This document shows, piece by piece, positions 1-64,000 of a stretch of DNA of 64,000 nucleotides. The stretch is from Pseudomonadales bacterium (GTDB taxonomy: Bacteria; Pseudomonadota; Gammaproteobacteria; Pseudomonadales; Azotimanducaceae). Below the pieces are notes generated by a model, which was given only the letters and a program-made list of their open reading frames with translations, was not told the origin of the DNA and ran no database searches. The stretch covers positions 256,416 through 320,415 of the forward strand of contig OY760134.1 of assembly GCA_963663145.1 (NCBI GenBank), written 5' to 3'. How positions within the stretch are numbered: the first letter of the stretch is position 1; every line of letters begins with the position of its first letter. The position numbers and the translations under genes were made by a program.

Positions 1-1091
1 TTGAGGGTGTTCGGGTGACACCGCTCGCGGCGATGGACCATGTGCGCCGCGTGTGCGCGGGTCTGCGAAGCCATATCGAAGGACTTTTCTCACAAGGCCT
101 GCCACAGACCCCACTCTATAAGACGCGTGTTTCCGTAGTGGGCGGAAACCTAGTGACCGCGCGACCGATCGGCACGTCCAGCGGCATCAATTTTCAGCAC
201 AGCGGAGTGGTCAGGCGTATCAATGCGGAACTCATTCGGGATCTGCTTGGCCCAGCCAGAATCGTGCTCTTGTCGCCCTTCGGTTACTCGCCTTGGGGCG
301 AACTCTACAACTTGGAGTCCGAGCAGTTGGCGGCGAGGACAGCGGAAGCCATCAAGGCCGACAAGCTCATTTTGTTCAGCGAAGAAAATTTGATCTGTGA
401 TTCCTCCGGAACGCGCTTGTCGGAAGCAGATCCAGAAGGGGTTGAGTCGAACCTGGGCAGCCTCGTCTGTGGCGAGATTACCAAGCGCAGCCTGAAGCTC
501 GCGGCCCAATTCACACATAAGACTGACATTCCAGCTCAAATCATAGGCGGTTCGGTCGATGGCGCGTTGCTGCAAGAGTTGTTTACCGCGGAAGGTCAGG
601 GAACCCGGATCAGCCAATCGCCCGGTAGCCGCGTGAGGCCAGCGACCTTAAAGGACGTAGCGACCATACTGGCGATGACGGGGCCGCTCGTTCAAGAGGG
701 CGCGCTCAGGAGTCGAGACCCCGACGCCATAGAAAGAAACATAGATGATTTTCTCGTCACCGAAGTCGATGGACTGGTTGCCGGCTGCTGTGCAGTGTCC
801 CTGCTCGAGGCAAGCGGCACGGCTGAGCTTTCCTGCCTCGTCGTGCATCCCAACTTTCGTGATTCGGCCGCTGGCGATGCCCTGCTTGATGCGGCCGTTT
901 TCAAGGCGAAGAAACTCGGCGCAGTCGACCTCCTCGCGTTGACCACTCAGGCCCAGCAGTGGTTTCGAGAGCGTGGATTTATCGCGACCGAGATCGATGG
1001 TCTGCCGAGTGAGATCCGCACTCAATGTCGGCAACGAAAATCGACGGCACTGGTGAAAACGCTGCGAGCGCCTGTAGGTGCCGCCTTGTAG
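1..1091 (+). CDS. argA: Amino-acid N-acetyltransferase (N-acetylglutamate synthase), 5' end outside window
   Basis: ORF 15..1091. The same frame stays open back to base 3, so the gene starts upstream of the window. An amino-acid-kinase-like part (VSVVGGNLVTARPIG, RIVLLSPFGYS) is followed by a C-terminal GNAT domain (GALLQELFTAEGQGTRI, VHPNFRDSAAGDALL, QQWFRERGF). It is collinear with E. coli ArgA from about residue 85. Confidence 0.85.
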   Translation, partial: EGVRVTPLAAMDHVRRVCAGLRSHIEGLFSQGLPQTPLYKTRVSVVGGNLVTARPIGTSSGINFQHSGVVRRINAELIRDLLGPARIVLLSPFGYSPWGELYNLESEQLAARTAEAIKADKLILFSEENLICDSSGTRLSEADPEGVESNLGSLVCGEITKRSLKLAAQFTHKTDIPAQIIGGSVDGALLQELFTAEGQGTRISQSPGSRVRPATLKDVATILAMTGPLVQEGALRSRDPDAIERNIDDFLVTEVDGLVAGCCAVSLLEASGTAELSCLVVHPNFRDSAAGDALLDAAVFKAKKLGAVDLLALTTQAQQWFRERGFIATEIDGLPSEIRTQCRQRKSTALVKTLRAPVGAAL

Positions 1092-1106
1092 CGAGCGAGG
1101 AACAAG

Positions 1107-2774
1107 ATGTCCAATAGCCGCATTCATTCCTCTGAGATCGTCGATGGCGTGGCCCAAGCACCGAGCCGTGCGATGCTTCGAGCCACCGGGTTCACCAGCG
1201 AAGACTTCAGCAAGCCGCTGGTGGGCATCGCCTCCACCTGGTCCATGGTGACACCCTGCAATATGCACATTGACCAGCTCGCGAAGCGTTCTTCCGAGGG
1301 TGCGGATCAGGCCGGCGGCAAGAGCCAAGTATTCAACACCATCACCGTTTCCGATGGTATTTCCATGGGTACTTCGGGCATGCGCTATTCCTTGGTCTCG
1401 CGCGAGGTCATCGCGGATTCGATTGAAACCGTGGCCGGTGCCGCCGGGTTTGACGGGATTCTCGCCATTGGTGGGTGTGATAAGAACATGCCTGGCTGCG
1501 CCATGGCGATCGCCCGGCTTGATCGTCCCGGCATATTTGTCTACGGAGGCACCATATTGTCTGGTGCCGAGCGACGCGACATCGTCTCGGTGTTCGAGGC
1601 TGTGGGCGCACACTCCGCAGGCAAGCTTTCCGATGAGGAACTGCTTGAGGTCGAATCCACGGCGATTCCAGGTCCCGGTTCCTGCGGTGGTATGTATACC
1701 GCCAATACCATGGCCAGCGCGATCGAAGCCCTTGGATTGTCACTCCCCAATAGCTCGGCGCAGAACGCCGTCTCCAAACAGAAGCTGGAGGATGCCCATC
1801 GGGCCGGCGAAGCGGTGGTGCGGCTCATTGAACGCTGCATCAAGCCGTCCGACATACTGTGTATCGAGGCCTTTGAGAACGCCATCACCGTGGCGACGGC
1901 GCTGGAGGGTTCGACGAACTTGGTGCTGCATCTGTTGGCAATCGCACACTCGGCGGGGATTCCCTTGCGCCTAGAAGACTTTGACCGGGTCGGCAAGCGC
2001 ACACCTGTGCTTGCCGACATGCGTCCGGCTGGCCGCTATTCCATGCCCGAACTTGTGGAAATAGGCGGTATTCAGCCGCTGATGAAAATGCTGCTTGAAG
2101 CTGGATTGTTGCATGGTGATTGCCTGACGGTGACCGGCCAGACGCTTGCGGAAAACCTTGCGCCGGTGCCGCCTTATCCGGACGGACAGACGATCATTCG
2201 GCCCCTCGACAATCCCATCAAGCCGGATGGCCATCTGGTCATATTGCGAGGCAATCTCGCCTCCGAGGGCGCGGTGGCCAAGATCACAGGTCACGAAGGC
2301 CTGTCGTTCTCCGGGTTGGCCAAAGTGTATGAGAGCGAAGAGTCCGCCATGCAGGCGATCCTCGACGGGAAGGTGCAGGAAGGGGATGTGGTGGTTATTC
2401 GCCATGAGGGACCGAGAGGCGGACCCGGCATGCGAGAAATGCTGAGCCCCACCAGCGCCATTTCCGGGCGTGGGCTCGATGGAAAGGTCGCGCTCATCAC
2501 CGACGGTCGATTCTCAGGCGGTTCGCACGGCTTTCTCATCGGTCATATTGCTCCAGAGGCCGCGATTGGCGGCAACTTAGCTTTGGTCGAAGACGGTGAT
2601 CCCATTCGCATCGACGCTCAAGCCAAGGCCATAGAGGTGTGTGTCCCGGACGACGTTCTGCGACAAAGGCGCGCAGCCTGGCGTCCGCCGGAGCCGAAAG
2701 CGCGGCGCGGAGTCCTGGCAAAGTACGCCGCGAGTGTTGCTTCGGCGAGCTTGGGGGCAGTGACGGATGCGTAA
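1107..2774 (+). CDS. ilvD: Dihydroxy-acid dehydratase (short ~555-aa form)
   Basis: IlvD/Edd family motifs are present: [62 protein letters not shown]. The gene starts 16 nt after the argA stop. Confidence 0.92.
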
Positions 2775-2801
2775 GGGCGAAGCATTGGAAAAACGCGCGC
2801 C

Positions 2802-2822
2802 AAAAGGGAGAAAGTCCCTTTT
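2802..2822 (+). terminator. Candidate intrinsic terminator after ilvD
   Basis: AAAAGGGA-gaaag-TCCCTTTT forms an 8-bp stem with a 5-nt loop 28 nt after the ilvD stop, and the 3' arm is T-rich. Folded by hand only. Confidence 0.4.
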
Positions 2823-2980
2823 CGCTTCTCGCAGGTTCCACAGAAAGGGGGCGTATTCCCAAATCAAGCTTGCGCGACGCAGCGGCTTGCCTTGACGCAA
2901 AGGAAGCCTATTCAATTGTGCAGGAAGCCTTGATGCTTGACAAGCGATTAAAACTCATGTATAAGCCTTGACTATGACTA

Positions 2981-2992
2981 TTGATATATCAA
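2981..2992. promoter_or_regulatory. Perfect 12-bp palindrome TTGATATATCAA in the AT-rich region upstream of the giant adhesin gene
   Basis: Seen directly. It lies in a conspicuously AT-rich ~120-bp stretch (2950-3070) between ilvD and the 3135 start. Its function as an operator is only a guess. Confidence 0.2.
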
Positions 2993-3096
2993 GTAATTTT
3001 GGAGAGAATTAGATAAGCTGTTGATAATTCATTAGTTATTGCTAAGGGGCAGATGAAGGGATTCATTACCATCCGCGATTTGGGAGCGTACCCACC

Positions 3097-3104
3097 GGGG
3101 GGGG
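3097..3104 (+). repeat. Homopolymeric G8 tract, 30 nt upstream of the giant adhesin start codon
   Basis: The sequence reads cccaccGGGGGGGGaactcg. I did not notice another G/C run this long near a gene start, but I did not scan the window exhaustively. Confidence 0.9.
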
Positions 3105-3134
3105 AACTCGGCGTCCAGCCTGGAGAGCAGTAGA

Positions 3135-6100
3135 ATGAAGCCCGGTTCGCAAAAGTTAAGTACTTTTGCGGGCTGTAGCCTGCCTTTACTGCTGATCATC
3201 CTCGCTTGGCTTTGGGCGACACCCGTCTTGGCACAAAGCGTGACGCTGTCGACAGGCTATTCACCCACCGTGAAAACGGCGACCTTGACCATTTCCGGCC
3301 ACACGGCCGCTTGGTGGCACAAGAGCGACCAAACCAACGCCACCTGCGCTTCCGTCGCCGCCAATTCCTCAAGCGCGGATCTGACCAACCTGACCGGTGG
3401 CACCACCTATGTGTGGAAAGCCTATAGCGATAGCAGTTGCAGCACTGAGCTTGCAAGCACGACCTTCACCACCATTGCCGTCACCATTGATCAGGTCACC
3501 GCGACGACGGCGAGGCTGAACCTCAATCACAACACCCATCGGACTTGGTCTTACAAGCAGACATCGCCGACAAGCAGTCCTGCCCAAGCTTGCCAGCAAG
3601 ACTGGCTTTGGGCGTTTAATCCAGAAGATAGTCCGCAATCGCTGACCGGATTATCGCCGAGCTCAAGCTACACCTTTACCGTCTATTGGGGCGCCGGCTG
3701 TGCGGCCGGAAAAGAGGCCGAAGCTGTCGCCTTCACTACTTCCGCTGCCACGCTGGCGGTCAGCAGCATCACGACGACAACGGCGACCCTGACCATTTCC
3801 GACCATTCGAACATCGCTTGGTGGTACCAAGGGAACCAAAGTGGCGCGACCTGCACGTCTGTCGCCGCGAACACCCTGACCGCGAATCTGGCCGACCTGA
3901 CAGTGGGTACGGAATATACCTACAAGGCCTATCGTGCCTCGGGCTGCGCTGCGGCAAACGAGATCGCCAGCCGCACTTTCACCACCCTAGCCGGCCCCCC
4001 GAGCGCGCCTTCCAATCTGAGCTCAACAAAATCTTGGCGTCCCGCCAGTCTCCCTCCGAATCCCGTGCAATACCCGAGTGGGATTCGGGTGCGATTCTCA
4101 TGGACCTCGGGTGCGGACAACGGCGCGACGATCACAGGCACCGACCTGCGATACCGACGAACGAGTCCCGTGGGCAGCTGGCAGATCCAGAGGAACGCAC
4201 ATATAACCGAAGCAACCCTGACGTTTGTTTCGACCATCACCAATTTCGGCAAGGCGATGGAGTTCCAGGTCAAGGACGACAACTCCAAGGGGGCTGGCAC
4301 GTGGTCCGCGTCTTCGGCCTTTACGGTGGCGCTCGAGCCAGCCAAGCCCACCGCACCGTCAATTACCCCCGGCCACAAGCAGTTGGGCCTTTCTTGGACG
4401 GCACCCGACAGCCGCGGCGCGGACATCACCGGCTATGAGGTCCAATACCGCTTGGGCAGTTCCGGAGACTGGACCGACCATACGCACTCCGGTACCGGAA
4501 CGACAGCGACCATCACCGGCCTGAACATAGCGACCGCCTACCAGGTGTGGTTCAGAGCCACCAACTCCGAGGGAGATGGGGCATGGTCGGATGCCGCGTC
4601 CGCAACCACACTCGATAGGCCGGGCGAAGTCGCGGGCCTGACCGCCACCGCCGGCAGCGACGGGTCCATCGATCTGGACTGGACCGCCATAAGCGAGGCG
4701 GCAAGCTACAAGGCGCAGTACAAGTATGGTACCCAAGACTGGTCGGCGACGCGGCAGTCCACGGCGACCACCAACTCGCTCAACATTGCCCGCAGCTTAC
4801 TCACCGCGAACACTGCCCACTCCTTCCGGGTGGCGGCGACAAACGGCAGCGGCGATGGTCCCTGGTCCGACGAGGTGGTGGCGACGCCGGTGGACGTGAC
4901 ACTGCAGGCGAGTACTGTCGGGGCGGACAGCGCGACTCTCACGATCGGCAACTACAGTGGCACTTGGTATTACAAGCAGAGCGCGCCGACGGCCGGAACC
5001 TGCTCTAGCGGGGTGTCCACCGCATCAACGACTCTAAGCAGCCTATCGACCGGCCAGATCCACACCTTCAAGGCCTATAAGGACAGTCAATGCACGGGCG
5101 CCGTGCTTGCCACCGCGCCTCCATTCCTGACCAAGCCCGGCAAGGCGGCTGGCGTGACGGCCACCGCGGCCGCCGCCGCCCTCGACCTGAGCTGGACCGC
5201 GACCACTGGCGCGTCGGGCTACAAGGTGCAATGGAAGTCCGGCAGCGACGATTGGAGCGCCACCAGCCGGCAGACCACCTCGACCACCGCCTCGGCGACG
5301 ATTCCTTCACTGACCAACGGCACGATTTACACGGTGCGCGTGGCGGCGGTCAACGACGTCGGCGACGGCGTCTGGTCGGACACCGCCACGGGCACACCGT
5401 CCGGGAGCGTGCTGCGCTTGGCGGCGGGGACATCGACAGGCGGTGCGGTGATCAACATCTCGGGACATGCCGGAACCTGGTACTCGAAAGCTACCCCGCC
5501 CACGGACGCCACCTGCGAAACGAACAGTACCTCCACAAAATCCGTGACGGGCAAAAGCTCGGGCACCAGCTACACGATTACGGCCTACAGCGACTCGAAC
5601 TGCGCGACCCAACTCACGTCGCTCGGGTTCACCACCCTGCCCGCCAAGGTGACCGGCGTGACTGTTGTGGCGCGCGCCGCCTCGCTCGGTGTGAGCTGGA
5701 CGGCGGAAACCGGCAACGCCGCCACCAGCTACAAGGTGCAGTGGAAGTCCGGCGCACAGGGCTACGCCGCCAACCGCCAGGTCATCACCACCAAGACCCG
5801 TGCATCGCTGACCGGCCTCACCAACGCCACGCAGTACACCATCCGCGTGGCGGCAACGAATGCCGGCGGCCCCGGCTCGTGGTCCGACAACGCCACCGGC
5901 ACGCCTTCGGCGACGGCGGTCACGCTGACCGCTAGCGTGACCGCCAGCGGGGGTTCGTTCACCCTCGCCAACCATGCCGGAAATTGGTGGTACAAGATCA
6001 CCCCGCCAGCCACCGCGACCTGCAGCCAAGGCCCTTCCAGCAAAACGCTCGTCAGCTCCACCTTGAGTTCCGGCACTGAATACACGCTCGCGGCCTACAG

Positions 6101-9100
6101 CGATTCATCCTGCGCCACGAAGCTCACCTTACTGGACTTCCTCACCCTGCCCGCAAAGACGACCGGCGTGACACTCGCCAACCAAGGCGCGTCCCTGCGC
6201 GCGAGCTGGACAGCCGTGACCGGCGCATCGGGCTACAAGGTGCAGTGGAAGTCCGGCAACGAGAACTTCGGCACCACCCGGCAGACCACCTCCGCCACAA
6301 CCTCGGCGACGATTCCTTCGCTGACCAACGGCACGGCCTACAGCATGCGTGTGGCGGCGGTCAACGCCGCCGGCGACGGCGCTTGGTCGGACACGGCGAC
6401 CGCGACGCCTTCGGTCAAGCTGATCGCCAGCAAGGTCACCGCGACCGGCGCGAGGCTGACCCTGGCGGGCCACACCGGGAGCTGGTACGTCGCTGGCTAT
6501 CGCGGCAACACCACGGTCATCGCCTGTAGCCGGGTGGACGGCTCTTGGAAGGACGTGACCCTACAGGGAAACAGGAGCTACTATTACGCGGCGTTCAGCT
6601 CTTCAAGATGCGAAGAGCCGGTGCTGGCGGACACGAGCTTCACTACGCCGGGCGCGATCAAGCTGCTGGCCGACAACGTCACCAAGAGCTCGGTCGAACT
6701 GTACCTTTATGGCTACAACAAGCGCGCCGGGGATCCGGATGTCTGGTACAGCCTGCGGCCGGCGAGCGGCAGGGCCGTGGTGGGGTGCGGCCGTTGGGGC
6801 CGGTCGCAAATCATCGGCGTCAGCCCCCTGGGCGCTGGGCAAACCTACACCGCGGAGGCGTTCTGGGACAGGAATTGCTCGCCGGAGCAGCGGCTGTCGA
6901 GCGTGACCTTCACGGCGCTCACCGATGCGGATGGGCCGCGCCCGTCGCTGGCCGCATCGAACCTGACCAGCACCGGCGCGACGCTGACGCTGTCCAACCA
7001 CACCGGCAACTGGTGGTACCAGAAGGGCGTCAACGGCGCCTGCACCGCAGTGACCGGCGGCGCGACGAGCGTGCACGTCACGGGGCTGACACCCAATAAG
7101 GACCAAGTCTTCTGGGCGTGGAGCCAAGACGAATGCGACCAGGCCGACGAGTCGACCGAGTGGTACGCCACGGCGCACTTCACCACCCCCGGGACGGTGA
7201 GCGTGTCGGTGGGCGACAAGACATCCACGGGCTTCACGCTCACGCTGCGTGGCTACACCCAAGCCAACGGCTATCCGGACACTTGGGCGTTCAACGTGCT
7301 GCGCAAGGCAAGCAATGGCTACTGGGAGGGCAGCCTCTGCCGCACGCTGCCGCGCGCCACGGACACCGCAGCGGTCACGGGGCTGGAGGCTGGCAAGCAG
7401 TACACGATCAACATCTACAACAGCCCGACCTGCAACTTCGCGTCCACAATTGTCAGCGCGACGCCGGTGACCATGACGAGCATGGCCGCTGGCAGCGTCG
7501 GGCCCTCGTCGGCGACGCTGACGCTGGAGCACCACGAGGGCGCGTGGTCGTACAAGGGCGGCGAGGCATCGGGGCAGGGCGCCGGCGCATCCTCCTCGTC
7601 AGGCGCGGGACAATGCCGATCCGTGCCTGCGGGCACCTACACCGCCGAGCTCGACAACCTGAGCGCGGGCACCGACTACGCCTACACCGCCCACTTCGGC
7701 GGGAACTGCGCGGGCGGCGAAATCGCCGCAACGAGCTTTACCACGCCGCAGTCAGCGACACCCGGCGCACCTGACGAACTCGCGGCCACGGCCGGAAACG
7801 CGAGCATCGCTCTGACTTGGAACAAACCGTCGGATGCGAGCATCACGGGCTACGAATACCAAGTGAGCCGCAACGACACGAATGGCGGCAAACTCAACGT
7901 CTGGAGCGACTGGATGGCCATCGGCGGTGCCGGCGCGGACACCGTTCTGCATAATGTTTCTGGGCTGATCAACGGGCACGAGTACCGCTTCCGCCTCCGA
8001 GCAGTCAACGATGCTGGGACGGGCACGAGCGCCCCCGTGGCGGCACCCTATTATGTCTCGGCGATACCGGAAGCCGACAAGAGGCCGTCGCCGCCGGCGA
8101 CGCCAAACTCGGTCTCCGTGGCGCTCGGCGATGGTGTTTTGAAAGTTGCTTGGTCGGCCGTCGAGCGTGCGACGGGCTACCACATCACCTACAGTTCCGA
8201 CAACGGCGCAAGCTGGAAGCTCGCGGCGGAGAACCATGCCGACAAACGGATCGCGATCTCCGGGGTGGACAACGCGCTCACATACATCGTCGGGGTGCGC
8301 GCCGTGAACGAGTACGGAAAAAGCGGCTGGACCAACTCGTCGCCCGTCGGACCCTTTTCCCCCGGGTCGCCGGAAAAGCCGGTCGAGGTGTGGGTCCTGT
8401 GCGGCGACGGCACTCTGAAGGTCTTCTGGTCGGCTGTCGAAGGCGCGACGGACTATCACATCACCTACAGCTCCGACCACGGGGCGAACTGGCACTTGGC
8501 GGCGCTGAATCATCCAACCAAAACCATCGAGATTGCGGGAATCGACAAGGCACTGACCTACATCGTCGGTGTGCGGGCGCGTAACAGGCACGGGTACGGT
8601 GGCTGGACCAACTCACGGCGCGCCGGGCCCTGCTCCGACGACGGCGCTTGGACGACGGGCGCGGGCATGGGCCCGTCCGGGGCGGCGGTGTCGCCGGTGC
8701 CGAACCTCGTGCCGAGCTTCGCAGGCGATGTCATCGTGCCCGATGCGTCCTCTTGGAAACAGAACACGCCCATCGAGCCGGTCACATTGCCCCGTGCCCA
8801 AGGCGGGAACGGGACGCCGATCTACTCGCTGTCGCCGGAGCTGCCGCAGGGACTCAGCTTCGATCCGGCCACACGGCTGCTGTCCGGCACACCCGCCGAG
8901 GCGCTTGAAGAGACCATGTACACTTATTCGGCAGCAGATGCCGACGGCGACGCGGCGGAGTTGACCTTCGCCGTCCGCGTGGCCGCGGACCTCGCGCCGG
9001 GCTTCGCCAACGCGGAGCCAATTTCGCTGCGCCTTGAGCAGTACAATGCCATGGATCCCCTGACGCTGCCGGAGGCGCGCGGCGGCGATGGGGAACTGCA

Positions 9101-10784
9101 TTACGAACTCTTGGGCGCGCTGCCCTGGGGGCTGGCATTCGACGCCGCCACGCGCACCCTGTCCGGCACGCCGATGGAGGTGTCTGCCGGGGCGAGCCTC
9201 AAATACCGAGTGGTGGATTCGGATGCGGTGGCGCCGGATTCGCACAGCTTGGCCATCGGGGTCGAGGTCGGGGTGTCGGCCGCGGACGCGGCGGCGCTGG
9301 AGGGGGCGCTGGCGGCGCAGGGCCGGGCGCTGTTGTCGGGCGCGGCCGGGGTGATCGGGGCGCGCCTGCGCGGCGTGGACGACGGTCAGGGCGGCGAGGG
9401 GTTGACGGAGGCTCTGTCGCGGGCGCTGTCGCAATTGGGCGCTGGGGGCGTCGGAGGCATGATCGACGTCGGCATTGAATTCGACGGTGCCTACGGGCCG
9501 ACCGCGGCGGACGATCTTACGGATAAAGGTGTGGTCATGCAAAGTGGTTCGCTCGGCGACGGCATGCCGCCGACGGATATGGGCGGCGGAGCGTCGCCGG
9601 GCATGCCGCGAAACCTCTCCTTCGCGCTGCCGTTCGGCGGCTCCGGGAACCCGGACGCTTGGATGCTCTGGGGCGCATCGGCAGAGCAGGGCTTCGACGG
9701 GGGTTCGGGTGCATCAGACTTCGATGGCAGGCTGTCCTCGGTCTACCTCGGCGCCGACGGACGGATCGGGGAAAACCTCATGGTCGGGGCGGCGCTCTCG
9801 CGCGGCGCCGGCCGGACGGATTACGACACCGGAACCGCTGGCGGCGCACCCGGTCGGCTCGACACCGAGATCCTCTCGGTGCATCCCTACATCCGCGGCC
9901 GACTCGCGTCGGGCTTCGAACTCTGGGCGTTGGGCGGCTACGGAAGCGGCGAACTCAAGAGCGAACGCGAACTTGAGGGGGCGTCGGCGGAGACGGCCGA
10001 CCTCTCGATGCGCATGGCCGCGGCAGGCCTTAGACGGAGCTTGAAGCCGCGCGGGCGCTTCGAACTCGCGCTGGTCGGCGGAGCGGGACATCTCAACCTG
10101 TCCACCGGGTCCGGCCAGCGGGCGGTTGACGGGCTTGAAACGGACGTGTCGCAGCTGCGCCTCGCGCTCGAAGTCTCGGCAGGCGGTGCGCTGTCGCCCC
10201 ACATCCAAGTGGGGACGCGCGCCGACGAGGTCGGGGGTCGAACCGACACTGGCCTCGAGGTGGTCGGAGGACTGCGCCACTCCGGCGAGCGGCTCGACTT
10301 CGAAGCGCTGGCGCGTTGGCTGTCCACTGGCTCGGACGACGGCGGGGGTTACGAGGAGTACGGGGGCAGCCTGCGGCTGACCCTGAAGGCGCTGCCGGAC
10401 GGCACCGGCCTGCGGTTCGGCCTGGCGCCGAGCTGGGGCCGCGCGGGCGTCGCCGGCGGACTCCTGGGCGGCGGGCGGTACGACATGTTCTCCGCGGCGA
10501 ACCAAGCGTTCGCCATGCCCGGTGCCGGTCAACGCCCCGCGCCGTCAATGGCGCTGGAAAGCGACCTCGGCTACGGCCTTGCGACGCGGCACGGATTGCT
10601 GGTGCTCGGCGGCGGCCACCGCCGCGACGCCTTCGGCGCCGCCGAACGCTACGGCTTCACCTGGGAGTCGGTGGGCGACGCGGACACCGGCTGGAACACC
10701 CGCCTGAGACTCGACTGGCACCCCGCCACCGGCACCACCGAAGCCGGCTGCGCCTTCGAACTCACTTGGCGCCGCGAGTTCTAA
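3135..10784 (+). CDS. Giant (2,549 aa) surface protein: signal peptide, two-Cys modules, FN3 repeats, He_PIG/Ig-like repeats and a C-terminal autotransporter (type Va) beta-barrel
   Basis: A single 7,650-nt ORF with SD GGAGAG 7 nt upstream and a signal peptide (LLLIILAWLWATPVLAQS). It contains 11 two-Cys ~85-aa modules. It has 9 canonical fibronectin-III repeats (e.g. LSWTA..GYKVQWKSG..Y.VRVAAVN..GDG.WS). It has 2 He_PIG/cadherin-like repeats (PIYSLSPELPQGLSFDPATRLLSGTP; LHYELLGALPWGLAFDAATRTLSGTP). A Gly/Ala linker precedes a ~380-aa beta-barrel ending ELTWRREF. Confidence 0.85.
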   Translation: MKPGSQKLSTFAGCSLPLLLIILAWLWATPVLAQSVTLSTGYSPTVKTATLTISGHTAAWWHKSDQTNATCASVAANSSSADLTNLTGGTTYVWKAYSDSSCSTELASTTFTTIAVTIDQVTATTARLNLNHNTHRTWSYKQTSPTSSPAQACQQDWLWAFNPEDSPQSLTGLSPSSSYTFTVYWGAGCAAGKEAEAVAFTTSAATLAVSSITTTTATLTISDHSNIAWWYQGNQSGATCTSVAANTLTANLADLTVGTEYTYKAYRASGCAAANEIASRTFTTLAGPPSAPSNLSSTKSWRPASLPPNPVQYPSGIRVRFSWTSGADNGATITGTDLRYRRTSPVGSWQIQRNAHITEATLTFVSTITNFGKAMEFQVKDDNSKGAGTWSASSAFTVALEPAKPTAPSITPGHKQLGLSWTAPDSRGADITGYEVQYRLGSSGDWTDHTHSGTGTTATITGLNIATAYQVWFRATNSEGDGAWSDAASATTLDRPGEVAGLTATAGSDGSIDLDWTAISEAASYKAQYKYGTQDWSATRQSTATTNSLNIARSLLTANTAHSFRVAATNGSGDGPWSDEVVATPVDVTLQASTVGADSATLTIGNYSGTWYYKQSAPTAGTCSSGVSTASTTLSSLSTGQIHTFKAYKDSQCTGAVLATAPPFLTKPGKAAGVTATAAAAALDLSWTATTGASGYKVQWKSGSDDWSATSRQTTSTTASATIPSLTNGTIYTVRVAAVNDVGDGVWSDTATGTPSGSVLRLAAGTSTGGAVINISGHAGTWYSKATPPTDATCETNSTSTKSVTGKSSGTSYTITAYSDSNCATQLTSLGFTTLPAKVTGVTVVARAASLGVSWTAETGNAATSYKVQWKSGAQGYAANRQVITTKTRASLTGLTNATQYTIRVAATNAGGPGSWSDNATGTPSATAVTLTASVTASGGSFTLANHAGNWWYKITPPATATCSQGPSSKTLVSSTLSSGTEYTLAAYSDSSCATKLTLLDFLTLPAKTTGVTLANQGASLRASWTAVTGASGYKVQWKSGNENFGTTRQTTSATTSATIPSLTNGTAYSMRVAAVNAAGDGAWSDTATATPSVKLIASKVTATGARLTLAGHTGSWYVAGYRGNTTVIACSRVDGSWKDVTLQGNRSYYYAAFSSSRCEEPVLADTSFTTPGAIKLLADNVTKSSVELYLYGYNKRAGDPDVWYSLRPASGRAVVGCGRWGRSQIIGVSPLGAGQTYTAEAFWDRNCSPEQRLSSVTFTALTDADGPRPSLAASNLTSTGATLTLSNHTGNWWYQKGVNGACTAVTGGATSVHVTGLTPNKDQVFWAWSQDECDQADESTEWYATAHFTTPGTVSVSVGDKTSTGFTLTLRGYTQANGYPDTWAFNVLRKASNGYWEGSLCRTLPRATDTAAVTGLEAGKQYTINIYNSPTCNFASTIVSATPVTMTSMAAGSVGPSSATLTLEHHEGAWSYKGGEASGQGAGASSSSGAGQCRSVPAGTYTAELDNLSAGTDYAYTAHFGGNCAGGEIAATSFTTPQSATPGAPDELAATAGNASIALTWNKPSDASITGYEYQVSRNDTNGGKLNVWSDWMAIGGAGADTVLHNVSGLINGHEYRFRLRAVNDAGTGTSAPVAAPYYVSAIPEADKRPSPPATPNSVSVALGDGVLKVAWSAVERATGYHITYSSDNGASWKLAAENHADKRIAISGVDNALTYIVGVRAVNEYGKSGWTNSSPVGPFSPGSPEKPVEVWVLCGDGTLKVFWSAVEGATDYHITYSSDHGANWHLAALNHPTKTIEIAGIDKALTYIVGVRARNRHGYGGWTNSRRAGPCSDDGAWTTGAGMGPSGAAVSPVPNLVPSFAGDVIVPDASSWKQNTPIEPVTLPRAQGGNGTPIYSLSPELPQGLSFDPATRLLSGTPAEALEETMYTYSAADADGDAAELTFAVRVAADLAPGFANAEPISLRLEQYNAMDPLTLPEARGGDGELHYELLGALPWGLAFDAATRTLSGTPMEVSAGASLKYRVVDSDAVAPDSHSLAIGVEVGVSAADAAALEGALAAQGRALLSGAAGVIGARLRGVDDGQGGEGLTEALSRALSQLGAGGVGGMIDVGIEFDGAYGPTAADDLTDKGVVMQSGSLGDGMPPTDMGGGASPGMPRNLSFALPFGGSGNPDAWMLWGASAEQGFDGGSGASDFDGRLSSVYLGADGRIGENLMVGAALSRGAGRTDYDTGTAGGAPGRLDTEILSVHPYIRGRLASGFELWALGGYGSGELKSERELEGASAETADLSMRMAAAGLRRSLKPRGRFELALVGGAGHLNLSTGSGQRAVDGLETDVSQLRLALEVSAGGALSPHIQVGTRADEVGGRTDTGLEVVGGLRHSGERLDFEALARWLSTGSDDGGGYEEYGGSLRLTLKALPDGTGLRFGLAPSWGRAGVAGGLLGGGRYDMFSAANQAFAMPGAGQRPAPSMALESDLGYGLATRHGLLVLGGGHRRDAFGAAERYGFTWESVGDADTGWNTRLRLDWHPATGTTEAGCAFELTWRREF
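3237..7746 (+). repeat. Intragenic array of 11 two-cysteine modules interleaved with FN3 repeats (coding repeats)
   Basis: The recurrent pattern is TLT(I/L).(G/N)H.G.W(W/Y)YK....(A/T)C...25-40 aa...(T/Y)Y...AY(S/K)DS.C......F(T)T. A strictly alternating module/FN3 block spans about 4890-6640. Confidence 0.6.
9615..10784 (+). other. Autotransporter-type beta-barrel translocator domain of the giant protein
   Basis: Alternating amphipathic strands are visible (SSVYLGADGRIGENLMVGAALSRG, ILSVHPYIRGRL, ELWALGGYGSGEL, LRLALEVSAG, GGSLRLTLKA). The terminal aromatic F is typical of OMP/autotransporter C-termini. Confidence 0.7.
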
Positions 10785-10885
10785 CCGACCAACCCTTCCC
10801 TTTGAAGTGGGGTGCATAGGGCAATAACGGTACTCCTGTGCCTTCCGAGGTGATAGCGATCTCGCGTGCGGGACGTGGCTGATAA

Positions 10886-10915
10886 TCTAAACACGACTTG
10901 TCTAAACACGACTTG
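10886..10915. repeat. Perfect tandem duplication of the 15-mer TCTAAACACGACTTG
   Basis: Copies lie at 10886-10900 and 10901-10915 and are followed by the related ACGAAACTTGA. The repeat sits ~120 nt upstream of the ATPase gene start at 11034. Confidence 0.8.
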
Positions 10916-11033
10916 ACGAAACTTGATTGGCGGCGCATACTTCGGCTGTCCCTTCACCCCAAGTTGCAAATGAACCTCCTTGTCAGCGAGCCTCGTCAAG
11001 GCTGTCGCATCAGATCGGTACGCGGATCACACC

Positions 11034-12437
11034 ATGGCTAATTTCATTGGCCGCCGTTCGGAACTCAATGTGCTTGAGGCGGCATTCGCGTCCGGGCGCT
11101 CCGAGTGTATTCCAGTGTTCGGCAGACGTCGGGTTGGCAAGAGCGAACTCATCTTGAAGTTCATGAGGGGCAAGCCCGGTGTCTATTATCTCGGCGGGCA
11201 ATCACCGAGCAGCCTGCAAGTGCGCGAGTTTCTTGTGGAAGCGGCGCGCACGCTGAACATGCCGCTGCTGGCTGAACTCGGCGTCAGCGATTGGCGCAAG
11301 GCGCTGACAACCGTTGTCGATCAGTGGGCACTCACGCATCCGGATTCGAAACTGGTGTTGGCTCTGGATGAGTTCCAGTGGATCGCCGCATCTGAGCCCG
11401 GCCTTGTCGCAGACTTGCAGCATTGTTGGGACCGCCACTGGAAAACTACCGGCAGTGTGCTGTTGTTGCTTTCCGGTTCCTATATCGGTTTCATGGAACG
11501 TGAGGTGTTGGGTCAATCGAGCCCGCTCTTTGGTCGCCGCACGGCGCAAATCCATCTGCGTCCGTTCGGTTACCTGGAAGCCGCCGAATTTCACCCGAAT
11601 TGGTCACTCCATGACCGAGCGCGCGCCTACTTTCTGGTGGGCGGACTGCCGCAGTATCTGCTCTGCCTCAATGACCGCCTTTCCGTTCATAGCAACATTC
11701 GCCAAAACCTACTCAACGAATATGCGCCGCTCTTTCATGAACCCACGTTTCTGCTGCGAGAAGAACTGCGCGAGATCGCGCCCTACCACGCCATTTTGTT
11801 CGCGATTGCCGGTGGGAGGCGCACCGTGCGTGCGATCGCCAAGGCCACCGGCCTGCCGGATCGCAACCTGCATTACTATTTGCGGCAACTGGTCGATTTG
11901 GGATATGTGCAACGGTGCTACCCGCTCGATGGCCAACGAGCAAATCCGAAGCAGTTGCGTTTCGTGATCCGCGCCCCATTGCTCAGGTTCTGGTTCCGGT
12001 TCGTGTTCCCCAACAGCAGCATCATCCGCAGCGCCGGCGCTTCCCGCGCGTTCACCGAGCGTATCGCACCCTCGCTTGATGCTTGGTTTGGCAGCGGATT
12101 CGAACACCTCTGTCGCGAGGCCCTGCCGCTCATCTATGCGCACGAGGGCGTGGGCGCAGGTTTCGAGGTTGGTGAATACTGGAGTCCAACGACACAAATC
12201 GACACCGTAGGCCTGCGCGACGACAATTGGACGGACTTGGGCGAATGCAAATGGGGAACGGTGCGGTCGCCGGTCGCGTTGGAAGCGGAACTTGAGCGCA
12301 AGACAGGGTTGTTTTCGAACAATCGTGGTGCGACTCTGGGGCGCCGGTATTTTGTGCGCCGCAAGCCAACCGGACGAAAAGAGGCGCCCAACTGGTATGG
12401 GCTGGACGACCTCTACGCACTGGAGGCGGGTTCCTGA
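11034..12437 (+). CDS. P-loop ATPase (archaeal-ATPase/DUF234 type) with wHTH and a PD-(D/E)xK-like C-terminal domain
   Basis: Walker A is FGRRRVGKSE and Walker B is LVLALDEFQ. The wHTH-like segment is RTVRAIAKATGLPDRNLHYYLRQLVDLGYV. The C-terminal IDTVGL...LGECKWG has a D...ExK pattern. The ORF track starts at TTG 10980. ATG 11034 (MANFIGRRSEL) fits family N-termini better. Confidence 0.8.
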   Translation: MANFIGRRSELNVLEAAFASGRSECIPVFGRRRVGKSELILKFMRGKPGVYYLGGQSPSSLQVREFLVEAARTLNMPLLAELGVSDWRKALTTVVDQWALTHPDSKLVLALDEFQWIAASEPGLVADLQHCWDRHWKTTGSVLLLLSGSYIGFMEREVLGQSSPLFGRRTAQIHLRPFGYLEAAEFHPNWSLHDRARAYFLVGGLPQYLLCLNDRLSVHSNIRQNLLNEYAPLFHEPTFLLREELREIAPYHAILFAIAGGRRTVRAIAKATGLPDRNLHYYLRQLVDLGYVQRCYPLDGQRANPKQLRFVIRAPLLRFWFRFVFPNSSIIRSAGASRAFTERIAPSLDAWFGSGFEHLCREALPLIYAHEGVGAGFEVGEYWSPTTQIDTVGLRDDNWTDLGECKWGTVRSPVALEAELERKTGLFSNNRGATLGRRYFVRRKPTGRKEAPNWYGLDDLYALEAGS

Positions 12438-12512
12438 GGCAGCGAAAGAAGCGAATCAAGACTGACTTCCTGTCAGCGCGTTTGCACCTTGTGATGATGT
12501 CTAGTGCCGCTG

Positions 12513-13913
12513 TCAGGAACTGAGAATTTCCTTCACGATGTCTGGCAGGCGCTCGACAAGATAGAGCGGCAGGGACAGCAGAGGGTAGTGGACTTGATGG
12601 GAGGAGTCTTTGATGCGTACCGCCGCCTGCACTTTCTGTAGGCTTGGTGGAGAGGCATCAAATCGAACTGCCAAGGCCGGTTCCTTCTCCGCCACGAACT
12701 GGTGCAGTGATTTGAGGGTGCCAACACGGCCTGCCTTAACCTCTATTGGCACAATCTGCCCCCCCAGTTCGACCACGTAGTCCACTTCTGCGTTGTTGGA
12801 GCGTCCCTCGCGCAGCCAGTATGTGAGCTCGCGATTGGGTCGCCGGGCAAGCAGGTATTGAAGGTGCTGACCGATGAATTGTTCGGCGCTGGTGCCAGCG
12901 TTCACCAAATCGGTGGTTCCAGCGGCCTGAATCGTTTCCCACCCGACGCCGCAGATCGCGTTCATCAGCCCAACGTCTAGAAAAAGCAGCTTAAAGACGT
13001 TCTCTTTGCAGTCGGCCTGCAGTGGCAGGCCGGAACAGGCGCTGTGCGTTACCTTTGAAGCAACCCGAGCCATGGTCAACAGCTCGATGTCGCGGCGAAT
13101 GGTTGCGCTCTGATCGTTTGGCGATATGTTGCTGAACTTCACCTTGCGGCCGGGCTGGCGGGCTGCAAAGTTGAAAACGCGCAGCATCCGGGTCATGTCG
13201 CGGCGCGCGGCATATTTCGGAAAGTCATCGCGATAGGTGTCAACTATGTTGGCGTGAACGTCGCTGACGTCTCGCAGACTACCGGAATCAGCGAACACAC
13301 ATACGGCTTCGGGCATGCCTCCGATATATTGATACAGGCGGAGATGTTGCAAGAGCTGCTCATGGATTATTGCCGGGATCGAGGCGCCGCTGCCGGTGCG
13401 CCACTCGAACTGATCGATGGTGCGGGCGAGCCTGCCCTTGCCGATGCCATTCAGTAACTCCGTGAAGGTCATCGGCCCAACCTGGAGGGAGTCCACCCGG
13501 CCCACGGGCATGGAAAACGCGTGGTCCGCCAGCGCAAACTCCATAAGCGAACTGGCGGCTATGACGGGTTGCTGGGGCATTTCCTCAAAAAAATACCGCA
13601 ACGAAGCGATCGCCGCCGGCACGGCCTGAATCTCGTCAAGGAAGAGAATGCCTTCAGCCGACAATGGCGTATCGAGAGCACTATGGAGCATGTCTAGAAT
13701 GGCCTTTGGATCGTTGCAGGCAAACACCTCACCAAGGTGTGGATGCCGTTCCAGATTAATCGCGGACAGGCTGCTGCCTTCTTGTTTGGCGAGCAATTCC
13801 ACCAGGGTGGATTTACCGACCTGCCGCGCCCCGCGAATTACCAGCGGCTTGCGCCGCCGGGAGTGCAGCCAAGTGCGAAGGTCTGTCGATTGATGTCGGT
13901 CCATGCGGCGCAA
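12513..13913 (-). CDS. AAA-type ATPase (AAA_14 + DUF4143 architecture, COG1373-like)
   Basis: Walker A is RGARQVGKST and Walker B is ILFLDEIQ. The C-terminal AEVDYVVELGGQIVPIEVKAG has a PD-(D/E)xK-like D...ExK pattern. The gene is convergent with the preceding ATPase gene across a 75-bp gap. Confidence 0.85.
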   Translation of the reverse strand: MRRMDRHQSTDLRTWLHSRRRKPLVIRGARQVGKSTLVELLAKQEGSSLSAINLERHPHLGEVFACNDPKAILDMLHSALDTPLSAEGILFLDEIQAVPAAIASLRYFFEEMPQQPVIAASSLMEFALADHAFSMPVGRVDSLQVGPMTFTELLNGIGKGRLARTIDQFEWRTGSGASIPAIIHEQLLQHLRLYQYIGGMPEAVCVFADSGSLRDVSDVHANIVDTYRDDFPKYAARRDMTRMLRVFNFAARQPGRKVKFSNISPNDQSATIRRDIELLTMARVASKVTHSACSGLPLQADCKENVFKLLFLDVGLMNAICGVGWETIQAAGTTDLVNAGTSAEQFIGQHLQYLLARRPNRELTYWLREGRSNNAEVDYVVELGGQIVPIEVKAGRVGTLKSLHQFVAEKEPALAVRFDASPPSLQKVQAAVRIKDSSHQVHYPLLSLPLYLVERLPDIVKEILSS

Positions 13914-13925
13914 GTATACGCCGAA

Positions 13926-13968
13926 CAGGGGTCAAAAATCTAATTATAAATATTATTTTTAACCCCTG
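13926..13968. other. AT-rich 14-bp-stem inverted repeat just upstream of the 12513..13913 gene
   Basis: CAGGGGTCAAAAAT (13926-13939) pairs with ATTTTTAACCCCTG (13955-13968). The arms are complementary at 13 of 14 positions, with a 15-nt A/T loop, and are followed by TTTT. Confidence 0.5.
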
Positions 13969-14216
13969 TTTTCGTATCAAAATCACGTCTATGCCCCATT
14001 GCCCATCCTGCGGTAGTTTGATTTGGTCGAAGATTGCAAAGAGGAATGATCCGCAGCATGTCATTGCAGCTCTCAATTCTGCTGCCCAATGTCTGCTTCG
14101 ATTACGAGGCGGTATCGCCGGAACTCTATGGTTTGCGAAAACCGCGAACAAACTGGGTGGAATTAATCCCTACTTCGCTTGCTTCGTGACCCCACTAGGA
14201 GTAGGGAGAATTCTCC

Positions 14217-14411
14217 TTACTCCTCAACGATTGTCAGCACTTCCTCAGGACAACTCTCGACACCTATTCTTGCTTGGTCCTCTAAACCTGTCGGCACGTG
14301 GATGACTTCTTGGCGGAGGTATCCGTTGTCATCAAGGGTAAAGACATCTGGGGCCAAGGCTTCACAGCGGCCATGTCCTTGGCAAAGTTCAACATCACAA
14401 GTGACTTTCAT
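14217..14411 (-). CDS. Small [3Fe-4S]/[4Fe-4S] ferredoxin (P450-partner type, 64 aa)
   Basis: The cluster-binding pattern is C-x2-H-x2-C...CP (CQGHGRCEALAPDVF ... ESCPEE). Length and sequence are typical of actinobacterial/proteobacterial Fdx-type ferredoxins. Confidence 0.8.
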   Translation of the reverse strand: MKVTCDVELCQGHGRCEALAPDVFTLDDNGYLRQEVIHVPTGLEDQARIGVESCPEEVLTIVEE

Positions 14412-14432
14412 AGTGAAGGCTCCAATCTACCT

Positions 14433-15092
14433 TTAGCGAAAGCTTGGTTTCTTGTTGACGCGCTCTTCCATGCGGATGCGCGGCCCCATATTTCCGATAT
14501 GGGTGTAGGCCATGCCGTTTTGCAACGCCATGGACCTTGTCATATCAAGGGACTCCCAGATCGCGCGTACCGTCCCCTGAATCGGAGTGGGCGCGCGGGC
14601 GGCGATACTGGCGGCAATTTCGTGAGCACGTTCACGCAGGTCTGCTCTCTGTACCACCTCGGTGACCAGCCCAAGCCGCAAGGCGGTTTGTGCCGTGATA
14701 CGTTCCTCGGTTCCCATGAGCGCCCATCGAAGCACATCGCCCAACGGTACACCGCGAGCGAGCAGACCGATGGGCTCCAAGGCTGAAGTAATACCACCGT
14801 TGGCATGAGGGTCGAAGAAGGTCGCATCATCAGAGCAAAGGATGATGTCGGCCTCATTGATGAAGTACTGCGCACCTCCAGCGCATATTCCATGCACTGC
14901 GGCGATGACTGGTTTCCACACTTTGTGATGTTGTTTAGGGGCCAGTGACACGCCGGGGTCGAAGGTGTTCCACATGTTTTCTCTTACAAACCAACTCCCT
15001 CCCGCCTTAATATCCACCCCGGAACAGAAGGCGCGTTCTCCATTGGCGCGAAGAACCACAGTATGCACATTGTCGTCTTCGCGAAGGAACAC
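14433..15092 (-). CDS. Enoyl-CoA hydratase/isomerase (crotonase) family protein, probably 5'-truncated
   Basis: Crotonase core motifs are present (VVLRANGERAFCSGVDI, KPVIAAVHGICAGGA). The ORF begins with GTG directly after an in-frame TAG. It lacks the ~40 N-terminal residues normally preceding the VVL.G.G.AFC.G.D motif. Confidence 0.7.
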   Translation of the reverse strand: MFLREDDNVHTVVLRANGERAFCSGVDIKAGGSWFVRENMWNTFDPGVSLAPKQHHKVWKPVIAAVHGICAGGAQYFINEADIILCSDDATFFDPHANGGITSALEPIGLLARGVPLGDVLRWALMGTEERITAQTALRLGLVTEVVQRADLRERAHEIAASIAARAPTPIQGTVRAIWESLDMTRSMALQNGMAYTHIGNMGPRIRMEERVNKKPSFR

Positions 15093-15258
15093 CTATCTAC
15101 GGCGCTTGAAAGAAATCTAGCGGGAAGTTCCCTTGGAGAATGGAAGGCAAGTCATTTTGAAGGGGCGCGGCTGAACGGGGACCTTGATGATGCCGAGGTG
15201 CTGCAACGCTTGGAAGATGTCTCTGCCGATGACAACTAGGAATTTGCTCAACACATTG

Positions 15259-16177
15259 CTATTCCACCTCACGCACCTTGATGGACATTGGCAGGGTCTT
15301 GCCATAGACATCCGCATCGTACATCTCCGCGGCTTCGGCGGAACGAACATGAAAGCGGCCGGAAGCTATGGCTTGCGCGGTGTAGCTGAGGTGATAGCGA
15401 CCGGCGGAGAGATAGTCGGAGTAAAAGCGAACCGAGTCGTGACACATCTCGCGGTGATAAAAGCTCCATCGCGGCGCGCCGTAAGACACCCAATCGGAAA
15501 AGTCGAACCACCATGAGCCGCCCGCAGCGGTGAAGCTGCCTTCTGCGGCGTCAACAGCGGAACTGGTCGCCAAGTCCCTGTTGACGGGTTCAAGACCGCC
15601 GGGCACATGATCGTCCACCAACACAAAATGCCTTGCGGTGGGAAGATTGAGAAAGAGATCGACCCTGACGAGTTCTCCCCGCTCAATGACGGCATCGCCC
15701 GAGAGCTTGCGCCATTCGCCATCTCGAAGGACGGCGTACTCGCGGCGGAGATCCATTCCGGCATTCACCCGCTCAAGATTGTTTGATTTGGGCGCATAGG
15801 CAAGACGGGTTGCATAGTGCAGTCGGCCCTGGCCTTCGCGCCTGATGATGACCTCCGACCGATTGCCCGGATGGCTGGCAAGGATAGGAGTGGAGAATTC
15901 CTGTGCCGGATTGCTCGTGGCCGTGAATTCACCGGCACCCATGCGCGTGTTGTCAAGCAAGACCTCGAACTTCATTTCGGGATTGGCCTCTTCCCATCGC
16001 CTCGCGTAGTCGATCAACGCGTTCATGCAGAACACGTTTTCTTGGGTGTTCTCCCAATGATCACGGTTGTCCCGCGCCTGTGTGGTGGCGCGCGCGAGGC
16101 GTGAGGCGAGCTGATCAAACCCATCGTTGCCGTGGATTTTGGTAAGGGCGGACAGCACAGAAGTGGCCCCGGAAATT
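15259..16177 (-). pseudogene. C-terminal ~305-codon fragment of a bacterial alpha-2-macroglobulin (YfhM-like) gene, truncated by the IS3-family element
   Basis: The sequence (RWEEANPEMKFEVLLDN.., LHYATRLAYAP.., FVLVDDHVPGGLEPVN, SFYHREMCHDSVRFYSDYLSAGRYHLSY) matches the receptor-binding/C-terminal end of 1,500-1,900-aa bacterial A2M proteins. The frame is open up to the IS inverted repeat at 16178, and the N-terminal >1,200 codons are absent. Confidence 0.75.
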
Positions 16178-16224
16178 TGAACAACACGTTAAGGTGTGGC
16201 CAATCGGCATAGGAGCCCATTGGC

Positions 16225-16473
16225 ATGGCGAAAAGGGAGCAGTAGTCGGCGGAGTTCAAAGCGAAGGTGGCGGTCTCGGCGATCCGCTACAAGATCCATC
16301 CGAACATGATCACCAAGTGGAAGCGCGAAGCGCGGGAAGGCATGAAGGACCGCTTCGCCCGCGGCGGCAAATCGAGCCAGGGCGATCACCAGGCGGAACT
16401 CGAGGAACTGCGCGCCAAGATTGGCGAGTTGGTGGTGGAACGGGATTTTTTGCAGCGCGCCTTCGATCGATGA
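16225..16473 (+). pseudogene. IS3-family orfA (HTH protein) with an in-frame TAG at codon 7 and an apparent internal deletion
   Basis: After SD AGGAG it reads ATG GCG AAA AGG GAG CAG TAG, then TCG GCG GAG TTC AAA GCG... (MAKREQ*SAEFKAKVAVSAIRYKIHPNMITKWKRE...). Family members read REQYSAEFKAKVALEA(10-14 aa of HTH)..HPN.I..WK. Confidence 0.65.
16446..16452 (+). other. Candidate -1 programmed frameshift heptamer T TTT TTG at the orfA/orfB overlap
   Basis: It has the X XXY YYZ form in the orfA frame (GAT TTT TTG). orfB is in the -1 frame relative to orfA, and the site lies 20 nt before the orfA stop. Confidence 0.45.
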
Positions 16474-17315
16474 GCGTCGAGCGAAGGCGAGAGATGGTGG
16501 GGCGGGAGCGCCACAAGCTCAGCTTGAGCCGGCGGTGCCGGCTGCCCGGCATCAGCCGCGGCAGCCTGTGCTGCCGGCCGAGGGGCGAGTCGCAAAAGAA
16601 TCTGGCGCTGATGCGCCGGATCGACGAGCAGTCCCTGAAGACCCCGTGGCACGGCGCCCGGCAGATGGCGCGCACCTTGCGTCGGCAAGGACATCCGGTG
16701 GGCCGCAAACGCGTGGGCCGGCTGATGCGGCTGATGGGTCTGCGTTCGCTGGCGCCGGGGCCCGACACCGGCCGCAAGCACCCGACGCATCCGATCTGCC
16801 CTTACCTGCTCAGGGACCGCCGTATCGACGCGCCCAACCAGGTCTGGTGCGATGATGTCACCTACATTCCACTGGCGCACGGCTTTGTGTATCTGGTGGC
16901 GATCATGGACTGGCACACGCGCCACGTGCTGTCGTGGCAACTGTCGATCACCCAGGAGGCGAGTTTCTGCCTGGACGCGCTGGACGCCGCCCTGGAGCGC
17001 TATGGCAAGCCGGAGATCTTCAACACCGACGAAGGCAGCCAATTCACCAGCCGGGATTGGACGGACACGCTGGAAGCGTCCGGCATTCGGATCTCCATGG
17101 ATGGCAAAGGCCGCTGGCTGGACAACGTATTCATCGAGCGGCTGTGGCGCTCGCTCAAGCAGGAGTGCGTCTACCTCAATGCCTTCGACTCGGTACGCGA
17201 CTGCCAGGCCAGCATCAGCGCGTGGATGGAGTATTACAATCGAGAACGCACACACTCGAGCCTCGGCGACCTCACGCCCAGCGAGGCGTGCGAAACGTGG
17301 CGGGAAGCCGCATGA
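16470..17315 (+). CDS. IS3-family transposase orfB (DDE integrase core)
   Basis: The rve-type catalytic core is present: NQVWCDDVTYIP (D), IFNTDEGSQFTS (D), NVFIERLWRSLKQE (E). ATG 16470 overlaps the orfA stop (ATGA). The upstream extension of the ORF to 16194 is just the open -1 frame. Confidence 0.85.
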   Translation: MSVERRREMVGRERHKLSLSRRCRLPGISRGSLCCRPRGESQKNLALMRRIDEQSLKTPWHGARQMARTLRRQGHPVGRKRVGRLMRLMGLRSLAPGPDTGRKHPTHPICPYLLRDRRIDAPNQVWCDDVTYIPLAHGFVYLVAIMDWHTRHVLSWQLSITQEASFCLDALDAALERYGKPEIFNTDEGSQFTSRDWTDTLEASGIRISMDGKGRWLDNVFIERLWRSLKQECVYLNAFDSVRDCQASISAWMEYYNRERTHSSLGDLTPSEACETWREAA

Positions 17316-17680
17316 CCACATCCCCACGCCTCCTGGCGGGCAAGAGTTCGCCATGAGGCGCGGGGCTTCTCTGTCCGAAACACTTCGGACGAGACTCAAC
17401 AACAGACGGGCTACACCTTGAATTCGCTGCCGAGTTGTTCAAAGAATGGGGGCCACCTCTCGGCACGCTGAGTGTCAACGAACTTATGACGCAGCACATT
17501 AGCGTCAACCTCTCACCACCAAACTTGCGGGACAGCACACGAGGAGAATCGTATATTTGATCGCCCAAGCTGCTGGTGTGGTGGTCGATCTCCTACAAGA
17601 GGCATCGCTAATCTCGCAAGCCTCTCATTTGTTCCCTGTCTAGACTTGGTGCCGACTCGAGAACTTGAACCAGATCATCA

Positions 17681-18904
17681 GTGGGCAGAGGTCTATTCCG
17701 CAGAATTGCGCAGTTTCGTTATCTCGGCTATGCCTTGCTGGCGCTTGGTTTCGCCGCGGCCGACGAATTTGAAGGACGGGGCTACGCCATTTGGCTCCTT
17801 GTGCTCGGCATCGCGTGGCCGGCCTGTTTGCATGCATGCGCGAAGCTGTCTGCGGGCAATGGAAATGGATTGCGTGTGCTGCAAGCCTTCGAGAATCTCG
17901 CCGGATCCCTCTGCGCAGCGCTGTTTCAGTTTCCGGTAGTGCAGTTCATGGCGTTACTGGTGTCCCTGGTGTCCGGAAACATTGCGCAAGGCGGGCTCAA
18001 ACGCATGCCGGAAGCCCTTCTGGCGGCTGGGGTCGGCTGGTTAGTTGGTGACTGGGGACGGGTAATGCTCGGCATGGACCCCTATTTTGAGGCAACCGGC
18101 CTGTCCGACTTGATTGGATACACGCATCTGCTTCTGTTCACCTCGCTCATCAGCGCCGCCGGCTATGAGCGCAGTGTGCAAATGCACAGAGCGCGCAGCC
18201 AGCTTGCGCAGGAGTCCACACGGCTTAGAGCCTTTAGTGGTCGCGTGGCCAAGTATGTGGACCCCGGATTAGCGCAAAGGCTTCTTGAGCATACCGAGCA
18301 GCACTTGCCTCACCGAAGAGTCTGGATTAGTGCCTGTTTTGTGGACTTGGTCGAGTTCACGCGCATGACCAGCCGTTTCCCAGCCGAGGCGGTTTGTGAA
18401 ACGCTGAATCTCTTCTTGGGGCGCGTATCAGCACTTGCGAAGAGTCAGGGAGGGCGAATGGACAAGTTCCTTGGCGATGGCGTGTTGATCACCTTTGGAG
18501 ATCTTGCGGACTTGGCAGGCCGCGAATGTGCGGGTAGATGCCCGACGCGCAATGAGATTGCCACTGCCCTGCTGTGCTTCGCAGGGCGATTGCCAAGCCT
18601 CATGGATGAGATAAACCGTGATCTCGATCAGCGTGCCTTGCCCATTGAACTGCAGGTGCGCATGGGCGGCGCTTCCGGGTACTGCACGGTGGGCGATTTT
18701 GGCGAGGGAGAGCGACTCGACTACACGGTCATAGGCCCGGCGATCAATCTTGCCAGTCGACTTGAAGCGCTGGCCCCCGCCGGAACCCTGCTCATGGATG
18801 AAGCCACGCACAAGCTTGCTGATCACAAGATGCACAGAAGTCATTGGGACACTCGTCCGGTCAAAGGATTCTCTGAAGCCTTGAGTTTGTGGTTGGTTTC
18901 TTAA
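17681..18904 (+). CDS. Membrane-anchored class III adenylate/guanylate cyclase
   Basis: The N-terminal half is hydrophobic with multiple TM segments. The C-terminal cyclase homology domain contains SACFVDLVEFTRMTS, DKFLGDGVLITFG, VRMGGASGYCTVGDFG and YTVIGPAINLASRLE. Confidence 0.85.
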   Translation: MGRGLFRRIAQFRYLGYALLALGFAAADEFEGRGYAIWLLVLGIAWPACLHACAKLSAGNGNGLRVLQAFENLAGSLCAALFQFPVVQFMALLVSLVSGNIAQGGLKRMPEALLAAGVGWLVGDWGRVMLGMDPYFEATGLSDLIGYTHLLLFTSLISAAGYERSVQMHRARSQLAQESTRLRAFSGRVAKYVDPGLAQRLLEHTEQHLPHRRVWISACFVDLVEFTRMTSRFPAEAVCETLNLFLGRVSALAKSQGGRMDKFLGDGVLITFGDLADLAGRECAGRCPTRNEIATALLCFAGRLPSLMDEINRDLDQRALPIELQVRMGGASGYCTVGDFGEGERLDYTVIGPAINLASRLEALAPAGTLLMDEATHKLADHKMHRSHWDTRPVKGFSEALSLWLVS

Positions 18905-18936
18905 CTTGGTCAAGCGGCATTGGCTATACTCAAAGC

Positions 18937-20010
18937 ATGACAAGTGCCATGCCTTTCATTGCCGCGTGCCAGGGTGAAGCGACTACACATACACCCATCT
19001 GGCTGAATCGTCAGGCGGGGCGTTACATGCCGGCCTATCACCGCATCAAAGGGAATCTCACCAGCAAGGAGTTCTTCCTGCATGCGGAGCGCGCGGCAGA
19101 AATGACCCTCACTGCGCAAAAGCTGCTGGGCGTGGATGCCGCGATTCTGTTCACTGATCTTCTGCCGGTGCTAGAGTTGATCGGACTTGATCTGGACTAC
19201 AAGCCGGGCATAGGCCCAGTGTTCAGCAATCCACTGCGCGAACACAAGGCTATTCAAGCACTTCCGAAGTACGAGATGGAGCATGACATGGCTTGTATTT
19301 CCGAGTGCATCAGCCTGATCCTCTCCGACTTGCCTCGAGATATTGCCCTGATTGGCTTCGCGGGCGCCCCCTTCACCCTAGCGTCTTACGCGGTCGAGGG
19401 ACAGGGGGGAGGGAATAAGGAGACCGTCAAGCGCATGATGCACGATGCGCCAATTCTATGGAATTCACTGATGAAGGCACTGGTGGAACTGGTCTCAGGC
19501 TTCGTCGAGCTGCAGGTCAAGGCTGGCGTTCATGCCGTGCAGTTGTTCGATTCTTGGGTGGGCGCACTGTCGCTCAGTGATTATCGGAGATTCGTTGCGC
19601 CTTGGACCAAAGCGCTCATCGATTGCATACGAGAGAACGCCGGCCCCGAAGTGCCAATCATTCTTTTTGCAACCGGCAACGGTCATCTACTCAAAGACAT
19701 GGTTGCGACTGGTGCGGATGTCATGGCGCTCGATTGGCAAGTGCCGCTTGGCGAGACATGGGAATCCCTTGCTTGTTCCTCGGTGCAGGGCAATTTGGAT
19801 CCTGTTGTACTGTTATGCGAGGAACAGGCCATTGAAGGCGAAGCACGACGCATTCTGGATGAAGCTGCTGGGCGACCGGGCCACATCTTCAATCTCGGCC
19901 ATGGAATCTTGCCTCAGACTGAAGAGGACAAAGTGAGGTTTCTCGTGGACAAGGTGCATGAGATGAGCGCTACCGCTCGCCCCAGTTCTCACCCAATCAA
20001 TGCGCAGTGA
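18937..20010 (+). CDS. hemE: Uroporphyrinogen decarboxylase
   Basis: The HemE signature PIWLNRQAGRYMPAYHRIK is near the N-terminus and the protein is collinear with HemE throughout. ATG 18937 is preferred over the track start 18889, which overlaps the cyclase gene end. Confidence 0.9.
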   Translation: MTSAMPFIAACQGEATTHTPIWLNRQAGRYMPAYHRIKGNLTSKEFFLHAERAAEMTLTAQKLLGVDAAILFTDLLPVLELIGLDLDYKPGIGPVFSNPLREHKAIQALPKYEMEHDMACISECISLILSDLPRDIALIGFAGAPFTLASYAVEGQGGGNKETVKRMMHDAPILWNSLMKALVELVSGFVELQVKAGVHAVQLFDSWVGALSLSDYRRFVAPWTKALIDCIRENAGPEVPIILFATGNGHLLKDMVATGADVMALDWQVPLGETWESLACSSVQGNLDPVVLLCEEQAIEGEARRILDEAAGRPGHIFNLGHGILPQTEEDKVRFLVDKVHEMSATARPSSHPINAQ

Positions 20011-20030
20011 CGGGGTTCGCGGGGTGCCAG

Positions 20031-20885
20031 TTAAGAAGCGCGCGCTTCCCTCATTTCAGCCCGCATAGCCCGCCGCGCCTCGCCCTGCTGCTTCAGTGCA
20101 TTGGCATCCTGCGGACGCAATTCCATGTATTCCCTGCGCCAATCGTCGCTGCCCCACGCATAGGGGGTGCGGGCGATGGCGCGAGGGCCGGTCGCTTGCT
20201 CCAAGAGGTCGATACCCGATTCAACGATTGAGAGTTGCATTTCGGCATCGAAGGGTCGGCCAGCGGGGTTTCCGAGTGGGAAGTCCGTGAATACAAATCG
20301 CGGCGCACCGCAATGCATGCCGATATCAATTGCCGAACCGAGAATGACGGTCGGGATGCCGGCCTCCTCGAGGTGGCGAGCGACCAGACACACGGTCTGG
20401 TGACAGACTGGTCACAAGGGGACAAGTAGGGCGATATCGGCTCCATCCTCGCGGCATCGCGTGAGAATCTCCGGCGCGTCGATACCTATGGTGCGCCGTT
20501 GGCTGTACTCGGTCGGTACGCAATGAAATCTGGGGGTGAGTTCACCTATGCGCCCCTGTTCGACAAGCGTCTTCAGCCGGTCAATGGGGAAATATGAGTT
20601 GAGATCCTCAAGATGGGTGGCCTTGCGGTCCCAGAAGAGGTCATTGGCGTAGAGTCTTTCTGGGCACTGGTCAATAAAACCCGACGCCACCGAACGAGGG
20701 TCGGTTTCATGTCGTTCGTGCAGGCTTGCCGTGCTGATGAGCGCGAGACGAGACTCTGCAAGCGGCCCGCTTGGTCGCGTGAATGGCACTTCATCGGGCT
20801 TCGCCCATTGATACGGCTTTTCAAAGCCCTGCGCCTCGTAGTACCGGCGAGTGCGCTCCATATAGGCGACGGGTTGGGCAGACAT
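20031..20885 (-). CDS. GrdB/PrdB-family (glycine/sarcosine/betaine/D-proline reductase B-like) protein with in-frame UGA; candidate selenoprotein
   Basis: Track ORFs 20412..20984 and 20031..20393 share one frame and are separated by TGA (20414..20412) plus 6 sense codons. The joined sequence reads ...ALLVPL-U-PVCHQTVCLVARHLEEAGIPTVILGS. The probable start is ATG 20885 (MSAQPVAYMERTRRYYEAQGF), and the maximal ORF extends to 20984. Confidence 0.7.
20383..20414 (-). other. UGA plus candidate bacterial SECIS hairpin
   Basis: The mRNA reads UGA CCAGUCUGUC ACCAGAC CGUGU GUCUGGU. A 7-bp stem (20401-20395 / 20389-20383) starts at +11 after UGA. The 5-nt apical loop contains GU at +18..+22. Alternative pairings (GACCAG/CUGGUC) exist. 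Confidence 0.5.
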
Positions 20886-21002
20886 CGTCCCATTGTACAG
20901 GCGAGATTGGAAAGTGCTCAAAATCTGTGCAGACCTCGGGAATCTCTTCGGAGGGAGGGCCGCGGTCAAATCCATGCCCGACACCGCCGAGCAGCAGCAT
21001 GC

Positions 21003-22193
21003 TCACAATGCCGCCGGTGCCGAAAGAATGTCTTGCTCGGCTTCATAGTCCACGCCATCGACCGAGAAGCCAAACACCTTTAAGAACGCTTCGCGAACAC
21101 CGGAGAGATCGCTTAATGCCTCAATGTTCTCGGAACTTGCGATTTCCCAACGGTGCGCAACTTCCGCCTGGATTTCATCGGCCAATTCCTGCGCATCGAG
21201 CCTGATTCGCCCCGCCTCATCGAGGCCGCAGTCCCCGGCCCCATACAGCCGTGTCTTACACAACCGCGCGATATGTTGAAGCGTTGATTCAAATACGCCG
21301 CGTTCCTTCATGACCTTGAAGAGCAAGGACACATAGAGCGGCACCACGGGGATCGCGGTGCTCGCTTGGGTGACAGTCGCCATGAGCGCCGCGACGCGGG
21401 CATCCTGACCCTTACTCAATTGACCACGAATCGACTCTGCGGCCCGATCCAAATCCTCCTTCGCCCGTCCGAGTGTTCCCTTGTGATAAATCGGCCAAGT
21501 CAATTCGCTGCCAAGATAGGTGTAGGCGACCGTCTGAAAACTCTCCGACAAGAGATTGGCGGACTTCAGGGCATCTATCCAATACTCCCAATCCTCCCCA
21601 CCCATCACGGCAATGGTGCTCTGCGTTTCGGCTTCGGATGCGGGTTCCAAGTGCGTCTCGCTGACTTGGCCGGAGTGTATGTCGAGGGTGCGGGAATCCA
21701 CCGGCGCACCGAGTGGTTTGATGGCGGATCGGTAGAGTTCGCCCGACTTCGGGTGCTGGCGCACCGGAGAGGCGAGGCTGTAGACAAGCAGATCCACCGG
21801 GCCAAAGTCCTGCGCAAGCCGCGAACAGACTTCGTCCTTGATCTCGTCGGAAAAGGCATCGCCGTCAAGGCTCTGCGCGTCCAAGCCACGCGCGGTGGCT
21901 AGGCTGTCAAAGGCGCGGGTGTTGTACCAACCTGCGGAAGCCGTACGCTTAGCTGTCGGTGCCTTTTCAAAAGACACACCGAGGGTGCGAGCGCGATAGC
22001 CCGCAGCGGCAACCACGCGAGACGCCAGCCCGTAGCCTCCGGAAGCGCCAAGTACCAGAACGTTGCCGGGCCCCGCCTTGGCGTCGATACCCATCTTCTC
22101 AATTTGCGCGAAGTCTCTGCGCAGCAGTTCAGCGCATCCCGTCGGGTGCGCGGTTGTGCAAATGAAACCGCGAATTCGTGGCTGAACGATCAT
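21003..22193 (-). CDS. fabV: Enoyl-[acyl-carrier-protein] reductase FabV (trans-2-enoyl-CoA reductase family)
   Basis: MIVQPRIRGFICTTAHPTGC, VLVLGASGGYGLASR and the ~396-aa length are typical of FabV. ATG 22193 has SD GAGGAG upstream and lies 10 nt after the folA stop. The track extension to 22319 overlaps folA. Confidence 0.9.
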   Translation of the reverse strand: MIVQPRIRGFICTTAHPTGCAELLRRDFAQIEKMGIDAKAGPGNVLVLGASGGYGLASRVVAAAGYRARTLGVSFEKAPTAKRTASAGWYNTRAFDSLATARGLDAQSLDGDAFSDEIKDEVCSRLAQDFGPVDLLVYSLASPVRQHPKSGELYRSAIKPLGAPVDSRTLDIHSGQVSETHLEPASEAETQSTIAVMGGEDWEYWIDALKSANLLSESFQTVAYTYLGSELTWPIYHKGTLGRAKEDLDRAAESIRGQLSKGQDARVAALMATVTQASTAIPVVPLYVSLLFKVMKERGVFESTLQHIARLCKTRLYGAGDCGLDEAGRIRLDAQELADEIQAEVAHRWEIASSENIEALSDLSGVREAFLKVFGFSVDGVDYEAEQDILSAPAAL

Positions 22194-22203
22194 TCGATAC
22201 TCC

Positions 22204-22713
22204 TCATTTGGGTTCGAAAATCTCGAAAGTGAAGGCAAACTCGTGCTGGGCGTCTTTTTCGTGCCGCTCACAGAATACTTGACGCCAATCTTGCATGCAC
22301 AGGTCCGGAAACAAGACATCGCCGTCTATTTCGGCGTGAATGAGCGTGCGGTATAGACGCCCTAGCGCGAAATCGCCTTGCTCCGCGAGCGCCAGTTGAT
22401 ACACGTGACTACCGCCAATCACCATGGGTTCTGGCTGATCTGCATCACCCAAGGCGCTATAGGCGTCCGCAAGCGCCCCAAACACCTCCGCTCCGGGGGA
22501 AGAGAAGTGCGGATTTCGACTGAGCACCATATTGCGTCGCCCAGGCAGCGCCGAAGGCATGCTCTTAAAGGTCTTGCGCCCCATGATGACCGGCTTTCCT
22601 TTAGTCTGGCGAAAAAACCAGCGCATGTCGTCCGGGAGCTTCCAAGGCAAACGATTGCCTCTCCCGATGACGCGATTCTCGGTCATGGCCCAGATCAGTG
22701 CCGGTGCGGTCAA
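22204..22713 (-). CDS. folA: Dihydrofolate reductase
   Basis: LIWAMTENRVIGRGNRLPWKLPDDMRWFFRQTKGKPVIMGRKTFKS and the 169-aa length fit FolA. Confidence 0.92.
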   Translation of the reverse strand: MTAPALIWAMTENRVIGRGNRLPWKLPDDMRWFFRQTKGKPVIMGRKTFKSMPSALPGRRNMVLSRNPHFSSPGAEVFGALADAYSALGDADQPEPMVIGGSHVYQLALAEQGDFALGRLYRTLIHAEIDGDVLFPDLCMQDWRQVFCERHEKDAQHEFAFTFEIFEPK

Positions 22714-22728
22714 GGTGAAATAACCCGT

Positions 22729-23523
22729 CTACACCGCAATAGGCGCGGAGATAGCCGGATGGAATTGGTAGTTCTCCAGCCGGAAGTCTTCATAGCGAAA
22801 TCCGAAGATGTCCTTGACCTCGGGGTTGATCCACATGCTTGGAAGCGGAAGCGGTTCGCGCGTGAGTTGCAGCTCTGCCTGTTCCAAGTGATTCAGATAC
22901 AAATGAACGTCACCAAAAGTGTGAATGAACTCCCCGGGTTCGAGACCGCAGACCTGCGCCACCATCATGGTCAGCAGCGAATAGGAAGCAATGTTGAAAG
23001 GCACTCCAAGAAAGAGGTCGGCGCTGCGCTGATAGAGTTGGCAGGACAGGCGCCCGTCGGCCACGTAGAACTGAAACATGTTGTGGCAGGGCGGCAATGC
23101 CATGTCATCGACAAGCGCGACGTTCCATGCGCTGACGATCAGGCGCCTAGACTCCGGGGACGCTCGAATGTCACTCACGACGCGCGTAATCTGATCGATG
23201 GTGTCTCCCTCAGGAGTCGGCCAACTACGCCACTGCGAGCCATACACCGGGCCAAGCTCACCTTCTTCGTTGGCCCATTCATCCCAGATGTGGATACCCT
23301 TTTCCTGTAATGATCGTACGTTGGTTTCCCCGCGCAGAAACCACAGGAGTTCATGAATGATCCCCTTCAAGAATACCTTCTTGGTGGTGACCATAGGAAA
23401 GCCTTGAGACAGGTCGTAGCGCGTCTGTCGACCGAAGAGACTCTTGACGCCTGTGCCGGTGCGGTCCCCCTTGAGGTTGCCCGTGTCGCGCACCTCGCGC
23501 ATGAGATCAAGATACTGTCGCAT
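22729..23523 (-). CDS. thyA: Thymidylate synthase
   Basis: [11 protein letters not shown]...[13 protein letters not shown] and the LPPCH active-site region ([14 protein letters not shown]) fit ThyA, at 264 aa. Confidence 0.95.
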
Positions 23524-24346
23524 CCCTGTTCCTCAAAGCGTGCCAATAGATGAAGGCGCCCGCCAAGATCATGACGATCGACAGGCATTGCCCCATGGTG
23601 AGACCAGTCGCAAGGATGAACCCGAGCCACGGATCGGGTTCGCGAAAGAATTCGGTGATGATGCGGACGACTCCGTAGGCCATGAGGAACAGGGCGGACA
23701 CCTGTCCCGTGATTCTCGGCTTGCTCGAATACCACCAGAGCACCACGAACAACACCAATCCTTCACCAAAGGCTTGATAGAGCGAAGAGGGGTGCCTCGC
23801 CAATGGCTCAAATGCCCCCTGGCAGGTTGGGTTCAGGCTCATCACGGCTTGGCAGGGATAATGGAATCCAAAGCCACTTTCCGAAATGCGGCCGGGCAGT
23901 TCGGTGTTGGCGAAATTGCCCAGTCTTCCTAAGCCAAGGCCGATCGGTACGAGTGGCGCCACAAAGTCGGCCGTCTGAAAGAAGGAGAATCCGCTGCGCC
24001 GATTCCACAACCAAAGGCCTGCACAGACGCCGAGCAGCCCACCATGAAAGGATAGGCCGCCTTCCCAGAGTCTAAACGGCCATAGGGGGTCGTGCAGCAG
24101 GAGTTCCATACCGTAGAAGAGCGCGTAACCAATGCGTCCTCCCAGAATAGTCCCCAATGCCCCGTACCAGATGAGGTCCCACATCTGGTCTTGGGAGGGT
24201 GCGCGACCACGCAAGGCTGGCGAAGAGGCGCGTCTGCGCCCAAGCCACCAGACCATGAAGAAGGCGGCGAGGTAGGAAAGACCGTACCAACGAAGCGCAA
24301 CAGGCCCAACAGAAAAAATGATTGGATCTATGGAGGGGTAGTTCAA
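23507..24346 (-). CDS. lgt: Prolipoprotein diacylglyceryl transferase
   Basis: [41 protein letters not shown] and [14 protein letters not shown] fit Lgt. The maximal ORF runs to 24478, but that would overlap the divergent NRDE gene start. TTG 24346 (M-NYPSIDP...) gives a family-typical N-terminus, though start choice is uncertain. The 3' end overlaps the thyA start by 17 nt. Confidence 0.85.
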
Positions 24347-24467
24347 GGTGATGTCTTTATCTATGCGCGAAGTTGGAGCGACCGGCCTTTGCGTGGGGTT
24401 AGGCTGGGCTAAGCCAACTAGAATATCACTGAGCGAACCAGCCGTCCCAACACAAGGAGAGTCATCA

Positions 24468-25211
24468 GTGTGTCTCATAGCCGTCGCCTACGGCGTTCAC
24501 CCCGACATACGCCTCGCGGTGGCGGCCAATCGCGACGAGTATCACCGGCGCCCAACACTCGCCGCCGACTTTTGGCCCGACTATCCACATGTGCTTGCCG
24601 GACGAGACCTCGAAGCCGGAGGCACTTGGATGGGGGTGACTCGGAGCGGTCGGTTCGCCGCTTTAGCCAACTATACGGCGATTGCGCAGGATGGCGCCAA
24701 GTCGCGCGGGCATCTGGTTGGCGATTATCTGAAAGCAGGCGGGAGTGCCCTTGACTATGCTTGCGGATTGTGCGGCGAGGACTATGCCGGTTTCAATCTC
24801 GTCCTGTTTGATGGCGAGTCCCTCGTGTATTTCTCCAATAGCCAGGACGAGCCGCGCGAACTTGATCCCGGCGTACATGGCATTTCCAATGCTGCGCTCG
24901 ATGCTGATTGGCCGAAAATGCGCGCGAGCAGCGCCCTCTTGCGAGGCGCACTCGATGCTGGGATTGATAGAGAAAAGATCAGTGCAGGTATGCATGACAG
25001 CAGACCGCCGCCCGACTCGGAGGTACCTGCCGGTGATGCACCGCTGGAATTGCGTCGCCGCACCTCGAGCTGCTTCGTCATCGGGGAAGACTATGGCACT
25101 CGGTCAACCACCTTGGTTTTCATTCACCGCGACCTGCTCGAATTCGAAGAGCAATCCTACGATCAAGAAGGCAGGTCCACCGGCAGACGCAACTTTGCGT
25201 TGCAACTATAG
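24468..25211 (+). CDS. NRDE-family protein (DUF833/TANGO2-like)
   Basis: The N-terminal (M)CLIAVAYG....AANRDE motif defines the family. GTG 24468 is preceded by AAGGAGAG 7 nt upstream. The track start at 24348 adds a non-conserved extension antisense to lgt. Confidence 0.8.
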   Translation: MCLIAVAYGVHPDIRLAVAANRDEYHRRPTLAADFWPDYPHVLAGRDLEAGGTWMGVTRSGRFAALANYTAIAQDGAKSRGHLVGDYLKAGGSALDYACGLCGEDYAGFNLVLFDGESLVYFSNSQDEPRELDPGVHGISNAALDADWPKMRASSALLRGALDAGIDREKISAGMHDSRPPPDSEVPAGDAPLELRRRTSSCFVIGEDYGTRSTTLVFIHRDLLEFEEQSYDQEGRSTGRRNFALQL

Positions 25212-25250
25212 GACAAGAGGACGAGGCCGAACCTCGACACCAACCGCCGG

Positions 25251-27593
25251 TTACGCCCGCCTTTGTTCCGATGCTTCGTCACCTGTTCCATGAAAGGCTG
25301 ATACGGAACTCGGCAGGTGGCGGGGCATCATCCGTTCGAGGCCCAAGGCGCGGATCTGATTTTGCATGAACGCGCCGATGTCTTCGGCATTCGACATGCG
25401 CAGCACGCGCGCCAGAATCCGCCGTGCCTGCATCAGCGATATTTGTCGGAGCACCCACTTGATACGCGGAATATTGGCGGCGCTCATCGACAGCACGTCA
25501 TAGCCCATCGCGATCAGCAGTATCGCGCCGGGGGCCGTTCCAGCCATCTCTCCGCAGATGCCTATGGGCTTGGACTCTCGGTGTGCGGCGACGGCCACTT
25601 CGCGCAGCGCCCATATGACGGCCGGATGAAGTTCCTGATACAGATCCGCGACGCGAGAATTGTTGCGGTCCACCGCAAGCATGTACTGCGTCAGGTCGTT
25701 TGATCCCACCGCGAGAAAATCCACCCTCGACGCGATTTCCTTGGCCTGACAGACGGCTGCCGGCACCTCAATCATCACGCCAACTTGGGGCGACTTCACC
25801 TCGATGCCCTCTTCAAGGATCTCTTGATGAGCGCGTTCAATGAGCGCGTGGGCTTCTTCAACTTCGAGCAGGTTGGTGATCATGGGCAACATGATTCTCA
25901 AGGGACAGTCGAGACCGGCGTTGGCGGCGATCATGGCGCGCGCTTGGGCCATGAATATATCCGGGTGGTCGAGCGTCACGCGGATACCTCGCCAGCCCAG
26001 AAACGGATTGTCCTCGGAGATTGGAAAATAGTTGAGCGACTTGTCGCCGCCTATGTCCAAGGTTCGTATGGTGACCGGTCTCGGTTCGAAGGCTTCCATC
26101 TGCTCACGATAGATGACGCGCTGTTCCTCTTCGGTGGGGAAGGTGTTGCTGGTCATGAAGGGCACTTCGGTGCGAAACAGGCCGATACCCTCGGCCCCCA
26201 TGTCGAGGGAGCGTGTCAAATCGCTGGAGAGGCCTACATTCACCCAGAGTCGAATGCGCGCGCCGTCACGGGTCTCGCAGGGTTCGTCTTTGAGCGCGGT
26301 GAGTTCATGATTGAATTCGGCTTCCTCAAGGATCAATGACTCGAAGTACTCGGTCAGGTGTTTGGATGGATTGGCGAAGACTCGTCCGTAGTGACCATCG
26401 ACGATCAGCTCTTGACCTTCGAGGTCGAGAATCGGCAGATCGACAGCACCGACCACCGTGGGCACGTTGAGGGCCCTTGCGAGTATCGCCACATGCGAAT
26501 TGGCCGAGCCGCGCGCCGATACGATGCCTTTGAGGTGCTTCTCATCGATGCCGGCGACGATATCCGCAGTGATTTCTTCTCCGATGATGATGACACCGCC
26601 GCTCAAGTCCCGATGCTCGTGACTGATCTCAGTGAGACCATCGAGTAGCCGACGGCCTATGCTGCGCACGTCCGCAGCGCGCTCGCGCAGGTAGTCATCC
26701 TCAAAATTGGCAAAGGCGCGCGAGTGTTCCGAGACGACATCGAGCAGTGCGCCTTGAGCCCAATTCCCTTGCCGAATCTTGGCGCGAATTTCAAGCGGCA
26801 GGCTGTTGTCATCGAGCATGTGCTGATAGGCATCGAACACCGCCTGCTCGTCCTTGCCAACTCTGCCTTCAAGGCGTTCGGCGAGCGTCGCGATCTCCTC
26901 GCGGGCTTGGTTGAGCGCACGATCAAAGCGCGCTAATTCTTCGTCGATGTCGGTGACTTTCCTGCGAGTCACGGATTCAGGTTGTATCGGCGCTTGCACG
27001 ACAATCGCGCGCGCATGGGCGATGCCGGGAGCGCCGCGAACGCCCATGAATCGAGCATCGAGCGGAACCTGATTCATGGATGGCTGACGCACAAAGGGCA
27101 CACCGCTCATGGCATCCGCGTGCGCGATGATGCCGGCAAGCTGGGCGGCGAGGGTGACGAGAAAGGCCTCTTCTTGCTCGTTGAAGCGCAGCGCTTCCTG
27201 GCCTTGGACGACGAGCACGCCGTGTACGCGCCGCGCGCTGATAAGCGGCACGCCAAGAAACGAGGGGAAGTGCTCTTCGCCACTCTCTTCAATGAGCTTG
27301 AATCGCGGGTGCACCTTGGCGTTCTTCAGGTTAATCGGCTCAGCGCGCCCGGCGACGTAGGAGACCAGCCCTTCACCTTTCTTGAGAAAAGCCTTGCCCA
27401 CGAGATCAGCATTGAGTCCATGACTCGCGACCAACAGGTGTCGATTATTCTCGTCGTCACACAAATAGACGCTACAGACATCAACACCCATGGCCTCGTG
27501 GATTCGCTCGACAATGATTTCAAGCACACGCCCGGTTTCCGATTCGGAATGGACCTCTTGAATGATGGCTCGCAGAGAGTTCAGCATCTGCAA
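25251..27593 (-). CDS. ptsP: Phosphoenolpyruvate-protein phosphotransferase PtsP (EI-Ntr, GAF domain + EI)
   Basis: An N-terminal GAF domain is followed by full enzyme I (GGDTSHVAIL-type region: SARGSANSHVAILARAL; PEP-utiliser C-terminal LAVGSNDLTQY). It lies immediately downstream of rppH, as in E. coli and Pseudomonas. Confidence 0.92.
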   Translation of the reverse strand: MQMLNSLRAIIQEVHSESETGRVLEIIVERIHEAMGVDVCSVYLCDDENNRHLLVASHGLNADLVGKAFLKKGEGLVSYVAGRAEPINLKNAKVHPRFKLIEESGEEHFPSFLGVPLISARRVHGVLVVQGQEALRFNEQEEAFLVTLAAQLAGIIAHADAMSGVPFVRQPSMNQVPLDARFMGVRGAPGIAHARAIVVQAPIQPESVTRRKVTDIDEELARFDRALNQAREEIATLAERLEGRVGKDEQAVFDAYQHMLDDNSLPLEIRAKIRQGNWAQGALLDVVSEHSRAFANFEDDYLRERAADVRSIGRRLLDGLTEISHEHRDLSGGVIIIGEEITADIVAGIDEKHLKGIVSARGSANSHVAILARALNVPTVVGAVDLPILDLEGQELIVDGHYGRVFANPSKHLTEYFESLILEEAEFNHELTALKDEPCETRDGARIRLWVNVGLSSDLTRSLDMGAEGIGLFRTEVPFMTSNTFPTEEEQRVIYREQMEAFEPRPVTIRTLDIGGDKSLNYFPISEDNPFLGWRGIRVTLDHPDIFMAQARAMIAANAGLDCPLRIMLPMITNLLEVEEAHALIERAHQEILEEGIEVKSPQVGVMIEVPAAVCQAKEIASRVDFLAVGSNDLTQYMLAVDRNNSRVADLYQELHPAVIWALREVAVAAHRESKPIGICGEMAGTAPGAILLIAMGYDVLSMSAANIPRIKWVLRQISLMQARRILARVLRMSNAEDIGAFMQNQIRALGLERMMPRHLPSSVSAFHGTGDEASEQRRA

Positions 27594-28084
27594 TCCACTC
27601 TAAGCTGAGGTGCGAGCTCAATCATGGCGGCAGCATAGACCTGCCGCTTGAAGTCGATGATGCAACGCAATGGATACCAGTAGCTGACCCACCGCCACTG
27701 ATCGAATTCGGGTGATTGCTCCCGATCCAGGCGAATTTCTTGTGCCTCTCCGAGAAAGCGCAACAGATACCACTTTTGACGTTGTCCGACGAAAGTTTGT
27801 GGACTGGAGTGACGACGAAAACGCTCCGGGACACGATACTTGAGCCAGCGCTTGGTGCTGGCGATCACTTGTACGGCATTCCGGTCGAGGCCAATCTCCT
27901 CGTGGAGTTCACGATAGAGCGCATCTTGTGGCGATTCGCCGCGCGCAACGCCACCCTGAGGAAACTGCCACGCCTCAGACCCCGCACGGCGAGCCAACAA
28001 GACTCTGCCCTGGGCGTTCGCCAAGATGAACGCGACATTTGGCCGATAACGATTTGCGTCCCGCACACCACGCAAAACATGCAA
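27581..28084 (-). CDS. rppH: RNA pyrophosphohydrolase (Nudix)
   Basis: YRPNVAFILANAQGRVLLARR and the Nudix box GGVARGESPQDALYRELHEEIGL fit RppH. The gene overlaps the ptsP start. Confidence 0.9.
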   Translation of the reverse strand: MHVLRGVRDANRYRPNVAFILANAQGRVLLARRAGSEAWQFPQGGVARGESPQDALYRELHEEIGLDRNAVQVIASTKRWLKYRVPERFRRHSSPQTFVGQRQKWYLLRFLGEAQEIRLDREQSPEFDQWRWVSYWYPLRCIIDFKRQVYAAAMIELAPQLRVDCRC

Positions 28085-28132
28085 AGGGAGGCGATTGTTT
28101 CACAACTACGCCGCTCGCGCACAATGCGCTCC

Positions 28133-29401
28133 TTAGCGTTCGTCGATCTTGCGTACTTCCGGCAGCAAGAGCGCGAGCATCAAATGCGCGATCAACAATA
28201 ATCCGCCGCCGACAGCGAGTGCCAAGGGAACGCCCGCCATCTCCGCCAACCATCCGAGTGGCAAAATGCCGACCGGTGCGAGTCCGTGCAGCATCATGTC
28301 AATGCTCATGACTCGGCCACGCATCTCGTCATCCACTTTGAGTTGAATCATGCCTCGGGACAGCGACATGTTGAAGGCGCTGACTCCACCGACGAGGGTT
28401 GCCCAGAAGATGGCAATGAGAAACGCGTCGGACTGGGAAAAAGACAAGATCAATATTCCCCAGAGTGCGCCACTTGCGATTAGCCAGTAGCCCTTGCGGC
28501 TGATTGCCGCGTTGCCGGAGAGCAGCAGCGAGCCGAGGATCGCGCCGATACCTATGGCGGTCATGATGAGCCCCAATTCGGTTGGTCCGCCACCGAGCAC
28601 CCGTTCGTTCATAGAAGGCATGAGGGTGTGGAAGGGCACGGCGAATATGAAGGGCATCACCGTAAATAGAACCAACCCCCAAATAACTCGATTCGCAAAC
28701 AGATACTGAAGCCCGGCTTTCAGGTCATCAAAGGGTGATGCCCGTTGTTCCGACTGAGCGGCCGTGTGGGGATTGCGCCCAGGATCGTCGATCCGCAGCG
28801 TGGAGATGGCGGCAAAGGCGTACAGCCCAGTGATCAGGCAATAGACAACACCGACACCTTGGGCAACGCCTTCCAAACCCTTGGTGACGAGGGCGATCAG
28901 AACCCCCGCGACTGCCGGCCCGAGTACGCGGGTGAGGTTCCAGACCGCGTTATTGAGCGCAACGGCATTGACCGCGCGATCAGTCCCGACGATTTCAACC
29001 GCAAATGCTCCGCGAGCCGGCATGAGGATAGAGAGCATCGAACCATTGACGAATCCGAGCCATATAAAATCCCAGAAGTCGGCACTGCCCGTCAGTATGA
29101 GCATTGCCATGAAGCCTGTGGCGATGGTGTTCATCACTTGCGCCACGAAAATGATTGGTCGCTTCGAAATGCGGTCGGCGAGCACCCCACCCCAGAGTGC
29201 GAACAGCAATTGAGGCAGCGAGAAGGAGATCATCACCCAAGCAAGATCGAGTTCGGAGCCGGTGAGATCGAACACATACAGGCCGCGGGCGAGAATCTGC
29301 ATATTCATCGCCATGGAAGTACAGAGGAGCCCCAGCCACAGCAATCGGTAGTTGCGCATGCCAAGCACCCCGAAGGTGCGGCGGGGTAGGGCGAGCCGCA
29401 T
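28133..29401 (-). CDS. MFS transporter
   Basis: The 422-aa protein has ~12 predicted TM segments. It has an MFS-like loop 2-3 motif (GGVLADRISKRP). Confidence 0.85.
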   Translation of the reverse strand: MRLALPRRTFGVLGMRNYRLLWLGLLCTSMAMNMQILARGLYVFDLTGSELDLAWVMISFSLPQLLFALWGGVLADRISKRPIIFVAQVMNTIATGFMAMLILTGSADFWDFIWLGFVNGSMLSILMPARGAFAVEIVGTDRAVNAVALNNAVWNLTRVLGPAVAGVLIALVTKGLEGVAQGVGVVYCLITGLYAFAAISTLRIDDPGRNPHTAAQSEQRASPFDDLKAGLQYLFANRVIWGLVLFTVMPFIFAVPFHTLMPSMNERVLGGGPTELGLIMTAIGIGAILGSLLLSGNAAISRKGYWLIASGALWGILILSFSQSDAFLIAIFWATLVGGVSAFNMSLSRGMIQLKVDDEMRGRVMSIDMMLHGLAPVGILPLGWLAEMAGVPLALAVGGGLLLIAHLMLALLLPEVRKIDER

Positions 29402-29434
29402 CAGTCTATCAAGGCTCGAACTGAACGTTCCGAA

Positions 29435-30247
29435 TCAGGCGTTTCGGATCGTCAAGCCCCCGTCTACCGGCAGCGCCACGCCGGTGATAAAGGACGATGC
29501 CGGTAGTGCAAGGCTGAGAGTGCCGTGCGCCACTTCTTCGGGTTCGGCATAGCGCTTGAGGGCCACGCGCCGCCTTGCGAACTCGTTTTTTTGCTCGGCC
29601 GGAATGTCTTGGGTGAGGCCGGTATGTATCGGGCCCGGGCATATGCAGTTCACAGTGATTCCTTCGCACCCAAGTTCCACCGCCAGCGAACGTGTCAAGC
29701 CGATCACGGCATGCTTGGCGGCCGTGTAGGGACTGCCATGCTTTGTAGCGCCAAGACCTTCGGTTGAAGCGATATTGACAATGCGAGCGGCATCGGACTG
29801 TCGCAGCCATGGCAGTGCGGCGCGTATGAGTCGATGATGGGCGGTGATCAGCACGTCGAGGCTTCGCTGCCAGGCTTCTTCGTAATGGTCGCTGTCGATG
29901 GGCGCCGGTATGGATATTCCGGCGTTGTTCACCAGTATGTCGATGCGACCATAGGCTTCGGCGAATCCCTGCACCCCTTGTTGCACCGCATCGCGGTCGG
30001 AGACGTCAAGCGCGGCTGCCTTGACTGTCCCGCCCGAGTTTCGAATGGTCTCGGCCACATGTTCCAATGGCTCCGCATTCAGATCGATGAGCGCCAGCCG
30101 AGCCCCTTCGTCCGCGAACAGGTAGGCCGTTGCCTCGCCCATGCCGCTTGCGGCACCGGTAATGATGGCCACGCGGCCGGAGATGCTCCTATTGAGCTTG
30201 CTGAGACGTGCCAATTCTTGAATCCTGCGAATGTCAAACCATGACAC
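29435..30247 (-). CDS. SDR-family oxidoreductase
   Basis: It carries the TGxxxGxG cofactor motif (VAIITGAASGMGEA), NNAG, and a YxxxK active site (SPYTAAKHAV). Confidence 0.88.
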   Translation of the reverse strand: MSWFDIRRIQELARLSKLNRSISGRVAIITGAASGMGEATAYLFADEGARLALIDLNAEPLEHVAETIRNSGGTVKAAALDVSDRDAVQQGVQGFAEAYGRIDILVNNAGISIPAPIDSDHYEEAWQRSLDVLITAHHRLIRAALPWLRQSDAARIVNIASTEGLGATKHGSPYTAAKHAVIGLTRSLAVELGCEGITVNCICPGPIHTGLTQDIPAEQKNEFARRRVALKRYAEPEEVAHGTLSLALPASSFITGVALPVDGGLTIRNA

Positions 30248-30261
30248 GAATTCTAAAGCGG

Positions 30262-30337
30262 TGGTGGGTCGTCTGGGGCTCGAACCCAGGGCCCACGGGT
30301 TAAAAGCCCGTTGCTCTACCGACTGAGCTAACGACCC
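30262..30337 (-). tRNA. tRNA-Lys (anticodon UUU), CCA encoded
   Basis: Hand-folded cloverleaf: acceptor GGGTCGT/ACGACCC, D stem GCTC/GAGC, anticodon stem ACGGG/CCCGT with loop CTTTTAA, T stem CTGGG/CCCAG with loop TTCGAGC. Total 76 nt. Confidence 0.95.
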
Positions 30338-30388
30338 GCTCAGATAAGCCGTATATTTTAGCCTTGTTAGGGGATTCTGCCGCGATTG

Positions 30389-31240
30389 TTAGGATCTTTG
30401 GCGCAGATATTCTCGCGAGAGGCTGGCAGCCGTGCTGTTGGGATGCTCGGTCAATATTCGGCGCAGGTGCTGCTCCGCCGTTTCTCGGTCACCAAGGCGG
30501 TCGTAGACGATGCCGAGCTTGTAGAGCGCGTCCGGGACCTTGGCGCTATCCGGAAATAGCGTCAGGACCTGCACGAAGGACTGCCGGGATTTTTCCAGAT
30601 CTTCGAGTCGAAGGTGGAGTTCGCCGAGCCAGTAAAAGGCATTGGGCGTGTATGTTCCGTTTGGGTGGGCGATCAAGAATTGATCTAACGTCGTCACGGC
30701 TTGCTCAAACTGGCGACCTTCGATCAGGGCAAAGGCTTGCCGATAGGCGTCTTCCTCGCTCATGGGTTGGATGATTGCCAACGTCTCGGAGCTGACCGTT
30801 TGGCCGGTTCCGTTGGCCGGCTGATCCGCAGTGAGGTCTTGTTCGGATGCGTCGGTAGGCGCTGGGAGTCCTTGAAGGCGACGGTCGACATCCATGTACT
30901 GCGCTGATTGTTGTCGAGAAAGTTCGTCAAGCCGGTGTCCGAGTTCCTCCAACTCTCCGCGCAGCTTCATGACCTCATTTTGCAGTAACTGAAGCTCATA
31001 GAAGAGCGTGGACAGATTGTTGGAAGACTGGGGCGTTGCGGTCCGCGTCGGTTCCGCGGGCGCGACGGAAGCGCTGCGCTCAATGATGTCGACAGGAGAC
31101 TGTGATCCTTCTTGCGCTTCTTGCGGCAGAGCCGCCAGCGGCAGTACCAGCCCAATCAGACCGGCGACACAGAGAGCTCCGAGTAACCCACGCTGACCAG
31201 CGCGACACTTCCCGGTCGACCTCAAACGCGCCACTTGCAT
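30389..31240 (-). CDS. cpoB: Tol-Pal system protein CpoB/YbgF (TPR)
   Basis: It has a signal peptide, a coiled-coil region (LQLLQNEVMKLRGELEEL), and C-terminal TPR repeats (AFYWLGELHL, ALYKLGIVYDRLGD). ATG 31240 is used because the track start 31363 overlaps pal. Confidence 0.85.
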   Translation of the reverse strand: MQVARLRSTGKCRAGQRGLLGALCVAGLIGLVLPLAALPQEAQEGSQSPVDIIERSASVAPAEPTRTATPQSSNNLSTLFYELQLLQNEVMKLRGELEELGHRLDELSRQQSAQYMDVDRRLQGLPAPTDASEQDLTADQPANGTGQTVSSETLAIIQPMSEEDAYRQAFALIEGRQFEQAVTTLDQFLIAHPNGTYTPNAFYWLGELHLRLEDLEKSRQSFVQVLTLFPDSAKVPDALYKLGIVYDRLGDRETAEQHLRRILTEHPNSTAASLSREYLRQRS

Positions 31241-31265
31241 TTGTCCGCGCGATTGGCAGGCAAAT

Positions 31266-31835
31266 TTACCGATAGACGATTTCGACCCGCCTGTTTTGCG
31301 CCCAAGCCGCCTCACTGCTTGCCGGATTTGCCGGACGTTCCTCACCGTAGCTGACGGTCTCAATCTGCGATGCTCCAGCTCCAGACGAGATTAGAAATCG
31401 CGAAACAGCGGTGGCGCGACGCTCGCCGAGCGCGAGATTGTAATCGCGAGTCCCGCGTTCATCGCAGTGACCCTCAAGGGCCGCATTGATGCCGCGATTT
31501 TCTTGCATGAAGATCGAGTGAAGATTCAACACTTCGAAGTCCTTGCGGCCGATGATGGCTTCATCGTAATCAAAATAGAAAACGCGGGACAGTGGCGCTC
31601 CGGTTTGCGGGTCGAGAGGATTGCCGCTTTCGTCCACCTCAATCTTGGCGGGCTCGGGTTCGGGCTCAGGAGGCGGCGGTTCCGCAGGCTGCGGCTCAGG
31701 CTCCACCGGGCTTGGCGGTTGGCTAGGAGGCGGAGAGGCACACCCTGTCAAGGCGAGAGAGAACAGGAGAAAAATCAGGGCCCCAGAGAAAATCTTTCGT
31801 TCCACTGCACGATCCGAGTTGAGGACATCATGCAT
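31266..31835 (-). CDS. pal: Peptidoglycan-associated lipoprotein Pal (OmpA-like)
   Basis: It has the lipobox LALTGC, a Pro-rich linker, and an OmpA-like domain (VFYFDYDEAII, LEGHCDERGTRDYNLALGERRA). Confidence 0.9.
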   Translation of the reverse strand: MHDVLNSDRAVERKIFSGALIFLLFSLALTGCASPPPSQPPSPVEPEPQPAEPPPPEPEPEPAKIEVDESGNPLDPQTGAPLSRVFYFDYDEAIIGRKDFEVLNLHSIFMQENRGINAALEGHCDERGTRDYNLALGERRATAVSRFLISSGAGASQIETVSYGEERPANPASSEAAWAQNRRVEIVYR

Positions 31836-31908
31836 GATAGGCGATTTTCTTGATGAGATAAAGGATTAGAGTTGCTTTCCTTGCGTTTCGAAGCCGCCGA
31901 CGTGGCGC

Positions 31909-33432
31909 ATGCGGCGAAAAACTGCGGGCTACAATGCCGTGTCCGCAGATAAGGGCGGCCTGTTGGCCGAAGCAGTCTTGATTATTCTCAGCATCCTTAT
32001 TTTCTATAGTATCGCCCTGCTCGGGATAGGTGCATGGGCCAAGTCGCGGAATCGATCCGAAAAGGACTTCTTCGTAGGCGGCAGGCAACTTGGGCCTTGG
32101 GTTGCCGGGCTTTCCTACGCGGCGAGCACATCATCCGCGTGGGCGCTGTTGGGGTTCACTGGATTCGTGTACGCGCTTGGGCTGTCGGCCTTGTGGATCG
32201 TCCCTGGTATCTGGATTGGATACGCCGTGGTGTGGTTGGTGATGGGCCCGAGGCTGCATGCCGAGTCGCACCAACAGGATTACGTCACACCCACCGACTT
32301 TGTGCTCGGTAAGGGTGGCGGGGCGGCCCGAAACCGCACCGCGATTCTGGCTTCGACCTTGATTTCGATTTGTTTTATCTTTTACATCGCCGCGCAATTT
32401 GACGCGGCGGGAAAGGCGTTTATCGAGCATTTTCCGATCGATCTCGCGCAGGCGGTGGTGATTGGCGCCGCGATCATTCTCGTCTACTCCTTTATTGGCG
32501 GGTTCTGGGCGGTGAGTGTCACCGATACGGTGCAGGCCATCGTCATGCTCGTCGTCGCTCTGATGGTCGGTTGCATGGCTGTCATTGAACTCGGCGGCGT
32601 GGGCGACATGATCGACACCCTCAGAGAGATCGCGCCTGCGGGGTACTTGCGCATCAGCGGAGAATACGCCGGCCTCATCCTGTTCGGGTTCATCGCCGGC
32701 ACGCTCGGCATCACCCTGGGCGCGTTTGGGCAACCGCAATTGCTTGTGCGGCTCATGGCCGTTAGGGATGAACGTTCGCGCCGACAGGGTTTTTTCATCG
32801 TGCTCACTTGGGGCGTGCTCATCTATATTGGATTGTCGTTTCTTGGATTGGCCGGACGCGCGCTCTTTCCGGCCATGCCGGATGGCGAAGCCTTGCTCTA
32901 CACGGCTGCCGATCAACTCTTGCCCACCCTGCTCGCTGGCATCGCCGTCGCCGCGACCCTCTCCGCAGTCATGTCCACCGCGGACTCGATCCTCCTTTCC
33001 GCTTCCGCCGCCCTCGCCCACGACACCGGGCTCAATCGGCGCTTTCCGGGTCGGGAATTGCTGGCTTCGCGTCTTTCGGTCTTGGCGATCACCGTGCTGG
33101 CCGTAGTCTTGACCCTCATGTTGCCGGACACCATCTTCAACCGGGTGCTCTTCGCTTGGTCCGCGCTGGGTGCCGCCTTCGGGCCGATCATGTTTTTCCG
33201 GGTGTTCGGAGGGCAGGTTTCCATGGGTGCCGCGGCACTGACCATGTTGCTTGGTTTCGGCTTTACGCTGCTGTTCTATTCAGCGGGTACGGTGGCTGGA
33301 CCGAGCGACAACCTCATCGTCCAGCTCGCCAAACTCCCCGGCGACCCATTTGAACGATTATTCCCTTGGCTCCCCGGCCTCGCAGTCTTGTTCGCTTCTC
33401 GGATGATCAATCGGCGCGTTGCGGAGCGTTGA
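31909..33432 (+). CDS. Sodium:solute symporter (SSS) family transporter
   Basis: KDFFVGGRQLGPWVAGLSYAASTSSAWALLGFTGFVY and ~13 TM segments fit the SSS family. Substrate is not inferable, and the exact start is uncertain. Confidence 0.85.
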   Translation: MRRKTAGYNAVSADKGGLLAEAVLIILSILIFYSIALLGIGAWAKSRNRSEKDFFVGGRQLGPWVAGLSYAASTSSAWALLGFTGFVYALGLSALWIVPGIWIGYAVVWLVMGPRLHAESHQQDYVTPTDFVLGKGGGAARNRTAILASTLISICFIFYIAAQFDAAGKAFIEHFPIDLAQAVVIGAAIILVYSFIGGFWAVSVTDTVQAIVMLVVALMVGCMAVIELGGVGDMIDTLREIAPAGYLRISGEYAGLILFGFIAGTLGITLGAFGQPQLLVRLMAVRDERSRRQGFFIVLTWGVLIYIGLSFLGLAGRALFPAMPDGEALLYTAADQLLPTLLAGIAVAATLSAVMSTADSILLSASAALAHDTGLNRRFPGRELLASRLSVLAITVLAVVLTLMLPDTIFNRVLFAWSALGAAFGPIMFFRVFGGQVSMGAAALTMLLGFGFTLLFYSAGTVAGPSDNLIVQLAKLPGDPFERLFPWLPGLAVLFASRMINRRVAER

Positions 33433-33466
33433 CTCGAAGCGCCTAGATCGAAGAAGGGTGTGCGCG

Positions 33467-34816
33467 CTATTCGTCCAGCCGCAAGGATCGCACCACCGGA
33501 TCCAGCATTGGCGACCAGGCGGGTTCTCTTACGTCGCCTATGTTCGAGGGTAATCGGTACTTGACGGCGCCGTCGACGGATACGACGGCGAGGATGCCTT
33601 GGTTGCCTTGTTTGGTGGCGTAGATGAGCATGGATGCATTGGGCGCGATGGAGGGGGACTCATCGAGCGCGGTCTCGGTGAGTACCCTGATGTGGTCTCG
33701 GGTGATGTCCTGAATCGCAAGATGGTATCGGTTCTCGCGCCGATGTATGAAGGCGATGTGATCGCCTGTTGGCATGATACGAGGGTTGGCGTTCCAGTCG
33801 CCCACGAAGGTCAGTCGATCGGTGAGTCCGGTCGCGAGGTCGTAGCGATAGATTTGTGGTTTGCCGCCTCGATCAGACGTGAACACCACTCCGGATCCAT
33901 CAGCCATCCAATCGGGTTCGGTATCTATCGCCGGATGGCGCGTAAGGCGGAGCAGCGCGGCATCGCTCTCCGGTGCGGAGAGATCCATGGTGTAGATCTC
34001 GGGATTGCCGTCGCGCGAGATGACCAACGCGAGCCGCCGCCCATCGGGGGAAAAGACCGGCGAAGAGTTGATTCCCTGAAAGTAGGCCAACCGCCGCCGT
34101 GCGCCTGTATCGAGAAATTGTTGATAGACCCCCGTTCTGCCGCCCTCGAACCAGACGAACACGATGGAGGAGGCATCGGGAGAGAAGGCAGGCGAGAGGA
34201 TCGGCTCGTTTGATTCCAGCAGGGTCACCGGGCGCATCCCATCGGCGTCCGCCATCTCCAGTCTGTAGCTGACATCTTGCGTGCCCGCATCCTGCACCAA
34301 AACGTACATCAGCTTCGTCGAGAACGCCCCCTCAATCCCGGTGACCGCCTCATAGATGGAGTCTGAAATCTGGTGTGCTATGTCTCTCTGCGCAGTTCGC
34401 GCCCCGGTGACCGTGCCATGCCAAAGCACGCGCTCGCCCAGCACATCAAAAAGCCGCCAGTTCGCCTGTAGTTCACCAGACGGCATCAAGTCAAGCCCGC
34501 CGATCACCAGATAATCAACACCCGATATGCGCCAATCGCGGAAGAAGACTTCTTCCGGCGTCCGAGGCAGGCTGAGCATGTCGGTGACCGGCAGCGGCGA
34601 AAATTGCCCGCTGCGGGCAAGATCGCGGCTGACGATGTCCGAGATGCGCTCGCGGGTTGAGACCTCCTCGGGTTCAGCGAAGGGGACGATGGCAATACGT
34701 AGCGGATTGTCTCGCCCACGGTCGATCTCGATGGCGATCTGGGCATGGATAAGCGGCGCTGTGATCAGCGCTATCAAGCAAATAAACGTGTAACCAAGGC
34801 GTTTCAAGGCAATCAT
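33467..34816 (-). CDS. tolB: Tol-Pal system beta-propeller protein TolB
   Basis: It has a signal peptide, a TolB N-terminal domain, and repeated PD40-type blades (SPAFSPDASSIVF, SPVFSPDGRRLAL, EPDWMADGSGVVF, NPRIMPTGDHIAF, SPSIAPNASMLIY). Confidence 0.93.
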   Translation of the reverse strand: MIALKRLGYTFICLIALITAPLIHAQIAIEIDRGRDNPLRIAIVPFAEPEEVSTRERISDIVSRDLARSGQFSPLPVTDMLSLPRTPEEVFFRDWRISGVDYLVIGGLDLMPSGELQANWRLFDVLGERVLWHGTVTGARTAQRDIAHQISDSIYEAVTGIEGAFSTKLMYVLVQDAGTQDVSYRLEMADADGMRPVTLLESNEPILSPAFSPDASSIVFVWFEGGRTGVYQQFLDTGARRRLAYFQGINSSPVFSPDGRRLALVISRDGNPEIYTMDLSAPESDAALLRLTRHPAIDTEPDWMADGSGVVFTSDRGGKPQIYRYDLATGLTDRLTFVGDWNANPRIMPTGDHIAFIHRRENRYHLAIQDITRDHIRVLTETALDESPSIAPNASMLIYATKQGNQGILAVVSVDGAVKYRLPSNIGDVREPAWSPMLDPVVRSLRLDE

Positions 34817-35499
34817 CGCAATAGATCCTGTGGACTAAATATAACCGGAAGCGCGCGAAAATAGGTTTCAAAGACTTGGCTGTCTGGCGGGACTTCGAAG
34901 CGTCCTGCGCGCCTAACCGCCTGTTCGGCAGATTGATCGAAGGCCAGATCGCCGCTGCTTCGCACCAGTGTCACATTGGCCACGTCGCCGGTCGGGACAA
35001 GGTGCACTAAGAGGTCCGTGCGCATGCCGTTTCTTGCCGACACGGGCCGAGACCAGTTATCTACAATGCGCTGATAGATGCCCATGTGGTATGACATGGC
35101 GATGTCCTCAAGCTCCGAAGCGGCAAGCTCCGCCGATTCTTGGGAGACCGCCAGATCGAGCGCATCGTCAAGCAGTTGATCGTCATCAAAGGCGGGTTCG
35201 GGTGGCGGCGGCTCCGGTTCTGGCTCCGGTTCAGGAGGTGGCGGCGGTTCTTCCTTCGCTTCGGGTTCTCGCGGCAGGGGCTTGGCTTCCGCCGGTTTGG
35301 GAGCGGGTTTGGGTTTTGGCGGTTCGGGTTTCGGCCTTGCCTCCATGACGATGAGTTCGGCGGTGATGATCATGGGTTCTTCGAACTGAAACTCATGATT
35401 TTCCTGGCCCGCCGCCCAGAGAAACGTCAATGCGGCGAGCGCATGGAAAATCAGCGCAAGCGCGGCAGGGACAATGCGATTGAGAAAGTGACCGGCCAT
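34813..35499 (-). CDS. tolA: Tol-Pal system protein TolA
   Basis: It has an N-terminal TM anchor, a Pro/Glu/Lys-rich spacer (KPEPPKPKPAPKPAEAKP), and a C-terminal TolA/TonB-like domain. The 4-nt overlap with tolB is typical. Confidence 0.8.
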   Translation of the reverse strand: MAGHFLNRIVPAALALIFHALAALTFLWAAGQENHEFQFEEPMIITAELIVMEARPKPEPPKPKPAPKPAEAKPLPREPEAKEEPPPPPEPEPEPEPPPPEPAFDDDQLLDDALDLAVSQESAELAASELEDIAMSYHMGIYQRIVDNWSRPVSARNGMRTDLLVHLVPTGDVANVTLVRSSGDLAFDQSAEQAVRRAGRFEVPPDSQVFETYFRALPVIFSPQDLLR

Positions 35500-35541
35500 G
35501 CTTCTTATACGACCAAACGCCGCAAGTCTCTGCGGCGCGAA

Positions 35542-36015
<474 letters not shown>

Positions 36016-36732
36016 GCGCCGCCCGGTGCATCATGCCCATGAAGGCTTCGACAAACACTTCATAGCGATTCATGAGATCTTCGACCTTGACCGAGAAGCG
36101 GTTGTAGGCAATCACTGCGGGAATCGCGGCAAACAGGCCCATGGCGGTGGCGATCAGGGCTTCGGAGATGCCCGGTGCCACGGCGGTCAGGGAAGCCTGG
36201 GTGAGATTGGCCAGACTTCGGAACGAATTCATGATGCCCCAGACGGTTCCGAAGAGTCCGACATAGGGGCTGGTTGACCCCACAGTGGCAAGAAAGCCAA
36301 GGTTTCTGGTAAGCCGGTCTTCTTCCTGCAAGAGCGCGACCCGCATGGCCCTTTGCACGCCCTGCACCACAGCTTCCGGTTCATGTCCGCGCAAGCGTAC
36401 AAATTCGCCGAATCCAGATACGAACAGGTTTTCCATACCGCTCAGTTCACCTTCGAATTCGGACAGTTCGCGATGAAACTCACGCAAGTCGATGCCTGAC
36501 CAGAAATGATCCTCGAACGCATCGATTGAGCGTTGCACTCGTCCAAGCAGAATCACGCGCTGAAAGATCATGTACCAGGAAACGAGGGAGGCGATCAGCA
36601 ATAGCAGCATCACGATCTGCACAACCGGGGTTGCGCCAACTACTAGGCTGACGATTGAAAGTGGTTCTGGCATACGGCTGCTCCCTAATCGGTCTTGTTC
36701 AGAATAGTCTTATGGCGTTGGCAAACATGTGT

Positions 36733-37791
36733 TCATGCACCTTCCTTCGAATCCGGCAAGCCGAGTTCGGCTTGACTGCGCGCGTTCCCGTCACCAGATT
36801 TGGGTTGATCGAGTCCGAGGTGCGCATAGGCCTTGCGCGAGACCACCCTGCCTCTGGGCGTGCGCAGCAGGAAGCCTTCCTGCACCAGAAAGGGTTCGAT
36901 CACGTCGGTGATGGTGTCTTGCTCGAGACTGCTCGCCGCGGCCATGGCGGTGAGTCCGGCCGGGCCTCCTTCGTACTTCTCAATGATGTCTTGGATCAAA
37001 TGACGATCCCGCCCGTCGAGTCCGGCTTGGTCCACATCCAGCCAATTGAGCGCCTCGTCAGCAATCGACCGAGTAATGCTTCCCTGATGGCGAATTTCGG
37101 CGTAGTCGCGGACGCGCTTGAGGAGCCGATTGGCGATTCTAGGCGTGCCCCTTGAGCGGCGCGCGATTTCCAATGCGCCTTCTGTGTCCACGGAGATTCT
37201 CAGCCGTTCGGCTGATCGCGTGACGATTTCGGCTAACTCGCTTGGCGTGTAGAAGGCAAGATGCACATCGATTCCGAACCGGTCGCGGAGCGGCGAACTC
37301 AGCATTCCGGGTCGGGTGGTCGCGCCGATCACGGTCATGGGTGGCAAGGGCAAGCGCACGGGCTTGGCACCCGGACCTTCTTCTTGTAAGAAGTCCATGA
37401 CGAAATCCTCCATTGCCGGATAGAGGAACTCTTCGACCGGGCGGTTCATGCGATGCACTTCGTCGATGAAGAAGACATCGCCTCGTTTCAAGTTGGTGAG
37501 CAGGCCTGCCAAGTCGCCCTTTCGCTCCAAGAGGGTGCCGCTGGTAGTTTTGATGTCTACCTCGAATGCGTTGGCGATCACTTGGGCAAGTGTCGTCTTG
37601 CCGAGGCCCGGAGGACCGCTGATCAGCAGATGATCGAGTGCTTGTCCGCGTCGCTTGGCGGCTTCGACATAGAGGCGCAGTTGGTCCACGACCCGCACCT
37701 GGCCGATGTACTCATCGAAAGTCTTCGGGCGCAGCGCCTTGTCGAGTACCAGATCGTCGGCGTCCGCGTAGGCTGTCAGCGGGCGATTCAT
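36733..37791 (-). CDS. ruvB: Holliday junction branch migration helicase RuvB
   Basis: Walker A is GPPGLGKTT and Walker B is FIDEVHR. RuvB sensor regions are present (ATTRPGMLSSPLRDRFG). Confidence 0.95.
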   Translation of the reverse strand: MNRPLTAYADADDLVLDKALRPKTFDEYIGQVRVVDQLRLYVEAAKRRGQALDHLLISGPPGLGKTTLAQVIANAFEVDIKTTSGTLLERKGDLAGLLTNLKRGDVFFIDEVHRMNRPVEEFLYPAMEDFVMDFLQEEGPGAKPVRLPLPPMTVIGATTRPGMLSSPLRDRFGIDVHLAFYTPSELAEIVTRSAERLRISVDTEGALEIARRSRGTPRIANRLLKRVRDYAEIRHQGSITRSIADEALNWLDVDQAGLDGRDRHLIQDIIEKYEGGPAGLTAMAAASSLEQDTITDVIEPFLVQEGFLLRTPRGRVVSRKAYAHLGLDQPKSGDGNARSQAELGLPDSKEGA

Positions 37792-38393
37792 AGCTGCGCC
37801 CCCGCCGAGGCGCGCAGTGCCGCCTGCAAGGCTTCTTCAAACTCCATGTCCGCATTCACATGGATTTGCACAAGCTGCTTGGCTTCCTGCGCCTTGAATC
37901 CAAGCTGTTGTACCAGCGCTCTGATTACGGCATCACCGACGCTGCTTGACCCAGTGCCCGCCTGCGGCGAGGTACCGTCGCCCAAGGCACTGGTCGCGAG
38001 CTTCTCCTTCAGGTTGAAACACAATCGCACCGCCGTCTTTTTGCCGATGCCGGAGACCTTGCAAAAGGCCGCCTGATTGTCGTTGTGCGCATGCTCGGCA
38101 AGCTGGCTTGGCGTGAATTCCGAAAGCAAAGAGAGCGCCATCGCGGGACCAACACCGTCGGTGCGAATGAGCAGACGGAAGGTGTCTCGATCAGGCAGCT
38201 CGGTGAAACCGAACAGCCTCTGCGCATCTTCCCGTACGATGAAATGGGTATGCAGCAGTTGTGTCTCGCCGATGTCCGCCAGCTCTTCCATGGCTCTCGA
38301 TGGCACCTCGACTTCATAGCCGACACCCCCCACGTCGAGCACCGCTAAGCGTTCGTCCTTCTCCACCAAACGTCCTTCAAGCCGACCGATCAT
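37788..38393 (-). CDS. ruvA: Holliday junction DNA-binding protein RuvA
   Basis: MIGRLEGRLVEK...GVGYEV and HhH motifs (VSGIGKKTA) fit RuvA. It overlaps ruvB and ruvC by 4 nt each. Confidence 0.92.
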   Translation of the reverse strand: MIGRLEGRLVEKDERLAVLDVGGVGYEVEVPSRAMEELADIGETQLLHTHFIVREDAQRLFGFTELPDRDTFRLLIRTDGVGPAMALSLLSEFTPSQLAEHAHNDNQAAFCKVSGIGKKTAVRLCFNLKEKLATSALGDGTSPQAGTGSSSVGDAVIRALVQQLGFKAQEAKQLVQIHVNADMEFEEALQAALRASAGAQL

Positions 38394-38866
38394 GCATCCG
38401 CTCCCAGACTCAGATGATGGCAGATTGCCGCGGCGAGGGCATCCGCCGCGTCTTCTTCGGGTGTTTCGGTGAGTTCGAGCAGCACGCGTACCATGAACTG
38501 AACCTTGTGTTTGCTCGCGTGCCCATCACCCGTCACCATACGCTTGATTTGCGTTGAAGGGTAATCGTGCACCTTCAGATCCTTGCCGATGCATGCGCCG
38601 AGAATCACACCCCTGGCTTGGCCAAGCACCAGCGCCGAAGAAGCGTTGGTCGCCATAAAGACCTCTTCCATCGCCACGGCGTCTGGATTGTGAATATCCA
38701 TCACATCGGACAGCCGCCGGTAGATTTCGACCAGACGCTCGCCCCGTTCTTTAGCGCCCGCACGAATGCGTCCGTGATCAATGTGTCGAATCTTGCCGTC
38801 TTCAACTCCGACCACGCCGAACCCGGTGATACGAGAGCCTGGATCTATGCCTAAAATCCTTTGCAC
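38390..38866 (-). CDS. ruvC: Crossover junction endodeoxyribonuclease RuvC
   Basis: ILGIDPGSRITGFGVV and the C-terminal DAADALAAAICH fit RuvC. Confidence 0.92.
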   Translation of the reverse strand: MQRILGIDPGSRITGFGVVGVEDGKIRHIDHGRIRAGAKERGERLVEIYRRLSDVMDIHNPDAVAMEEVFMATNASSALVLGQARGVILGACIGKDLKVHDYPSTQIKRMVTGDGHASKHKVQFMVRVLLELTETPEEDAADALAAAICHHLSLGADA

Positions 38867-38887
38867 GGCGCCTCAGAATTCCATTCC

Positions 38888-39610
38888 TCAGCCGTATTCC
38901 AAATTGGAATGCACCCCTTGCACATCGTCCAAATCTTCAAGCGCATCGATGAGGCGCAGGACCTTTTCCGCATCCGACTCATCGAGCACGGCATTCACGC
39001 TCGGCACCATGGCGAGTTCCGCATCCATGGATTCGAGGCCGCGCTTCGCGAGCCCCTCCACTATGTCGGCGAAGCTGCCCTCATCGGTTACCACGCAGAG
39101 TGAGCCATCCTCATTGCTTTCTATGTCTTCCGCCCCAAGGTCGAGGGCCGCCTCGTAGACTTCATCCTCATCAACGCCCGGCGCGAAGGGGATCAGCCCG
39201 CGACGCTGAAACAGGTAGGCAACCGAGCCGTCGGTGCCGAGATTGCCGCCGTGCTTGGAGAAGGCGTGGCGGACTGCCGCCACGGTACGATTGCGGTTGT
39301 CAGTCATGACTTCGACGAGCAGCGCGACGCCGGAAGGCGCATAGCCCTCGAAGGTCACTTCCTCATAGTCACTACCTTCAAGGCCGCTCGCCCCCCTGGA
39401 TATGGCGCGATCAATCGTATCTTTGGGGATGTTGGCACCCATGGCTTTGACCAACACGGTGCGCAGCTTTGGATTGTCCTCCGGGTTGCCGCCGCCCAAG
39501 CGTGCAGCAACGGTGATTTCGCGTATCAGTTTTCCATAGATCTTCTGACGCTTGGAATCCTGTCGCGCTTTGCGGTGCTTGATGTTTGCCCATTTGCTAT
39601 GGCCGGCCAT
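38888..39610 (-). CDS. YebC/PmpR-family DNA-binding transcriptional regulator
   Basis: MAGHSKWANIKHRKARQDSKR is the family N-terminal signature, and the protein is 240 aa. Confidence 0.92.
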   Translation of the reverse strand: MAGHSKWANIKHRKARQDSKRQKIYGKLIREITVAARLGGGNPEDNPKLRTVLVKAMGANIPKDTIDRAISRGASGLEGSDYEEVTFEGYAPSGVALLVEVMTDNRNRTVAAVRHAFSKHGGNLGTDGSVAYLFQRRGLIPFAPGVDEDEVYEAALDLGAEDIESNEDGSLCVVTDEGSFADIVEGLAKRGLESMDAELAMVPSVNAVLDESDAEKVLRLIDALEDLDDVQGVHSNLEYG

Positions 39611-39614
39611 GCGA

Positions 39615-41408
39615 CTATCCAGACAAGCGGCGACGCTCTAAGCCGAGCTCCCGAAGCTGCTCCGCGCTCACTTCGGATGGCGCGCCTGTTAACGGGCATA
39701 TGGCGTTTTGCGTCTTCGGGAAGGCGATCACATCACGGATGGACTCACTGCCCGTCAGCAGCATGGCGAGGCGGTCCACACCGAGTGCGATACCGCCGTG
39801 CGGAGGGCATCCGTATTCGAGCGCATCGAGGAAAAAGCCGAATCGCCGCCGTGCCTCCTTATCATCAAGGCCAATGACCTCGAACACAGCGCGCTGCATG
39901 TCCCGCTGGTGAGATCTGATCGACCCTCCGCCGAGTTCGTGTCCGTTCAAGACCACGTCGTAGGCCTTGGCCAGGGCGGTTTCCGGATTTGCGCACAGTT
40001 CATCGACCGAACAAGCAGGCTGGGTGAAGGGATGATGCGCGGCCGTTAATCGACCATCACCGGCTTTCTCGAACATGGGCCAGTCGATCACCCAACAGGG
40101 GGCCCAGCGGTCTTCAATGAGCCCAAGATCTTCACCGAGGCGATTGCGCAATGCGCCCATGGATTGGTTTACGGTATCCGCGTCGCCGGCGCCGAAGAAG
40201 ACGAGATCACCCGTGTTCAATGCACAGACATCAACTATCCCGAGCGCCGCCTCCTCGCCGAGGAACTTGACGATCGGCGATTGCAGACCATCCATGCCCG
40301 CAGCGCCGTCCAAAACCTTGATATAGGCGAGTCCGCGCGCGCCGTAGCGACCCACAAAGGCCGTGTAGTCGTCGATGGCTTTTCGCGAGAGAGCGCCGCC
40401 TCCCGGCACCGGCAGCGCAACAACCCGTGACCCGGGCGCGCCCGCCGGGTCCCGAAACACCTTGAAGTCAACCTCGCGCATAGCGTCCGCGATGTCGTGA
40501 ATGCGCAGAGGATTGCGCAGGTCCGGCTTGTCGGAACAGTAGCGGCCCATGGCTTCGGCGTAGGTCAGCACCGGAAATTCGCTAAGCTCGACATCGATCG
40601 ACTCGCGAAACACGGCGCGCAGCATGGATTCGGTGAAGTGCATCACCTCGGTCTGGTTTACGAGCGCGGCTTCTATGTCAATTTGCGTGAATTCGGGCTG
40701 TCGGTCGGCGCGCAGGTCTTCATCGCGGAAACACTTGACGATCTGATAGTAGCGGTCCATACCGCTCATCATCAGCAGTTGTTTGAACATCTGCGGCGAT
40801 TGTGGCAAGGCATAGAAGTCGCCTTGACGAACGCGGCTCGGGACTAGGTAATCGCGCGCACCCTCTGGGGTCGAACGAGTCAGCATGGGCGTTTCTATTT
40901 CAATGAATCCCATGGATTCGAGTGAACGGCGCACAGCCCCGACCGCGCGCGCGCGCGCTCGCAATCGTTGTTGCATCTCCGGCCTGCGAAGATCGAGATA
41001 TCTATAGCGCAGGCGGATGTCCTCGCCAGCATCCGAGTATTCATCGAGGTTGAAGGGAGGCGTCTTGGAGGCGCCCAGCACCTCAAGTGAACGACCAAGC
41101 ACCTCGACTTCGCCGGTGTCCATCTTCGCATTAATGGTCTCTTGGCTACGCAGACCCACTTCACCCGAAACGCGCAGAAAATGCTCGCTGCGTACGCTCT
41201 CGGCGAGGGCAAAGCTCTCTTTTCGATCCGGGTGATAGACGATCTGCGTGATGCCGGTGTGGTCTCTCAAGTCGAGAAAAATCACCCCGCCATGATCGCG
41301 ACGACGGTTCACCCATCCGCAAAGCTGCACCGTAGTGCCCTTTGCATCGGCGCGCAGTTCGCCGCACATATGGCTACGCATGCTTGAAGCTGCGGGGGGT
41401 TGGGTCAT
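39615..41408 (-). CDS. aspS: Aspartate--tRNA ligase
   Basis: It has an OB anticodon-binding N-terminus, class II motifs (FRDEDLRADRQPEFTQID; GGGSIR; GIALGVDRL) and the bacterial GAD insertion, at 597 aa. Confidence 0.95.
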   Translation of the reverse strand: MTQPPAASSMRSHMCGELRADAKGTTVQLCGWVNRRRDHGGVIFLDLRDHTGITQIVYHPDRKESFALAESVRSEHFLRVSGEVGLRSQETINAKMDTGEVEVLGRSLEVLGASKTPPFNLDEYSDAGEDIRLRYRYLDLRRPEMQQRLRARARAVGAVRRSLESMGFIEIETPMLTRSTPEGARDYLVPSRVRQGDFYALPQSPQMFKQLLMMSGMDRYYQIVKCFRDEDLRADRQPEFTQIDIEAALVNQTEVMHFTESMLRAVFRESIDVELSEFPVLTYAEAMGRYCSDKPDLRNPLRIHDIADAMREVDFKVFRDPAGAPGSRVVALPVPGGGALSRKAIDDYTAFVGRYGARGLAYIKVLDGAAGMDGLQSPIVKFLGEEAALGIVDVCALNTGDLVFFGAGDADTVNQSMGALRNRLGEDLGLIEDRWAPCWVIDWPMFEKAGDGRLTAAHHPFTQPACSVDELCANPETALAKAYDVVLNGHELGGGSIRSHQRDMQRAVFEVIGLDDKEARRRFGFFLDALEYGCPPHGGIALGVDRLAMLLTGSESIRDVIAFPKTQNAICPLTGAPSEVSAEQLRELGLERRRLSG

Positions 41409-41755
41409 TCCGACTTGCTCTCGGACTTGGATGAGGCTTTGGCGGTCGAGCTCTCGCCGTTGCTCTTCGAGCCGCTCTCGGATTTCGTCGAGGTGCCCTT
41501 ATCGTCCTTCTTGGCCGACGAATCCGCTTCCTTCTCGCCCGAAGATTCGGATTTGATCACGTTACGCGCATCTCCCTGCTTGAAGTCGGTCTCGTACCAA
41601 CCGCCGCCCTTCAAGCGAAAGGCGACCGGGGAAATAAGTTTTCTCAAGCTGTCAACTCCACACACTGGACAGTCCGTCAATGGCGTTTCACTCATGCGCT
41701 GAATCGTCTCGAACTGGTGTTCACAGTTCCTACACTGATATTCGTAGATCGGCAT
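41405..41755 (-). CDS. FmdB-family zinc-ribbon protein with a Ser/Lys-rich tail
   Basis: MPIYEYQCRNCEHQFE...CPVCG is the FmdB/CxxC-x-CxxC regulatory zinc ribbon. ATG 41755 is used. The stop overlaps the aspS start (ATGA-type coupling). Confidence 0.8.
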   Translation of the reverse strand: MPIYEYQCRNCEHQFETIQRMSETPLTDCPVCGVDSLRKLISPVAFRLKGGGWYETDFKQGDARNVIKSESSGEKEADSSAKKDDKGTSTKSESGSKSNGESSTAKASSKSESKSE

Positions 41756-41936
41756 AGGGATATAAGGGTGTTTCGCCCACTCAAAATACAAGATGACAAT
41801 GATAAAGGTAAGTAAGCAGCAATTCTTGCTCTACGCGCAGAATCTGCACTAGGGAAGGGCTAGTTGCGTAAGACTTGTGGGATGTTGTTCCAAGAAACTA
41901 GGAAACAGCGCACCGACACATGCCGTACAAGCAAAT

Positions 41937-42125
41937 TCACTTGAGCGGTCCCACGCCGAGATCCTTGCAGATTTTTCTCGCTGGGAACTTGCCGATTTCT
42001 CGGTGTCGCGGAATCGCTGATCGGCGCTCGCCTTTTCCGTCACGCCACCATGAGTGACTTCTGAATTCTCGAATTTTCTCGCAACCCTGTTGGCGAAGGA
42101 GCTTCAACAGCTAGGCTCGCTTCAT
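41937..42125 (-). pseudogene. HicA/YcfA-type toxin gene with TAG at codon 5 (or a 56-aa product from TTG 42107)
   Basis: Hand translation gives MKRA*LLKLLRQQGCEKIREFRSHSWWRDGKGERRSAIPRHREIGKFPAREICKDLGVGPLK. It matches the HicA pattern MKR.(D/E)L...L...GC.....G.H......G....VPRH.EI......I...L. Absent from the ORF track because it is under 60 aa. Confidence 0.55.
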
Positions 42126-42364
42126 GCAATGGCGACCTTCTCTTCAAAATAGTCATCGTCAGCAGCAGCCAACCCGTCTTGGCGATTGAATTCGAGCGCC
42201 TCGGAAAGCGTCTGGGCAAGACTTCGACGCAGCTCCTCGTGCGTGCGTTCCTGACAGTTCACACCCTGAACTTCCTCAATCCAGCCAACCCACCATTCGC
42301 CGCTCCGCTTAATGACGGCTGTGTATTCCGTCTCTGTGTTCCGTTCCGCTTACAGGTCTCGCAT
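42122..42364 (-). pseudogene. Short HicB/UPF0150-type antitoxin gene with TAA at codon 5
   Basis: Hand translation gives MRDL*AERNTETEYTAVIKRSGEWWVGWIEEVQGVNCQERTHEELRRSLAQTLSEALEFNRQDGLAAADDDYFEEKVAIA. There is no alternative ATG/GTG/TTG after the stop. Its stop overlaps the hicA-like ATG (ATGA). Confidence 0.5.
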
Positions 42365-42393
42365 CTCAGGAGTATAAACCCATGTCGAAAGTC

Positions 42394-43281
42394 TCACTCG
42401 CCGCTACTGCGGTATTTCTCATTCAAGCTCCAGAGTATCGCAAGCGTCTCGACATCAGGTTCTCCGGAATAGCCGCTGGGACGAAAACGAAGTTGCATGG
42501 CGCGAACGGCAAAGCGCGTCTGATTGTCAAGTTCACCTGTTGTTCTCACCTGATAGCCGAGTCTCAATAGGGCGGTCTGCAGCTTCTCAATTGATGGCGG
42601 CTCGGTTGCGAATTGCGACTCGAAGCGCGCCTTGGCTTCTTGCTCATACCAAGCGCCGATGCCTGCCTCGTACAGCCGCTGCCAGGGGAACAGCGGACCA
42701 GGGTCCGACCTGTACGGGATCACAATATCGGAGTGGGCGACCACGTCGAGTGGGGCGATGTTGGGATGGCGTTGCAAAATCCCGTGGAGCAACTCGATGA
42801 CCATGTCGATTTGCGCTTCGCTGAACGGCAGGAAATTACATTGCACCGAATCGAGTGGGCTGTCCGGACTCGTATTCGCAGCCTCCTCACAACGGAATTC
42901 ATTCACGATTTCTATGCCAATCGAGCGGCTGTTCAGTGCCGTTATTCCCGCCCAGTAGCTGGGGCCCGCATGCCATGCTGCTCGATCTTCATCGACGAAC
43001 TGATGCAAGCGAAGACTGCGGTGATTGTAGGTGGGGTCGCCTTCGGCGGGAATCAGATAGTGCGAGCTGACCGGGCGGTCAGTCCGAGTTGTGAGCAATC
43101 TCACCGATTCGGCGAAATCTTCGGAGGTGGCATGAATCACAACATGGTCCACCCGACTGCTGTGATTGGTCGATTCGATGATGACCGTGTCTGTGCAGGC
43201 GACCAGCAACCACGGGAGAATAAGCACTTGCAGTTTTTTCGCCCAGCGAATGCCGTTGCTAGTGACGGTAGTGAATCTCAT
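42394..43281 (-). CDS. N-acetylmuramoyl-L-alanine amidase lipoprotein (AmiD/AmpD fold) with a C-terminal peptidoglycan-binding domain
   Basis: It has the lipobox LLVAC and Amidase_2 motifs (VVIHATSE, SSHYLIP, AWHAG, SIGIEIVN). It also has a PG_binding_1-like C-terminus (LQTALLRLGYQVRTTGELDNQTRFAVRAMQ). Confidence 0.85.
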   Translation of the reverse strand: MRFTTVTSNGIRWAKKLQVLILPWLLVACTDTVIIESTNHSSRVDHVVIHATSEDFAESVRLLTTRTDRPVSSHYLIPAEGDPTYNHRSLRLHQFVDEDRAAWHAGPSYWAGITALNSRSIGIEIVNEFRCEEAANTSPDSPLDSVQCNFLPFSEAQIDMVIELLHGILQRHPNIAPLDVVAHSDIVIPYRSDPGPLFPWQRLYEAGIGAWYEQEAKARFESQFATEPPSIEKLQTALLRLGYQVRTTGELDNQTRFAVRAMQLRFRPSGYSGEPDVETLAILWSLNEKYRSSGE

Positions 43282-43397
43282 GGTGACCTTCTCCTCTGAC
43301 GTTCATATGCAAAAGCCTTAGTATGCGCGATTGCTGGGCAGAGCGTGAGAAGGAAAAACTTGCCCGCAGCTTCAGTCCCGACGAAATGGAGGTCACT

Positions 43398-45353
43398 ATG
43401 AGAAGAAATGTGCTGCTTATCGCCTGCGTGTGGCAACTCTCTGCTTGCAGCGGTCCCGGGGACGTCCAGAAGAGCGAACGGCAAAGCCTGACCGAATCCT
43501 CTCCCGCGCACGCGCCGATTTCCGAGCAAACGATATGCGCCGAGCATGACCCCAACCGCATGGCCTTGTTCGGCGACCTGCACGTCCATACCAGCTATTC
43601 CTTTGATGCCGCCGCGAACAGCATCGGATCCACGCCCTTTGATGCCAACAATTACGCCAAGGGGGAAGTGATTTCCTTCTTTCCAGTCGACGAGCAGGGC
43701 GTACCACGAGGAACAACGCAAATCGACCGGCCACTCGACTTCCTCGCCGTCACGGACCATGGCGAATTTCTCGGAGAACGGGCGATTTGCCGGACGCAAG
43801 GCTCGCCCGCCTTTGACACAGCGTTCTGTAGGAATTACCGCAGCGACCAGCGGGTTGGCATGACCATGCTCGGCACGGTCATCACGACTGAAACGCCGCA
43901 ACGAGTTGCGGAGATCTGCGGCGAGAACGGCGAACACTGCTTGGAGTTCGCGAAAACACCTTGGCAAGATATTCAAGATGCGGCCAATGAGGCGAACGAG
44001 CCCTGCCGCTTTACGAGTTTTGTGGCTTATGAATACACCGGCACGCCTATGGTCTCCAACTACCACCGCAATGTCATCTTCCGTGACGAGCATGTGCCCG
44101 AGTTGCCCGTGAGCTACATAGACGCACCGTCCGATAGTCAGCTCTGGTCAAGGCTCGATGCGGTGTGCAGCGAGGCGGATGGCTGCAGCTATCTGACCAT
44201 TCCTCACAACACCAATCTCGCCAATGGCCGCATGGCACCCTACCGCGGATTGGAAGATTCCTTGGCGGCCAAACAGGAGTATGCCGAGACCCGGCTGCTG
44301 CGTGAACCCATCATGGAAGTGTTCCAGCACAAGGGTAATTCGGAATGCATCAACGGGCTCTCCAGCGTACTCGGCGCACCAGACGAACTTTGCGATATGG
44401 AAGCGGTACGGAGACTTGGCGAGGAGAGGTTACTCGCGATCGGTGGCTTGGATGGTTCACAGCCCACCTATCCTCAGCCCGTGGCGGTGACCACTGAAGA
44501 GTGCGGGCCGGACGAAGTGGGTCAAGGTGGCATGCTCGGTGCCGGATGCGTTCATCCGAGTGATTTTCAGCGCTCGGCGTTGCTGCTCGGCCTTCGCGAA
44601 GCACAGGCCATTGGCATGAACCCCATCAAGCTCGGCATCATCGCCGCGACGGACACGCACACCGCCACCGCCGGCGGCGTCTCTGAAAGCGATTGGGTGG
44701 GTGCCGTGACGGGCGAGTCCACTCCCGCCGAACGCTTGCAGCCTGGGCTCCTGACGAGTGGCATCGATGGGAATCCGGGCGGGCTCGCCGGCGTCTGGGC
44801 CGAGCAGAATACTCGCGATGCCGTTTTCGATGCCATGTTGCGGCGCGAAGTGTTCGGTACCACAGGGCCGAGAATTCGCGTTCGGCTGTTTGGTGGATGG
44901 AATCTCTCGCCAGATCTCTGTGAGCGCAATGACATGGTCTCCCTCGCCTACCGCCAAGGAGTACCCATGGGCGGCGACCTTATGCAGGCTGAAGGCAATC
45001 CAAAACTCCTCGCCTACGCAGTGAAGGACCCTGATGGCTCAGACCTCACCGATCTGCAACTCATCAAAGGCTGGGTGGGCGAGGGTGGCACACTCCACAG
45101 TCAAGTGCTTTCGATTGCTTCCGCGCCCGAGGGTAAGGCCAGCCTTTGCGCCGTCTATACCGACGAAGATTTCAACCCGGAGCAATCCACCTACTACTAC
45201 CTGCGCGCCGTCGAGCCACCACAAGCCAGATGGCATACCTACGATTGCGCGCGTCTCGAACAGCAAGACCGCCCGGCCCTATGCAACGACGGCAGCTATC
45301 CTCCCGAGATCAGAGAGATGGCCTGGTCCTCGCCGATATGGTATCGATCATAA
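43398..45353 (+). CDS. DUF3604-family (PHP-like metallo-phosphoesterase fold) lipoprotein
   Basis: FGDLHVHTSYSFDA is the DUF3604 N-terminal metal-binding motif. ATG 43398 has SD GGAGG upstream and gives a lipoprotein signal peptide (LLIACVWQLSAC). Confidence 0.85.
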   Translation: MRRNVLLIACVWQLSACSGPGDVQKSERQSLTESSPAHAPISEQTICAEHDPNRMALFGDLHVHTSYSFDAAANSIGSTPFDANNYAKGEVISFFPVDEQGVPRGTTQIDRPLDFLAVTDHGEFLGERAICRTQGSPAFDTAFCRNYRSDQRVGMTMLGTVITTETPQRVAEICGENGEHCLEFAKTPWQDIQDAANEANEPCRFTSFVAYEYTGTPMVSNYHRNVIFRDEHVPELPVSYIDAPSDSQLWSRLDAVCSEADGCSYLTIPHNTNLANGRMAPYRGLEDSLAAKQEYAETRLLREPIMEVFQHKGNSECINGLSSVLGAPDELCDMEAVRRLGEERLLAIGGLDGSQPTYPQPVAVTTEECGPDEVGQGGMLGAGCVHPSDFQRSALLLGLREAQAIGMNPIKLGIIAATDTHTATAGGVSESDWVGAVTGESTPAERLQPGLLTSGIDGNPGGLAGVWAEQNTRDAVFDAMLRREVFGTTGPRIRVRLFGGWNLSPDLCERNDMVSLAYRQGVPMGGDLMQAEGNPKLLAYAVKDPDGSDLTDLQLIKGWVGEGGTLHSQVLSIASAPEGKASLCAVYTDEDFNPEQSTYYYLRAVEPPQARWHTYDCARLEQQDRPALCNDGSYPPEIREMAWSSPIWYRS

Positions 45354-45594
45354 GAGAACTGCTCTTTCGAGGAATAATAGACAAAGCAAGCCAAGCCTTC
45401 TTCGCTCGCCGCGCAATTTGTTCTAATGGGGGTTGAAGCCTCGTTGTTCCTTGCGTGTCGGCGCTCTTGGCTGCGATAATTCAAACTAATTCTGAAAAAA
45501 ACCTGAAATTATCTAGTTTTATGTTCCATTTTTACTGGCTTTTCCTCTAGAATCCCCAAGATTTGTTGCCGATACTTGTTCGTGAGACTGCAAA

Positions 45595-46749
45595 ATGTTC
45601 TTCGAACGCTTAATCCAGCGCCCGCTTGATGCGCACAAGAGTTTCTTCCTGTTCGGCCCCCGCGGAACGGGAAAAACCACTTGGCTCAAGCGCAAATTGC
45701 CGAATGCCTTGTTTGTGGATCTTCTGCAATCGGAGTTCTATCTGCCGCTGACCGCCAACCCTGGGTTGCTCAGCGAACTCATTCCTTGGAGATACCATGA
45801 TTGGGTGGTCATTGACGAAATCCAACGAATTCCGCAACTCTTAAATGAAGTGCACCATCTGATCGAAAGTCGCGGGTTGGCGTTCATATTGACAGGCTCA
45901 AGTGCGCGTAGTCTGCGGCGCAAAGGGGTCAACTTACTGGCCGGACGCGCCCTGACCTACCATTTGCACCCCCTTACCGTCCAAGAGCAGCGTGCGCAGT
46001 TCTCTCTGCACGATTCGCTACGTCTTGGCCACCTGCCCGCCAGATTCAGCGAAGCCGACGCGGAAAAGTACCTGCAGGATTACGTGCACACCTATTTGCG
46101 CGAAGAGGTTATGCAGGAAGGACTTACGCGCAATATCGGGCATTTCTCGCGCTTTCTCGAAGTAGCAAGTTTCTCTCAGGGGTCTGTCCTCAACCTAAGC
46201 AACGTCGCCCGCGAAGCGCAAATTGAGCGGCACCTCGCCGAGAGTTACTTTTCCATTCTCGAAGACCTGCTCATCGCGGTGCGTCTGCCGGTGTTCAGTC
46301 GCAAGGCCAAACGCCAGATCGTTTCGAAAATGAAGTTCTACTTGTTCGATGTTGGTGTGTTCAGGGCCATACGTCCACACGGGCCGTTGGACTCGGAAGC
46401 GGATATGGGCGGACCGGCACTGGAAACGCTAGTGCTACAGGAAGCGCTCGCACTCAACGAATACGGTGGATACGACTACCAATTTCACTTTTGGCGCACC
46501 CGTAGCGGCATGGAGGTAGACTTCGTACTCTATGGTGCGCGTGGACTGATCGCGATCGAAATCAAGCGCGCACGGCAGGTCCACAGCCGGGACACCAGAG
46601 CACTACGTGAATTCAAGAAGGACTACCCCGCTGCCCGGTGTTTCCTCTTCTACGGCGGATCCCTTCCGTTGCATCAAGAGGATGTCTCGGTCCTGCCCAT
46701 CGAGTACGCACTGCTCAACTTGGACAGCATTCTGCGCAACCAAGATTGA
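45595..46749 (+). CDS. AAA-type ATPase (AAA_14 + DUF4143), paralogous architecture to 12513..13913
   Basis: Walker A is GPRGTGKTT and Walker B is WVVIDEIQ. The C-terminal GMEVDFVLYGARGLIAIEIKRA has a D...ExK pattern. It is preceded by an AT-rich 240-bp intergenic region. Confidence 0.85.
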   Translation: MFFERLIQRPLDAHKSFFLFGPRGTGKTTWLKRKLPNALFVDLLQSEFYLPLTANPGLLSELIPWRYHDWVVIDEIQRIPQLLNEVHHLIESRGLAFILTGSSARSLRRKGVNLLAGRALTYHLHPLTVQEQRAQFSLHDSLRLGHLPARFSEADAEKYLQDYVHTYLREEVMQEGLTRNIGHFSRFLEVASFSQGSVLNLSNVAREAQIERHLAESYFSILEDLLIAVRLPVFSRKAKRQIVSKMKFYLFDVGVFRAIRPHGPLDSEADMGGPALETLVLQEALALNEYGGYDYQFHFWRTRSGMEVDFVLYGARGLIAIEIKRARQVHSRDTRALREFKKDYPAARCFLFYGGSLPLHQEDVSVLPIEYALLNLDSILRNQD

Positions 46750-46815
46750 CTAAGCACGGGCGCTCACCCTGCTACCATTCGAGTTTTCCGCGCATCCCAG
46801 TAGAAGGAGTCGATC

Positions 46816-48546
46816 TTGCGAGTTAGCCAGTTCCCGCTTTTCACCTTGCGCGGGACACCCGCCGATGCGGAGACGGTGAGTCACCGGCTCATGCTGCGGG
46901 CGGGGCTCATCAGGCAATTGACCTCCGGGGTCTATTCTTGGCTGCCGCTTGGCGTGCGCGTGCTGCGCAAGGTTGAACGGATCTTGAGAGAGGAACTCGA
47001 CCGTGCCGGGTCGGTAGAGGTATCCATGCCGACGGTACAGCCGAGGGAGCTCTGGGACGAGTCGGGTCGATGGTCGGCCATGGGCCCGGAACTCTTGCGC
47101 TTCAAGGATCGCCATGATCGCGACTCCTGTCTTGGACCAACCCATGAGGAAGTCATCACTGACATCTTTCGCCGCGAAATTCGCAGCTATCGTCAGCTTC
47201 CCTGCAACTTCTACCAGATTCAAACGAAGTTTCGCGACGAGATACGTCCGCGCTACGGAGTCATGCGTGCGCGGGAATTTGTCATGAAGGATGCTTACTC
47301 CTTCCATATCGACCAAGCGAGCTTTGATGAAACCTATAAGGCCATGTTCAATTGCTATTGCCGAATTCTCGAGCGAGCCGGACTCGAATACCGGGCGGTT
47401 GAAGCCGACTCGGGCGCCATAGGTGGGGCGGTTTCGCACGAGTTTCAGGTGTTGGCGGAGTCTGGCGAGGACAGCATCTTCTTTAGCACCGAATCGGACT
47501 ATGCCGCCAACATGGAAAAGGCTGAGGCACTGCCGCCGGCCGGGGAGCGGCCGGAACCTAGTGAGGAGCGAATCATCATAGATACGCCTGGCGTACACAG
47601 CATCGATGAATTGGTGCAATTGACCGGGTTGCCGGCGAATCGCATGCTCAAGACGCTGATCGCTGCGGGCGAAGAAGGTCCGGTGGCACTGGTGCTGCGC
47701 GGCGATCATCAACTCAATGAAATCAAGGCGGCCAAGCTTGACGGCATCGAGTCGCCGCTTCGCATGCTCTCGGCGGAAGAAGTCAAGCAAGCGCTGGGGG
47801 TCGGCGTGGGTTCTCTTGGGCCGGTTGGCCTCAAGCTTGACCTTTATATGGACCGCAGTGCCTGGCATCTGGCCGACTTCGCCTGCGGTGCCAACATTGA
47901 AGAGAAGCATTTCACCGGTGTGAACTGGACGCGCGATCTACCCGAGGTGACGAGCGAGCGGGTTCGCGACCTGCGGCAAGTGGTTGAAGGCGATCCATCG
48001 CCGGATGGCAAGGGCCATCTCAAGATGCTGCGCGGTGTTGAGGCCGGGCATGTGTTTCAACTCGGCACCAAGTACAGCAAGTCGATGAACGTCACCATTC
48101 AAGATGAGCATGGCGAGAACTTGCACCCGCTCATGGGCTGTTATGGATTCGGTGTAACGAGAATTGTGGCCGCCGCCATCGAGCAGTGCCACGACGAGCA
48201 AGGCATCGTCTGGCCCCCAAGCCTCGCGCCGTTTCAGGTGGAACTGGTGCCGCTCGGAGCGGAACGGTCAGAGGAAGTTCGCGAGACGGCGAACAGAATC
48301 TACCAAGAACTCAAACAAGCCGACGTGGATGTGCTCATGGACGACCGCGACGAACGCCCCGGCGTCAAGCTCGCCGATGCCGACCTGATCGGCATCCCTT
48401 GGCGCGTCGTGGTCGGGCAACGGAATCTTGCCGACAATAAGGTCGAACTCGTTCAGCGCAAGACGCGGAGTTCGGAACTCGTCAGCGAACAGGACGCGAT
48501 GGATCAATTACTCGCAATCGCCGCAAGCAGCGAATCGCGTGTCTGA
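46816..48546 (+). CDS. proS: Proline--tRNA ligase (bacterial type with editing domain)
   Basis: MRVSQFPLFTLRGTPADAETVSHRLMLRAGLIRQLTSGVYSWLPLG is collinear with E. coli ProS. The start is TTG with SD GAAGGAG 6 nt upstream. Confidence 0.95.
   Translation: MRVSQFPLFTLRGTPADAETVSHRLMLRAGLIRQLTSGVYSWLPLGVRVLRKVERILREELDRAGSVEVSMPTVQPRELWDESGRWSAMGPELLRFKDRHDRDSCLGPTHEEVITDIFRREIRSYRQLPCNFYQIQTKFRDEIRPRYGVMRAREFVMKDAYSFHIDQASFDETYKAMFNCYCRILERAGLEYRAVEADSGAIGGAVSHEFQVLAESGEDSIFFSTESDYAANMEKAEALPPAGERPEPSEERIIIDTPGVHSIDELVQLTGLPANRMLKTLIAAGEEGPVALVLRGDHQLNEIKAAKLDGIESPLRMLSAEEVKQALGVGVGSLGPVGLKLDLYMDRSAWHLADFACGANIEEKHFTGVNWTRDLPEVTSERVRDLRQVVEGDPSPDGKGHLKMLRGVEAGHVFQLGTKYSKSMNVTIQDEHGENLHPLMGCYGFGVTRIVAAAIEQCHDEQGIVWPPSLAPFQVELVPLGAERSEEVRETANRIYQELKQADVDVLMDDRDERPGVKLADADLIGIPWRVVVGQRNLADNKVELVQRKTRSSELVSEQDAMDQLLAIAASSESRV
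48482..48546 (+). repeat. Direct repeat copy 1 (3' end of proS)
   Basis: The core 48496-48546 is identical at 49 of 51 positions to 50241-50291. Weaker similarity extends ~14 nt upstream. Confidence 0.85.
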
Positions 48547-48595
48547 GGGCGGTTTCATAGACCTATAATACGAACTATCAGCAGTCATTCTAGGA

Positions 48596-49618
48596 TTGCA
48601 CATTAGAGTCTTTGGAGCTTCGCTAGCAGGCGACGACCTTTTACTTGGCGGATTTGACGGAACACACTTTGCGAACCACAAGAGACGTAGCGGCGTGGCA
48701 TTCTCTGTTTTAGAACTCTGCGCAGGTGCGGGCGGGCAGGCCTTGGGGTTTGAGTCAGCTGGATTCCATCACGCGGCCTTGATTGACAATGACGCTCATG
48801 CTTGCGCGACCTTAAGGATGAACCGTCCCTATTGGAATGTCATTGAAGCTGATATTCGTCGTTTTGATGCGGAATACTGGCGTGAAATCGATGTTGTGGC
48901 GGGAGGACTGCCCTGCCCTCCATTTTCCGTTGCGGGAAAGCAAAACGGGGCGGAGGACGAACGGGATTTGTTTCCCACACTACTGAATATTGTGCGTGCG
49001 GCAAAGCCTAGGATTGTTATTGTGGAAAATGTTCGCGGGTTGCTCATGCGGCGCTTCGAAGAGTATAGGAACAGCATCGTTGCTTCGCTCTCATCCATGG
49101 GATATGAGTCATCCTGGCAACTACTGGATGCCTTAGACTTTGGTGCCCCACAAAAGCGCACGCGCAGTTTTCTCGTTGCGGTACCGAAAGGTGTTTCCTT
49201 CGTTTGGCCGGTCCCGAATGGGAACGGTGCGACGGTTGGAACAGTGCTTCACGACCTCATGGCGGAGGCTGGGTGGCGTGGATCTACGAGATGGGCGGAA
49301 GAGGCCAATCATCCGGCACCTACACTGGTTGGGGGGTCGAAAAAGCATGGCGGGCCCGATCTGGGACCGACCCGCGCCCGCGCTGAGTGGGCGAAACTCG
49401 GTGTCGACGGTCTGGGCATTGCAGATGGACCCCCATCCGCCAATTTCGAAGGCAAACCAAGATTGACGGTGCGTATGGCTGCTCGTCTTCAGACTTTCCC
49501 TGACGACTGGAGACTCGCTGGAAGCAAAACCCAAAGCTATCGACAGGTGGGCAATGCGCTGACCGTGAATTTGGCTGAAGCTATGGCAAAAGCGGTGATG
49601 AGATGTCTGACAAGTTGA
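48596..49618 (+). CDS. DNA (cytosine-5)-methyltransferase
   Basis: m5C MTase motifs are present: I LELCAGAGGQALG, IV GGLPCPPFS, VI ENVRGL, VIII QKRTRSF, X GNALTV. The real start may be GTG 48695, just before motif I. The region is visibly lower in GC than proS. Confidence 0.9.
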   Translation: MHIRVFGASLAGDDLLLGGFDGTHFANHKRRSGVAFSVLELCAGAGGQALGFESAGFHHAALIDNDAHACATLRMNRPYWNVIEADIRRFDAEYWREIDVVAGGLPCPPFSVAGKQNGAEDERDLFPTLLNIVRAAKPRIVIVENVRGLLMRRFEEYRNSIVASLSSMGYESSWQLLDALDFGAPQKRTRSFLVAVPKGVSFVWPVPNGNGATVGTVLHDLMAEAGWRGSTRWAEEANHPAPTLVGGSKKHGGPDLGPTRARAEWAKLGVDGLGIADGPPSANFEGKPRLTVRMAARLQTFPDDWRLAGSKTQSYRQVGNALTVNLAEAMAKAVMRCLTS

Positions 49619-50199
49619 AAGGCAAGTCCGGCATAAAGGCATTCTTGCTGGAAAACCTTGGAAAGGTCGTCACGACAAAACAAATATATGAGGCAAGTGG
49701 AGAACAAGGACAATATGGTCGGCGATTGCGAGAATTGCGCGATGAAGAGGGTTGGCCAATTGAGTCTCACAACGACGCTGCCGACCTCAAACCAGGCGAA
49801 TACAGGCTCACCGGTTGGCCCCCGCTTGCGCCGCCGATCAAGTTTGAGCGGTCGGTGAGTGCTCGCCTGCGTGCGCAAGTATTGGAGCGAAATGGATACA
49901 CCTGCCGCATGTGCGGTATAGCTGCCGGAGACCCCGATGATCGTAGCGGGCGCCCCGCGAGGCTACATGTCGGCCATATTGTGGATAAGAGCCATGGAGG
50001 CGCTGATAGTCTTGATAATCTTCGCGCACTATGCAGCACCTGCAATCAGGGTGCTAGAAATCTGACGCAGGAGCCGCCTTCATGGACATGGCTGCTTTCG
50101 CAGTTGCGGAGAGCTAAGGAAGGCGACCAACGAGCAGCATTCGAGTGGTTGAAAGCGAAATTTGAACGCCGAGACAGCGCGGATGAGGGTGATTCTTGA
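49603..50199 (+). CDS. HNH-nuclease restriction endonuclease candidate (type II R-M partner)
   Basis: The C-terminal HNH motif is HVGHIVDKSHGGADSLDNLRALCSTCNQGARN. An N-terminal wHTH-like region is present. The gene overlaps the methyltransferase gene by 16 nt. Confidence 0.8.
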   Translation: MSDKLKGKSGIKAFLLENLGKVVTTKQIYEASGEQGQYGRRLRELRDEEGWPIESHNDAADLKPGEYRLTGWPPLAPPIKFERSVSARLRAQVLERNGYTCRMCGIAAGDPDDRSGRPARLHVGHIVDKSHGGADSLDNLRALCSTCNQGARNLTQEPPSWTWLLSQLRRAKEGDQRAAFEWLKAKFERRDSADEGDS

Positions 50200-50226
50200 C
50201 CCGGACGGAGCGTATGTACCAGCTTT

Positions 50227-50291
50227 TCAGCGAGAAGGAAGCGATGGATCAATTGCTCGCAATCGCCTCAAGCAGCGAATCGCGTGTCTGA
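50227..50291 (+). repeat. Direct repeat copy 2 (orphan proS 3'-end remnant)
   Basis: It encodes ...SEKEAMDQLLAIASSSESRV-stop, compared with the ProS C-terminus SEQDAMDQLLAIAASSESRV-stop. Confidence 0.85.
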
Positions 50292-50308
50292 AGACTGAAT
50301 AGCCCCGG

Positions 50309-50404
50309 CTAGTCAATCACCTGTAAGGATTCCAATTCGGCCGCCAAGGAGAGCCTCTGGTCCAATATGAGCAGCGGCATGAGCGCAGAAGAGTCCCAGT
50401 ACAT
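50309..50404 (-). pseudogene. vapC (PIN-domain toxin) 5' fragment, 31 codons
   Basis: MYWDSSALMPLLILDQRLSLAAELESLQVID-stop. The (Y/L)(L/W)D(S/T)SAL start is the first PIN acidic motif. The ATG overlaps the phd stop (TGATG). About 100 codons are missing, and the fragment ends 17 nt from repeat copy 2. Confidence 0.6.
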
Positions 50405-50700
50405 CAAAACCGATCTCTCCTATCCTCAAGGAGCGCCTCCAGAACACTGACGCCCAAATTCAAAGGCGGCTGCTTCAAAATCTCCTCGCAGTCTCCCTTC
50501 CCGGCGCGCAGCACACCATCGGCAATCAACTGTGTGAGTATGGCTTCCTGTTCCCCTTCATCGCTTGCAGTCAATTCGACCGGCTTTAACCAAGCGACGG
50601 GCGTGCCACGGTCAAGTACCTGAACCTCACCGCCGCGACGAACTTCTCGAAGATAGCGGGAGAGGTTTGCTTTGAGCTCCGAAACCGATGCCTTAGACAT
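50404..50700 (-). CDS. Phd/YefM-family (prevent-host-death) antitoxin
   Basis: MSKASVSELKANLSRYLREVRRGGEVQVLDRGTPVAWLKPV is the typical Phd/YefM N-terminal domain, and the protein is 98 aa. Confidence 0.8.
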   Translation of the reverse strand: MSKASVSELKANLSRYLREVRRGGEVQVLDRGTPVAWLKPVELTASDEGEQEAILTQLIADGVLRAGKGDCEEILKQPPLNLGVSVLEALLEDRRDRF

Positions 50701-50725
50701 GCTGACGAATATGGTTTCTTACTCG

Positions 50726-50740
50726 TGACTTGTCAAGTCA
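50726..50740. promoter_or_regulatory. Perfect 15-bp palindrome TGACTTGTCAAGTCA upstream of phd (candidate autoregulatory operator)
   Basis: The palindrome lies 26 nt upstream of the phd start codon. The operator role is inferred from the general behaviour of type II TA promoters. Confidence 0.45.
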
Positions 50741-50838
50741 TAGCAATTGATTCCGCAGGGTCCGTGGGACGCGCGTCGTCTTGGAATCTGCTGGATGCCG
50801 TAACTTCGGCGCGGCGCAAAAGCGTACAGGCAGTTTCT

Positions 50839-51327
50839 TCATTTCGGTGCGGAAATGCTTGAGATCGCCTCACGCAAGGAATCCTGGGTCTGAGGGCCAA
50901 GCAGCACCTGCTGAACCTCACCGCCGGGCGCGATGATGGCAGTTCTTGGCAGGAGGGTTGAGGTCCCATAACCCCAAACAGATGCCGGATCTTGTGTGAA
51001 CACCGGAAACTCAATCCCCATGTCGGCGATATCCTCACGTAGTTGCTGGTCGGCGTGAAAGTCCTCCCCGTAGCCGAATACCAGTACCTCATCCGGATCC
51101 ACTGATTCTGCGAGCAAATTGAGTTCGGGGATTTCAATCCTGCAAGGCGCGCACCAAGTCGCCCAGTGATTGATCACCAGGGTCTTTGTGTGAAGGGATT
51201 CCTTGGAGACCAGCGCGCCGTCGGCCAAGGGCAGTTGCGCCTCTGCGCAAGAGACTATAGCGAGCACTACGATGAGAAGCCCTGCAAGGGCAAGACAACG
51301 GCTCGGCAGGCGGCAATGCGGGTTCAT
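50839..51327 (-). CDS. TlpA-like periplasmic thiol:disulfide oxidoreductase (thioredoxin fold)
   Basis: It has the active site WATWCAPC and a signal/lipoprotein-like N-terminus (LAGLLIVVLAIVSCAEA). ATG 51327 is used because the track start 51414 overlaps the upstream gene. Confidence 0.8.
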   Translation of the reverse strand: MNPHCRLPSRCLALAGLLIVVLAIVSCAEAQLPLADGALVSKESLHTKTLVINHWATWCAPCRIEIPELNLLAESVDPDEVLVFGYGEDFHADQQLREDIADMGIEFPVFTQDPASVWGYGTSTLLPRTAIIAPGGEVQQVLLGPQTQDSLREAISSISAPK

Positions 51328-51370
51328 CCAAATATACCGTGAGCGATCAACTGACACTTGTCGTTGCACG

Positions 51371-52822
51371 CTAAGTGGTGGATCGACCATTCGTCTCTTC
51401 TCCCAGCCGCTCAAGCGCTTCTTGGGTCTTTGCGATGCGGCTCTTCAGCCAACCCGTTTCACTGAAGTTGCTGCCTTCCTTGTAGGCGCGTTCGAGTAGG
51501 TTCTCAAGGGTATTCAGGCGCGCTTGCAGGAGCGCCGCGTGATTGGCATCGGCAGCGAGTCCGATTTCGACCCAATGCAGTGCGGCCTCCGGTTCTCCAG
51601 CGTCGAGGTGGCGCCGCGCTTCGTTGGCGAGCCGTTCGGCGCCTCCGGCCAAACGGGCGAGGTCCGCATAGATCTCGCGAACCTTGACCGGATAGAGCTC
51701 GGTGGTCGATTCAAAATGAAACCACGTACTGTAATGCTCCCAGATACTGCGCACGTTCCAAGAGACCTTACCGTGCCCTTGGCTCAAGGCCAGTTCGGGA
51801 GGCAGTTTCACGTCGCGCATGAGCTCCCAAACCGACTTGCCTTGATTCATGCCGGCAAGGGTTTGGTCGTGAATGAACAGGGTCGCATCGCGCATCTTCC
51901 GCATGTCGGCAAGTATCTGTTCACGGCCCGCCACGGGGTCGAAGTGGCTCGGCAGCACCATCTCCGGCTCAAGCTTGATCAACCTCTCAAGCGAAGTCAC
52001 GTACGCCAACGGGTCGCGGAACTTCTCACCCCGCAGGGTGAAGAGATTCGGCACCATGGGAAACAGCGGCCCGAAGAAGTCCCCGCTGAAGAGTAGGCGT
52101 TTGTCCGGCATCCACAGCACGAGATTGTCATTGCCTTCGGCGCCAGCGGCGCCGATCGCCTCAAAGCGCACCCCTCCCAAGTCGAACGCGAAGATTTCGC
52201 CCTCCCTGACTTCGATATCTGGGGAAATCCCTCCATAGGCGTTCATTCTGCCTTGCGGAGGCTCTTCGGGCATGAAGGTGTAGAGCAGGCGATTCCTTGA
52301 CCAGAAATGACGCTCCAGGTCCTCAAGGTAGCGTTGTCCATCAACAAATTTCTCATGGGCGACAATCTTGGCGTCCGGAAACTCGGCCAGCCAGAATTTC
52401 GTACCGCCAATATGGTCGGCGTGCGAATGCGAGAGCACAATGTAGACGACATCACCGGGCGCGACCTCTTGCAATAGGCGCTTGTGCTTTGCGGCTTGCG
52501 TCACGAGTCCGGTATCAAAGATCACCAAGCCTTCGTCAGTGGAGACAAGAAAGGTGTTGCCCACACCGCTGGCGCGAAACACCCCATCGGCAGGCTCATC
52601 CACCGCAACCTCAATCAGCGCCAGTCCTGCAACGGTCTTGACCTTTGCCCGTTCATCGACTTCAGTCCGCGCGGCCACATAGGAACTTGCGAGTGTGCCG
52701 ACAACCTCGGCGCGACGTTCTTCAACTGCCCGGCCGATACCTGAATCACGCAGGAAATACCCCAACAGGACGCCGATCAAAAGCGCAGCGACCCATTTCC
52801 ACCAAAATGCCATTGTCTTCAC
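51371..52822 (-). CDS. MBL-fold metallo-hydrolase with an alkyl-sulfatase-like helical C-terminal domain, N-terminal membrane anchor
   Basis: It has the HxHxDH motif (LSHSHADHIGG) and the N-terminal TM segment WKWVAALLIGVLLGYFL. The C-terminal helical region resembles the dimerisation domain of SdsA1-type sulfatases, and there is no SCP2 domain. Confidence 0.75.
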   Translation of the reverse strand: MKTMAFWWKWVAALLIGVLLGYFLRDSGIGRAVEERRAEVVGTLASSYVAARTEVDERAKVKTVAGLALIEVAVDEPADGVFRASGVGNTFLVSTDEGLVIFDTGLVTQAAKHKRLLQEVAPGDVVYIVLSHSHADHIGGTKFWLAEFPDAKIVAHEKFVDGQRYLEDLERHFWSRNRLLYTFMPEEPPQGRMNAYGGISPDIEVREGEIFAFDLGGVRFEAIGAAGAEGNDNLVLWMPDKRLLFSGDFFGPLFPMVPNLFTLRGEKFRDPLAYVTSLERLIKLEPEMVLPSHFDPVAGREQILADMRKMRDATLFIHDQTLAGMNQGKSVWELMRDVKLPPELALSQGHGKVSWNVRSIWEHYSTWFHFESTTELYPVKVREIYADLARLAGGAERLANEARRHLDAGEPEAALHWVEIGLAADANHAALLQARLNTLENLLERAYKEGSNFSETGWLKSRIAKTQEALERLGEETNGRSTT

Positions 52823-53595
52823 CTCGTGTTCAGGGAATTACAAGCAGTAGTCCGACTCCCCGATTCTTGTCGGAGCCAATTCAACGGCAACAATCAACTG
52901 ATCGCCGCTAAAGCGATTCCACTGCTCCGGTGCTATCTGTATTGGATGCAAGGAATATCTCGATACCGCCAATGCCTACCGTATAGTCTCTTACAACCTC
53001 AATGATTGAAGAATTACCCAAACCGTACTTCTTGCACCCAATTGCCTAGGCTTCTTCTTCCTCTTCGAAAGTGCTTACATGAACACCATCATGCAATAGC
53101 ATGGCGAGTCCTTCCTTCTCTGGAACCAATTCGAAACTGTGCTTGTACTTGTTGATGTATGCCCGGCGATTGATGCGAGTCTGCTCGGATAACAAACTTG
53201 ACATGACGATTCAACTCCAAGGCTAGAGACATCCGAAACTGATACTACCACGCTCCTCACAATGTCCCCTCAGCTTAATGACAGAGCCATCCTATGTCTT
53301 GTGGCGATGATACGGCACCGGCAGCCCTATTAGCTTGGGTATTCTGCGGCTCCGTTCAACCATTTCCTCACACCACTCCGGTGATTTTCTTAATCTGATT
53401 CACTCGGTCTTCCAAGACATCAATGTATGCAGCGCCTGTCTTCAGATAAATGGGTAGGTTGTGTTCTGGGATTGTCGCTTGAGTGGGTCTTGAAAGCTCA
53501 GGTGCCCGTTTCAGCAGTCTCCCGGCACCACGCGCTGTTCCGGAAGGTCGCGCTGCGCCTCGGCTCCTCCTGACCCCGAACAGCGTTGCCTCGGC

Positions 53596-53711
53596 GCGCG
53601 AAAAACCCGGATCCGGGGCTTCGCACGGTCAAAAACCCGGCCAAGACACAAAGTTCTCGGCGCTGCGGTAAATTCAACCTAATTCTTCGTCAATCATGAA
53701 ATATCCGGGCT
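53596..53711. repeat. ~115-bp direct repeat, copy A
   Basis: It is about 90 percent identical by hand alignment to 57679-57791. The shared core is CCCGGATCCGGGGCTTCGCACGGTCAAAAA..GGCCAAGACA..TTCTCGGCGCTGCGG..TTCAACCTAATTCTTCGTCA..TGAAATATCCG. Weaker similarity may extend ~90 nt further upstream. Confidence 0.8.
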
Positions 53712-53767
53712 GATATGTATTGACCTTGTCAAGTGACTTGGGAGCCGTGAAGACCATGTACTCTACC

Positions 53768-53801
53768 CATCGGGCACATCGGGCACATCGGGCACATCGG
53801 G
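53768..53801. repeat. 9-bp tandem repeat (CATCGGGCA) x 3.8
   Basis: The sequence reads cCATCGGGCACATCGGGCACATCGGGCACATCGGGa, seen directly. Confidence 0.9.
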
Positions 53802-54014
53802 ATTGGAGGGGGCGGGCTTGCGGCGAGGATTGATCACTCTGATATTCGTGGGTTGGGTACCACCCAACCATTCTTCTTCGCGGAACTGCCTCACTCTAGG
53901 ATCGTGGTTCAACGCGCCGACCGGCGCGTGCCGGATAGCCCGGCCGAGGGTTTTCCCACGCTGGCCCGCCACGCTCCGATCCCGATGTGCCCTGTTGTGT
54001 GCGGGGGCCGCGGC

Positions 54015-54626
54015 TCAGGCGGCGCCTCCGCGCGGGGCATCGACCTGTCGGGCGATGGCGGCGCGGACCTTCTGGCTGGGCTTGCCGAGCCGGGAGAGGT
54101 GCGCGTAGCGGGCGCAAAGCCGCTTCCGGGCGTTCCAGGCGATGTGCCTAGCGGCCTCCGGGGTGTTGGCGGCCTTGCGCCGCAGGTGCGCGGTCCGGCG
54201 CGCCGGGAAGCGGTGGCACTAGGCGGCCTCGACGAGCACGCGGCGGGCGTGGGCGTTGCCGGTGCGGGTGATGGCGCCGGGTCGGCGCTTGCCGTCGGAG
54301 CTGTGCTCGCCGGGCACGAGGCCGACGAAGGCCATGAGCTGCCGGGGCGAGTCGAATCGGGTGATGTCGCCGAGTTCGGCGGCTAGGATAGAGGCGGTGA
54401 GGAAGTCGATGCCGCGCAGCGCGACGAGGGCCTCGACCAGGGGTCGGCGGGACCATTCGGAGACCGCCGCCTCGATGCGCCCGCCGACCTTGGCGACGCG
54501 CTCCCCGGCCTCGTTGCGCAGTTCGCACAGGAAGCGGGGCCGTCCCCGCCCGGCGGTGGCCACGGCCACCGCGATGGTGTCCTTGTGCACGTCCAGACCA
54601 ATGTAGGCGTCGAAGTCGTTCATCAT
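54015..54626 (-). pseudogene. IS110-family recombinase remnant (internal deletion plus TGG-to-TAG nonsense)
   Basis: The N-terminal YIGLDVHKDTIAVAV (first DEDD motif) is joined after ~45 aa directly to the Transposase_20 region (LRGIDFLTASILAAELGDITRF..LVPGEHSSDGK..ITRTGNAHARRVLVEAA). A TAG at 54221..54219 sits where the family has W. The frame then continues as CHRFPAR...IAWNARKRLCARYAHLSRLGKPSQKVRAAIARQV. Confidence 0.75.
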
Positions 54627-54666
54627 GCATCTCCCGTTGATTCGCTTGCCTTGCGGAATCGCTCAC

Positions 54667-54780
54667 GGAATGCCTTGGGGCGCCCCCGAAGCGATGTGGG
54701 TCTCCAATTTAACCGCAGTCGCTTCGGAGGCGCCCCAAGGCATTCCACCCGACGCGCCGAACTTACCGGCACTCGTCGGG
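54667..54780 (-). ncRNA. Two long hairpins in the 5' leader of the IS110-family recombinase remnant (candidate structured RNA, possibly bridge-RNA-like)
   Basis: Hairpin 1 pairs 54667-54684 with 54729-54746 (18 bp, perfect) and 54686-54694 with 54719-54727 (9 bp, perfect), with a 24-nt loop. Hairpin 2 pairs CCCGACG (54748-54754) with CGTCGGG (54774-54780), with a 19-nt loop. Only the structure is seen and transcription is not shown. Confidence 0.4.
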
Positions 54781-54935
54781 GGACAGGGTCAATACATAAT
54801 GTCTAGCCGTTCCCATGTTCCCAGCAGACAGCTTTCGTAGCTGGTCAGACCCTGGAAGTTGACGGTGGAGCACACATCTAAGCCCGACATTGGCGTTTCC
54901 GGATCTGTACGAACGCAAGGAATTGCGCATACGAG

Positions 54936-54965
54936 TTGCATTTGCGAATCATTCGCATTTACAAT
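54936..54965 (+). promoter_or_regulatory. Sigma70-like promoter TTGCAT-18 nt-TACAAT with a Fur-box-like palindrome in the spacer
   Basis: TGCGAATCATTCGCA (54943-54957) is a 15-bp palindrome apart from the centre base and contains the AATCATT core of the Fur consensus. It lies 38-67 nt upstream of the TonB-dependent receptor ATG, which has SD GGAG upstream. Confidence 0.45.
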
Positions 54966-55002
54966 TCACTCGAATTTCCCTACGAATTGAATCGGAGACA
55001 AA

Positions 55003-57141
55003 ATGAGCGCAACAATTCGCCTCGGTCTTTACTTGCTGCTGGTCCTCTCCCTGACGCCGGCCGCTGCGCAATCATCTTCAGACCAATCATCGGCACAAGG
55101 CGATAAGGCTCAAATTGAAGAAGAGATCATAGTCTTCGGAGAATATCTGTATGAAGATCAGGTCAATGCGCTCAAAACACCGACACCCATCCTTGATGTG
55201 CCTCAAAGCCTCTCAATTGTCACGGCCGACGATATTAGGTTGCAAGGGTTCACGAGCATTGGTGACATTATCGACTACACACCCGGCGTAAATACATCCC
55301 AAGGCGAAGGTCACCGTGACTCTGTTGTGTTTCGGGGTGTGCGCTCGACAGCTGATTTCTTTATCGATGGCGTTCGCGATGACGTTCAGTATTACCGTCC
55401 ACTCTATAACCTCAAGCAAGTGGAAATCCTGCGCGGCCCAAACGCGCTCCTTTTCGGACGTGGCGGCACAGGCGGCATTCTAAGCCGTGTCACGAAGAAA
55501 GGCATAATCGGTGAGAACTTGACAGCATACAAAGTGAGTGCCAATTCATATGGAGAACTGGATATTCACGCCGATGCCAATGTTGCGGTGAGTGAAATGT
55601 CGGCTTTTCGCATCAATGCATTTTACGAAAACCTGGACAATCACCGCGACTTTTATGATGGCGATCGTTTTGGGATCAACCCAGCGGCCAAATTCGAACT
55701 AGGCGAAGCCACAATGCTTGATATGTCCTATGAATATGTGGACCACGAGCGTTTTGTTGATCGTGGAATTCCAACAGGATCAAATGGGAAGCCGGTTGAG
55801 GACTTCAAAGACATCGTTTTCGGTGATCCGGATCGCAATTACCACGAGATGGAAGCCCATTTGCTGCGTGCCGCACTGCAACATGAATTTTCAGCAAGCC
55901 TGAAAGCTAATTTCAGTGCGTTTCTTGGCGATTATGACAAGCTGTACCAGAACTTCTACGCATCGAGCTATAAGCAGGCAACCACGCCAACCGAAGTCAC
56001 GCTTGATGGATATGTCGATGCAACCCAACGGAAAAACCTGATCTTGTCAGGAAACTTTATCGGCGAATTCAGTACAGGTGGCATCAATCACGCCCTTGTT
56101 GCCGGCGCCGAATTTATTGACACTTCATCGGATCAAAATCGCTTCAACGCGTTTTGGGACACAACATCGGATGACAATGAGATTTTCACGATTAATCGTC
56201 CATTGAATCTGCGTGGAGACATAGGCGTGAACGCGTCGGGCGCAACCACAACAAACGATTTCGCAGCCGACCTCAATGACGATACGAGAGTGGAGATTGA
56301 CGTGTTTTCTGCCTACATACAGGACGAGATCGAGCTTTCGGACAAATTACATGTGATCGTCGGTGCCAGATTCGACAGTTTTGACATTGAGGTCTTCAAC
56401 GTTCCTGCGAATGAAACTCGCAATCGAAAGGATGAGGAAGTCACGCCGCGACTTGGCGTGGTGTTCAAGCCTCAGGAAAACATCTCGCTGTACGGAAGCT
56501 ACAGTGAATCATTCTTGCCACGCAGTGGGGAGCAGTTCGCGAACATCAATGGCAACAAAAACCAGTTGGACCCAAACACCTTCACCAACCTTGAGGCGGG
56601 TATAAAGTGGGACTTCAGTCAGGGGCTGAGCCTGACCGCCGCCGTGTTCGAGATTGAGCAAAGATCACCGCAGGTTGCCGACAATGATCCATCCACGCTC
56701 GATGTCATTGACTCGATAATAGATGGTTTCGAGGTGCAACTGAAGGGTCGATTTACCAATAATTGGTTTGTATCAGCCGGGTATAGCCATCTCGATGGTG
56801 AGCAGGTCAATCGATCTGGTCCTACAGGCTTACGCCCACGTGAATTGCCTGAGAATATGTTCTCGTTCTGGAACAACTTTAAGTTGACCGAGAGCTTTGG
56901 TCTTGGCCTCGGCCTGAGCTATCAGGACGAAAGCTTCATTAACAACGGCAATACTGCGATTCTGCCGAGCTACACCCGCATCGATGTGGCGGCTTACTAT
57001 GACGTATCCGAAAAGCTCCGTATTCAGATCAACGTCGAGAACCTCACCGACGAGCTGTACTTCCCGAACTCACACAGCACGCATCAGGCGAGCGTGGGAG
57101 CGCCGCTCAATGCTCGTCTCACAATCAGTGGCCGATTATAG
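55003..57141 (+). CDS. TonB-dependent (catecholate-type) siderophore receptor
   Basis: It has a signal peptide and a plug domain (LSIVTADDIRLQGFTSIGDIIDYTPGV, VEILRGPNALLFGRGGTGG), followed by a beta-barrel. The gene is visibly lower in GC than its flanks. Confidence 0.9.
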   Translation: MSATIRLGLYLLLVLSLTPAAAQSSSDQSSAQGDKAQIEEEIIVFGEYLYEDQVNALKTPTPILDVPQSLSIVTADDIRLQGFTSIGDIIDYTPGVNTSQGEGHRDSVVFRGVRSTADFFIDGVRDDVQYYRPLYNLKQVEILRGPNALLFGRGGTGGILSRVTKKGIIGENLTAYKVSANSYGELDIHADANVAVSEMSAFRINAFYENLDNHRDFYDGDRFGINPAAKFELGEATMLDMSYEYVDHERFVDRGIPTGSNGKPVEDFKDIVFGDPDRNYHEMEAHLLRAALQHEFSASLKANFSAFLGDYDKLYQNFYASSYKQATTPTEVTLDGYVDATQRKNLILSGNFIGEFSTGGINHALVAGAEFIDTSSDQNRFNAFWDTTSDDNEIFTINRPLNLRGDIGVNASGATTTNDFAADLNDDTRVEIDVFSAYIQDEIELSDKLHVIVGARFDSFDIEVFNVPANETRNRKDEEVTPRLGVVFKPQENISLYGSYSESFLPRSGEQFANINGNKNQLDPNTFTNLEAGIKWDFSQGLSLTAAVFEIEQRSPQVADNDPSTLDVIDSIIDGFEVQLKGRFTNNWFVSAGYSHLDGEQVNRSGPTGLRPRELPENMFSFWNNFKLTESFGLGLGLSYQDESFINNGNTAILPSYTRIDVAAYYDVSEKLRIQINVENLTDELYFPNSHSTHQASVGAPLNARLTISGRL

Positions 57142-57678
57142 GGGCGCTACCAGCAAATGGCTTGAATGCCCAGATTCCCTGATAAGAAAAAGAGCAGTAG
57201 GGAGGTTCGGGTGCACGCTGACGGGATGGTTTGGCAAAATATCAGTGTAATCTTAAGTCATCCTGTAGGTGCGCCTCACGAAGAGAATGATGGAGCCGAA
57301 TCCGGTGAAAGTCGAGACGGAGTGTACGGACGCGATGCTGAACGGGAAGGGCGGCTGGTCGGTGCTGGCGAGGCGGCTCAGGGGGCGGAAGGTGCGCCTG
57401 CGATGCGATCTGGCGCATGCGTTTGCGAAGCGGGTGGCGCCGACGGTGGTGGAACTGGAATTGCCAACGCGGGGGTGCGTGCCGGTGTTCGTAGACGGGA
57501 CGGAGCATTGAGGTGGAAGGAGATCTGTTCGCGGGCGTGCGGAAGCTGTGCGACGGGAGCTGCGGGTGCTGGCTGCAGGGGGTGTTGTCGGGTGCCTGTG
57601 GGTGACGGGCCGACTGTGTCCGAGCGGCTGTCCCGGCGCGCGTGAAGACAATCGGGGTTGGGGATGGTGCCCCGCGGT

Positions 57679-57791
57679 GCGCGGAACACCCGGATCCGGG
57701 GCTTCGCACGGTCAAAAATCTGGCCAAGACAAAATTCTCGGCGCTGCGGACATTTCAACCTAATTCTTCGTCACTCGTGAAATATCCGAGC
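57679..57791. repeat. ~115-bp direct repeat, copy B (abuts the prpE stop codon)
   Basis: See copy A. On the prpE-sense strand it contains an 11-bp hairpin (CGGAUAUUUCA / UGAAAUGUCCG, 20-nt loop) beginning 3 nt after the stop. It is therefore probably the native prpE 3' flank. Confidence 0.8.
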
Positions 57792-59692
57792 TACTGGTGA
57801 GCCTCGGCACCAGATGAGATTTCGGCAACGACCCCTTCATCCTCAATCGTCGGCGGCATGGTCCACTCATCGCCGTCGACAATTTTTCGCAGCAGGCTGC
57901 GCAGTATTTTCCCCGAACGAGTCTTGGGTAAGCGGGTCACCACAACCGCCCGCCGAAAATAGGCGAATGCACCGATTTCGGCTCGGACCTTGGCAACCAG
58001 TTCCGCCTCCAAGATCGAAGCGTCGATGTTCACACCATCTTTGAGCACCAGCACTCCGAGCGGAACCTGGCCGCGAGTCTCGTCGCGTGCGCCCACGACC
58101 GCACATTCAGCCACCGCCGGATGGTCGGCGATGACCTCTTCGAGTTCGCCGCTTGAGAGCCGATGACCGGCCACGTTCATCACGTCATCGTTGCGGCCCA
58201 TGATGAAGATATAGCCATCCTCATCTCGAAAGCCGCCATCGCCGGTCAGGTAATAGCCTGGGAATTGCGACCAATAGGACTCAAGGTAACGCGAGTGATC
58301 GCCCCACACCGAGAAGAGATTTCCCGGCGGCAGTGGTTCGGCGAGCACTATGTTCCCTTCCACACCGGCCCCAACCTCCTTGCCCTGATCGTCCACCACC
58401 CGAAGGTCGTAGCCGGGCACCGGCAAGCTCACCGAGCCGGGTTTCGCTGGAACCAGCCCGAGCCCTGCGGGATTGGCGCAAATCGACCAACCGGTTTCGG
58501 TCTGCCACCAATGGTCGATGACCGGCACATCGAGATGCTCGCTGAGCCAGTGGTAGGTGGGCGGGTCCAGCCGTTCGCCGGCGACAAACAGATTCGCGAG
58601 GCAGGAGATGTCGTAGCTCGCCAAGAGACTCGCCTCTGGGTCTTCCTTGCGCACGGCGCGAAAGGCTGTTGGAGCGACAAAGAAGGTGCGAACCGAATGC
58701 GATTCGATCACGCGCCAAATGGCACCGGCATCGGGGGTTCGTACCGGCTTACCCTCATAGAGAACGCTCGTACAGCCGCGAATGAGCGGGGCATAGGCGA
58801 TATACGAGTGACCCACGACCCAGCCCACATCGGACGCGGCCCAGAACACATCCCCGGCATGGGTATCGTAGATTGCCGACATGGTGTAGTTGAGGGCGAC
58901 CGAGTGACCGCCGGTATCCCGGAGCACGCCCTTTGGCCGCCCGGTGGTTCCCGAGGTATAGAGGATATAGAGCGGATCAGTCGCGTGGACTGGTACAAAG
59001 TCCGCCGCGGTCGTCTGCTGCATCATCGCATCCCAGTCCAGATCCCTGCCTGCCTGAAGCTCCGAGGGACACTGTTCGCGCTGTTTGATGATGCAGCGCG
59101 TCGGGGGATGACGGGCCAAGCGAAGCGCCTCTTCAATCATCGGCATGTAGGGGATGGCGGTCGCGAACTCGATGCCGCAAGAGGCCGCGAGCAGCACCTT
59201 GGGCTTTGCATCATCGATACGCACCGCAAGCTCAGGTGCCGCGAACCCGCCGAACACGACCGAGTGAATCGCACCGAGCCGTGCACAGGCCAGCATGCTG
59301 ACGATGGCCTCTGGAATCATCGGCATGTAAATGATGACCCGATCACCTTTTTGCACGCCTTGGTCGCGCAACATGCCCGCCGCGCGCGCAACAAGATCGC
59401 GCAATTCGGCAAAGCTCGCCCGCTGTATCTGACCAGTGACGGGAGAATCGTAAATGAGCGCCACCTGCTCGTGACGCCCTTCGTCGCAATGCCGGTCGAG
59501 TGCCAGCCAGCAGGTGTTGGTCAGTCCACCGGCGAACCAGCGATTGGTGCCGTTCTCGTCTCGGCTGAGGATTTCCGTCGGCGGCTCGAGCCAGGGAAGC
59601 TGCTCCGCTTGCGCCTTCCAGAAGGATGCCGGATCCTCAAGCGAGCGCTCAAATTCGCGCCGCCATCTGGGAGAGCCGAGCGAGGCGTTCAT
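57791..59692 (-). CDS. prpE: Propionate--CoA ligase (acyl-CoA synthetase, PrpE-like)
   Basis: The 633-aa protein is collinear with E. coli PrpE (FWKAQAE..RWFAGGLTN.., ILYTSGTTGRPKGV, DIGWVVGHSYI, WQTETGW, PKTRSGKILR). Confidence 0.8.
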   Translation of the reverse strand: MNASLGSPRWRREFERSLEDPASFWKAQAEQLPWLEPPTEILSRDENGTNRWFAGGLTNTCWLALDRHCDEGRHEQVALIYDSPVTGQIQRASFAELRDLVARAAGMLRDQGVQKGDRVIIYMPMIPEAIVSMLACARLGAIHSVVFGGFAAPELAVRIDDAKPKVLLAASCGIEFATAIPYMPMIEEALRLARHPPTRCIIKQREQCPSELQAGRDLDWDAMMQQTTAADFVPVHATDPLYILYTSGTTGRPKGVLRDTGGHSVALNYTMSAIYDTHAGDVFWAASDVGWVVGHSYIAYAPLIRGCTSVLYEGKPVRTPDAGAIWRVIESHSVRTFFVAPTAFRAVRKEDPEASLLASYDISCLANLFVAGERLDPPTYHWLSEHLDVPVIDHWWQTETGWSICANPAGLGLVPAKPGSVSLPVPGYDLRVVDDQGKEVGAGVEGNIVLAEPLPPGNLFSVWGDHSRYLESYWSQFPGYYLTGDGGFRDEDGYIFIMGRNDDVMNVAGHRLSSGELEEVIADHPAVAECAVVGARDETRGQVPLGVLVLKDGVNIDASILEAELVAKVRAEIGAFAYFRRAVVVTRLPKTRSGKILRSLLRKIVDGDEWTMPPTIEDEGVVAEISSGAEAHQ

Positions 59693-59694
59693 GC

Positions 59695-60855
59695 CTAGGC
59701 TTGGTTGACGCCAATCACCGAGGATTCGCGCAAGCCTTGGATGTCTTCATCGGAAAACCCAAAGTCGCGAAGTACATCAACGCTGTCTTCACCCGGCAAT
59801 CGGGCCGGATTGCGGATCTCCGCCTGGGTACGAGAAAAGCGCGGCGCCGGAGCGGGTTGCACCAATCCGTCGTGCATCTCAAAGGTGCTTCGGGCGAGAT
59901 TGTGAGGATGATTCGGCGCTTCGGTGATCGACAATACCGGCGCGAAACAGATGTCCGTGCCTTCCATGAGTTCGCACCATTCATCGCGGGTCTTTTGCTT
60001 GAAAATCTCAGCGAGCGCCTCGGTTTGTGAAGGCCAGCGATCTCTGTCCAATTGCACGCCGAATATTTCCGGGTCCAGTTCGGCGCACGCAAGGAGTTCC
60101 GCATAGAACTGGGGTTCGATCGAGCCTATGGACACGTACTTGCCGTCGCTGGTTTCATAGGTGTTATAGAAGTGCGCGCCCGAGTCTAGGAGATTGACGC
60201 CGCGCTCATCCTTCCACATGCTGCTCGCGGTCATGCTGTAGAACATCGCCATGAGCGCTGCGGTGCCGTCGATCATGGCGGCATCGATGACCTGACCCTG
60301 TCCCGAGCGAGCCGCTTCGAGCAGGCCGCAGACCATGCCGAAGGCCAGCAGCATGCCGCCGCCGCCGAAATCGCCAACGAGATTGAGCGGCGGTACCGGT
60401 CTGTCACCCGCAAAGCCAATAGCGTGCAGCGCGCCGGCAAGCGCGATGTAATTGATATCGTGTCCCGCTGCCTTGGCGATGGGCCCTTCTTGGCCCCAGC
60501 CGGTCATGCGCCCATAGACGAGCTTGGGGTTTTTCGCTTGGCAGTCATCGGGGCCAAGACCCAGGCGCTCGGTGACCCCGGGTCGAAAACCTTCAAACAG
60601 TCCATCCGCACTCTCGCAGAGCTTGAGCACCAACTCAACACCGTCGGCCTGCTTCAGATCGACTGCGAGTGAGCGCCTGTTGCGCGCCAGTATGTCCCCT
60701 TGGCGGCGCGGCGCGGAGGCAATTCGGTCGATGCGGATCACGTCCGCACCCATATCGGAGAGCATCATGCCGCAGAAGGGTCCCGGCCCTATGCCGGCAA
60801 GTTCAATGATCTTCAGTCCTGCAAGCGGTCCCATGCTCAGTTCCTGCTGTTTCAA
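59695..60855 (-). CDS. CaiB/BaiF family III CoA-transferase fold; alpha-methylacyl-CoA racemase-like
   Basis: [61 protein letters not shown] and [12 protein letters not shown] are collinear with M. tuberculosis MCR as I recall it. Confidence 0.8.
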
Positions 60856-60886
60856 TCCTCACTATACCTGTGAGCTGTGTCTTGGG

Positions 60887-63325
60887 CTAAGACGAGCGAG
60901 TACCAAACCTGCGCGTGAGGGTCAATTGCCAATTGCGGGGAAGACGCGGTAGCACCACCACGTCGCCGAAGATGTGCGGAAAGTTGCCCTGAAAATAGCG
61001 TTCGTCCAGCGCGTTCTTGACGTTGAAGCGCAATTGCCACGGGCCTTGCTCATAAGATGCCGATGCATTGACCAAGGTATAGCCAGGCAATTCCACGCTG
61101 CGCGCCACTCCGGAATAGGCCTCGCTCACACGCGTGGCGACGAGGTTGAAGGTCAATCCCCAATCAAACGCATAGCTGATTCCAACCCCATAGACCGACT
61201 CGGGGATAGCGCCTCGATCTCGGAACCGACTGTCGCCAGCCGGCAGCACCGTTGCCACGGTGCCACCGTACTGATCTTGCGGAGCAAAGCCAGTCAATGA
61301 GGGTGGTGCGAAGATGTATCGACTGGTCAGCGGCCGACGCTCCACCTTGGCGTTTGTCGCGGTCAACATGACTCCCAAACGCTTGCCTAGGAGCGCACGC
61401 AGCTCAATTTCCGTACCTTCTCCATGCAAGGAGAGATTCTCTCCGGTCTGCTCGGAATACTGCTTGCGTTGTTGCCGGTAGTAGCTCAATTGTGCAAACA
61501 GGGCACCGCCGAGCCCTTCGTACTTGATGCCAAGCTCCTTGAGTTCGGAAGAATTAAGCGGATTGGTGCGCACGCTGTTGATGTCTATTTCACCGGACTG
61601 ACCACCGAGAATGACCGGCTGCCGGGCGTAGGTGATGTAAGGGCGAAAGGCACCCAGGGCGGCACCGAGACTGGCGTTAAACGCCACTTCACTTTGCCGA
61701 TTGCTGACCTTCACGCCCGGTTCTTCGAAGGCAAACGCGGTCGGCGCGTTCTCGCTGGTCACGTCGTAGAGGTCCCAGCGCCAGCCGAGCAAGGCCGAGA
61801 GCTTTCCATAGGAGATATTGACCAAGCTCGCAAGGGCGCTATCGAGCGCGTCCGTCTCGAGATTCCGGTTGAAGGGATCGGACCCCGGATCGGTCCATGA
61901 GGCGTGACGCACATCGAGCGGTGACGGTGGCTGAGTAATATCGCGCCGATCAAAGTACTCAAAGGCGAAATCTTGCCGCGCCTTGGTGTTGTAGTAGCGA
62001 ATGCTCGGTGAGAGGGTGAAGTCGATGCCCAGCGGACCGAGCCGCCGCTCCCTAAGACGAAATTCGATGCGCTCTTCAAGAAGTCTGGTTTCGTGTACCT
62101 GGGAGAAGCCGTAGCTGACCAAGATGTACCTGTCGGCATAGTCGATGAAGAGCTTTTGGTGTATCTCGAACCCGGTTTCAAATTCCGCGAACACATCGAA
62201 GTAGAAGGCGAAACTCTCCGCGCCTCCGTCATCGGTCGGGGAACATAGGCAATCATCCGTATCCACCTGCACGAATCGCACCGTGCTTGGGTCGAGGCGC
62301 AGCGCTTGCCTTTCTTGCTCGTTGTCGAAGAATCCGATGCCCGATCCGAAGGGCGTGAAGATGCTCAGCCGGTTGTTCGGACTGAAGGAGGTGATCTCGT
62401 CCTGACCTATGCCTCCATCGCCGTTGACATCGAGATTGACCAGCGGCGAGCCGGCCAGATAGGTGCCATTGTCGATCAGATCTTGGGTGAGTCGGTTCCA
62501 GCCAGCGTTCTCGGCACCGCTCCACTCTTGGTATTGGATGCCCGTTTCGATCCATACAGGCTCGGAGGCATCAATGACCAGGGTGCCCTGCAGCATCCGC
62601 TGTTCGTTGTTGGGAAGGTAGTTGTAGTAACTCTCTCGGTCTTCCCAGTAGCCAAACAGATGATAGCCCCCTGGGCTGCCAAAGACATCGATGGGACCAC
62701 CTGTTTCCGCCTCCACTTGGCGTCGATTCCAAGAGCCTGTTGTGAACGAGATAGAGCTTTGCGGAGACTCGATAAAGCGGTCATCTTCGGCTCTCGCGGT
62801 CTTGGGGACGAAGTTTAGGTAGCCGGCGATCGAACCCGGACCGTGAATGGGAGAGGCCGGGCCTCGGACGATGTCCACGCGGCTGGTCGCGCCGATCAAG
62901 GTGACCCAGCCGCCGGCATTCACCAACCGGCGAACCCCGCGAAAATATACGTCCCCGAGTGAACCGCGCAGGTCTGGGCTTGCGGCGACACCAAAGAATG
63001 AAGCTGTTTGCGTCCCCGCAGCCACCGATACAAAGTCGTTGGTGGATTCGACGCCATAGAGGTCCATGACTTTCTCGCTGACGCTCGCAAGAGACCGCGG
63101 CGTGTCCAAGATGGAACGGGACAGCCCAAACACAAGATCGTCCGGCTTGCTTGAGAGCAGGCCAAACACGTCATCAAAGTCGTCGGTATCGACGCGCCTC
63201 GCGCTCACCACGAGATTTTCTTCCGCGCCGCTCGCTTCGGCCGTAGAGTCCCCGTCCTGAGTCTCTTGTGCAAAGGTTTCCGCGCCTAGTAGAGCAAGGA
63301 CAATAGCAAGCAACAATCGATGCAT
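60887..63325 (-). CDS. TonB-dependent receptor
   Basis: ATG 63325 gives the signal peptide MHRLLLAIVLALLGAETFAQE. A plug domain (VDIVRGPASPIHGPGSIAGYLNF) is followed by a long beta-barrel ending in an aromatic-rich C-terminus (NWQLTLTRRF). Confidence 0.88.
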   Translation of the reverse strand: MHRLLLAIVLALLGAETFAQETQDGDSTAEASGAEENLVVSARRVDTDDFDDVFGLLSSKPDDLVFGLSRSILDTPRSLASVSEKVMDLYGVESTNDFVSVAAGTQTASFFGVAASPDLRGSLGDVYFRGVRRLVNAGGWVTLIGATSRVDIVRGPASPIHGPGSIAGYLNFVPKTARAEDDRFIESPQSSISFTTGSWNRRQVEAETGGPIDVFGSPGGYHLFGYWEDRESYYNYLPNNEQRMLQGTLVIDASEPVWIETGIQYQEWSGAENAGWNRLTQDLIDNGTYLAGSPLVNLDVNGDGGIGQDEITSFSPNNRLSIFTPFGSGIGFFDNEQERQALRLDPSTVRFVQVDTDDCLCSPTDDGGAESFAFYFDVFAEFETGFEIHQKLFIDYADRYILVSYGFSQVHETRLLEERIEFRLRERRLGPLGIDFTLSPSIRYYNTKARQDFAFEYFDRRDITQPPSPLDVRHASWTDPGSDPFNRNLETDALDSALASLVNISYGKLSALLGWRWDLYDVTSENAPTAFAFEEPGVKVSNRQSEVAFNASLGAALGAFRPYITYARQPVILGGQSGEIDINSVRTNPLNSSELKELGIKYEGLGGALFAQLSYYRQQRKQYSEQTGENLSLHGEGTEIELRALLGKRLGVMLTATNAKVERRPLTSRYIFAPPSLTGFAPQDQYGGTVATVLPAGDSRFRDRGAIPESVYGVGISYAFDWGLTFNLVATRVSEAYSGVARSVELPGYTLVNASASYEQGPWQLRFNVKNALDERYFQGNFPHIFGDVVVLPRLPRNWQLTLTRRFGTRSS

Positions 63326-63614
63326 CGGGCAATCAGGCGCTAACAAAACGCGCATTATGCCAGCGACACTCGCCCGAATAGCCCGCAAATTTCACCAGTG
63401 TCATCGGGCACGTCCCTGTGCCCGACCCTTCGGGCGGCTGCGCCGTGCATTCTTGCTCCTGCAAGAATGTGCGGAATTCTGGTTGAGAGATCTTGCCCCG
63501 GATTCGTGCTCGCGACGATAAGCGTAGATACCCCTACTGCTGAGGAAGCATGCAGAATCCGATGAAAAAAGAGGCCATACCGATTGTGTCGGCGGTTGTG
63601 CCGCCTGCTGCAAG

Positions 63615-64000
63615 CTAGCGCGGCGACAATCCGCGTTTCGCGCGCTCCTCGTTCATCCGCGCCTTGTCCACGGGCAGGCGTTCGCCGAGATCCTCTTCCG
63701 GGATGGTGCCTGCCATATGCGCTCCCGCTTTCTTACTGTTGTACATGATCTTTTTTACGGGTGTGACTGCGAGTATGACTCTTAAGGGAGAGTCAAGCAG
63801 ACTGTAAAACGCAGCTTCACCTTCCTCACTGTGCGGACTGACCTTTTTTGCAAGCGCGGCGTAGAACCACTTCTTGGTCTCATCGTCTTCAAAGAACTCT
63901 CCGGTGCCTTTGACGGTGATCGCACCTGTTGGCAAGTCTTGCGATGCGCCAGGTGCGTAACTTTTGCTGCTGACGTTGACCGAGACTCGATTGTCGCGAC
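63615..64000 (-). CDS. PPOX-class (pyridoxamine-5'-phosphate-oxidase-like FMN/F420-binding split-barrel) protein, 5' end outside window (tentative)
   Basis: The frame is open from 63615 to the window edge. The C-terminal pattern ITVKGTGEFFEDDE...RVILAVTPVKKIMYN resembles PPOX-family barrels. The assignment is by motif memory only. Confidence 0.45.
   Translation of the reverse strand, partial: RDNRVSVNVSSKSYAPGASQDLPTGAITVKGTGEFFEDDETKKWFYAALAKKVSPHSEEGEAAFYSLLDSPLRVILAVTPVKKIMYNSKKAGAHMAGTIPEEDLGERLPVDKARMNEERAKRGLSPR

Follow-up and report, generated by a model that had tools for sequence, protein, structure and literature searches.

We analyzed a window of DNA, the whole stretch of 64,000 nucleotides, in which one uninterrupted open reading frame (3135-10784 on the + strand, ATG start, 7,650 nt) encodes a giant protein of 2,549 aa. 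The gene upstream is ilvD, and an AT-rich, promoter-like region precedes the giant gene, both as the original prediction had described them. Three sigma-70-like matches were found against 0.4 expected, with those at 2981-3009 and 3000-3028 inside the AT-rich stretch; these are matches to the consensus only. An Rfam scan of the window returned a single match, a tRNA distant from the giant gene. The features of the locus, with the evidence for each, are listed below.

2931..3050, + strand: AT-rich intergenic stretch with promoter-like sites, GC 0.325 vs 0.59 for the window
3122..3127, + strand: Shine-Dalgarno-like GGAGAG, 7 nt 5' of the ATG (direct sequence reading)
3135..3233, + strand: Sec-type signal peptide, aa 1-33, predicted cleavage between VLA and QS (translation and hydropathy, by inspection)
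3234..3989, + strand: three Cys-pair FN3-like modules, aa 34-285 (module HMM, i-E 5e-29, 3e-25, and 3e-30)
3990..4883, + strand: three FN3 modules, aa 311-395 (weak), 402-490, and 496-583 (Pfam fn3, local FN3 HMM)
4884..6404, + strand: three super-repeats of 168-170 aa, each a Cys-pair module plus a canonical FN3, aa 584-1090
6405..7751, + strand: five consecutive Cys-pair FN3-like modules, aa 1091-1539 (module HMM, i-E 7e-30 to 3e-24; Pfam fn3, 26.9 bits)
7752..8624, + strand: three FN3 modules, aa 1543-1637, 1654-1737, and 1746-1830 (Pfam fn3, E 3e-22, three stretches; local HMM)
8712..9269, + strand: two He_PIG (putative Ig) modules, aa ~1860-2045 (PF05345, E 8.5e-16, two stretches)
9279..9380, + strand: conserved 34-residue alpha-helix, aa 2049-2082, candidate pore-spanning linker helix (AF2, family alignment)
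9381..9617, + strand: short second helix and Gly/Ala/Pro-rich variable linker, aa 2083-2161 (AF2, alignment)
9618..10781, + strand: predicted C-terminal outer-membrane beta-barrel domain, aa 2162-2549 (PF03797, AF2, alignment of 179 homologs)
10782..10784, + strand: stop codon (translation)

The protein begins with the predicted signal peptide MKPGSQKLSTFAGCSLPLLLIILAWLWATPVLA, followed by QS after the cleavage point. By inspection, its n-region is basic (K2/K7), its hydrophobic core spans aa 15-32 with a mean Kyte-Doolittle value of 2.0-2.5, and it ends in a VLA-Q cleavage-type site, which agrees with the signal peptide proposed at the outset. A lipoprotein reading of FAGC at aa 11-14 was ruled out, since Cys14 lies before the h-region and there is hence no lipobox.

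The passenger that follows is a string of 22 beads, and the predicted tally of 11 two-Cys modules, nine FN3, and two He_PIG proved correct by HMM and Pfam. The protein contains 26 Cys, 22 of which form 11 consecutive pairs with a spacing of 28-36 residues. An HMM made from the Cys-pair modules gave exactly 11 matches (i-E 1e-24 to 1e-30), at aa 33-114, 114-203, 201-285, 584-667, 754-835, 923-1005, 1091-1172, 1172-1262, 1267-1347, 1352-1447, and 1449-1538; the first three of these match Pfam fn3 marginally (26.2 bits vs a cutoff of 25). The nine canonical FN3 modules, located with Pfam fn3 and a local FN3 HMM, lie at aa 311-395 (weak), 402-490, 496-583, 668-753, 836-922, 1006-1090, 1543-1637, 1654-1737, and 1746-1830. 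Both Pfam families expected in the passenger, fn3 and He_PIG (PF05345), were matched. In the DNA, the super-repeats of aa 584-1090 recur at a spacing of 507/504 nt with 67-83% identity.

The claim that beta-sandwich beads stand in place of a beta-helix was likewise borne out. An AF2 model of aa 584-753, comprising one Cys-pair module and one FN3, reached a pLDDT of 94.2 and folded into two sandwiches of 6-7 strands, and its best PDB matches were tandem FN3 domains of LAR, neogenin, DCC, and fibronectin (E ~1e-9). The Pfam scan matched only beta-sandwich families (fn3, He_PIG, and their relatives), not a beta-helix, and neither an autochaperone nor a pertactin-type region was detected in the passenger.

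A gene this repetitive, from what is apparently a metagenome-assembled genome, raises the question of whether the reading frame is an assembly artefact in which repeats were collapsed, expanded, or made chimeric. Misassembly of the repeats is unlikely, and we give the artefact reading as a whole very little weight: the closest pair of internal DNA repeats shares 83% identity over 144 nt, the frame stays open through all 7,650 nt, the contig is 3.07 Mb long, and homologs from other assemblies keep the same region order over 60-94% of the length.

The giant gene is richer in GC than ilvD (GC 0.663 and GC3 0.816 vs 0.604 and 0.687), as had been noticed, and it is the top outlier in a set of 37 window ORFs, read stop to stop and 300 aa or longer (median GC3 0.67). 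The Gly/Ala/Thr-rich composition was ruled out as the sole cause of this excess, as GC3 itself is 0.82 vs 0.66-0.69 in neighboring genes. The further suggestion that high GC reflects horizontal acquisition is weak, because all 12 homologous genes checked in other genomes have a GC3 of 0.76-0.95, well above that of their flanks. High GC3 is therefore a family trait, and we do not take it to prove a recent transfer. Some independent hints of a variable region do come from mosaic similarity and from the IS3 transposase and gene fragments downstream of the giant gene.

Between the beads and the C-terminal domain, the AF2 model places a helix at aa 2049-2082 (residues 10-43 of the model, pLDDT 82-91), and its consensus, WLARFGRT.A, is conserved family-wide. 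The Gly/Ala-rich linker that had been reported ahead of the C-terminal domain is present at aa 2083-2161; it is predicted to be disordered (pLDDT 25-48) and has low alignment occupancy across the family. About 80 mostly disordered residues separate the helix from the first barrel strand.

The C-terminal domain of about 390 aa opens with a conserved GSSF.L strand, continues with ~18 predicted transmembrane strands, and closes on a terminal F. The protein ends in FELTWRREF, with an aromatic last residue where the family consensus ends RW/RF, and the ending ELTWRREF given in the original prediction is thus upheld. No autotransporter domain was called when the entire protein was scanned with Pfam and NCBIfam. 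Scanned alone, the C-terminus passed Pfam PF03797 at 39.7 bits vs a cutoff of 26 (E 6e-10), over positions 9-114 of the 255 in the profile, the first ~45% only. In alignment A1, which comprises the window C-terminus and 24 homologous C-termini, PF03797 was matched by 13 of the 25 sequences (best E 2.7e-12), and the match in homologs reaches profile positions 1-205 or 5-233 of 255.

Other sequence searches delimit this relationship. TIGR01414 was not matched, the window C-terminus had no NCBIfam match at E<=1, and one homolog scored 13.7 bits on TIGR01414, under the cutoff of 16. Searches of PDB sequences with phmmer and a family profile returned no solved autotransporter or other chain at E<=10. 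Neither the protein nor its C-terminus had a POTRA or Bac_surface_Ag match in Pfam, even at E<=10, and the protein had no RTX/HemolysinCabind match. The first ~5-11 strands of the predicted barrel are homologous to the autotransporter beta-domain, and the barrel as a whole is ~130 residues longer than that domain.

The AF2 model of the C-terminal region, built from one 25-sequence alignment, has a pTM of 0.72 and a barrel pLDDT of mostly 85-97, and it places 18 strands over 372 residues with both ends on the same side. Across the alignment of 179 homologs, 18 segments of alternating hydrophobicity are conserved. The top fold match of the model was NalP (1uyn, E 9e-6), and the NalP, Hbp, EspP, BrkA, and EstA translocators were among its top PDB matches, so that both a sequence model, PF03797, and an autotransporter structure recognize the C-terminus. 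The 22-strand TonB receptors match the model as well as the autotransporter translocators do, and CdiB is a weak fold match (TMq 0.33). These comparisons suggest a modeled barrel intermediate in size between 12-strand translocators and 22-strand TonB receptors. Comparing thirds and quarters of the barrel against each other with hhalign yielded no sign of expansion by internal duplication (probability <=13%), and a mean-field direct-coupling analysis of the 179 homologs (Meff 122) returned a few adjacent-strand pairs among many non-neighbor pairs, a signal too noisy to address pairing or closure.

The model and the family alignment indicate a barrel of ~18 predicted strands, not 12. The competing view is that this is an ordinary 12-strand type Va barrel, in which AlphaFold assigns too many strands and the ~130 extra residues make up long loops or an added part on the periplasmic or extracellular side. 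It draws on the PF03797 score above cutoff, on the rank of the autotransporter translocators as best among the small-barrel matches, and on the "long-type" barrels (group 13, AIDA-I/Ag43), whose extra strands were left open by Celik et al. (PMC3419190). The last five predicted strands also have a lower pLDDT of 61-91. Furthermore, the AIDA-I barrel was reportedly solved later with 12 strands, which counts for the smaller barrel. We nevertheless consider a 12-strand barrel unlikely, for reasons of both sequence and model. In homologs, ~214 residues align one-to-one with PF03797 positions 5-233, and the ~160 residues that remain beyond the match keep, across 179 sequences, the conserved alternating hydrophobicity typical of membrane strands. 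The model contains only one long low-confidence loop, of 42 residues, and it superimposes on the free 12-strand translocator-domain entries with a TMt of only 0.54-0.65 and an rmsd of about 5 A or more.

The original assignment to type Va with a 12-strand barrel consequently needs revision. Its layout, PF03797 similarity, and NalP-like fold stand, whereas the 12-strand barrel gives way to ~18 predicted strands, with PF03797 covering only positions 9-114 of 255, and neither a TIGR01414 match nor a beta-helical passenger accompanies it.

The protein is a member of a very large, uncharacterized family found in metagenomes. At least 6,388 protein clusters (50% identity) terminate in this C-terminal domain, which is the very last part of the protein in 175 of the 179 full-length matches. 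Passengers sampled among the clusters are arrays of FN3, Calx-beta, He_PIG, cadherin, PKD, LRR, and SRCR. A scan of a genome collection with an 8-sequence alignment found several copies of relatives per genome in Pseudomonadales, Pseudohongiella, Vicinamibacteria, Binatia, and Latescibacterota MAGs.

Similarity to individual relatives varies along the protein. The N-terminal modules are 72-79% identical to P0028/P0029, and the super-repeats share ~70% identity with P0002/P0003 and 67% with P0017-P0023. Despite that 67% identity, the barrels of P0017-P0023 are merely 28% identical to the window barrel, whose closest relative is that of P0025 (54%). On these sequence comparisons, passenger modules appear to be shuffled between loci. 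An all-against-all comparison of the flanking ORFs of 18 homologous loci and the window revealed no conserved partner gene (chaperone, TamA-like, or protease), and neighbors were common to at most three syntenic genomes. The lack of a conserved neighbor fits a self-contained system.

We think it probable that the protein is a giant, type V-like surface adhesin that anchors itself through an expanded autotransporter-related barrel. The window also encodes TolB and TonB-dependent receptors, which means that the organism has an outer membrane; the bacterium is a diderm, probably host-associated and marine. As judged from its signal peptide, the protein would enter the periplasm through Sec, and its C-terminal ~390 aa would be inserted by BAM as an outer-membrane beta-barrel. 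The predictions above support both the fold of the barrel and the aromatic beta-signal at its end, and a dependence of insertion on BAM is proposed by analogy with other outer-membrane proteins. The 34-residue helix may then sit within the barrel lumen and run across it, as autotransporter linker helices do. The ~2,000-residue passenger would come to lie outside the cell, still attached, as a 22-bead string of ~70-80 nm, and its eukaryote-like adhesion beads could be offered to host matrix, host cells, or other surfaces.

A different reading is that the barrel is a mere anchor or pore, with the bead string unthreaded and either periplasmic or brought to the surface by another route. A classical autotransporter pore would let eleven disulfide loops of 28-36 residues through only with difficulty (PMC8151025), the helix does not adjoin strand 1, and the surface location of the beads is itself a prediction from sequence. 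We find this reading improbable, more so than the 12-strand barrel, as the domain order and conserved helix follow autotransporter logic, a partner gene is conserved nowhere among the loci compared, and the passengers across the family consist of modules for extracellular adhesion (cadherin, LRR, SRCR, and FN3). In addition, 22 beads of ~3.5 nm each would extend 70-80 nm, far beyond the width of the periplasm.

Returning to a self-anchoring adhesin, we hypothesize that a wider pore would suit a passenger with eleven such loops. A more ambitious and distinctly tentative proposal, to which we give less than even weight, is that these proteins form a separate and very abundant type V subclass, characterized by an ~18-strand autotransporter-derived barrel, the WLARFGRT helix, and the flexible linker. 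Its wide lumen might export beta-sandwich strings, including ~30-residue disulfide loops that would stall in a 12-strand pore, and it might serve host-associated marine bacteria as a general platform for eukaryote-like adhesion modules.

To our knowledge, all characterized monomeric autotransporters have a 12-strand barrel, and their passenger is almost always a Cys-poor beta-helix. Work on type V secretion has long asked how much folded or disulfide-bonded structure can cross a barrel of that kind. Here, thousands of clusters keep the autotransporter layout with FN3/Ig-like beads, many of them Cys-paired, and with a barrel predicted to be half again larger. If the larger barrel is true, the family would be a natural test of pore size as a limit on passenger folding, could act as a display scaffold for folded beta-sandwich domains, and would explain how the "eukaryotic-like" FN3, cadherin, and LRR proteins of symbionts arrive at the surface. 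If the barrel has 12 strands, the finding amounts to no more than another member of an adhesin family with poor annotation.

Among known systems, the type Va autotransporters (NalP 1uyn, EspP 2qom, Hbp 3aeh, BrkA 3qq2, and EstA 3kvn; PF03797) are the closest in layout. They share with the window protein a signal peptide, an N-terminal passenger, a helix, a C-terminal barrel, and an aromatic end on a single polypeptide without a dedicated partner gene. The first strands of the window barrel are significantly similar to PF03797, and among small barrels these translocators rank highest as structural matches. Their barrel has 12 strands, whereas the window barrel is ~130 residues longer with ~18 predicted; their helix joins strand 1 directly, whereas the window helix lies ~80 residues away; and TIGR01414 and solved autotransporter sequences are not matched by the window C-terminus. 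Their passenger is a Cys-poor beta-helix, in contrast to 22 beta-sandwich beads with 11 disulfide-type Cys pairs. A beta-helical passenger with autochaperone is typical of type Va and not obligatory, EstA being an exception. The 12-stranded barrel, on the other hand, belongs to the definition of type Va (PMC3419190), and passengers of type V systems tend to have few Cys, set close together (PMC8151025).

Passengers of Ig-like beads are known for type Ve (PMC8151025). Intimin and invasin likewise carry a rod of independently folding Ig-like domains on a single-chain barrel and act as adhesins (PMC8151025), but their 12-strand barrel is N-terminal and their passenger C-terminal, the opposite of the window protein with its PF03797-related barrel. 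Types Vb and Vd (FhaC and PlpD) combine POTRA with a 16-strand Omp85 barrel, whereas the window protein has no POTRA/Bac_surface_Ag match. The giant RTX/T1SS adhesins (LapA, SiiE, and MpIBP) share very long strings of ~100-aa beta-sandwich repeats and an adhesive region held off the cell. They lack a Sec signal peptide, carry RTX repeats and a T1SS signal at the C-terminus, and remain lodged in a TolC-like pore; the window protein, which has no RTX match, has a signal peptide and a barrel of its own.

The domain make-up of the window protein also fits the sponge-symbiont proteins of "Ca. Synechococcus feldmannii" 277cV_123 and others (PMC6506613), which show the same kind of domain combination; each has many FN3, and a genome encodes several of them. 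Proteins with FN3 and an autotransporter domain were noted in sponge cyanobacterial symbionts in 2019 (PMC6506613), in a study that gives domain architectures only, without barrel analysis, barrel size, or export route. FN3/cadherin/"autotransporter domain" proteins of sponge symbionts were read there as binding host matrix or host cells (Burgsdorf et al. 2019, PMC6506613). The architecture, originally described as unusual, is so only relative to characterized autotransporters; with these sponge-symbiont FN3, cadherin, and autotransporter-domain proteins and the thousands of clusters above, it is not rare.

The giant gene is preceded by two others and occupies one open reading frame:

15-1091, upstream of the giant gene: argA-like acetyltransferase gene
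1107-2774, upstream of the giant gene: ilvD
3135-10784, plus strand: giant gene, a single translated frame of 2,549 codons

A GGAGAG motif ends 7 nt before its ATG. At its N-terminus the protein has a signal peptide of typical Sec type (MKPGSQKLSTFAGCSLPLLLIILAWLWATPVLA|QS), in keeping with the original reading of one 2,549-aa protein that carries such a peptide. Also as predicted, an AT-rich region precedes the gene: within the 360-nt spacer after ilvD, positions 2931-3050 have a GC content of 0.325 and carry two sigma-70-like consensus matches. Ala, Thr, Gly and Ser make up 47% of the protein.

The passenger is a string of beads. Twenty-two of the 26 cysteines fall in 11 consecutive pairs spaced 28-36 residues apart, and an HMM built from the surrounding modules of ~85 residues (Cys modules) recovers precisely 11 of them (i-E 1e-24 to 1e-30). 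Pfam recognises these modules as fn3 no more than marginally (26-27 bits, cutoff 25). Nine canonical FN3 modules accompany them and two He_PIG domains follow, so the module HMM and Pfam reproduce the predicted composition of 11, 9 and 2. Residues 584-1090 form three super-repeats of 168-170 aa, each consisting of one Cys module and one FN3. The Cys modules are FN3-fold beads on this evidence: AlphaFold2 predicts two beta-sandwiches for one super-repeat (mean pLDDT 94.2), and in the PDB the model is closest to FN3 domains in tandem, from LAR, neogenin, DCC and fibronectin (E ~1e-9). Pfam matches to the protein included no beta-helix, pertactin or autochaperone-type families.

Sequence evidence that the C-terminal domain is an autotransporter barrel, as originally claimed, is partial. 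No autotransporter model was reported when the whole protein was scanned against Pfam and NCBIfam. Scanned alone, residues 2049-2549 match Pfam Autotransporter PF03797 above its cutoff (E 6e-10, 39.7 bits against 26), limited to profile positions 9-114 of 255; PF03797 is also matched by 13 of the 25 sequences in an alignment of this C-terminus with 24 homologous ones. NCBIfam TIGR01414 does not match this C-terminus, and searches with its sequence and with the family profile retrieved no chain of a solved autotransporter at an E-value of 10 or below.

We modelled residues 2040-2549 with AlphaFold2 using the 25-sequence alignment (pTM 0.72). Before the long strands, the model contains the following elements:

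aa 2049-2082: confident helix of 34 residues
next after this helix: short second helix
after the second helix: disordered Gly-rich linker of ~55 residues
between the linker and the long strands: short conserved strand, GSSF.L

The barrel itself has 18 long strands, mostly at pLDDT 85-97, with one 42-residue loop and its N- and C-terminal ends on the same side. Across a family alignment of 179 sequences, alternating hydrophobicity is kept in all 18 segments, the helix motif WLARFGRT.A is conserved and the chain ends in RW or RF. The strand number, the closure of the barrel and the helix position are predictions; direct-coupling analysis of the domain was too noisy to be informative, and a search for internal duplication within it found none. 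The top Foldseek match is NalP (E 9e-6), and Hbp, EspP, BrkA and EstA rank only slightly lower. TMt for free translocator-domain entries was only 0.54-0.65 (rmsd ~5 Å or more), and scores for 22-strand TonB-dependent receptors were about equal to those for autotransporter translocator domains, a pattern to be expected of a barrel of intermediate size. The originally proposed 12-strand barrel does not agree with the predicted 18 strands and 18 conserved segments. That the barrel is an ordinary one of 12 strands carrying long loops is unlikely; in some relatives the PF03797 match spans profile positions 1-205 or 5-233, with residues mapping roughly one-to-one, and ~160 more residues lie beyond the matched part.

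We consider it fairly probable that the giant protein works like a type V autotransporter. Sec would export it, the C-terminal domain would enter the outer membrane as a barrel, presumably through BAM, the passenger would thread through it and the conserved helix would fill the lumen, with the FN3/Ig string outside the cell as a long, still attached adhesin. This reading is supported by the order of the domains, the fold of the barrel, its partial homology to autotransporters, the terminal beta-signal and the lack of a conserved partner gene (comparison of the flanking genes of homologous loci revealed none). That the barrel is an anchor only is considerably less probable. Given the predicted 18 strands and the 11 disulfide-type loops, the pore may be wider and suited to passengers of greater bulk, though we hold this only tentatively.

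The giant protein is one member of a large barrel family that has been noticed before and never characterised. Searching 1.84 billion cluster representatives with a profile of the C-terminal region gave 6,388 matching proteins at E<=1e-30, a number that rises to 8,848 at E<=1e-10; their lengths range from ~500 to 4,600 residues, and the domain lies at the very C-terminus in 175 of 179 full-length matches. We take these as the barrel family proper and not autotransporters at large, since none of the classical autotransporters in the PDB is matched by this profile. A collection of species-representative genomes has relatives as well, at most three copies per genome and many of them exceeding 3,000 aa; the MAGs concerned are labelled Pseudomonadales, Pseudohongiella, Vicinamibacteria/Vicinamibacterales, Binatia, Latescibacterota and Marinacidobacterium. 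Passengers among 48 sampled members carry Calx-beta (21), fn3 (19), He_PIG (10) and LRR (6), as well as cadherin, PKD, Big and SRCR domains. In the sample of homologues P0137-P0237, one member bears an SRCR domain (scavenger-receptor cysteine-rich, E 2e-61), and in several others the same barrel is joined to LRR arrays or to animal-type cadherin (E 4e-78); such passengers are strikingly eukaryote-like. At two loci in Vicinamibacterales MAGs the barrel-homologous region is broken (a 69-aa ORF in L016, an ORF stopping inside the barrel in L014), and these copies may be pseudogenes or frameshifted family members.

The giant gene is the top GC3 outlier of the window (0.816 against 0.655-0.687 in its neighbours; 0.687 in its own first 900 nt), so the observation that it is GC-richer than ilvD stands. 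As a sign of horizontal acquisition it is weak: high GC3 is a family trait, because all 12 homologous genes checked in other genomes show the excess (0.76-0.95, flanks 0.63-0.80). Including the giant gene, family genes exceed most flanks by 0.1-0.3 across several phyla, and we rejected the excess as a specific sign of recent acquisition here. Possible causes are shared codon bias, frequent recombination, biased gene conversion among repeats and exchange within the community.

Similarity to the giant protein is mosaic, so modules have evidently been shuffled between loci, as judged from sequence comparison. Its N-terminal modules are 72-79% identical to those of homologues P0028/P0029, its super-repeats ~70% identical to P0002/P0003, and its best barrel match is P0025 (54%). 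The super-repeat region (aa 584-1090, window 4884-6404) is 63-72% identical over ~500 aa to repeats in P0002-P0039, proteins whose barrels are only ~28-44% identical; super-repeats are 67% identical to proteins whose barrels reach only 28%. There are 451 super-repeat matches spread over 135 proteins. Compared with the barrels, the passenger modules seem to be much better conserved or to have been exchanged more recently. Misassembly is very unlikely, because internal DNA repeats reach at most 83% identity over 144 nt and the gene sits in a 3.07 Mb contig.

Directly downstream, 10980-17312 looks like a variable or mobile region, which its orphan ATPases, gene fragments and IS3-type transposase fit:

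10980-12437, plus: ATPase_2+DUF234 gene (orphan ATPase)
12513-13913, minus: AAA_14+DUF4143 gene (orphan ATPase)
14433-15092, minus: truncated enoyl-CoA hydratase ORF
15259-16158, minus: isolated alpha-2-macroglobulin MG10 fragment
16194-17312, plus: IS3-type transposase (rve+HTH_21)

GC falls to 0.50 at 14001-14500 within this patch, and housekeeping genes start again past the transposase. Further along, the window contains:

28133-29398, minus: EntS-like MFS transporter
30265-30337, minus: tRNA
33467-34813, minus: TolB
43323-45350, plus: DUF3604 protein, 676 aa (E 1e-150)
55003-57138, plus: TonB-dependent siderophore-type receptor
60887-63385, minus: TonB-dependent siderophore-type receptor

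The receptors, transporter, TolB and tRNA are ordinary diderm housekeeping and iron-uptake content, and the organism is diderm since the window encodes TolB and TonB-dependent receptors. A 271-aa ORF opposite the DUF3604 gene (43278-44093, minus) is probably spurious.

In two classifications of autotransporters the barrel is 12-stranded by definition, EstA is given as the sole solved passenger that is not beta-helical, and FN3 or Ig-like type Va passengers are not mentioned (PMC3419190, PMC9289746). A further review describes type V passengers as Cys-poor, with closely spaced cysteines, and places Ig-like bead passengers with the inverse autotransporters (type Ve; PMC8151025). In cyanobacterial symbionts of sponges, proteins joining FN3, cadherin and “autotransporter” domains have been read as host-binding and eukaryotic-like (Burgsdorf et al. 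2019, PMC6506613). We do not count the giant protein among the classical type Va autotransporters, because its predicted strand number departs from 12, TIGR01414 and solved autotransporters are unmatched, and its linker geometry differs. The original observation is confirmed and its interpretation holds for the autotransporter-like layout, not for the classical 12-strand type Va assignment: the protein most resembles an autotransporter in its probable working, and part of its barrel shares homology with autotransporters.

Follow-up and report, generated by a model that had tools for sequence, protein, structure and literature searches.

Eleven two-cysteine FN3-variant modules in the passenger of a predicted type Va-like autotransporter

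Passengers of type V secretion systems are poor in cysteine, and the cysteines that they hold are closely spaced (PMC8151025). What, then, is a passenger that carries cysteine pairs some 30 residues apart in module after module, and how could it reach the cell surface? This question is raised by a gene in a 64,000-nucleotide stretch of DNA from a Pseudomonadales bacterium (GCA_963663145.1 OY760134.1:256416-320415; the window), in which a first-pass annotation had described eleven copies of a two-cysteine module as a possibly undescribed FN3-like domain, paradoxical for an autotransporter passenger. The gene is a single intact open reading frame (window 3135-10784, plus strand) encoding 2549 amino acids; its translation starts MKPGSQK..LPLLLIILAWLWATPVLA, with QS following the predicted cut, and ends ...RREF, phenylalanine being the last residue. 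Taken as a whole, the analysis described below indicates that the protein probably comprises eleven disulfide-stapled FN3-variant modules in the surface rod of a type Va-like autotransporter.

Table 1. Layout of the protein in window coordinates, with the cysteine pairs of the modules (M1-M11).
Feature	Window (nt)	Strand	Residues (aa)	Basis and remarks
Sec-type signal peptide	3135..3233	+	1-33	Translation, by eye; basic n-region, hydrophobic core LPLLLIILAWLWATPVLA, A-x-A-like VLA, cut after VLA and before QS
M1, M2, M3 Cys-FN3 modules, tandem	3237..3989	+	35-285	HMM envelopes; pairs 71/102, 153/189, 240/271
Canonical FN3, three	3993..4889	+	287-585	Pfam fn3, FN3 alignment
M4-FN3-M5-FN3-M6-FN3-M7, strict alternation	4893..6650	+	587-1172	Pfam, Cys pairs, module HMM; pairs 623/653, 794/823, 963/993, 1131/1159
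M8-M11 Cys-FN3 modules, tandem	6654..7748	+	1174-1538	Alignment, HMM; pairs 1218/1248, 1303/1334, 1402/1433, 1494/1525
Canonical FN3, three	7749..8624	+	1539-1830	Pfam; includes non-module C1756
He_PIG putative Ig-like, two	8682..9284	+	about 1850-2050	PF05345, 58.8 bits, 2 stretches
Conserved helix-like motif (LEGALAAQGRALLSGAAGVIGARLR), then Gly-rich low-complexity linker	9285..9602	+		Homologue comparison
Outer-membrane beta-domain, C-terminal	9603..10784	+	2157-2549	Divergent Autotransporter PF03797; end ...TWRREF

A hidden Markov model (HMM) built from the module copies gave exactly 11 full-length matches of ~80 residues each over aa 35-1538 (nt 3237-7748), reproducing the count first proposed and closely matching the interval given with it (3237-7746); the alternation of modules and FN3 repeats placed at 4890-6640 likewise appears in the layout. 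The protein has 26 cysteines, 22 of which fall into 11 consecutive pairs, their members 28-36 residues apart rather than the 30-45 originally claimed. The figure of 22 paired cysteines stands, although the passenger holds 24 in all: C1756 and C1833 lie outside the modules, the latter (nt 8631-8633) directly 3' of the second trio of canonical FN3 domains (aa 1539-1830). Cys14 falls within the signal peptide. Alignment of the eleven copies revealed three invariant columns (W26, C37 and C68) and agreed with the quoted signature, TLTIxxHxGxWWYK ... C ... YTYKAYSDSxC ... FTT. Pairwise protein identity among the copies is 21-57%, and at the DNA level no tandem repeat is present. Pfam fn3 scores 256 bits over nine stretches of the whole protein, and the passenger is fully covered by fn3, the cysteine modules and He_PIG, giving 22 beta-sandwich domains (11 modules, nine canonical FN3 and two He_PIG). 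Pfam yielded no pertactin, PATR or autochaperone match in the passenger, and there is no beta-helix.

The fold of the module was modelled with AlphaFold2 for M3 from a 56-sequence alignment (pLDDT 96.9), which gave seven strands (3-7, 14-19, 26-29, 38-40, 46-49, 57-63 and 73-80). The best 50 PDB matches listed by Foldseek were all FN3 domains (probability 1.00; TMq 0.61-0.76, mostly 0.69-0.76), Tencon, monobodies, Dscam and tenascin among them. Against PDB sequences, the module profile matched only FN3 and FN3-derived scaffolds (fibronectin, monobodies, Tencon/Centyrin), over the profile positions of the E-F motif (39-64; best E 7e-8); the E-F motif and F-strand tyrosines are present, with L52, Y58, Y60 and Y63 conserved at 63-92% or more. 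On this model the module is a divergent FN3 subfamily of a well-known fold, not a new fold, with strands A-B-C-C'-E-F-G and two defining invariant cysteines, one at the start of strand C' and one in the FG loop (A-Y-S-D-S-x-C).

With FN3 (PF00041, E-set clan; Tencon, Centyrin, monobody) the module shares the seven-strand beta-sandwich (TM about 0.75), the E-F motif LtgL-x-x-g-T-x-Y-t-h-x-a with its Tyr-rich F strand, the length class and the tandem beads-on-a-string use. It differs in several respects: firstly, the invariant cysteine pair, the WWYK C strand and the AYSDSxC motif are its own; secondly, the C-C'-E segment is shorter by about five residues; thirdly, the B-strand Trp is replaced, with H, Y or W one position along; fourthly, single copies score under the PF00041 cut-off (gathering threshold 25 bits, applied per single domain). 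The modules did not score as ordinary fn3 or Big domains, as had been considered: no Pfam-A or NCBIfam model reached its cut-off on any single module among the 11 window and 56 family copies. Sub-cut-off fn3 matches were found for 3/11 window modules and 5/56 family modules (best E 0.0025 and 0.00028), matches to Pur_ac_phosph_N and Ig_7 were as weak, and hhalign gave 3-11% probability between the module and the FN3 domains of the same protein. With an FN3 fold in the model, single modules below the Pfam and NCBIfam cut-offs and relatives that are all unnamed metagenome proteins, "undescribed FN3-like domain" is an apt description. The two-cysteine variant is widespread and unnamed; the FN3 fold itself is known.

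Searching with the 11-copy profile, the check suggested by the first-pass annotation, retrieved 1443 representative proteins at E<=1e-3 and 553 at E<=1e-30 (of 1.84 billion), in which fn3 models mostly miss the modules. The module recurs far above chance, with up to 35 copies per protein. The relatives come from metagenome assemblies and MAGs of at least eight lineages, with GTDB MAG matches in Pseudomonadales, Dehalococcoidia, Acidimicrobiales, Thermoanaerobaculia, Binatia, Thermodesulfobacteriota and Alphaproteobacteria; because it sits in unannotated MAGs, the family is nearly invisible to Pfam and NCBIfam. Among the 150 best family proteins, 22 combine 5-34 modules with a PF03797-type beta-domain, and all 22 end in F or W, so the pairing is recurrent. 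Some other members carry LRR or SLH domains, and the family co-occurs with LRR, Calx-beta, He_PIG and cadherin.

Phylogenetically diverse sponge symbionts show an enrichment in FN3 and LRR domains, for which a role in host interaction is proposed (PMC3977351). The present family resembles the eukaryotic-like repeat proteins of these symbionts (FN3, LRR, cadherin, ankyrin) in its FN3/LRR arrays, its diverse lineages and its consortium-typical MAGs, but surveys of sponge symbionts count Pfam fn3 matches, whereas this subfamily mostly escapes the fn3 model. The module family may be common to many unrelated bacterial lineages in one kind of metagenome, which, going by taxonomic make-up only, would be a sponge-type host-associated consortium; the anchors would differ, an autotransporter barrel serving in proteobacteria and SLH domains in others.

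We infer that the two cysteines of each module form an intradomain disulfide. All 1304 near-full-length family modules have exactly two cysteines (spacing 24-40, mode 30-31), and neither is ever lost alone, across several phyla and among paralogues as diverged as those of the window. These counts weigh against the reading that the modules are ordinary FN3 domains whose cysteine pair is a lineage quirk that stays reduced, forms no disulfide and means nothing special for secretion. Plain FN3 does provide the fold and the nearest sequence matches, and some family proteins sum above the fn3 threshold (P0076, at 73.6 bits); such invariance in an exported domain, however, is typical of a structural disulfide, and the canonical FN3 domains of the same protein align without module-type cysteines. 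We consider the reduced pair unlikely.

In a textbook FN3 domain strand C' does not begin next to the FG-loop tip, so that a bond between the two cysteines requires this loop to fold back across the sheet. Direct-coupling analysis of 1249 modules gave the strand registers C/F (i+j=88) and C/C' (about 66-68), and the strong couplings W27-D65 and K61-71 put the FG loop against the outer face of the sheet. Both cysteines are flanked by couplings above the 95th percentile (36-66 and 38-69); Cys37-Cys68 itself yields no coupling information, as neither column varies. The signals that speak for the fold-back are all couplings, two of them weak. This requirement for a folded-back loop favours a different arrangement, in which the cysteines act between modules, either in disulfides that join domains or molecules or at a metal site that modules share, and lock the rod or cross-link fibres. 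The FG-loop cysteine might, for example, pair with the C'-start cysteine of the preceding module, as in canonical FN3 the FG loop, at the N-terminal pole, is turned towards the preceding domain's CC'/EF pole. Yet M4, M5 and M6 keep both cysteines between Cys-free canonical FN3 neighbours, as do modules that occur singly (P0160, P0176), the single-domain model assigns its loops very high confidence and the flanking couplings are intradomain; an arrangement between modules is very improbable. With an intradomain staple the FG loop would be pinned to the outer C'CFG face, where it covers the exposed and conserved Trp/Tyr of strand C like a flap, and each bead would be stiffer and so better protected from unfolding and proteolysis in the extracellular space.

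The host is a diderm proteobacterium with an outer membrane, and the window also encodes TolB, a TolA-like protein, TolQ, CpoB, Lgt and a TonB-dependent receptor. At the C-terminus, PF03797 scores 38.4 and 39.2 bits against a cut-off of 26, over profile positions 9-116 of 255 (the first ~40%), a family HMM for the beta-domain gives 516 bits and precomputed PF03797 matches exist for four homologues. Together with the terminal phenylalanine and a host equipped with Tol-Pal, Lgt and a TonB-dependent receptor, these scores bear out the assignment as an autotransporter passenger. Sequence-level searches with the beta-domain (phmmer; a six-sequence profile) matched no solved autotransporter barrel at E<=1, which, with the partial PF03797 match and a passenger lacking beta-helix and autochaperone, would also suit some other outer-membrane anchor or porin-like barrel, the repeats reaching the surface otherwise or remaining periplasmic. 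That PF03797 exceeds its curated cut-off here and recurs in homologues, and that 22 independent clusters keep the type Va layout of signal peptide, passenger and barrel ending in F or W, makes this quite unlikely. A type Ve (inverse) autotransporter was rejected, the barrel being C-terminal and nothing barrel-like following the signal peptide.

Like type Va autotransporters (Pet, EspP, pertactin, AIDA-I), the protein joins an N-terminal signal peptide and a C-terminal PF03797 domain with an aromatic end in a single polypeptide. Over 90% of solved autotransporter passengers are beta-helical (PMC9289746), whereas this one is built of 22 small beta-sandwich domains, and its 24 cysteines with 11 loops of 28-36 residues contrast with the Cys-poor passengers known (PMC8151025). 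In Pet, disulfide loops of more than 20 residues block secretion unless dsbA is deleted, and the tolerated loops go up to ~20 residues (PMC10269718, citing Leyton 2011), which leaves the passage of 11 loops, each ~30 residues long, a prediction. Cys-poor passengers and the block in Pet lend substance to the word paradoxical, but three precedents make it an overstatement: single-domain antibodies with a DsbA-made Ig disulfide cross via the IgAP and EhaA beta-domains (PMC3781032); intimin is displayed with its DsbA-made disulfide formed (PMC3781032, PMC8151025); and chlamydial Pmp autotransporters have up to 18 cysteines, their periplasmic handling being unknown (PMC8151025). The Pmp proteins are likewise classical autotransporters with unusually Cys-rich passengers, but are made of GGA(I,L,V)/FxxN beta-helical repeats, their cysteines without a regular order of one pair per domain. 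Type Ve proteins (intimin, invasin) likewise have a rod-shaped passenger of tandem Ig-like domains, for which sequential folding at the surface is proposed (PMC3781032, PMC8151025), but their barrel is N-terminal and their passenger C-terminal, and their Big domains are not FN3.

The protein would be a beta-helix-free string of beads, anchored in the outer membrane by a type Va-like beta-barrel, and its sequence suggests that it is most likely a long surface adhesin or spacer fibre. Its route would be Sec export followed by C-to-N translocation via BamA/barrel assembly, the small domains folding one by one on the cell surface, a mechanism proposed for the Ig domains of intimin and invasin. Every cysteine pair is consecutive in sequence, and therefore either periplasmic DsbA or oxidation after emergence would pair them correctly without an isomerase. 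Instead of oxidation after emergence, DsbA might act in the periplasm, with this beta-domain clade and BamA exporting pre-folded FN3 beads of ~2.5 nm, the clade being more permissive than the Pet/EspP models allow. Consecutive pairing is the default pattern of DsbA, IgAP and EhaA pass oxidised Ig domains (PMC3781032), the loop is not shortened in autotransporter-linked modules (median spacing 31 in these and in other family members) and 22 clusters share the architecture, with as many as 34 modules; on the other side stand the failure of Pet with loops of more than 20 residues (PMC10269718) and the finding of no dsb gene among the ORFs scanned in the window, and the timing of oxidation is not readable from sequence. 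Export of pre-folded beads is conceivable, though we would not lean towards it over oxidation after emergence.

A bolder proposal, which we put forward tentatively and hold doubtful, is that among the classical autotransporter beta-domains one distinct clade has specialised in exporting very long arrays of 5-34 disulfide-stapled FN3 beads, naturally overstepping the ~20-residue limit of Pet. On this view Gram-negative, cyanobacterial, Chloroflexota and Actinobacteriota bacteria of a single sponge-type host-associated consortium would exchange the Cys-FN3 module horizontally as an adhesin block, joined to each envelope's own anchor.

A model made for this family (>1400 representative clusters) would give many giant surface proteins now called "hypothetical" a new annotation and alter "eukaryotic-like" FN3 counts in symbiont genomics. 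The family also puts to a natural test the rule that large disulfide loops are avoided in autotransporter passengers: type V substrates with 11-34 regular Cys loops of ~30 residues and no beta-helix give a handle on the degree of folding or oxidation that a passenger may have on crossing the outer membrane, and on whether sequential beta-sandwich folding can replace beta-helix stacking as the driving force. For engineering, the module would offer a natural FN3 scaffold with a predicted disulfide staple, which would pin the FG loop to the C/C' face that monobody "side" libraries use.

Three minor features of the protein complete the picture. M8-M11 are the copies that diverge most, with longer BC and CC' loops in the alignment. 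M2 carries an insertion downstream of its first cysteine. The motif LEGALAAQGRALLSGAAGVIGARLR, predicted to be helix-like from its sequence, is kept in homologues P0182-P0194.

The autotransporter gene is a single intact open reading frame, and the part of it in which the first-pass annotation had recognised eleven repeats (nt 3237–7746) encodes aa 35–1538 of the product. Aligning the eleven segments with MAFFT defined a module of ~80 amino acids with three invariant residues, W26, C37 and C68 (numbered by position in the module), and the consensus xxxLxAxxVTxxxATLTLxxHxGxWxYK...C...LxxGxxYTxxAYxxSxC...FTT. An HMM built from these copies and run on the protein returned exactly eleven full-length matches (M1–M11), in agreement with the proposed number. 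On the same protein Pfam matched canonical fn3 over nine stretches (256 bits), plus a pair of He_PIG domains. Since the gaps between modules are canonical FN3 domains, nt 4893–6650 read M4-FN3-M5-FN3-M6-FN3-M7, and the strict alternation described earlier holds. The protein has 26 cysteines, 22 of which form eleven consecutive pairs; one pair per module was correctly recognised, but its spacing is 28–36 residues instead of 30–45, and to the 22 must be added Cys1756 and Cys1833, which fall within or immediately behind the last FN3 block, and Cys14, within the signal peptide. The copies are 21–57% identical to each other and, judged by this divergence, old; no DNA-level tandem repeat was found, which rules out a recent duplication or an assembly artefact as the source of the repeats. 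GC3 is 0.82 across the gene (0.89 in M8–M11) as compared to 0.56–0.71 in ten neighbouring genes, while the part encoding M1–M3 is host-like (0.705). This contrast suggests that the gene is mosaic or horizontally acquired.

Features of the window, of the modelled module and of related loci (nucleotide positions unless marked otherwise)
Feature	Position	Strand	Remarks
Autotransporter gene	3135–10784	+	2549 codons
Module HMM matches	aa 35–285, 587–667, 758–835, 927–1005, 1093–1538	+	tiling of M1–M11
Strands of the M3 model (AlphaFold2)	A 3–7, B 14–19, C 26–29, C' 38–40, E 46–49, F 57–63, G 73–80		
Conserved motif upstream of the barrel	9285–9360 (aa 2051–2075)		
Three ATPase genes	10980–13913 and 45595–46749		AAA_14/DUF4143 and ATPase_2/DUF234 types
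299-aa ORF	15259–17315		bacterial alpha-2-macroglobulin, C-terminal MG10 domain only; adjoins IS-type integrase (rve) ORF
tRNA-Lys(ttt)	30262–30337		
Classical proteobacterial cluster	30389–38393		cpoB (TolA_bind_tri + TPR), tolB, tolA-like (TonB_2), tolQ, ruvB, ruvA
Na+/solute symporter gene	31909–33432	+	inserted between cpoB and tolB
Two sizeable ORFs without Pfam match and a nearby C-5 cytosine DNA methylase	43278–44093, 46750–47910, 48596–49618		
TonB-dependent receptor gene	55003–57141		GC 0.50, GC3 0.56, markedly below rest of window
L040, related gene	10001–13763 of locus		ENA ERZ21830300, 690-kb contig; 74% and 65% aa identity to window aa 35–529
L001, closest partial orthologue	10001–16131 of locus		ENA ERZ21830300, 137-kb contig; 54–57% aa identity

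Existing profile libraries hardly register the module. Single-copy Pfam scans touched fn3 in three of the eleven window modules (best E 0.0025) and Pur_ac_phosph_N in three, all far below the cut-offs; among 56 family copies, fn3 was touched by 5, Pur_ac_phosph_N by 11 and Ig_7 by 8, and NCBIfam gave no match in the module region. The modules thus do not score as ordinary fn3 domains in either library. Searching all PDB sequences with the eleven-copy profile retrieved fibronectin FN3 domains and FN3-derived scaffolds (monobodies, Tencon/Centyrin), a match carried by the E–F strand motif. With hhalign, the same motif alone aligned to the window protein's own FN3 domains (3% and 11% probability), the profiles being so shallow that this is a poor test of homology. 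In structure prediction, AlphaFold2 run on M9–M10 as a single sequence reached a pLDDT of 48, and M3 with an alignment of 56 modules, drawn from the window and from homologues, yielded a seven-stranded model with a pLDDT of 96.9 and a pTM of 0.84. The 50 best Foldseek matches of this model in the PDB were all FN3 domains (probability 1.00, TMq 0.61–0.76, mostly 0.69–0.76). As modelled, the module is an FN3-fold domain whose sequence sets it apart as a subfamily, and the suggestion of an undescribed FN3-like domain stands in the sense that the subfamily has no dedicated model.

To what extent do the two cysteines belong to this fold? When 1.84 billion cluster representatives were searched exhaustively by hmmsearch with the eleven-copy profile, the family came to 1443 members at E≤1e-3, 1066 at E≤1e-10 and 553 at E≤1e-30, with up to 34–35 copies per protein; a word-indexed homology search with the same profile had found one fragment only, so the exhaustive search was needed. 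Each of 1304 near-full-length modules from the 150 best proteins has exactly two cysteines, both absolutely invariant and never joined by an extra one, spaced 24–40 residues apart (mode 30–31); W26, Y58, A62, Y63 and an S-D-S-x-C motif are also strongly conserved. In the M3 model Cys37 lies directly before strand C' and Cys68 in the FG loop; the loops of the model have very high confidence. Mean-field direct-coupling analysis of 1249 unique modules (Neff about 1000) recovered the expected sheet registers (C/F i+j=88, C/C' about 66–68, F/G 137). In the same analysis W27, which faces outward on strand C, is very strongly coupled to D65, the second FG-loop residue, and K61 is coupled to residue 71. 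Positions flanking the cysteines are also coupled (36–66, 0.94; 38–69, 0.66; 95th percentile 0.56). On the Cys–Cys contact itself the analysis is silent, since neither column varies: the high Cys37–Cys68 score is a pseudocount artefact, as are the scores among other invariant columns, and several couplings with columns 72 and 73 are an indel effect and not contacts.

Taken together, invariance, loop confidence and couplings fit a predicted arrangement in which the FG loop would turn back and cover the outer face of the C'CFG sheet like a flap, pinned to C' by a disulfide. In our own alignment with 10Fn3, W27 falls at R33 and C37 at E47, positions that we take to share one surface with the FG loop in monobody 'side' libraries. 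The cysteines could instead pair between neighbouring modules, but M4–M6, although flanked by cysteine-free FN3 domains, retain both, as do single-copy modules in other family proteins (P0160, P0176), which makes pairing between modules less likely. An intradomain Cys37–Cys68 disulfide is the likely state.

Every relative derives from a metagenome-assembled genome (MAG) in ENA or NCBI and none carries a protein name, which probably explains why the module has no Pfam family. Scanning the GTDB species representatives for its pattern with a tight 8-sequence alignment placed it in MAGs labelled Pseudomonadales, Dehalococcoidia/Chloroflexota, Acidimicrobiales and Thermoanaerobaculia, and also Binatia, Thermodesulfobacteriota, Paracoccaceae and Alphaproteobacteria. 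'Eukaryotic-like' FN3 and LRR proteins are enriched in high-microbial-abundance sponge consortia (PMC3977351); the mix of taxa carrying the module resembles these consortia, and by this analogy the samples may be of sponge origin. Partner domains in other members are LRR, Calx-beta, He_PIG and cadherin, with C-terminal SLH anchors in some. In some family proteins (P0005, P0160, P0162, P0169) the module is joined to GIWSDGTTMWV-D...KIYAY repeats of beta-propeller-like appearance, and in others (P0044, P0076, P0080) modules are interleaved with a ~190-aa domain bearing a C-x-x-x-G-C motif.

Two related loci on other contigs match parts of the gene. The L040 gene matches M1–M3 and the following canonical FN3 domains, over the first ~500 residues, and then diverges into Calx-beta domains. 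It adjoins a DDE transposase, and Psb28, GUN4 and a photosystem reaction-centre gene on the same contig indicate that it is apparently cyanobacterial, which points to a cross-phylum exchange of the module cassette. The second, L001, has 79% nucleotide identity over 1.9 kb and is broken up into several short gene calls, the result either of frameshifts from long-read errors or of decay of the copy.

Several features support the assignment of the modules to an autotransporter passenger: firstly, the translation begins with what looks like a Sec signal peptide; secondly, the C-terminal ~390 aa match PF03797 (Autotransporter) at 38–39 bits against a cut-off of 26, over profile positions 9–116 of 255 only; thirdly, the last residue is Phe. 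FAGC at residues 11–14 was rejected as a candidate lipobox because the core of hydrophobic residues comes after its cysteine and not before it. Homologues of the beta-domain (41–49% identity) include four with precomputed PF03797 matches, and their passengers contain He_PIG, FN3, LRR, Calx-beta or cadherin domains. PDB searches with the beta-domain, by sequence and by profile, detected no solved autotransporter barrel, which marks it, at the level of sequence, as a divergent branch. Whereas more than 90% of solved autotransporter passengers are beta-helical (PMC9289746), a Pfam scan of this passenger gave no sign of a beta-helix, of pertactin or of an autochaperone. With its 22 beta-sandwich beads, the protein looks like a long rod anchored in the outer membrane, probably an adhesin. 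All relatives have, about 100 aa upstream of the barrel, the motif A-x-L-x-D/G-x-L-A-A-Q-G-R-A-L-L-S-G-A-x-x-V-I-G-x-R-F-R, strongly conserved in P0182–P0194 and followed by a variable Gly-rich spacer; it is a candidate linker helix or autochaperone substitute.

Paired cysteines in such a passenger had been called paradoxical, a view that holds in part. Passengers of type V systems are generally cysteine-poor, with closely spaced cysteines (PMC8151025), and a passage of PMC10269718 citing Leyton 2011 describes Pet translocation as incompatible with disulfide loops of more than 20 residues unless dsbA is removed. However, single-domain antibodies with their canonical DsbA-made Ig disulfide have been displayed by the IgAP and EhaA beta-domains, the disulfide of intimin is already formed on display (PMC3781032), and chlamydial Pmps have up to 18 cysteines (PMC8151025). 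To this we add that the combination of cysteine module and autotransporter beta-domain recurs: among the 150 best family representatives, which stand for clusters at 50% identity or less, 22 have 5–34 modules and the same beta-domain, ending in F or W, among them P0002 (5891 aa, 34 modules). Cysteine spacing with this beta-domain (median 31, range 28–35, n=186) cannot be told apart from the spacing in modules found elsewhere (median 31, n=1070). This recurrence indicates that the beta-domain clade routinely handles passengers with 10–68 cysteines in regular, predicted pairs. Because all pairs are consecutive, the native pattern would arise from either DsbA or post-export oxidation; our slight and tentative preference is for beads that fold and oxidise one after another at the surface, over the export of pre-oxidised beads across the outer membrane.

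These are known kinds in new forms: an FN3 subfamily with a predicted disulfide staple, and a beta-helix-free, cysteine-rich type Va passenger, in what remains an FN3 adhesin on an autotransporter. The module is a large unannotated domain family spanning several phyla, and the window protein offers a clean natural case in which to test how much folding and oxidation type V secretion tolerates.

The window also encodes CpoB, TolB, a TolA-like protein, TolQ, RuvAB, Lgt, PtsP and a TonB-dependent receptor, a gene content that identifies the host as a diderm proteobacterium and agrees with the finding of the closest relatives in Pseudomonadales MAGs. ilvD is present as well. Two of the three ATPase genes lie directly downstream of the autotransporter gene, and the three may mark a variable region. 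The MG10 ORF has the appearance of a gene cut short when an insertion sequence entered it, and the methylase and its neighbouring ORFs may form a restriction-modification or mobile region.

Follow-up and report, generated by a model that had tools for sequence, protein, structure and literature searches.

A PrdB-like gene with an in-frame UGA

The window, by which we mean the whole 64-kb stretch of DNA that was analyzed, carries fabV on the minus strand (positions 21003 to 22196) and hemE on the plus strand (18937 to 20010), with a nucleotide cyclase gene beyond hemE. Both had been named as neighbors in the original prediction, and both are confirmed by Pfam. Between them, two minus-strand open reading frames (ORFs), 20984 to 20412 and 20393 to 20031, lie in the same frame, and only a TGA (20414 to 20412) and six sense codons, CCA GTC TGT CAC CAG ACC (P-V-C-H-Q-T), separate them. 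Reading through the TGA reproduces exactly the peptide proposed earlier, ...GADIALLVPL-U-PVCHQTVCLVARHLEEAGIPTVILGS; across residue 158, this peptide reads LLVPL-U-PVCHQTVCLVAR.

We annotate the two ORFs as one complete gene for a predicted PrdB-like selenoprotein of the GRDB superfamily (20031 to 20885, minus strand), which runs from an ATG at 20885 through a putative Sec-UGA, codon 158, to a TAA at 20033 to 20031. The 5' limit of the gene had been given as 20984. The GTG at that position is most likely a mechanical ORF start only, and the real start is most likely the ATG at 20885, because the three closest homologs begin M-P/Q-A-Q/E-P/A-V-A-Y-M-E-R-T. From this ATG, the product has 284 amino acids (aa) and a mass of ∼31 kDa, in line with the size first estimated. 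The in-frame UGA (20412 to 20414, minus strand), which would be read as selenocysteine (U158), aligns to an invariant Cys and to the Sec-TGA of two RefSeq prdB genes. The codon for Cys161 (20403 to 20405, minus strand) completes a U-P-V-C motif; this presumed resolving cysteine is invariant in 110 family members and in authentic PrdB. The C-terminal 126 codons (20031 to 20411, minus strand) would be translated only with UGA recoding; they show a third-position substitution bias and are homologous to the C-terminal half of the Cys forms and of PrdB. Just upstream, fabV terminates with a TGA (21005 to 21003); hence, TGA is an ordinary stop and the standard code applies in this genome.

Ahead of the gene, a consensus scan picked out a promoter-like site, TTGAGC-18-TACAAT (20892 to 20921, minus strand), to which we assign a presumptive function. 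Its −10 hexamer, TACAAT, ends 6 nt before the ATG at 20885, and the mRNA may therefore be leaderless. Four relatives with otherwise diverged upstream DNA keep a −10-like hexamer at an equal distance, and such a hexamer is present in 31 of 77 distinct upstream regions of Sec forms. The order of genes around the locus (lgt, thyA, folA, fabV, the PrdB-like gene, hemE, and the cyclase gene) is the same in the Logan contig L001. GC content is flat across the locus, at about 58%, and thus the PrdB-like gene does not look recently imported. A motif scan of the window for more in-frame TGA candidates gave an output that was mostly noise.

Homologs, published relatives, and genomic neighborhoods

A search of 5.8 billion proteins returned 3,789 homologs. 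Bradyrhizobium and many metagenomes supply the full-length ones (∼290 aa, ∼50% identity), which go by the names "glycine reductase," "PrdB," or hypothetical in the databases and read PL-C-PVCHQT, with a Cys exactly in the TGA column. Members of the three closest clusters (83 to 88% identity) are 157 aa long and end at the TGA column; on their contigs, the TGA is followed by an in-frame ORF of 118 to 120 codons. Gene callers do split the gene, as had been anticipated, and the records of relatives hold 157-aa and 118- to 120-aa products. Among representatives of clusters formed at 50% identity, 20 of the 24 best matches stop at the TGA column.

To the protein search we added scans of genomes and metagenomes. 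With one genome per GTDB species, 505 loci encoding a relative were found, and the best 80 of these (52 to 88% amino acid identity) were inspected at the TGA column. All 80 have TGA; they belong to Pseudomonadales, including Candidatus Azotimanducaceae, to metagenome-assembled genomes (MAGs) of sponge-symbiont Gammaproteobacteria, and to Myxococcota. With Cys forms as the seeds, a scan of metagenomes added 54 loci of the Cys form and another 26 of the TGA form, most of them from soils. In the resulting TGA-bearing set, which includes the window and spans Pseudomonadales, sponge symbionts, Myxococcota, and soil contigs, TGA stands at the same column in 111 of 111 loci. Every aligned Cys-form homolog has Cys at this column, and the codon is TGC or TGT in 60 Cys loci. 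Two authentic prdB genes in RefSeq, those of Peptoclostridium acidaminophilum and Terrisporobacter petrolearius, were taken from plasmid records; in the alignment, their Sec-TGA falls in the same column and is followed by x-x-C-H (P. acidaminophilum prdB reads ...FTAG-TGA-GTCHRS...). Thus, the proposal that the U-x-x-C motif occupies the Cys/Sec position of B-type reductases is borne out, and the suggested alignment check found Cys or Sec-TGA where it was expected.

Downstream of the UGA, the frame evolves as coding sequence. In codons 159 to 270, substitutions at codon positions 1/2/3 number 9/2/32 in L001 and 19/15/51, 11/5/31, and 13/3/36 in three other relatives, the same pattern of third-position bias as that upstream of the UGA. 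Because the substitutions lie mostly at third codon positions, we conclude that the frame 3' of the UGA is translated.

The protein matches the NCBIfam model for PrdB (TIGR04483) with an E value of 7.6e-27 and 94.3 bits, against an equivalog cutoff of 300, over profile positions 24 to 234 of 238. It scores 11.5 bits against Pfam GRDB (PF07355; cutoff, 22) and 35.1 bits against TIGR01918 (cutoff, 65.45), in the latter case over profile positions 281 to 421 of 431 only. The likeness to PrdB, which is found in Clostridia, Enterococcus, and Ligilactobacillus, extends over almost the whole PrdB length and includes the identical Sec/Cys column, the x-x-C-H next to it, and the GIPT(V/I)I strand that follows; PrdB, too, is a Sec or Cys enzyme with its SECIS inside the coding region. 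However, the two are only 28 to 33% identical, and the score is far under the cutoff. Where PrdB has GFMGGGG, the PrdB-like family has an invariant VPTEYSQR(K/R)T, and (I/L)VP(I/M)GANAG of PrdB corresponds to TDFPLGNP. The PrdB-like family is also longer at both ends, by ∼20 aa at the N terminus and by a helix of ∼45 aa at the C terminus, and no prdA, prdC, prdD, or prdE context is seen around its genes. GrdB, GrdF, and GrdH (PF07355, TIGR01918), after which RefSeq names some of the Cys forms, are distant homologs through their C-terminal third, Sec site included. Unlike these ∼430-aa proteins, the 284-aa PrdB-like protein is without the N-terminal two-thirds, and no grdA homolog lies near its gene.

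Members of this family have been published. Zhang, Fomenko, and Gladyshev reported in 2005 a UXXC family, "Proline reductase PrdB," with 42 genes from the Sargasso Sea, where it was the third most abundant selenoprotein family (PMC1088965); in 2008, Zhang and Gladyshev listed 235 Sec and 110 Cys "Proline reductase PrdB" sequences from GOS (PMC2398784). One sequence in the supplement to the first study, AACY01093821, reads ...LLVPLuPVCHQTVGLVARHLESNGIPTVIAGSA... (PMC1088965) and aligns with the window protein without gaps over 175 aa, at 53% identity (E = 1e-69). The string PVCHQ occurs 14 times (PMC1088965) and 86 times (PMC2398784) in the supplements that list "Proline reductase" sequences, and the DNA printed in the earlier paper reads TGA CCC GTC TGC CAC CAG ACC GTG AGT CTG (PMC1088965). 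The single "glycine reductase selenoprotein B" of that paper also belongs to the PrdB-like family and has the same hairpin in its printed DNA. The marine proteins and the window protein share the U-x-x-C context LLVPLuPVCHQTV.LVARHLE..GIPTVI.GSA, the hairpin after the TGA is the same, and nothing essential sets them apart; the window gene is a further member. The original prediction of a stand-alone GrdB-like selenoprotein therefore stands as regards a Sec gene with no partner nearby, but not as regards novelty, since the family, with its motif and hairpin, was published in 2005 and 2008. The published names refer to D-proline reductase and, for one member, to GrdB, and the missing PrdA partner went unreported in both studies (PMC1088965, PMC2398784). 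Our literature search returned no paper on the function of stand-alone PrdB-like proteins, and the papers searched contained no experimental report of selenium incorporation for the family.

We looked for partner genes in the window and in 171 related loci that spanned up to 10 kb on each side of the PrdB-like gene, 1.43 Mb in total. Neither PrdA (tblastn with the Terrisporobacter protein as the query) nor GrdA (with a published sequence as the query) had a match in this DNA, so the earlier statement that the window holds no prdA or grdA partner can be extended to the 171 loci; GrdC, GrdD, and GrdE are absent from the Pfam labels of the neighboring genes. The distance from prdA to the prdB downstream of it in Terrisporobacter is 360 nt.

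The neighborhoods of the 171 loci were clustered after ORFs that overlap the target had been left out, to avoid contamination by antisense ORFs of a kind typical of high-GC DNA. No neighbor is universal among the 171 loci, and those that recur are limited to clades. An AMP-binding acyl-CoA synthetase is encoded in at least 26 Sec loci and also in one Cys locus, where its gene is on the same strand. An MFS transporter recurs in 16 loci, and an ApbA-type reductase and an acyl-CoA dehydrogenase recur in 13 and 10 loci, respectively; fabV is present in the window and L001. The recurrence of acyl-CoA synthetase, acyl-CoA dehydrogenase, FabV, and MFS transporter genes gives a weak hint of carboxylate or acyl-CoA metabolism as the functional area. 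A TPR-like gene of 436 aa overlaps the stop codon in 14 to 20 Bradyrhizobium-type loci; as a candidate partner, it was rejected, since only this clade has it and the window lacks it.

These observations bear on the name of the family. The protein could truly serve as the B subunit in a reductase of the D-proline or glycine type, with PrdA or GrdE and the other subunits encoded elsewhere in the genome. The E value, the coverage of nearly the full PrdB profile, the shared Sec column, and the U-x-x-C-H motif all speak for such a role, as do the literature and some database names. We nevertheless regard it as improbable, given a score far short of the equivalog cutoff, the replacement of GFMGGGG, the added N- and C-terminal extensions, and hosts that are, to judge from taxon names, mostly aerobic-type Proteobacteria and not Stickland fermenters. 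Moreover, prdA adjoins prdB in Terrisporobacter, whereas neither PrdA nor GrdA is found in the 171 neighborhoods. Because no PrdA pyruvoyl proprotein or GrdA is encoded near any relative, the PrdB-like protein is probably not the B subunit of D-proline or glycine reductase. Analogy, together with the absence from the neighborhoods, suggests that it would act independently of a PrdA-like partner, although the gene for one could lie at another site in the genome.

The SECIS hairpin and the reading of the UGA

Immediately downstream of the UGA, the mRNA can fold into a hairpin (20383 to 20401, minus strand) made of a 5' arm, ACCAGAC (20401 to 20395), a loop, CGUGU (20394 to 20390), and a 3' arm, GUCUGGU (20389 to 20383). 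The stem begins at +11 after the UGA, and the loop occupies +18 to +22. Folded alone, the element has a free energy of −8.9 kcal/mol (z = −3.1), and 3 of 200 shuffled sequences fold as well. The published bSECIS model describes an apical loop of 3 to 9 nt, a stem of 4 to 16 bp, a UGA-to-loop distance of 16 to 37 nt, a minimum free energy (MFE) of −7.5 kcal/mol or below, and a loop with G within the first two positions, usually followed by G or U (PMC13188914). The hairpin agrees with this model in every respect, with a 5-nt loop, a 7-bp stem, G-U at loop positions 2 and 3, a spacing of 17 nt, and −8.9 kcal/mol.

Evidence for selection on the structure comes from 78 distinct Sec-form sequences. 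In these, 93.4% of the hairpin cells are paired, compared with 15 to 32% in slid controls, and the five inner pairs are intact in every sequence. Compensatory double changes affect 3 of the 7 pairs (9 sequences have U-A for A-U, 17 have U-A for C-G, and 1 has A-U for G-C), and one-sided changes affect none; the covariation score was reached by 0 of 500 shuffles. In the Sec forms from soil, CAG..CUG and CAA..UUG covary without exception, and loop positions 2 and 3 are GU in every Sec form. The residue after T-V varies (Ser, Gly, or Cys), yet it is encoded by NGU throughout, or by GGA when the opposing base is U, suggesting that the RNA is constrained where the protein is free. A competing pairing, GACCAG/CUGGUC, is preferred by the MFE fold of the single sequence; it shows no covariation, leaves 22% of cells unpaired, and was rejected.

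The Cys forms provide the contrast. In the conserved core of the hairpin, CAGAC (20399 to 20395) pairs with GUCUG (20389 to 20385); all five of these pairs are Watson-Crick in 62 of 62 distinct Sec forms, as against 1 of 39 Cys forms (Fisher P = 4e-27, for sequences that are related and hence not independent). Most Cys forms have AGC, which breaks the A-U pair, and in these forms CAA is freely mixed with CUG. Third-position entropy at codons +6/+7/+9 is 0.08/0.52/0.00 in the Sec forms versus 0.95/1.69/0.64 in the Cys forms. The lone Cys-form exception, L094/L095, has TGT but keeps the hairpin intact, and a switch from Sec to Cys appears to have taken place there recently. Given the covariation and the contrast between Sec and Cys forms, we conclude from comparative sequence analysis that the hairpin is a genuine bacterial SECIS, which upholds the geometry first proposed for it, a 7-bp stem at +11 with a GU-containing loop. 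The Rfam check recommended for this region came back empty: no family covers the hairpin, either at gathering thresholds across the whole window or at permissive E values over 20200 to 20600, and tRNA-Lys was the only match.

Genes for Sec insertion were sought in the same DNA. ARAGORN found no tRNA-Sec in the 64-kb window (tRNA-Lys only) or in the related loci that were fetched; tblastn with an approximate SelD query gave, as a lead only, no SelD-like sequence in the window or the related loci; and the ten ORFs of SelA/SelB/SelD-like size that were scanned in the window belong to other Pfam families. We presume that selA, selB, selC, and selD are present in this genome because we consider the evolutionary signature of Sec insertion at the locus to be strong.

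Two other readings accept that the locus is functional. The UGA could be read as Trp, Cys, or Gly, with no selenium involved, through an altered code or near-cognate suppression. UGA is the leakiest stop codon, and neither the window nor the related loci revealed any Sec machinery. Even so, we consider such decoding very unlikely: the TGA that ends fabV argues for the standard code, and a structured element that has the geometry of a SECIS, with GU always in its loop, strictly accompanies TGA and is lost in TGY forms, so simple leakiness is insufficient. Alternatively, translation could stop at the UGA, and the C-terminal part of a split enzyme could be made separately from the GTG at 20393. 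This GTG lies 18 nt past the stop, and gene callers do predict a product of 118 to 120 aa. We give this arrangement very little credence, since the GTG is the conserved Val codon of PVCHQT-V and sits inside the hairpin loop, the stop column is Cys in homologs, and P-V-C-H-Q-T, resolving Cys included, is invariant in the protein but would be left untranslated. The idea that a sequencing error or an inactivating mutation produced the TGA and that the locus is a pseudogene would fit the two ORFs seen by gene callers and the lack of visible Sec machinery in the window, but it is effectively refuted by the recurrence of a TGA in exactly this column in 111 independent loci that span several phyla and habitats, by purifying selection on the downstream frame, and by the covarying hairpin next to it. 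On the comparative evidence, sequencing error, pseudogene formation, and an altered genetic code are excluded for practical purposes.

Proposed chemistry and significance

We conclude that the gene at 20885 to 20031 (minus strand) very likely encodes a 284-aa selenoprotein of a stand-alone PrdB-like family, with the UGA recoded via a SECIS, and we propose that it acts as a stand-alone selenol/thiol reductase with a chemistry resembling that of PrdB and GrdB. In the mechanism that we envisage, the UGA at 20414 to 20412 would be recoded to selenocysteine when the SECIS, a stem of 5 to 7 bp with an xGUxx loop, recruits SelB-GTP-Sec-tRNASec while the UGA occupies the A site; binding by SelB is presumed.

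The placement of the two redox residues was considered on an AlphaFold model of a Cys homolog (P0002) that is 52% identical to the window protein. The model, which is confident (pLDDT, 84; pTM, 0.86), has a Rossmann-like alpha/beta domain, in which the Cys at the Sec column lies at the N terminus of a helix right after a beta-strand and the second Cys follows one turn on. Searches of the PDB by sequence and by profile found no relative, and Foldseek with the P0002 model gave nothing at an E value of ≤1e-3, only generic Rossmann-like folds. If the window protein folds as modeled, Sec158 would sit at the helix N terminus after the beta-strand of the Rossmann-like domain, and Cys161 would come a turn after it. 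PrdB and GrdB suggest, by analogy, that the selenol would attack a carbon of the substrate or, alternatively, a disulfide or other electrophile; Cys161 may then resolve the adduct by forming a selenenylsulfide, to be re-reduced by a thiol system.

The basic picture of the family was already in the literature and is unchanged by our results. What is new here is the explicit covariation of the SECIS and the contrast between the hairpins of Sec and Cys forms; the finding that the family extends to sponge symbionts, Myxococcota, and soil; and the systematic lack of a nearby PrdA or GrdA, which casts doubt on the published name. At present, this locus and hundreds of similar ones are annotated either as a pair of "hypothetical" ORFs or under the name of glycine or proline reductase; each should be given as a single Sec gene. 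The contrast between Sec and Cys forms also offers a convenient natural system for following the gain and decay of a SECIS within a conserved coding sequence.

In metagenomes of the surface ocean, the PrdB-like family is one of the most abundant groups of selenoproteins, and it is also common in sponge symbionts and soil bacteria. We tentatively suggest, as a possibility worth serious consideration rather than as our expectation, that the family constitutes a self-contained U-x-x-C selenol/thiol enzyme of aerobic marine, sponge-associated, and soil bacteria, one that would have no pyruvoyl partner and would not be part of proline or glycine reductase. Its substrate could be a carboxylate or a compound linked to acyl-CoA, as the recurrent acyl-CoA synthetase, acyl-CoA dehydrogenase, FabV, and MFS transporter genes hint. 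If this is true, one of the most abundant selenoprotein families of the ocean would represent a new enzyme class that has been misnamed for twenty years.

Upstream region of the selenoprotein gene

In the window, a -10-like hexamer, TACAAT (20892..20897, minus strand), lies upstream of the start codon of the PrdB-like selenoprotein gene (20885..20031, minus strand), and a similar hexamer, TATGAT, TATAAT or TACGAT, occupies this position in the related loci L001, L002, L004 and L005 and in 26 further loci. The end of the hexamer is 6 to 9 nt from the ATG in the window and in these relatives, and wherever the hexamer occurs among them, a Shine-Dalgarno sequence is absent upstream of the ATG. Among 77 distinct upstream regions of Sec forms (TGA at the catalytic column), 31 carry the hexamer, all from a Pseudomonadales clade, whereas none of the 37 upstream regions of Cys forms (TGC or TGT at that column) does; these carry GGAGGAGA instead. 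The short spacing, the missing Shine-Dalgarno sequence and the different Cys-form upstream regions suggest that the gammaproteobacterial selenoprotein mRNA would be leaderless.

One TGA form of the gene is found on a 4-kb contig labeled as a Klebsiella pneumoniae MAG (L070; CAMDVY010000364.1). Since the relatives of this gene are all from environmental Gammaproteobacteria, the contig is probably mis-binned.

Cys-form loci

Two Cys-form genes with TGT, on soil metagenome contigs (L094:4472 and L095:2029), retain a complete SECIS hairpin. Within it they have an AGT Ser codon, which is missing from all other Cys forms. They look like recent Sec-to-Cys replacements in which the hairpin has not yet decayed.

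At L085 and 13 to 19 other Bradyrhizobium-type loci, the Cys-form gene adjoins a gene (6873-8183 in L085) for a 436-aa protein, whose TPR matches are all weak. This gene, which an MFS transporter gene and an AraC-type regulator gene precede, has its start within the Cys-form gene's stop codon region, so that the two overlap by 4 nt; it may be a clade-specific partner of the Cys-form gene or form an operon with it. The TPR-like gene does not occur in the 64-kb window. In a single case, on plasmid p546-2 of Roseomonas haemaphysalidis (L172:6881-8353), a Cys-form member is arranged tail-to-tail with selO, which encodes the protein adenylyltransferase SelO.

Other features of the window

An ORF at 16194..17315 (plus strand) adjoins a cyclase gene, ∼3 kb from the selenoprotein gene; integrase-core motifs read by eye in its translation give it the look of a putative IS3-family transposase. 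A 2549-aa ORF (3135..10784, plus strand) and two downstream AAA-ATPase genes (10980..13913; one ATPase_2/DUF234, one AAA_14/DUF4143) have no relation to the selenoprotein finding.

Family naming in the Sargasso Sea literature

For the Sargasso Sea, a single "Glycine reductase selenoprotein B" has been reported: entry AACY01202822, in a supplementary file (Zhang, Fomenko and Gladyshev 2005; PMC1088965). This entry belongs to the stand-alone PrdB-like family, whose motif and hairpin it shares. Thus, we conclude that the GrdB and PrdB labels in the Sargasso Sea literature denote one orphan family.

Follow-up and report, generated by a model that had tools for sequence, protein, structure and literature searches.

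How does a restriction–modification (R–M) cassette come to lie at the 3′ end of a prolyl-tRNA synthetase gene, bracketed by a duplication of that end and accompanied by no mobility gene? The question is raised by a 64,000-nucleotide stretch of a Pseudomonadales genome (referred to below as the window), and it has a general side, since the mechanism by which R–M and toxin–antitoxin (TA) genes spread without recombinases is still unexplained. The explanation we favor, with a probability of roughly 0.8, is a recombinase-free insertion of the R–M pair at the 3′ end of proS, which duplicated at least 65–69 nt, was the second of two events at the site, and would have been driven by the host.

The proS gene (46816–48546, plus strand) encodes 576 residues with tRNA-synt_2b, tRNA_edit and HGTP_anticodon domains (Pfam), and its product is 89–93% identical to the orthologues of the congener G005 and of the closest relative, L151 (93% for the latter). 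Its last 65 nt (copy 1, 48482–48546) recur in direct orientation at 50227–50291 (copy 2), with 60 of 65 positions identical. A sequence-only reading of the locus had reported 49 identities over the last 51 nt and some similarity further upstream; the inner 51 nt indeed match at exactly 49 positions, and the upstream extension brings the repeat to 65 nt. The homology probably continues 4 nt beyond the proS stop codon, giving 69 nt (48482–48550 and 50227–50295). Copy 1 is the functional proS 3′ end with its TGA stop plus these 4 nt, and the gene is complete, as had been proposed. Copy 2 is an orphan that retains the proS stop (50289–50291), and its translation still ends in EAMDQLLAIASSSESRV and a stop, again in agreement with the earlier claim. 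Whole-genome BLAST finds the 65-nt repeat only twice in the 3.07-Mb genome (E 6e-28 and 2.5e-21), apart from a diverged third copy at 50853–50912.

Between the copies lie 1,676–1,680 nt (a 1.68-kb insert), in which the methyltransferase gene M and the nuclease gene R are the only open reading frames and overlap, just as the sequence-only reading had it; the overlap measures 16 nt. Its statement that integrase, transposase and tRNA genes are lacking also holds: ORF, domain and tRNA searches of the insert and its borders found none of them, nor an IS end or inverted repeat, and Rfam gave no match. Nor does the insert look like an integrase-borne island (attL/attR at a gene 3′ end), as no tyrosine or serine recombinase gene is present between the copies. 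The insert's GC content is lower than that of proS (54.6% versus 59.2%; genome 57.8%), as claimed, but the drop is modest. A non-coding leader of 141 nt precedes M (48551–48691, plus strand; GC 47.6% for 48547–48691) and resembles no sequence found elsewhere. The TATAAT box noted after the proS stop is present within it (48565–48570), although the promoter scan found no acceptable −35 element to accompany it. A 27-nt spacer separates the R stop from copy 2 (50200–50226).

The two genes of the insert are predicted to form a type II R–M pair in which R is translationally coupled to M. M (48692–49618, plus strand) encodes a C5-cytosine DNA methyltransferase of about 308 residues from GTG 48692. 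Its frame is open from TTG 48596, and the GTG is most likely the start because of the position at which the Pfam domain begins and the start of a homologue, MTLSAIELCAGAGG. The product matches PF00145 (E 4e-67, positions 1–322 of 324), TIGR00675 and the PADLOC model MTase_II (E 4e-97), its best PDB matches are M.HaeIII and M.HhaI, and the motifs FxGxG, PC, ENV, QxRxR and GN can be read as ELCAGAGG, GLPCPPFS, ENV, QKRTR and GNA. R (49603–50199, plus strand), a putative type II restriction endonuclease, has 198 residues, in which a winged-helix-like domain at the N-terminus is followed by a Cys4 HNH domain (PF01844, E 4e-10) and a helical hairpin at the C-terminus (AF2 model, pLDDT 87.6). Its closest homologue is 77% identical; the His, Asn and four Cys residues of the HNH domain (catalytic or zinc-binding) are invariant across 48 homologues, and an m5C methyltransferase gene stands directly upstream of the R homologue in 63 of 80 related loci. 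The family of winged-helix/HNH nucleases to which R belongs has thousands of members and no solved structure, and it likely represents a type II restriction enzyme.

We consider it unlikely that the pair serves a purpose other than restriction, whether as an orphan methylase paired with an HNH nuclease that nicks or repairs DNA, or as a methylase with a methyl-dependent type IV enzyme. The genes dcm and vsr overlap in the order methylase then nuclease, which the M–R arrangement resembles, but we know of no Vsr analogue of the HNH type. For the type IV alternative, the HNH domain of R is most similar to methyl-dependent EcoKMcrA (PDB 6ghc), with which it shares a Cys4-zinc ββα-Me core, and some homologues are labeled McrA in the sources. 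The core is also common to HNH-type type II enzymes such as KpnI, PacI and Hpy99I. The alignment is confined to the HNH part (query-normalized TM-score below 0.3), the two outer domains of R have no solved counterpart, and the R gene, unlike that of McrA, is linked to a methylase. Against the alternatives, a methyl-dependent nuclease would be self-destructive if so closely tied to a methylase. R fits two PADLOC REase_II models (E 4e-11 and 6e-10) that span both of its domains, and the pair behaves as selfish cargo, carried by IS1595 elements and found in islets as other addiction modules are.

The nature of the target becomes apparent from relatives that lack the cassette. A single repeat copy is found at proS in all five congeners (G001–G005) and in the metagenome contig L153, which is the outcome that the sequence-only reading had predicted for an empty site. 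In these genomes proS faces a convergent gene for a thioredoxin-like protein (AhpC/TSA, ResA/TlpA-like), identified in the window at 50839–51414 on the minus strand by Pfam, NCBIfam and orthologue comparison. The two genes overlap tail to tail by 43 nt in G005 and L153 and by 80 nt in G002, G003 and G004; in G001 they are adjacent, 38 nt apart. Judged from these alignments, the repeated segment is the overlap of proS with the thioredoxin-like gene, 43 nt long in the ancestral state. In copy 2 the proS stop and the ancestral stop of the thioredoxin-like gene (50249–50251, minus strand) still stand in the 43-nt register seen at the empty sites, and the former tail of that gene, QTRDSLLAAIASN followed by a stop, is still readable on the minus strand of copy 1. 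To the right of the copy 2 stop, weak homology to the thioredoxin-like gene continues to about 50311 (15 of 23 matches, P ~5e-4). Since the target is such an overlap, an insertion would be tolerated only if the overlap were duplicated, leaving each gene its own 3′ end.

Compared with G005, the last ~230 nt of proS are 73–74% identical in nucleotide sequence, against 80–88% for the rest of the gene. Every comparison shows poor conservation of the C-terminal tail of proS, and the dual-coding constraint on this tail exists only in the genomes with an empty site. Upstream of proS lies an AAA_14/DUF4143 ATPase gene (45595–46749, plus strand; PADLOC candidate defense gene PDC-S01), which L151 and L153 also have and G005 lacks.

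The R–M insertion was preceded by another at the same site. Next to copy 2, on the minus strand, the window carries a vapC remnant of 31 codons (50309–50404) and an intact phd/yefM-family antitoxin gene (50404–50700; 98 residues, PF02604 E 2e-9, TIGR01552) with a promoter-like site at 50736–50708. The antitoxin and the Phd of L151 share 88% identity. The remnant was identified against the intact VapC of L151, L153 and G225: 108 internal codons (324 nt) have been deleted in frame, which fused the N-terminal 13 residues of the 139-residue PIN toxin to its C-terminal 18. No intact PIN-domain toxin was found beside the antitoxin in the window, and with vapC cut to 31 codons the antitoxin is an orphan. 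Beyond these genes lies the third repeat copy (50853–50912), which now makes up the 3′ end of the thioredoxin-like gene, is continuous with the orthologues in relatives, and is about 70% identical to copy 2 (44 of 64 positions, P ~2e-10). The older insertion changed the C-terminus of the thioredoxin-like protein from IAST to ISSISAPK, each followed by a stop. In L151 the order is trx–phd–vapC (139 residues)–proS with neither M nor R, and the flanking repeats extend over 71 nt at 76% identity; about 51 nt of the orphan copy present in L151 are missing in the window.

The related genomes thus preserve the site empty (G001–G005 and L153), with TA genes only (L151), and with both TA and R–M genes (the window). 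On this comparison the site has been used twice, by phd–vapC first and by the R–M pair second, the latter in the lineage of the window only. First, phd–vapC entered the overlap of proS and the thioredoxin-like gene and duplicated at least 71 nt. The R–M pair then went in between proS and the copy that the first insertion had orphaned, producing a second, staggered duplication. Afterwards the orphan copy decayed and vapC lost its 108 internal codons. The sequence comparisons show these events. The diverged third copy, the overlap underlying the repeat and the likelier M start had all been overlooked in the sequence-only reading.

The R–M pair is demonstrably mobile, because it also occurs at another locus, between yqgE and ruvX in the congener G001 and without a mobility gene, and because it is found as cargo of an IS1595 transposon. 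The latter, a 2944-bp element seen in two places (L042/L043), belongs to the IS1595-family transposons with passenger genes (tIS) and has 25-bp inverted repeats and 8-bp target duplications. It carries a transposase gene together with an m5C methyltransferase and an HNH nuclease, in the same gene order and orientation as in the window; R is 74% and M about 64% identical in amino acid sequence to the window pair. In contrast, the cassette at proS lacks a transposase, the 25-bp inverted repeats and an 8-bp target duplication. A tblastn search with the IS1595 transposase, a DDE enzyme with a Zn-ribbon, gave no match in the cassette or in the whole genome, and the L042 inverted repeat is absent from 48400–50400 at up to 8 mismatches and has no copy in the genome.

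The proS site is not the only one of its kind in this genome. About 20 further loci have unique direct-repeat pairs of 50–260 nt that bracket islets of 0.8–8 kb, against a single inverted pair, and each direct-repeat pair is a different sequence. Their cargo includes VapBC, HEPN, HepT, Fic and AAA_14 ATPase genes as well as other R–M genes, and in many cases it is not R–M at all. The occurrence of such cargo in the same architecture means that no property specific to R–M systems is needed as an explanation. One islet, with an ATPase gene at the tail-to-tail junction of E2 and pduO (an empty site in G001), has an orphan copy made of two pieces joined at a CCTTCG microhomology. In the intact copy 1.65 kb separates these pieces, so the duplication here is judged to have originally measured at least 1.86 kb and to have been trimmed later.

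These observations bear on how the repeat at proS arose. Chance similarity or an assembly artefact is practically negligible as an explanation: nothing but the metagenome-type character of the assembly speaks for it, a 60/65 match in fixed register has P ~6e-26, the copies are too short and too diverged to have misled the assembly, the contig consists of one 3.07-Mb sequence, and the independent assembly L151 has the same site with the older copy pair. Copies 1 and 2 might instead be attL and attR of a site-specific integration by an integrase that acted in trans or was lost, or the product of an IS1595 transposition whose transposase and ends have disappeared. Integrative elements often target and restore gene 3′ ends, and close M–R homologues are IS1595 cargo. 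Nevertheless, this appears very improbable, because no integrase, transposase, inverted repeat or tRNA is found in or beside the insert, neither a homologue of the IS1595 transposase nor a copy of the inverted repeat occurs in the genome, IS1595 duplicates 8 bp and not 65 bp, and the ~20 different repeat pairs offer no common att core.

It is also conceivable, but quite unlikely, that the R–M genes were imported together with the proS end of a related lineage, either through one homologous crossover and one illegitimate join or as a homeologous circle, so that copies 1 and 2 would be the alleles of two lineages. Such an import would account for the 5 differences in 65 positions, for at least one derived non-synonymous change (Ser to Ala) in the functional copy 1, and for the greater divergence of the last ~230 nt of proS from G005. 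However, that tail is poorly conserved in every comparison, and 80 related R–M loci yielded no donor with the pair beside proS. When the five differences are polarized with L151, L153 and G005, three are derived in copy 2 and one in copy 1, with one ambiguous; an excess in the orphan is the pattern predicted by de novo duplication followed by decay. A break staggered by ~65–70 nt, or template switching during replication, with capture and filling in of a linear R–M fragment, would make the present repeat length the original one. The similar repeat sizes of the two events (65–69 nt and at least 71 nt) and the end of the duplication only 4 nt past the proS stop fit this origin, which we nonetheless regard as rather unlikely: the E2–pduO islet in the same genome once duplicated far more and was then trimmed, repeat lengths genome-wide range from 50 to 260 nt, and deletions have acted at proS itself, in vapC and in the orphan copy.

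We therefore return to host-driven insertion–duplication followed by trimming, which is probably the mechanism, its Campbell-type part being drawn from the E2–pduO islet. In its simplest form, a circle carrying the cargo and a copy of the local chromosomal segment would integrate by a single crossover, and microhomology-mediated deletions would then trim the redundant copy. If trimming has occurred, the present 65 nt are a minimum and not the original length; at proS itself no remnant of anything longer was detected. A broader proposal, which we offer only tentatively and would not bet on, is that long target duplications in general are trimmed relics of kilobase-scale, host-mediated insertion–duplication through circles and single crossover, rather than products of the cassettes themselves, for example through R–M-induced breaks. 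In this uncultured lineage, such insertion–duplication would be the chief way in which addiction and defense genes of all kinds enter without a recombinase, at the ~20 loci, and tail-to-tail junctions would be its safest targets.

The locus is valuable in that it keeps all stages of a two-step colonization of one site and illustrates the rescue of two overlapping genes by duplication. Together with the many islets of non-R–M cargo and a sister islet whose duplication once exceeded 1.8 kb, it argues for a host-driven process with subsequent deletional trimming. The cassette also adds an uncharacterized winged-helix/HNH nuclease family as a likely type II restriction enzyme.

Among known systems, the older insertion corresponds to phd/yefM–vapC modules, in which, as in the window and L151, a PIN toxin follows a Phd-family antitoxin and the stop and start codons overlap, whereas the toxin of the window is reduced to 31 codons. 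Campbell-type insertion–duplication of non-replicating circles is a gene-targeting procedure in naturally transformable bacteria. It yields the same product as seen here (homology–cargo–homology in direct orientation), fragments from gene 3′ ends leave the genes intact, and the duplication is as long as the homologous fragment, up to kilobases, comparable to what is inferred for the E2–pduO islet. However, it is a laboratory procedure, and a natural source of circles combining cargo with a local fragment is hypothetical here.

The closest parallel is the insertion of R–M units with long target duplication, described by Nobusato et al. (2000, Gene 259:99) as cited in Furuta, Abe and Kobayashi (2010, NAR 38:2428; PMC2853133). 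The latter authors define such cases by R and M genes within an insert below 20 kb, a direct duplication above 30 bp, a single-copy empty site, no other mobile-element gene, and a repeat that is not multicopy. All of this is found at proS: R and M together in 1,676–1,680 nt, 65 nt duplicated at 92% identity and not multicopy, empty sites in G001–G005 and L153 (L151 for the R–M event), and no mobility gene. The locus is thus a newly documented case of an already known class, and the sequence-only reading, which had assigned it to this mode, is supported; to be added are the 43-nt overlap as target, the earlier phd–vapC event, and similar insertions of non-R–M cargo elsewhere. As in the published cases, including 46-bp repeats overlapping gene 3′ ends in H. 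influenzae, R and M sit together in a short insert, and the repeat covers a stop codon and leaves the target gene intact (PMC2853133). The window differs in that two convergent genes overlap at the target, which is dual-coding, and in that two events (TA and R–M) are stacked, share one middle copy and are documented in three stages among relatives. Furuta et al. (2010) suggested that an R–M property such as double-strand breakage drives insertion (PMC2853133); the same architecture around non-R–M cargo in the window genome argues against this suggestion.

The cassette at the 3' end of proS lies between two copies of a 65-nt direct repeat (48482-48546 and 50227-50291) that are identical at 60 of 65 positions, a match with a chance probability of about 6e-26 in a fixed register. 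For the inner 51 nt of this repeat, the sequence-only reading had reported 49 of 51 identities, and we obtained the same figure. A BLAST search places the 65-nt segment at just these two sites in the 3.07-Mb single-contig genome, and the homology probably continues 4 nt beyond the proS stop codon, for a total of 69 nt. The only genes between the copies are those of an m5C methyltransferase (M) and an HNH nuclease (R), which overlap by 16 nt. The observation is confirmed. The insert is also lower in GC than the genome, as had been noted (54.6% against 57.8%), and a search of it for an integrase, transposase, tRNA or Rfam family returned none.

Comparison with congeneric genomes shows that the repeated segment is the overlap of two convergent genes. 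In G005, the closest species-level relative among the genomes compared (ProS 89% identical in amino acids), proS and a thioredoxin-like AhpC/TSA gene (trx) converge with a 43-nt overlap. The overlap is 80 nt in G002, G003 and G004, and the two genes are 38 nt apart in G001. The empty proS site expected from the sequence-only reading was found in all five of these congeners (G001-G005), in which M, R and the antitoxin gene phd are absent from the proS/trx site. Copy 1, the functional end of proS, keeps its collinearity with the relatives on the left side, through proS. The orphan copy 2 retains the 43-nt overlap, with 22 nt exclusive to proS on one side and about 20 nt exclusive to the thioredoxin gene on the other. 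Both stop codons persist in it, that of proS at 50289-50291 and the ancestral one of trx at 50249-50251 on the opposite strand, with the 43-nt register retained; the minus strand of copy 2 reads ...LQTRDSLLEAIASN followed by a stop, and the G005 counterpart reads ...PQTRESLLEAIAST followed by a stop. A third, diverged copy (50853-50912, family D1) now forms the 3' end of the thioredoxin-like gene in the window and is collinear with the relatives rightwards into that gene. It shares 44 of 64 positions with copy 2 (P of about 2e-10). Copies 2 and 3 enclose a phd/yefM antitoxin gene, which is intact, and what is left of vapC, 31 codons.

In other genera of the family (L009, L013, L014, L015, L018, L021, L022), proS and the thioredoxin-like gene are separated by a conserved lytic transglycosylase gene of the SLT type. 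The tail-to-tail overlap is a derived state, specific to the genus of the window. The idea of a family-wide hotspot at this junction was rejected, since the gap in those genera contains the lytic transglycosylase gene without mobile cargo.

The successive states of the site are preserved in three metagenome contigs of the same clade (L151, L152 and L153), found by a search with the antitoxin. L153 (ProS 88%) has an empty proS/trx site with a 43-nt overlap, and its phd-vapC pair (6001-6716) is located 2.5 kb away, beside an MBL-fold gene. The pair in L152 (5142-5863) is likewise beside the MBL-fold gene. L151, the closest relative (ProS 93%), has the order trx-phd-vapC-proS, with an intact 139-aa VapC and without M or R, and its toxin-antitoxin pair is flanked by 71-nt direct repeats of the overlap segment that are 76% identical. 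Across the clade, phd-vapC (77-88% identical in amino acids) thus follows the MBL-fold gene in L153 and L152 and lies between trx and proS in L151 (2868-3583) and the window (50309-50700). Genes for ArsC, BrkB/YihY and SnoaL come and go between the MBL-fold gene and trx.

It follows that the site began with proS and trx overlapping. The phd-vapC pair then inserted with a duplication of at least 71 nt, giving the state common to L151 and the window. In the window lineage only, M-R later entered between proS and the older orphan, and this staggered second event duplicated 65-69 nt anew. The identities of the copies fit this order, at 92% between copies 1 and 2 and about 70% between copies 2 and 3. 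The reverse order, with the R-M genes arriving before the toxin-antitoxin pair, was rejected because L151 carries the latter without the former and because copy 2 resembles copy 1 much more closely than it does copy 3. Copies 1 and 2 differ at five positions. With three outgroups to polarize them, three of these changes are derived in the orphan copy 2, one is derived in the functional copy 1 and one is ambiguous. A de novo duplication whose unconstrained copy then decayed predicts such a pattern. The vapC remnant had been considered a truncation at the island edge; the comparison with L151 replaces this with an internal in-frame deletion of 108 codons, which leaves residues 1-13 of the L151 protein joined directly to its final 18. 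The older insertion altered the tail of the thioredoxin protein from ...IAST to ...ISSISAPK, each followed by a stop. As these alignments show, two recombinase-free insertions occurred at one dual-coding overlap, each with a duplication of the target that left both genes with a 3' end, and the redundant copies and the toxin gene decayed afterwards.

The product of M is a C5-cytosine methyltransferase (PF00145, E 4e-67; TIGR00675; PADLOC MTase_II). Its most likely start is the GTG at 48692, since the Pfam match takes in the long ORF only from residue 36 onwards, and MTLSAIELCAGAGG is the start of the homologue in G001. This start leaves a leader of 141-145 nt ahead of M. The TATAAT box noted in the sequence-only reading is present in this leader, but no acceptable -35 element accompanies it. 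Neither the leader (48547-48700) nor the spacer (50190-50230) has a match in the genome or in 80 related loci. R encodes a 198-aa HNH protein (PF01844) that is matched by two PADLOC type II restriction endonuclease models (E 4e-11 and 6e-10), which span both of its domains. In its AlphaFold model (pLDDT 87.6), a winged-helix-like N-terminal domain precedes a Cys4 HNH core and a C-terminal helical hairpin. A fold search for the whole protein gave matches confined to the HNH core, for which the solved relatives include EcoKMcrA and the HNH domains of Cas and Cap5 proteins. Across 48 homologues there is no variation at the catalytic and zinc residues. M-R likely functions as a type II system. Assigning the target of M from PDB matches was abandoned, as M.HaeIII covers mainly the catalytic core and M.HhaI is too distant. 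The genome is rich in R-M genes; a tblastn search of its 3.07 Mb revealed seven m5C-methyltransferase paralogues besides M.

The R family is large (2830 matches at E <= 1e-3), with homologues in many phyla, mostly in MAGs, and a best match outside the window at 77% identity. Homologues are nearly absent from sequenced plasmids and phages (two plasmids and one phage, all at 46% identity or less). An m5C methylase gene lies directly upstream of the R homologue in 63 of 80 related loci, and in 13 of those 80, as well as in contigs L040-L043, an IS1595-family transposase gene directly precedes M. Contigs L042 and L043 (ENA ERZ25069557) contain one intact 2944-bp IS1595-family transposon, at 2845-5788 in each, inserted at two different places with perfect 25-bp inverted repeats and 8-bp target duplications (TTCCCGAG and TTTGATTT). 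Its genes are those of the transposase, the m5C methylase and the HNH nuclease, together with a small ORF. In one MAG the R homologue occurs three times (L052-L054), each time with an IS1595 transposase gene just upstream of M. In the congener G001, a homologous pair (R 74%, M 60%) lies naked between yqgE and ruvX, without a long repeat (G001:C28, 13751-15243), and the corresponding intergenic spacer in the window's genome is empty (C1:336345-336405). The pair is therefore mobile by several routes, as IS1595 cargo in some loci and as a naked pair in G001. In another congener (G002:C71), a near-perfect copy of the IS1595-type inverted repeat of L042 and L043 (24/25, at 75-99) is found about 1 kb from an R homologue of 44% identity (1115-1684), and a transposase homologue was not detected on this 6-kb piece.

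Homologous cassettes do ride IS1595 elements. An IS1595 origin was nevertheless rejected for the window copy, which is without transposase, inverted repeats or 8-bp duplication; the window's genome likewise has no IS1595 transposase or inverted repeat. Long flanking repeats were also rejected as a trait of the M-R family, since few of about 60 other loci have any, and those resemble IS copies or MITEs.

The architecture recurs across the window's genome. A self-comparison for repeat pairs of 40-300 nt, at least 78% identical and 0.5-10 kb apart, gave 32 direct pairs against a single inverted pair. With obvious tandem-repeat genes set aside, the direct pairs reduce to about 20 independent loci, among them C1 46086/48933, 79848/81858, 127784/130846, 213806/217245, 237002/241796, 804448/805774, 805585/807209, 998256/999779, 1207092/1211929, 2033743/2035297, 2380252/2381636, 2547061/2548003, 2559550/2561585, 2651958/2659917, 2709978/2711455 and 2854230/2860664. 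Each pair is a different sequence of 50-260 nt, most are 85-96% identical, and the islets are 0.8-8 kb long. Most enclosed segments are below the genome GC. Their cargo consists mostly of R-M, toxin-antitoxin and defence-like genes: a D12 methylase with a NotI-family nuclease, another m5C methylase, an N6/N4 methylase, VapBC, HepT, HEPN, Fic, DUF222-HNH, Schlafen/AlbA_2, macro-domain and AAA_14/DUF4143 ATPase genes. A second islet within the window is bounded by repeats at 53589-53711 and 57672-57792 (123 nt, 88% identical, about 4 kb between copies). At the same site the MBL-fold gene and prpE are just 23 nt apart in G005, and the junction contains three small ORFs in L153 and a cassette with an N6/N4 methylase in L152. 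These differing contents mark the junction as a variable cargo site in the clade.

The ATPase islet, outside the window, lies between an E2 acyltransferase gene and a PduO-type gene, which meet tail to tail so that their stop codons are adjacent; the site is empty in G001. The 139-nt repeat of the islet is made up of the 3' ends of both genes, 113 nt of E2 and 26 nt of the PduO-type gene. The orphan copy (C1:81801-81996) is a composite, in which a CCTTCG microhomology links 63 nt of the upstream E1 gene (C1:78131-78193) directly to the end of E2 (79848-79986). The two pieces are 1.65 kb apart in the intact copy. Therefore, the duplication was once at least 1.86 kb long and later lost 1.65 kb. 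A paralogue of this ATPase gene is situated upstream of proS in the window (45595-46749; PADLOC candidate defence family PDC-S01, E 3e-54) and is present in L151 and L153. In its place G005 has a 378-nt spacer that, read by eye, appears to contain a TnpB-like fragment.

The process seems to be driven by the host and not by the R-M genes, because the architecture is the same around toxin-antitoxin and ATPase cargo. A similar process is insertion-duplication, where one crossover would integrate a circle of cargo and a copy of the local segment to give segment-cargo-segment, a product that deletions then trim. A fragment spanning a tail-to-tail junction would be safe, as the left copy would complete the plus-strand gene and the right copy the minus-strand gene, and no downstream gene would suffer polarity. 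The 65 nt would then be a remainder and not the original length. Deletions are evident in the region: vapC has lost 324 nt, and the orphan lacks about 51 nt that L151 retains. The repeats may also have arisen through a staggered break and fill-in. Alternatively, the cassette may have been imported with foreign flanks; the proS tail is slightly more diverged from G005, which is compatible with such an import, but weak conservation of the tail also explains this divergence.

In the definition of Furuta, Abe and Kobayashi (PMC2853133), insertion of R-M genes with long target duplication has four features: an insert of less than 20 kb that holds both R and M, a duplication of more than 30 bp, repeats that align to an empty site, and no other mobile element. 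All four are found at the window locus, and together with the cassette-free relatives they support the interpretation first offered in the sequence-only reading. The class is therefore already known, and the locus is an unusually well-documented case rather than a new kind of element. According to the same authors, start or stop codons often fall within the repeats, which spares the target gene. What this locus adds is the target, a convergent overlap; the two stacked events that share the middle copy, with all stages preserved in relatives; the genome-wide recurrence of the architecture with non-R-M cargo; and the ATPase islet, which records an original duplication on the kilobase scale. Furuta and colleagues suggested that a property of R-M systems such as double-strand breakage underlies the insertion (PMC2853133). 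The recurrence of the architecture around non-R-M cargo in the window's genome speaks against that suggestion.
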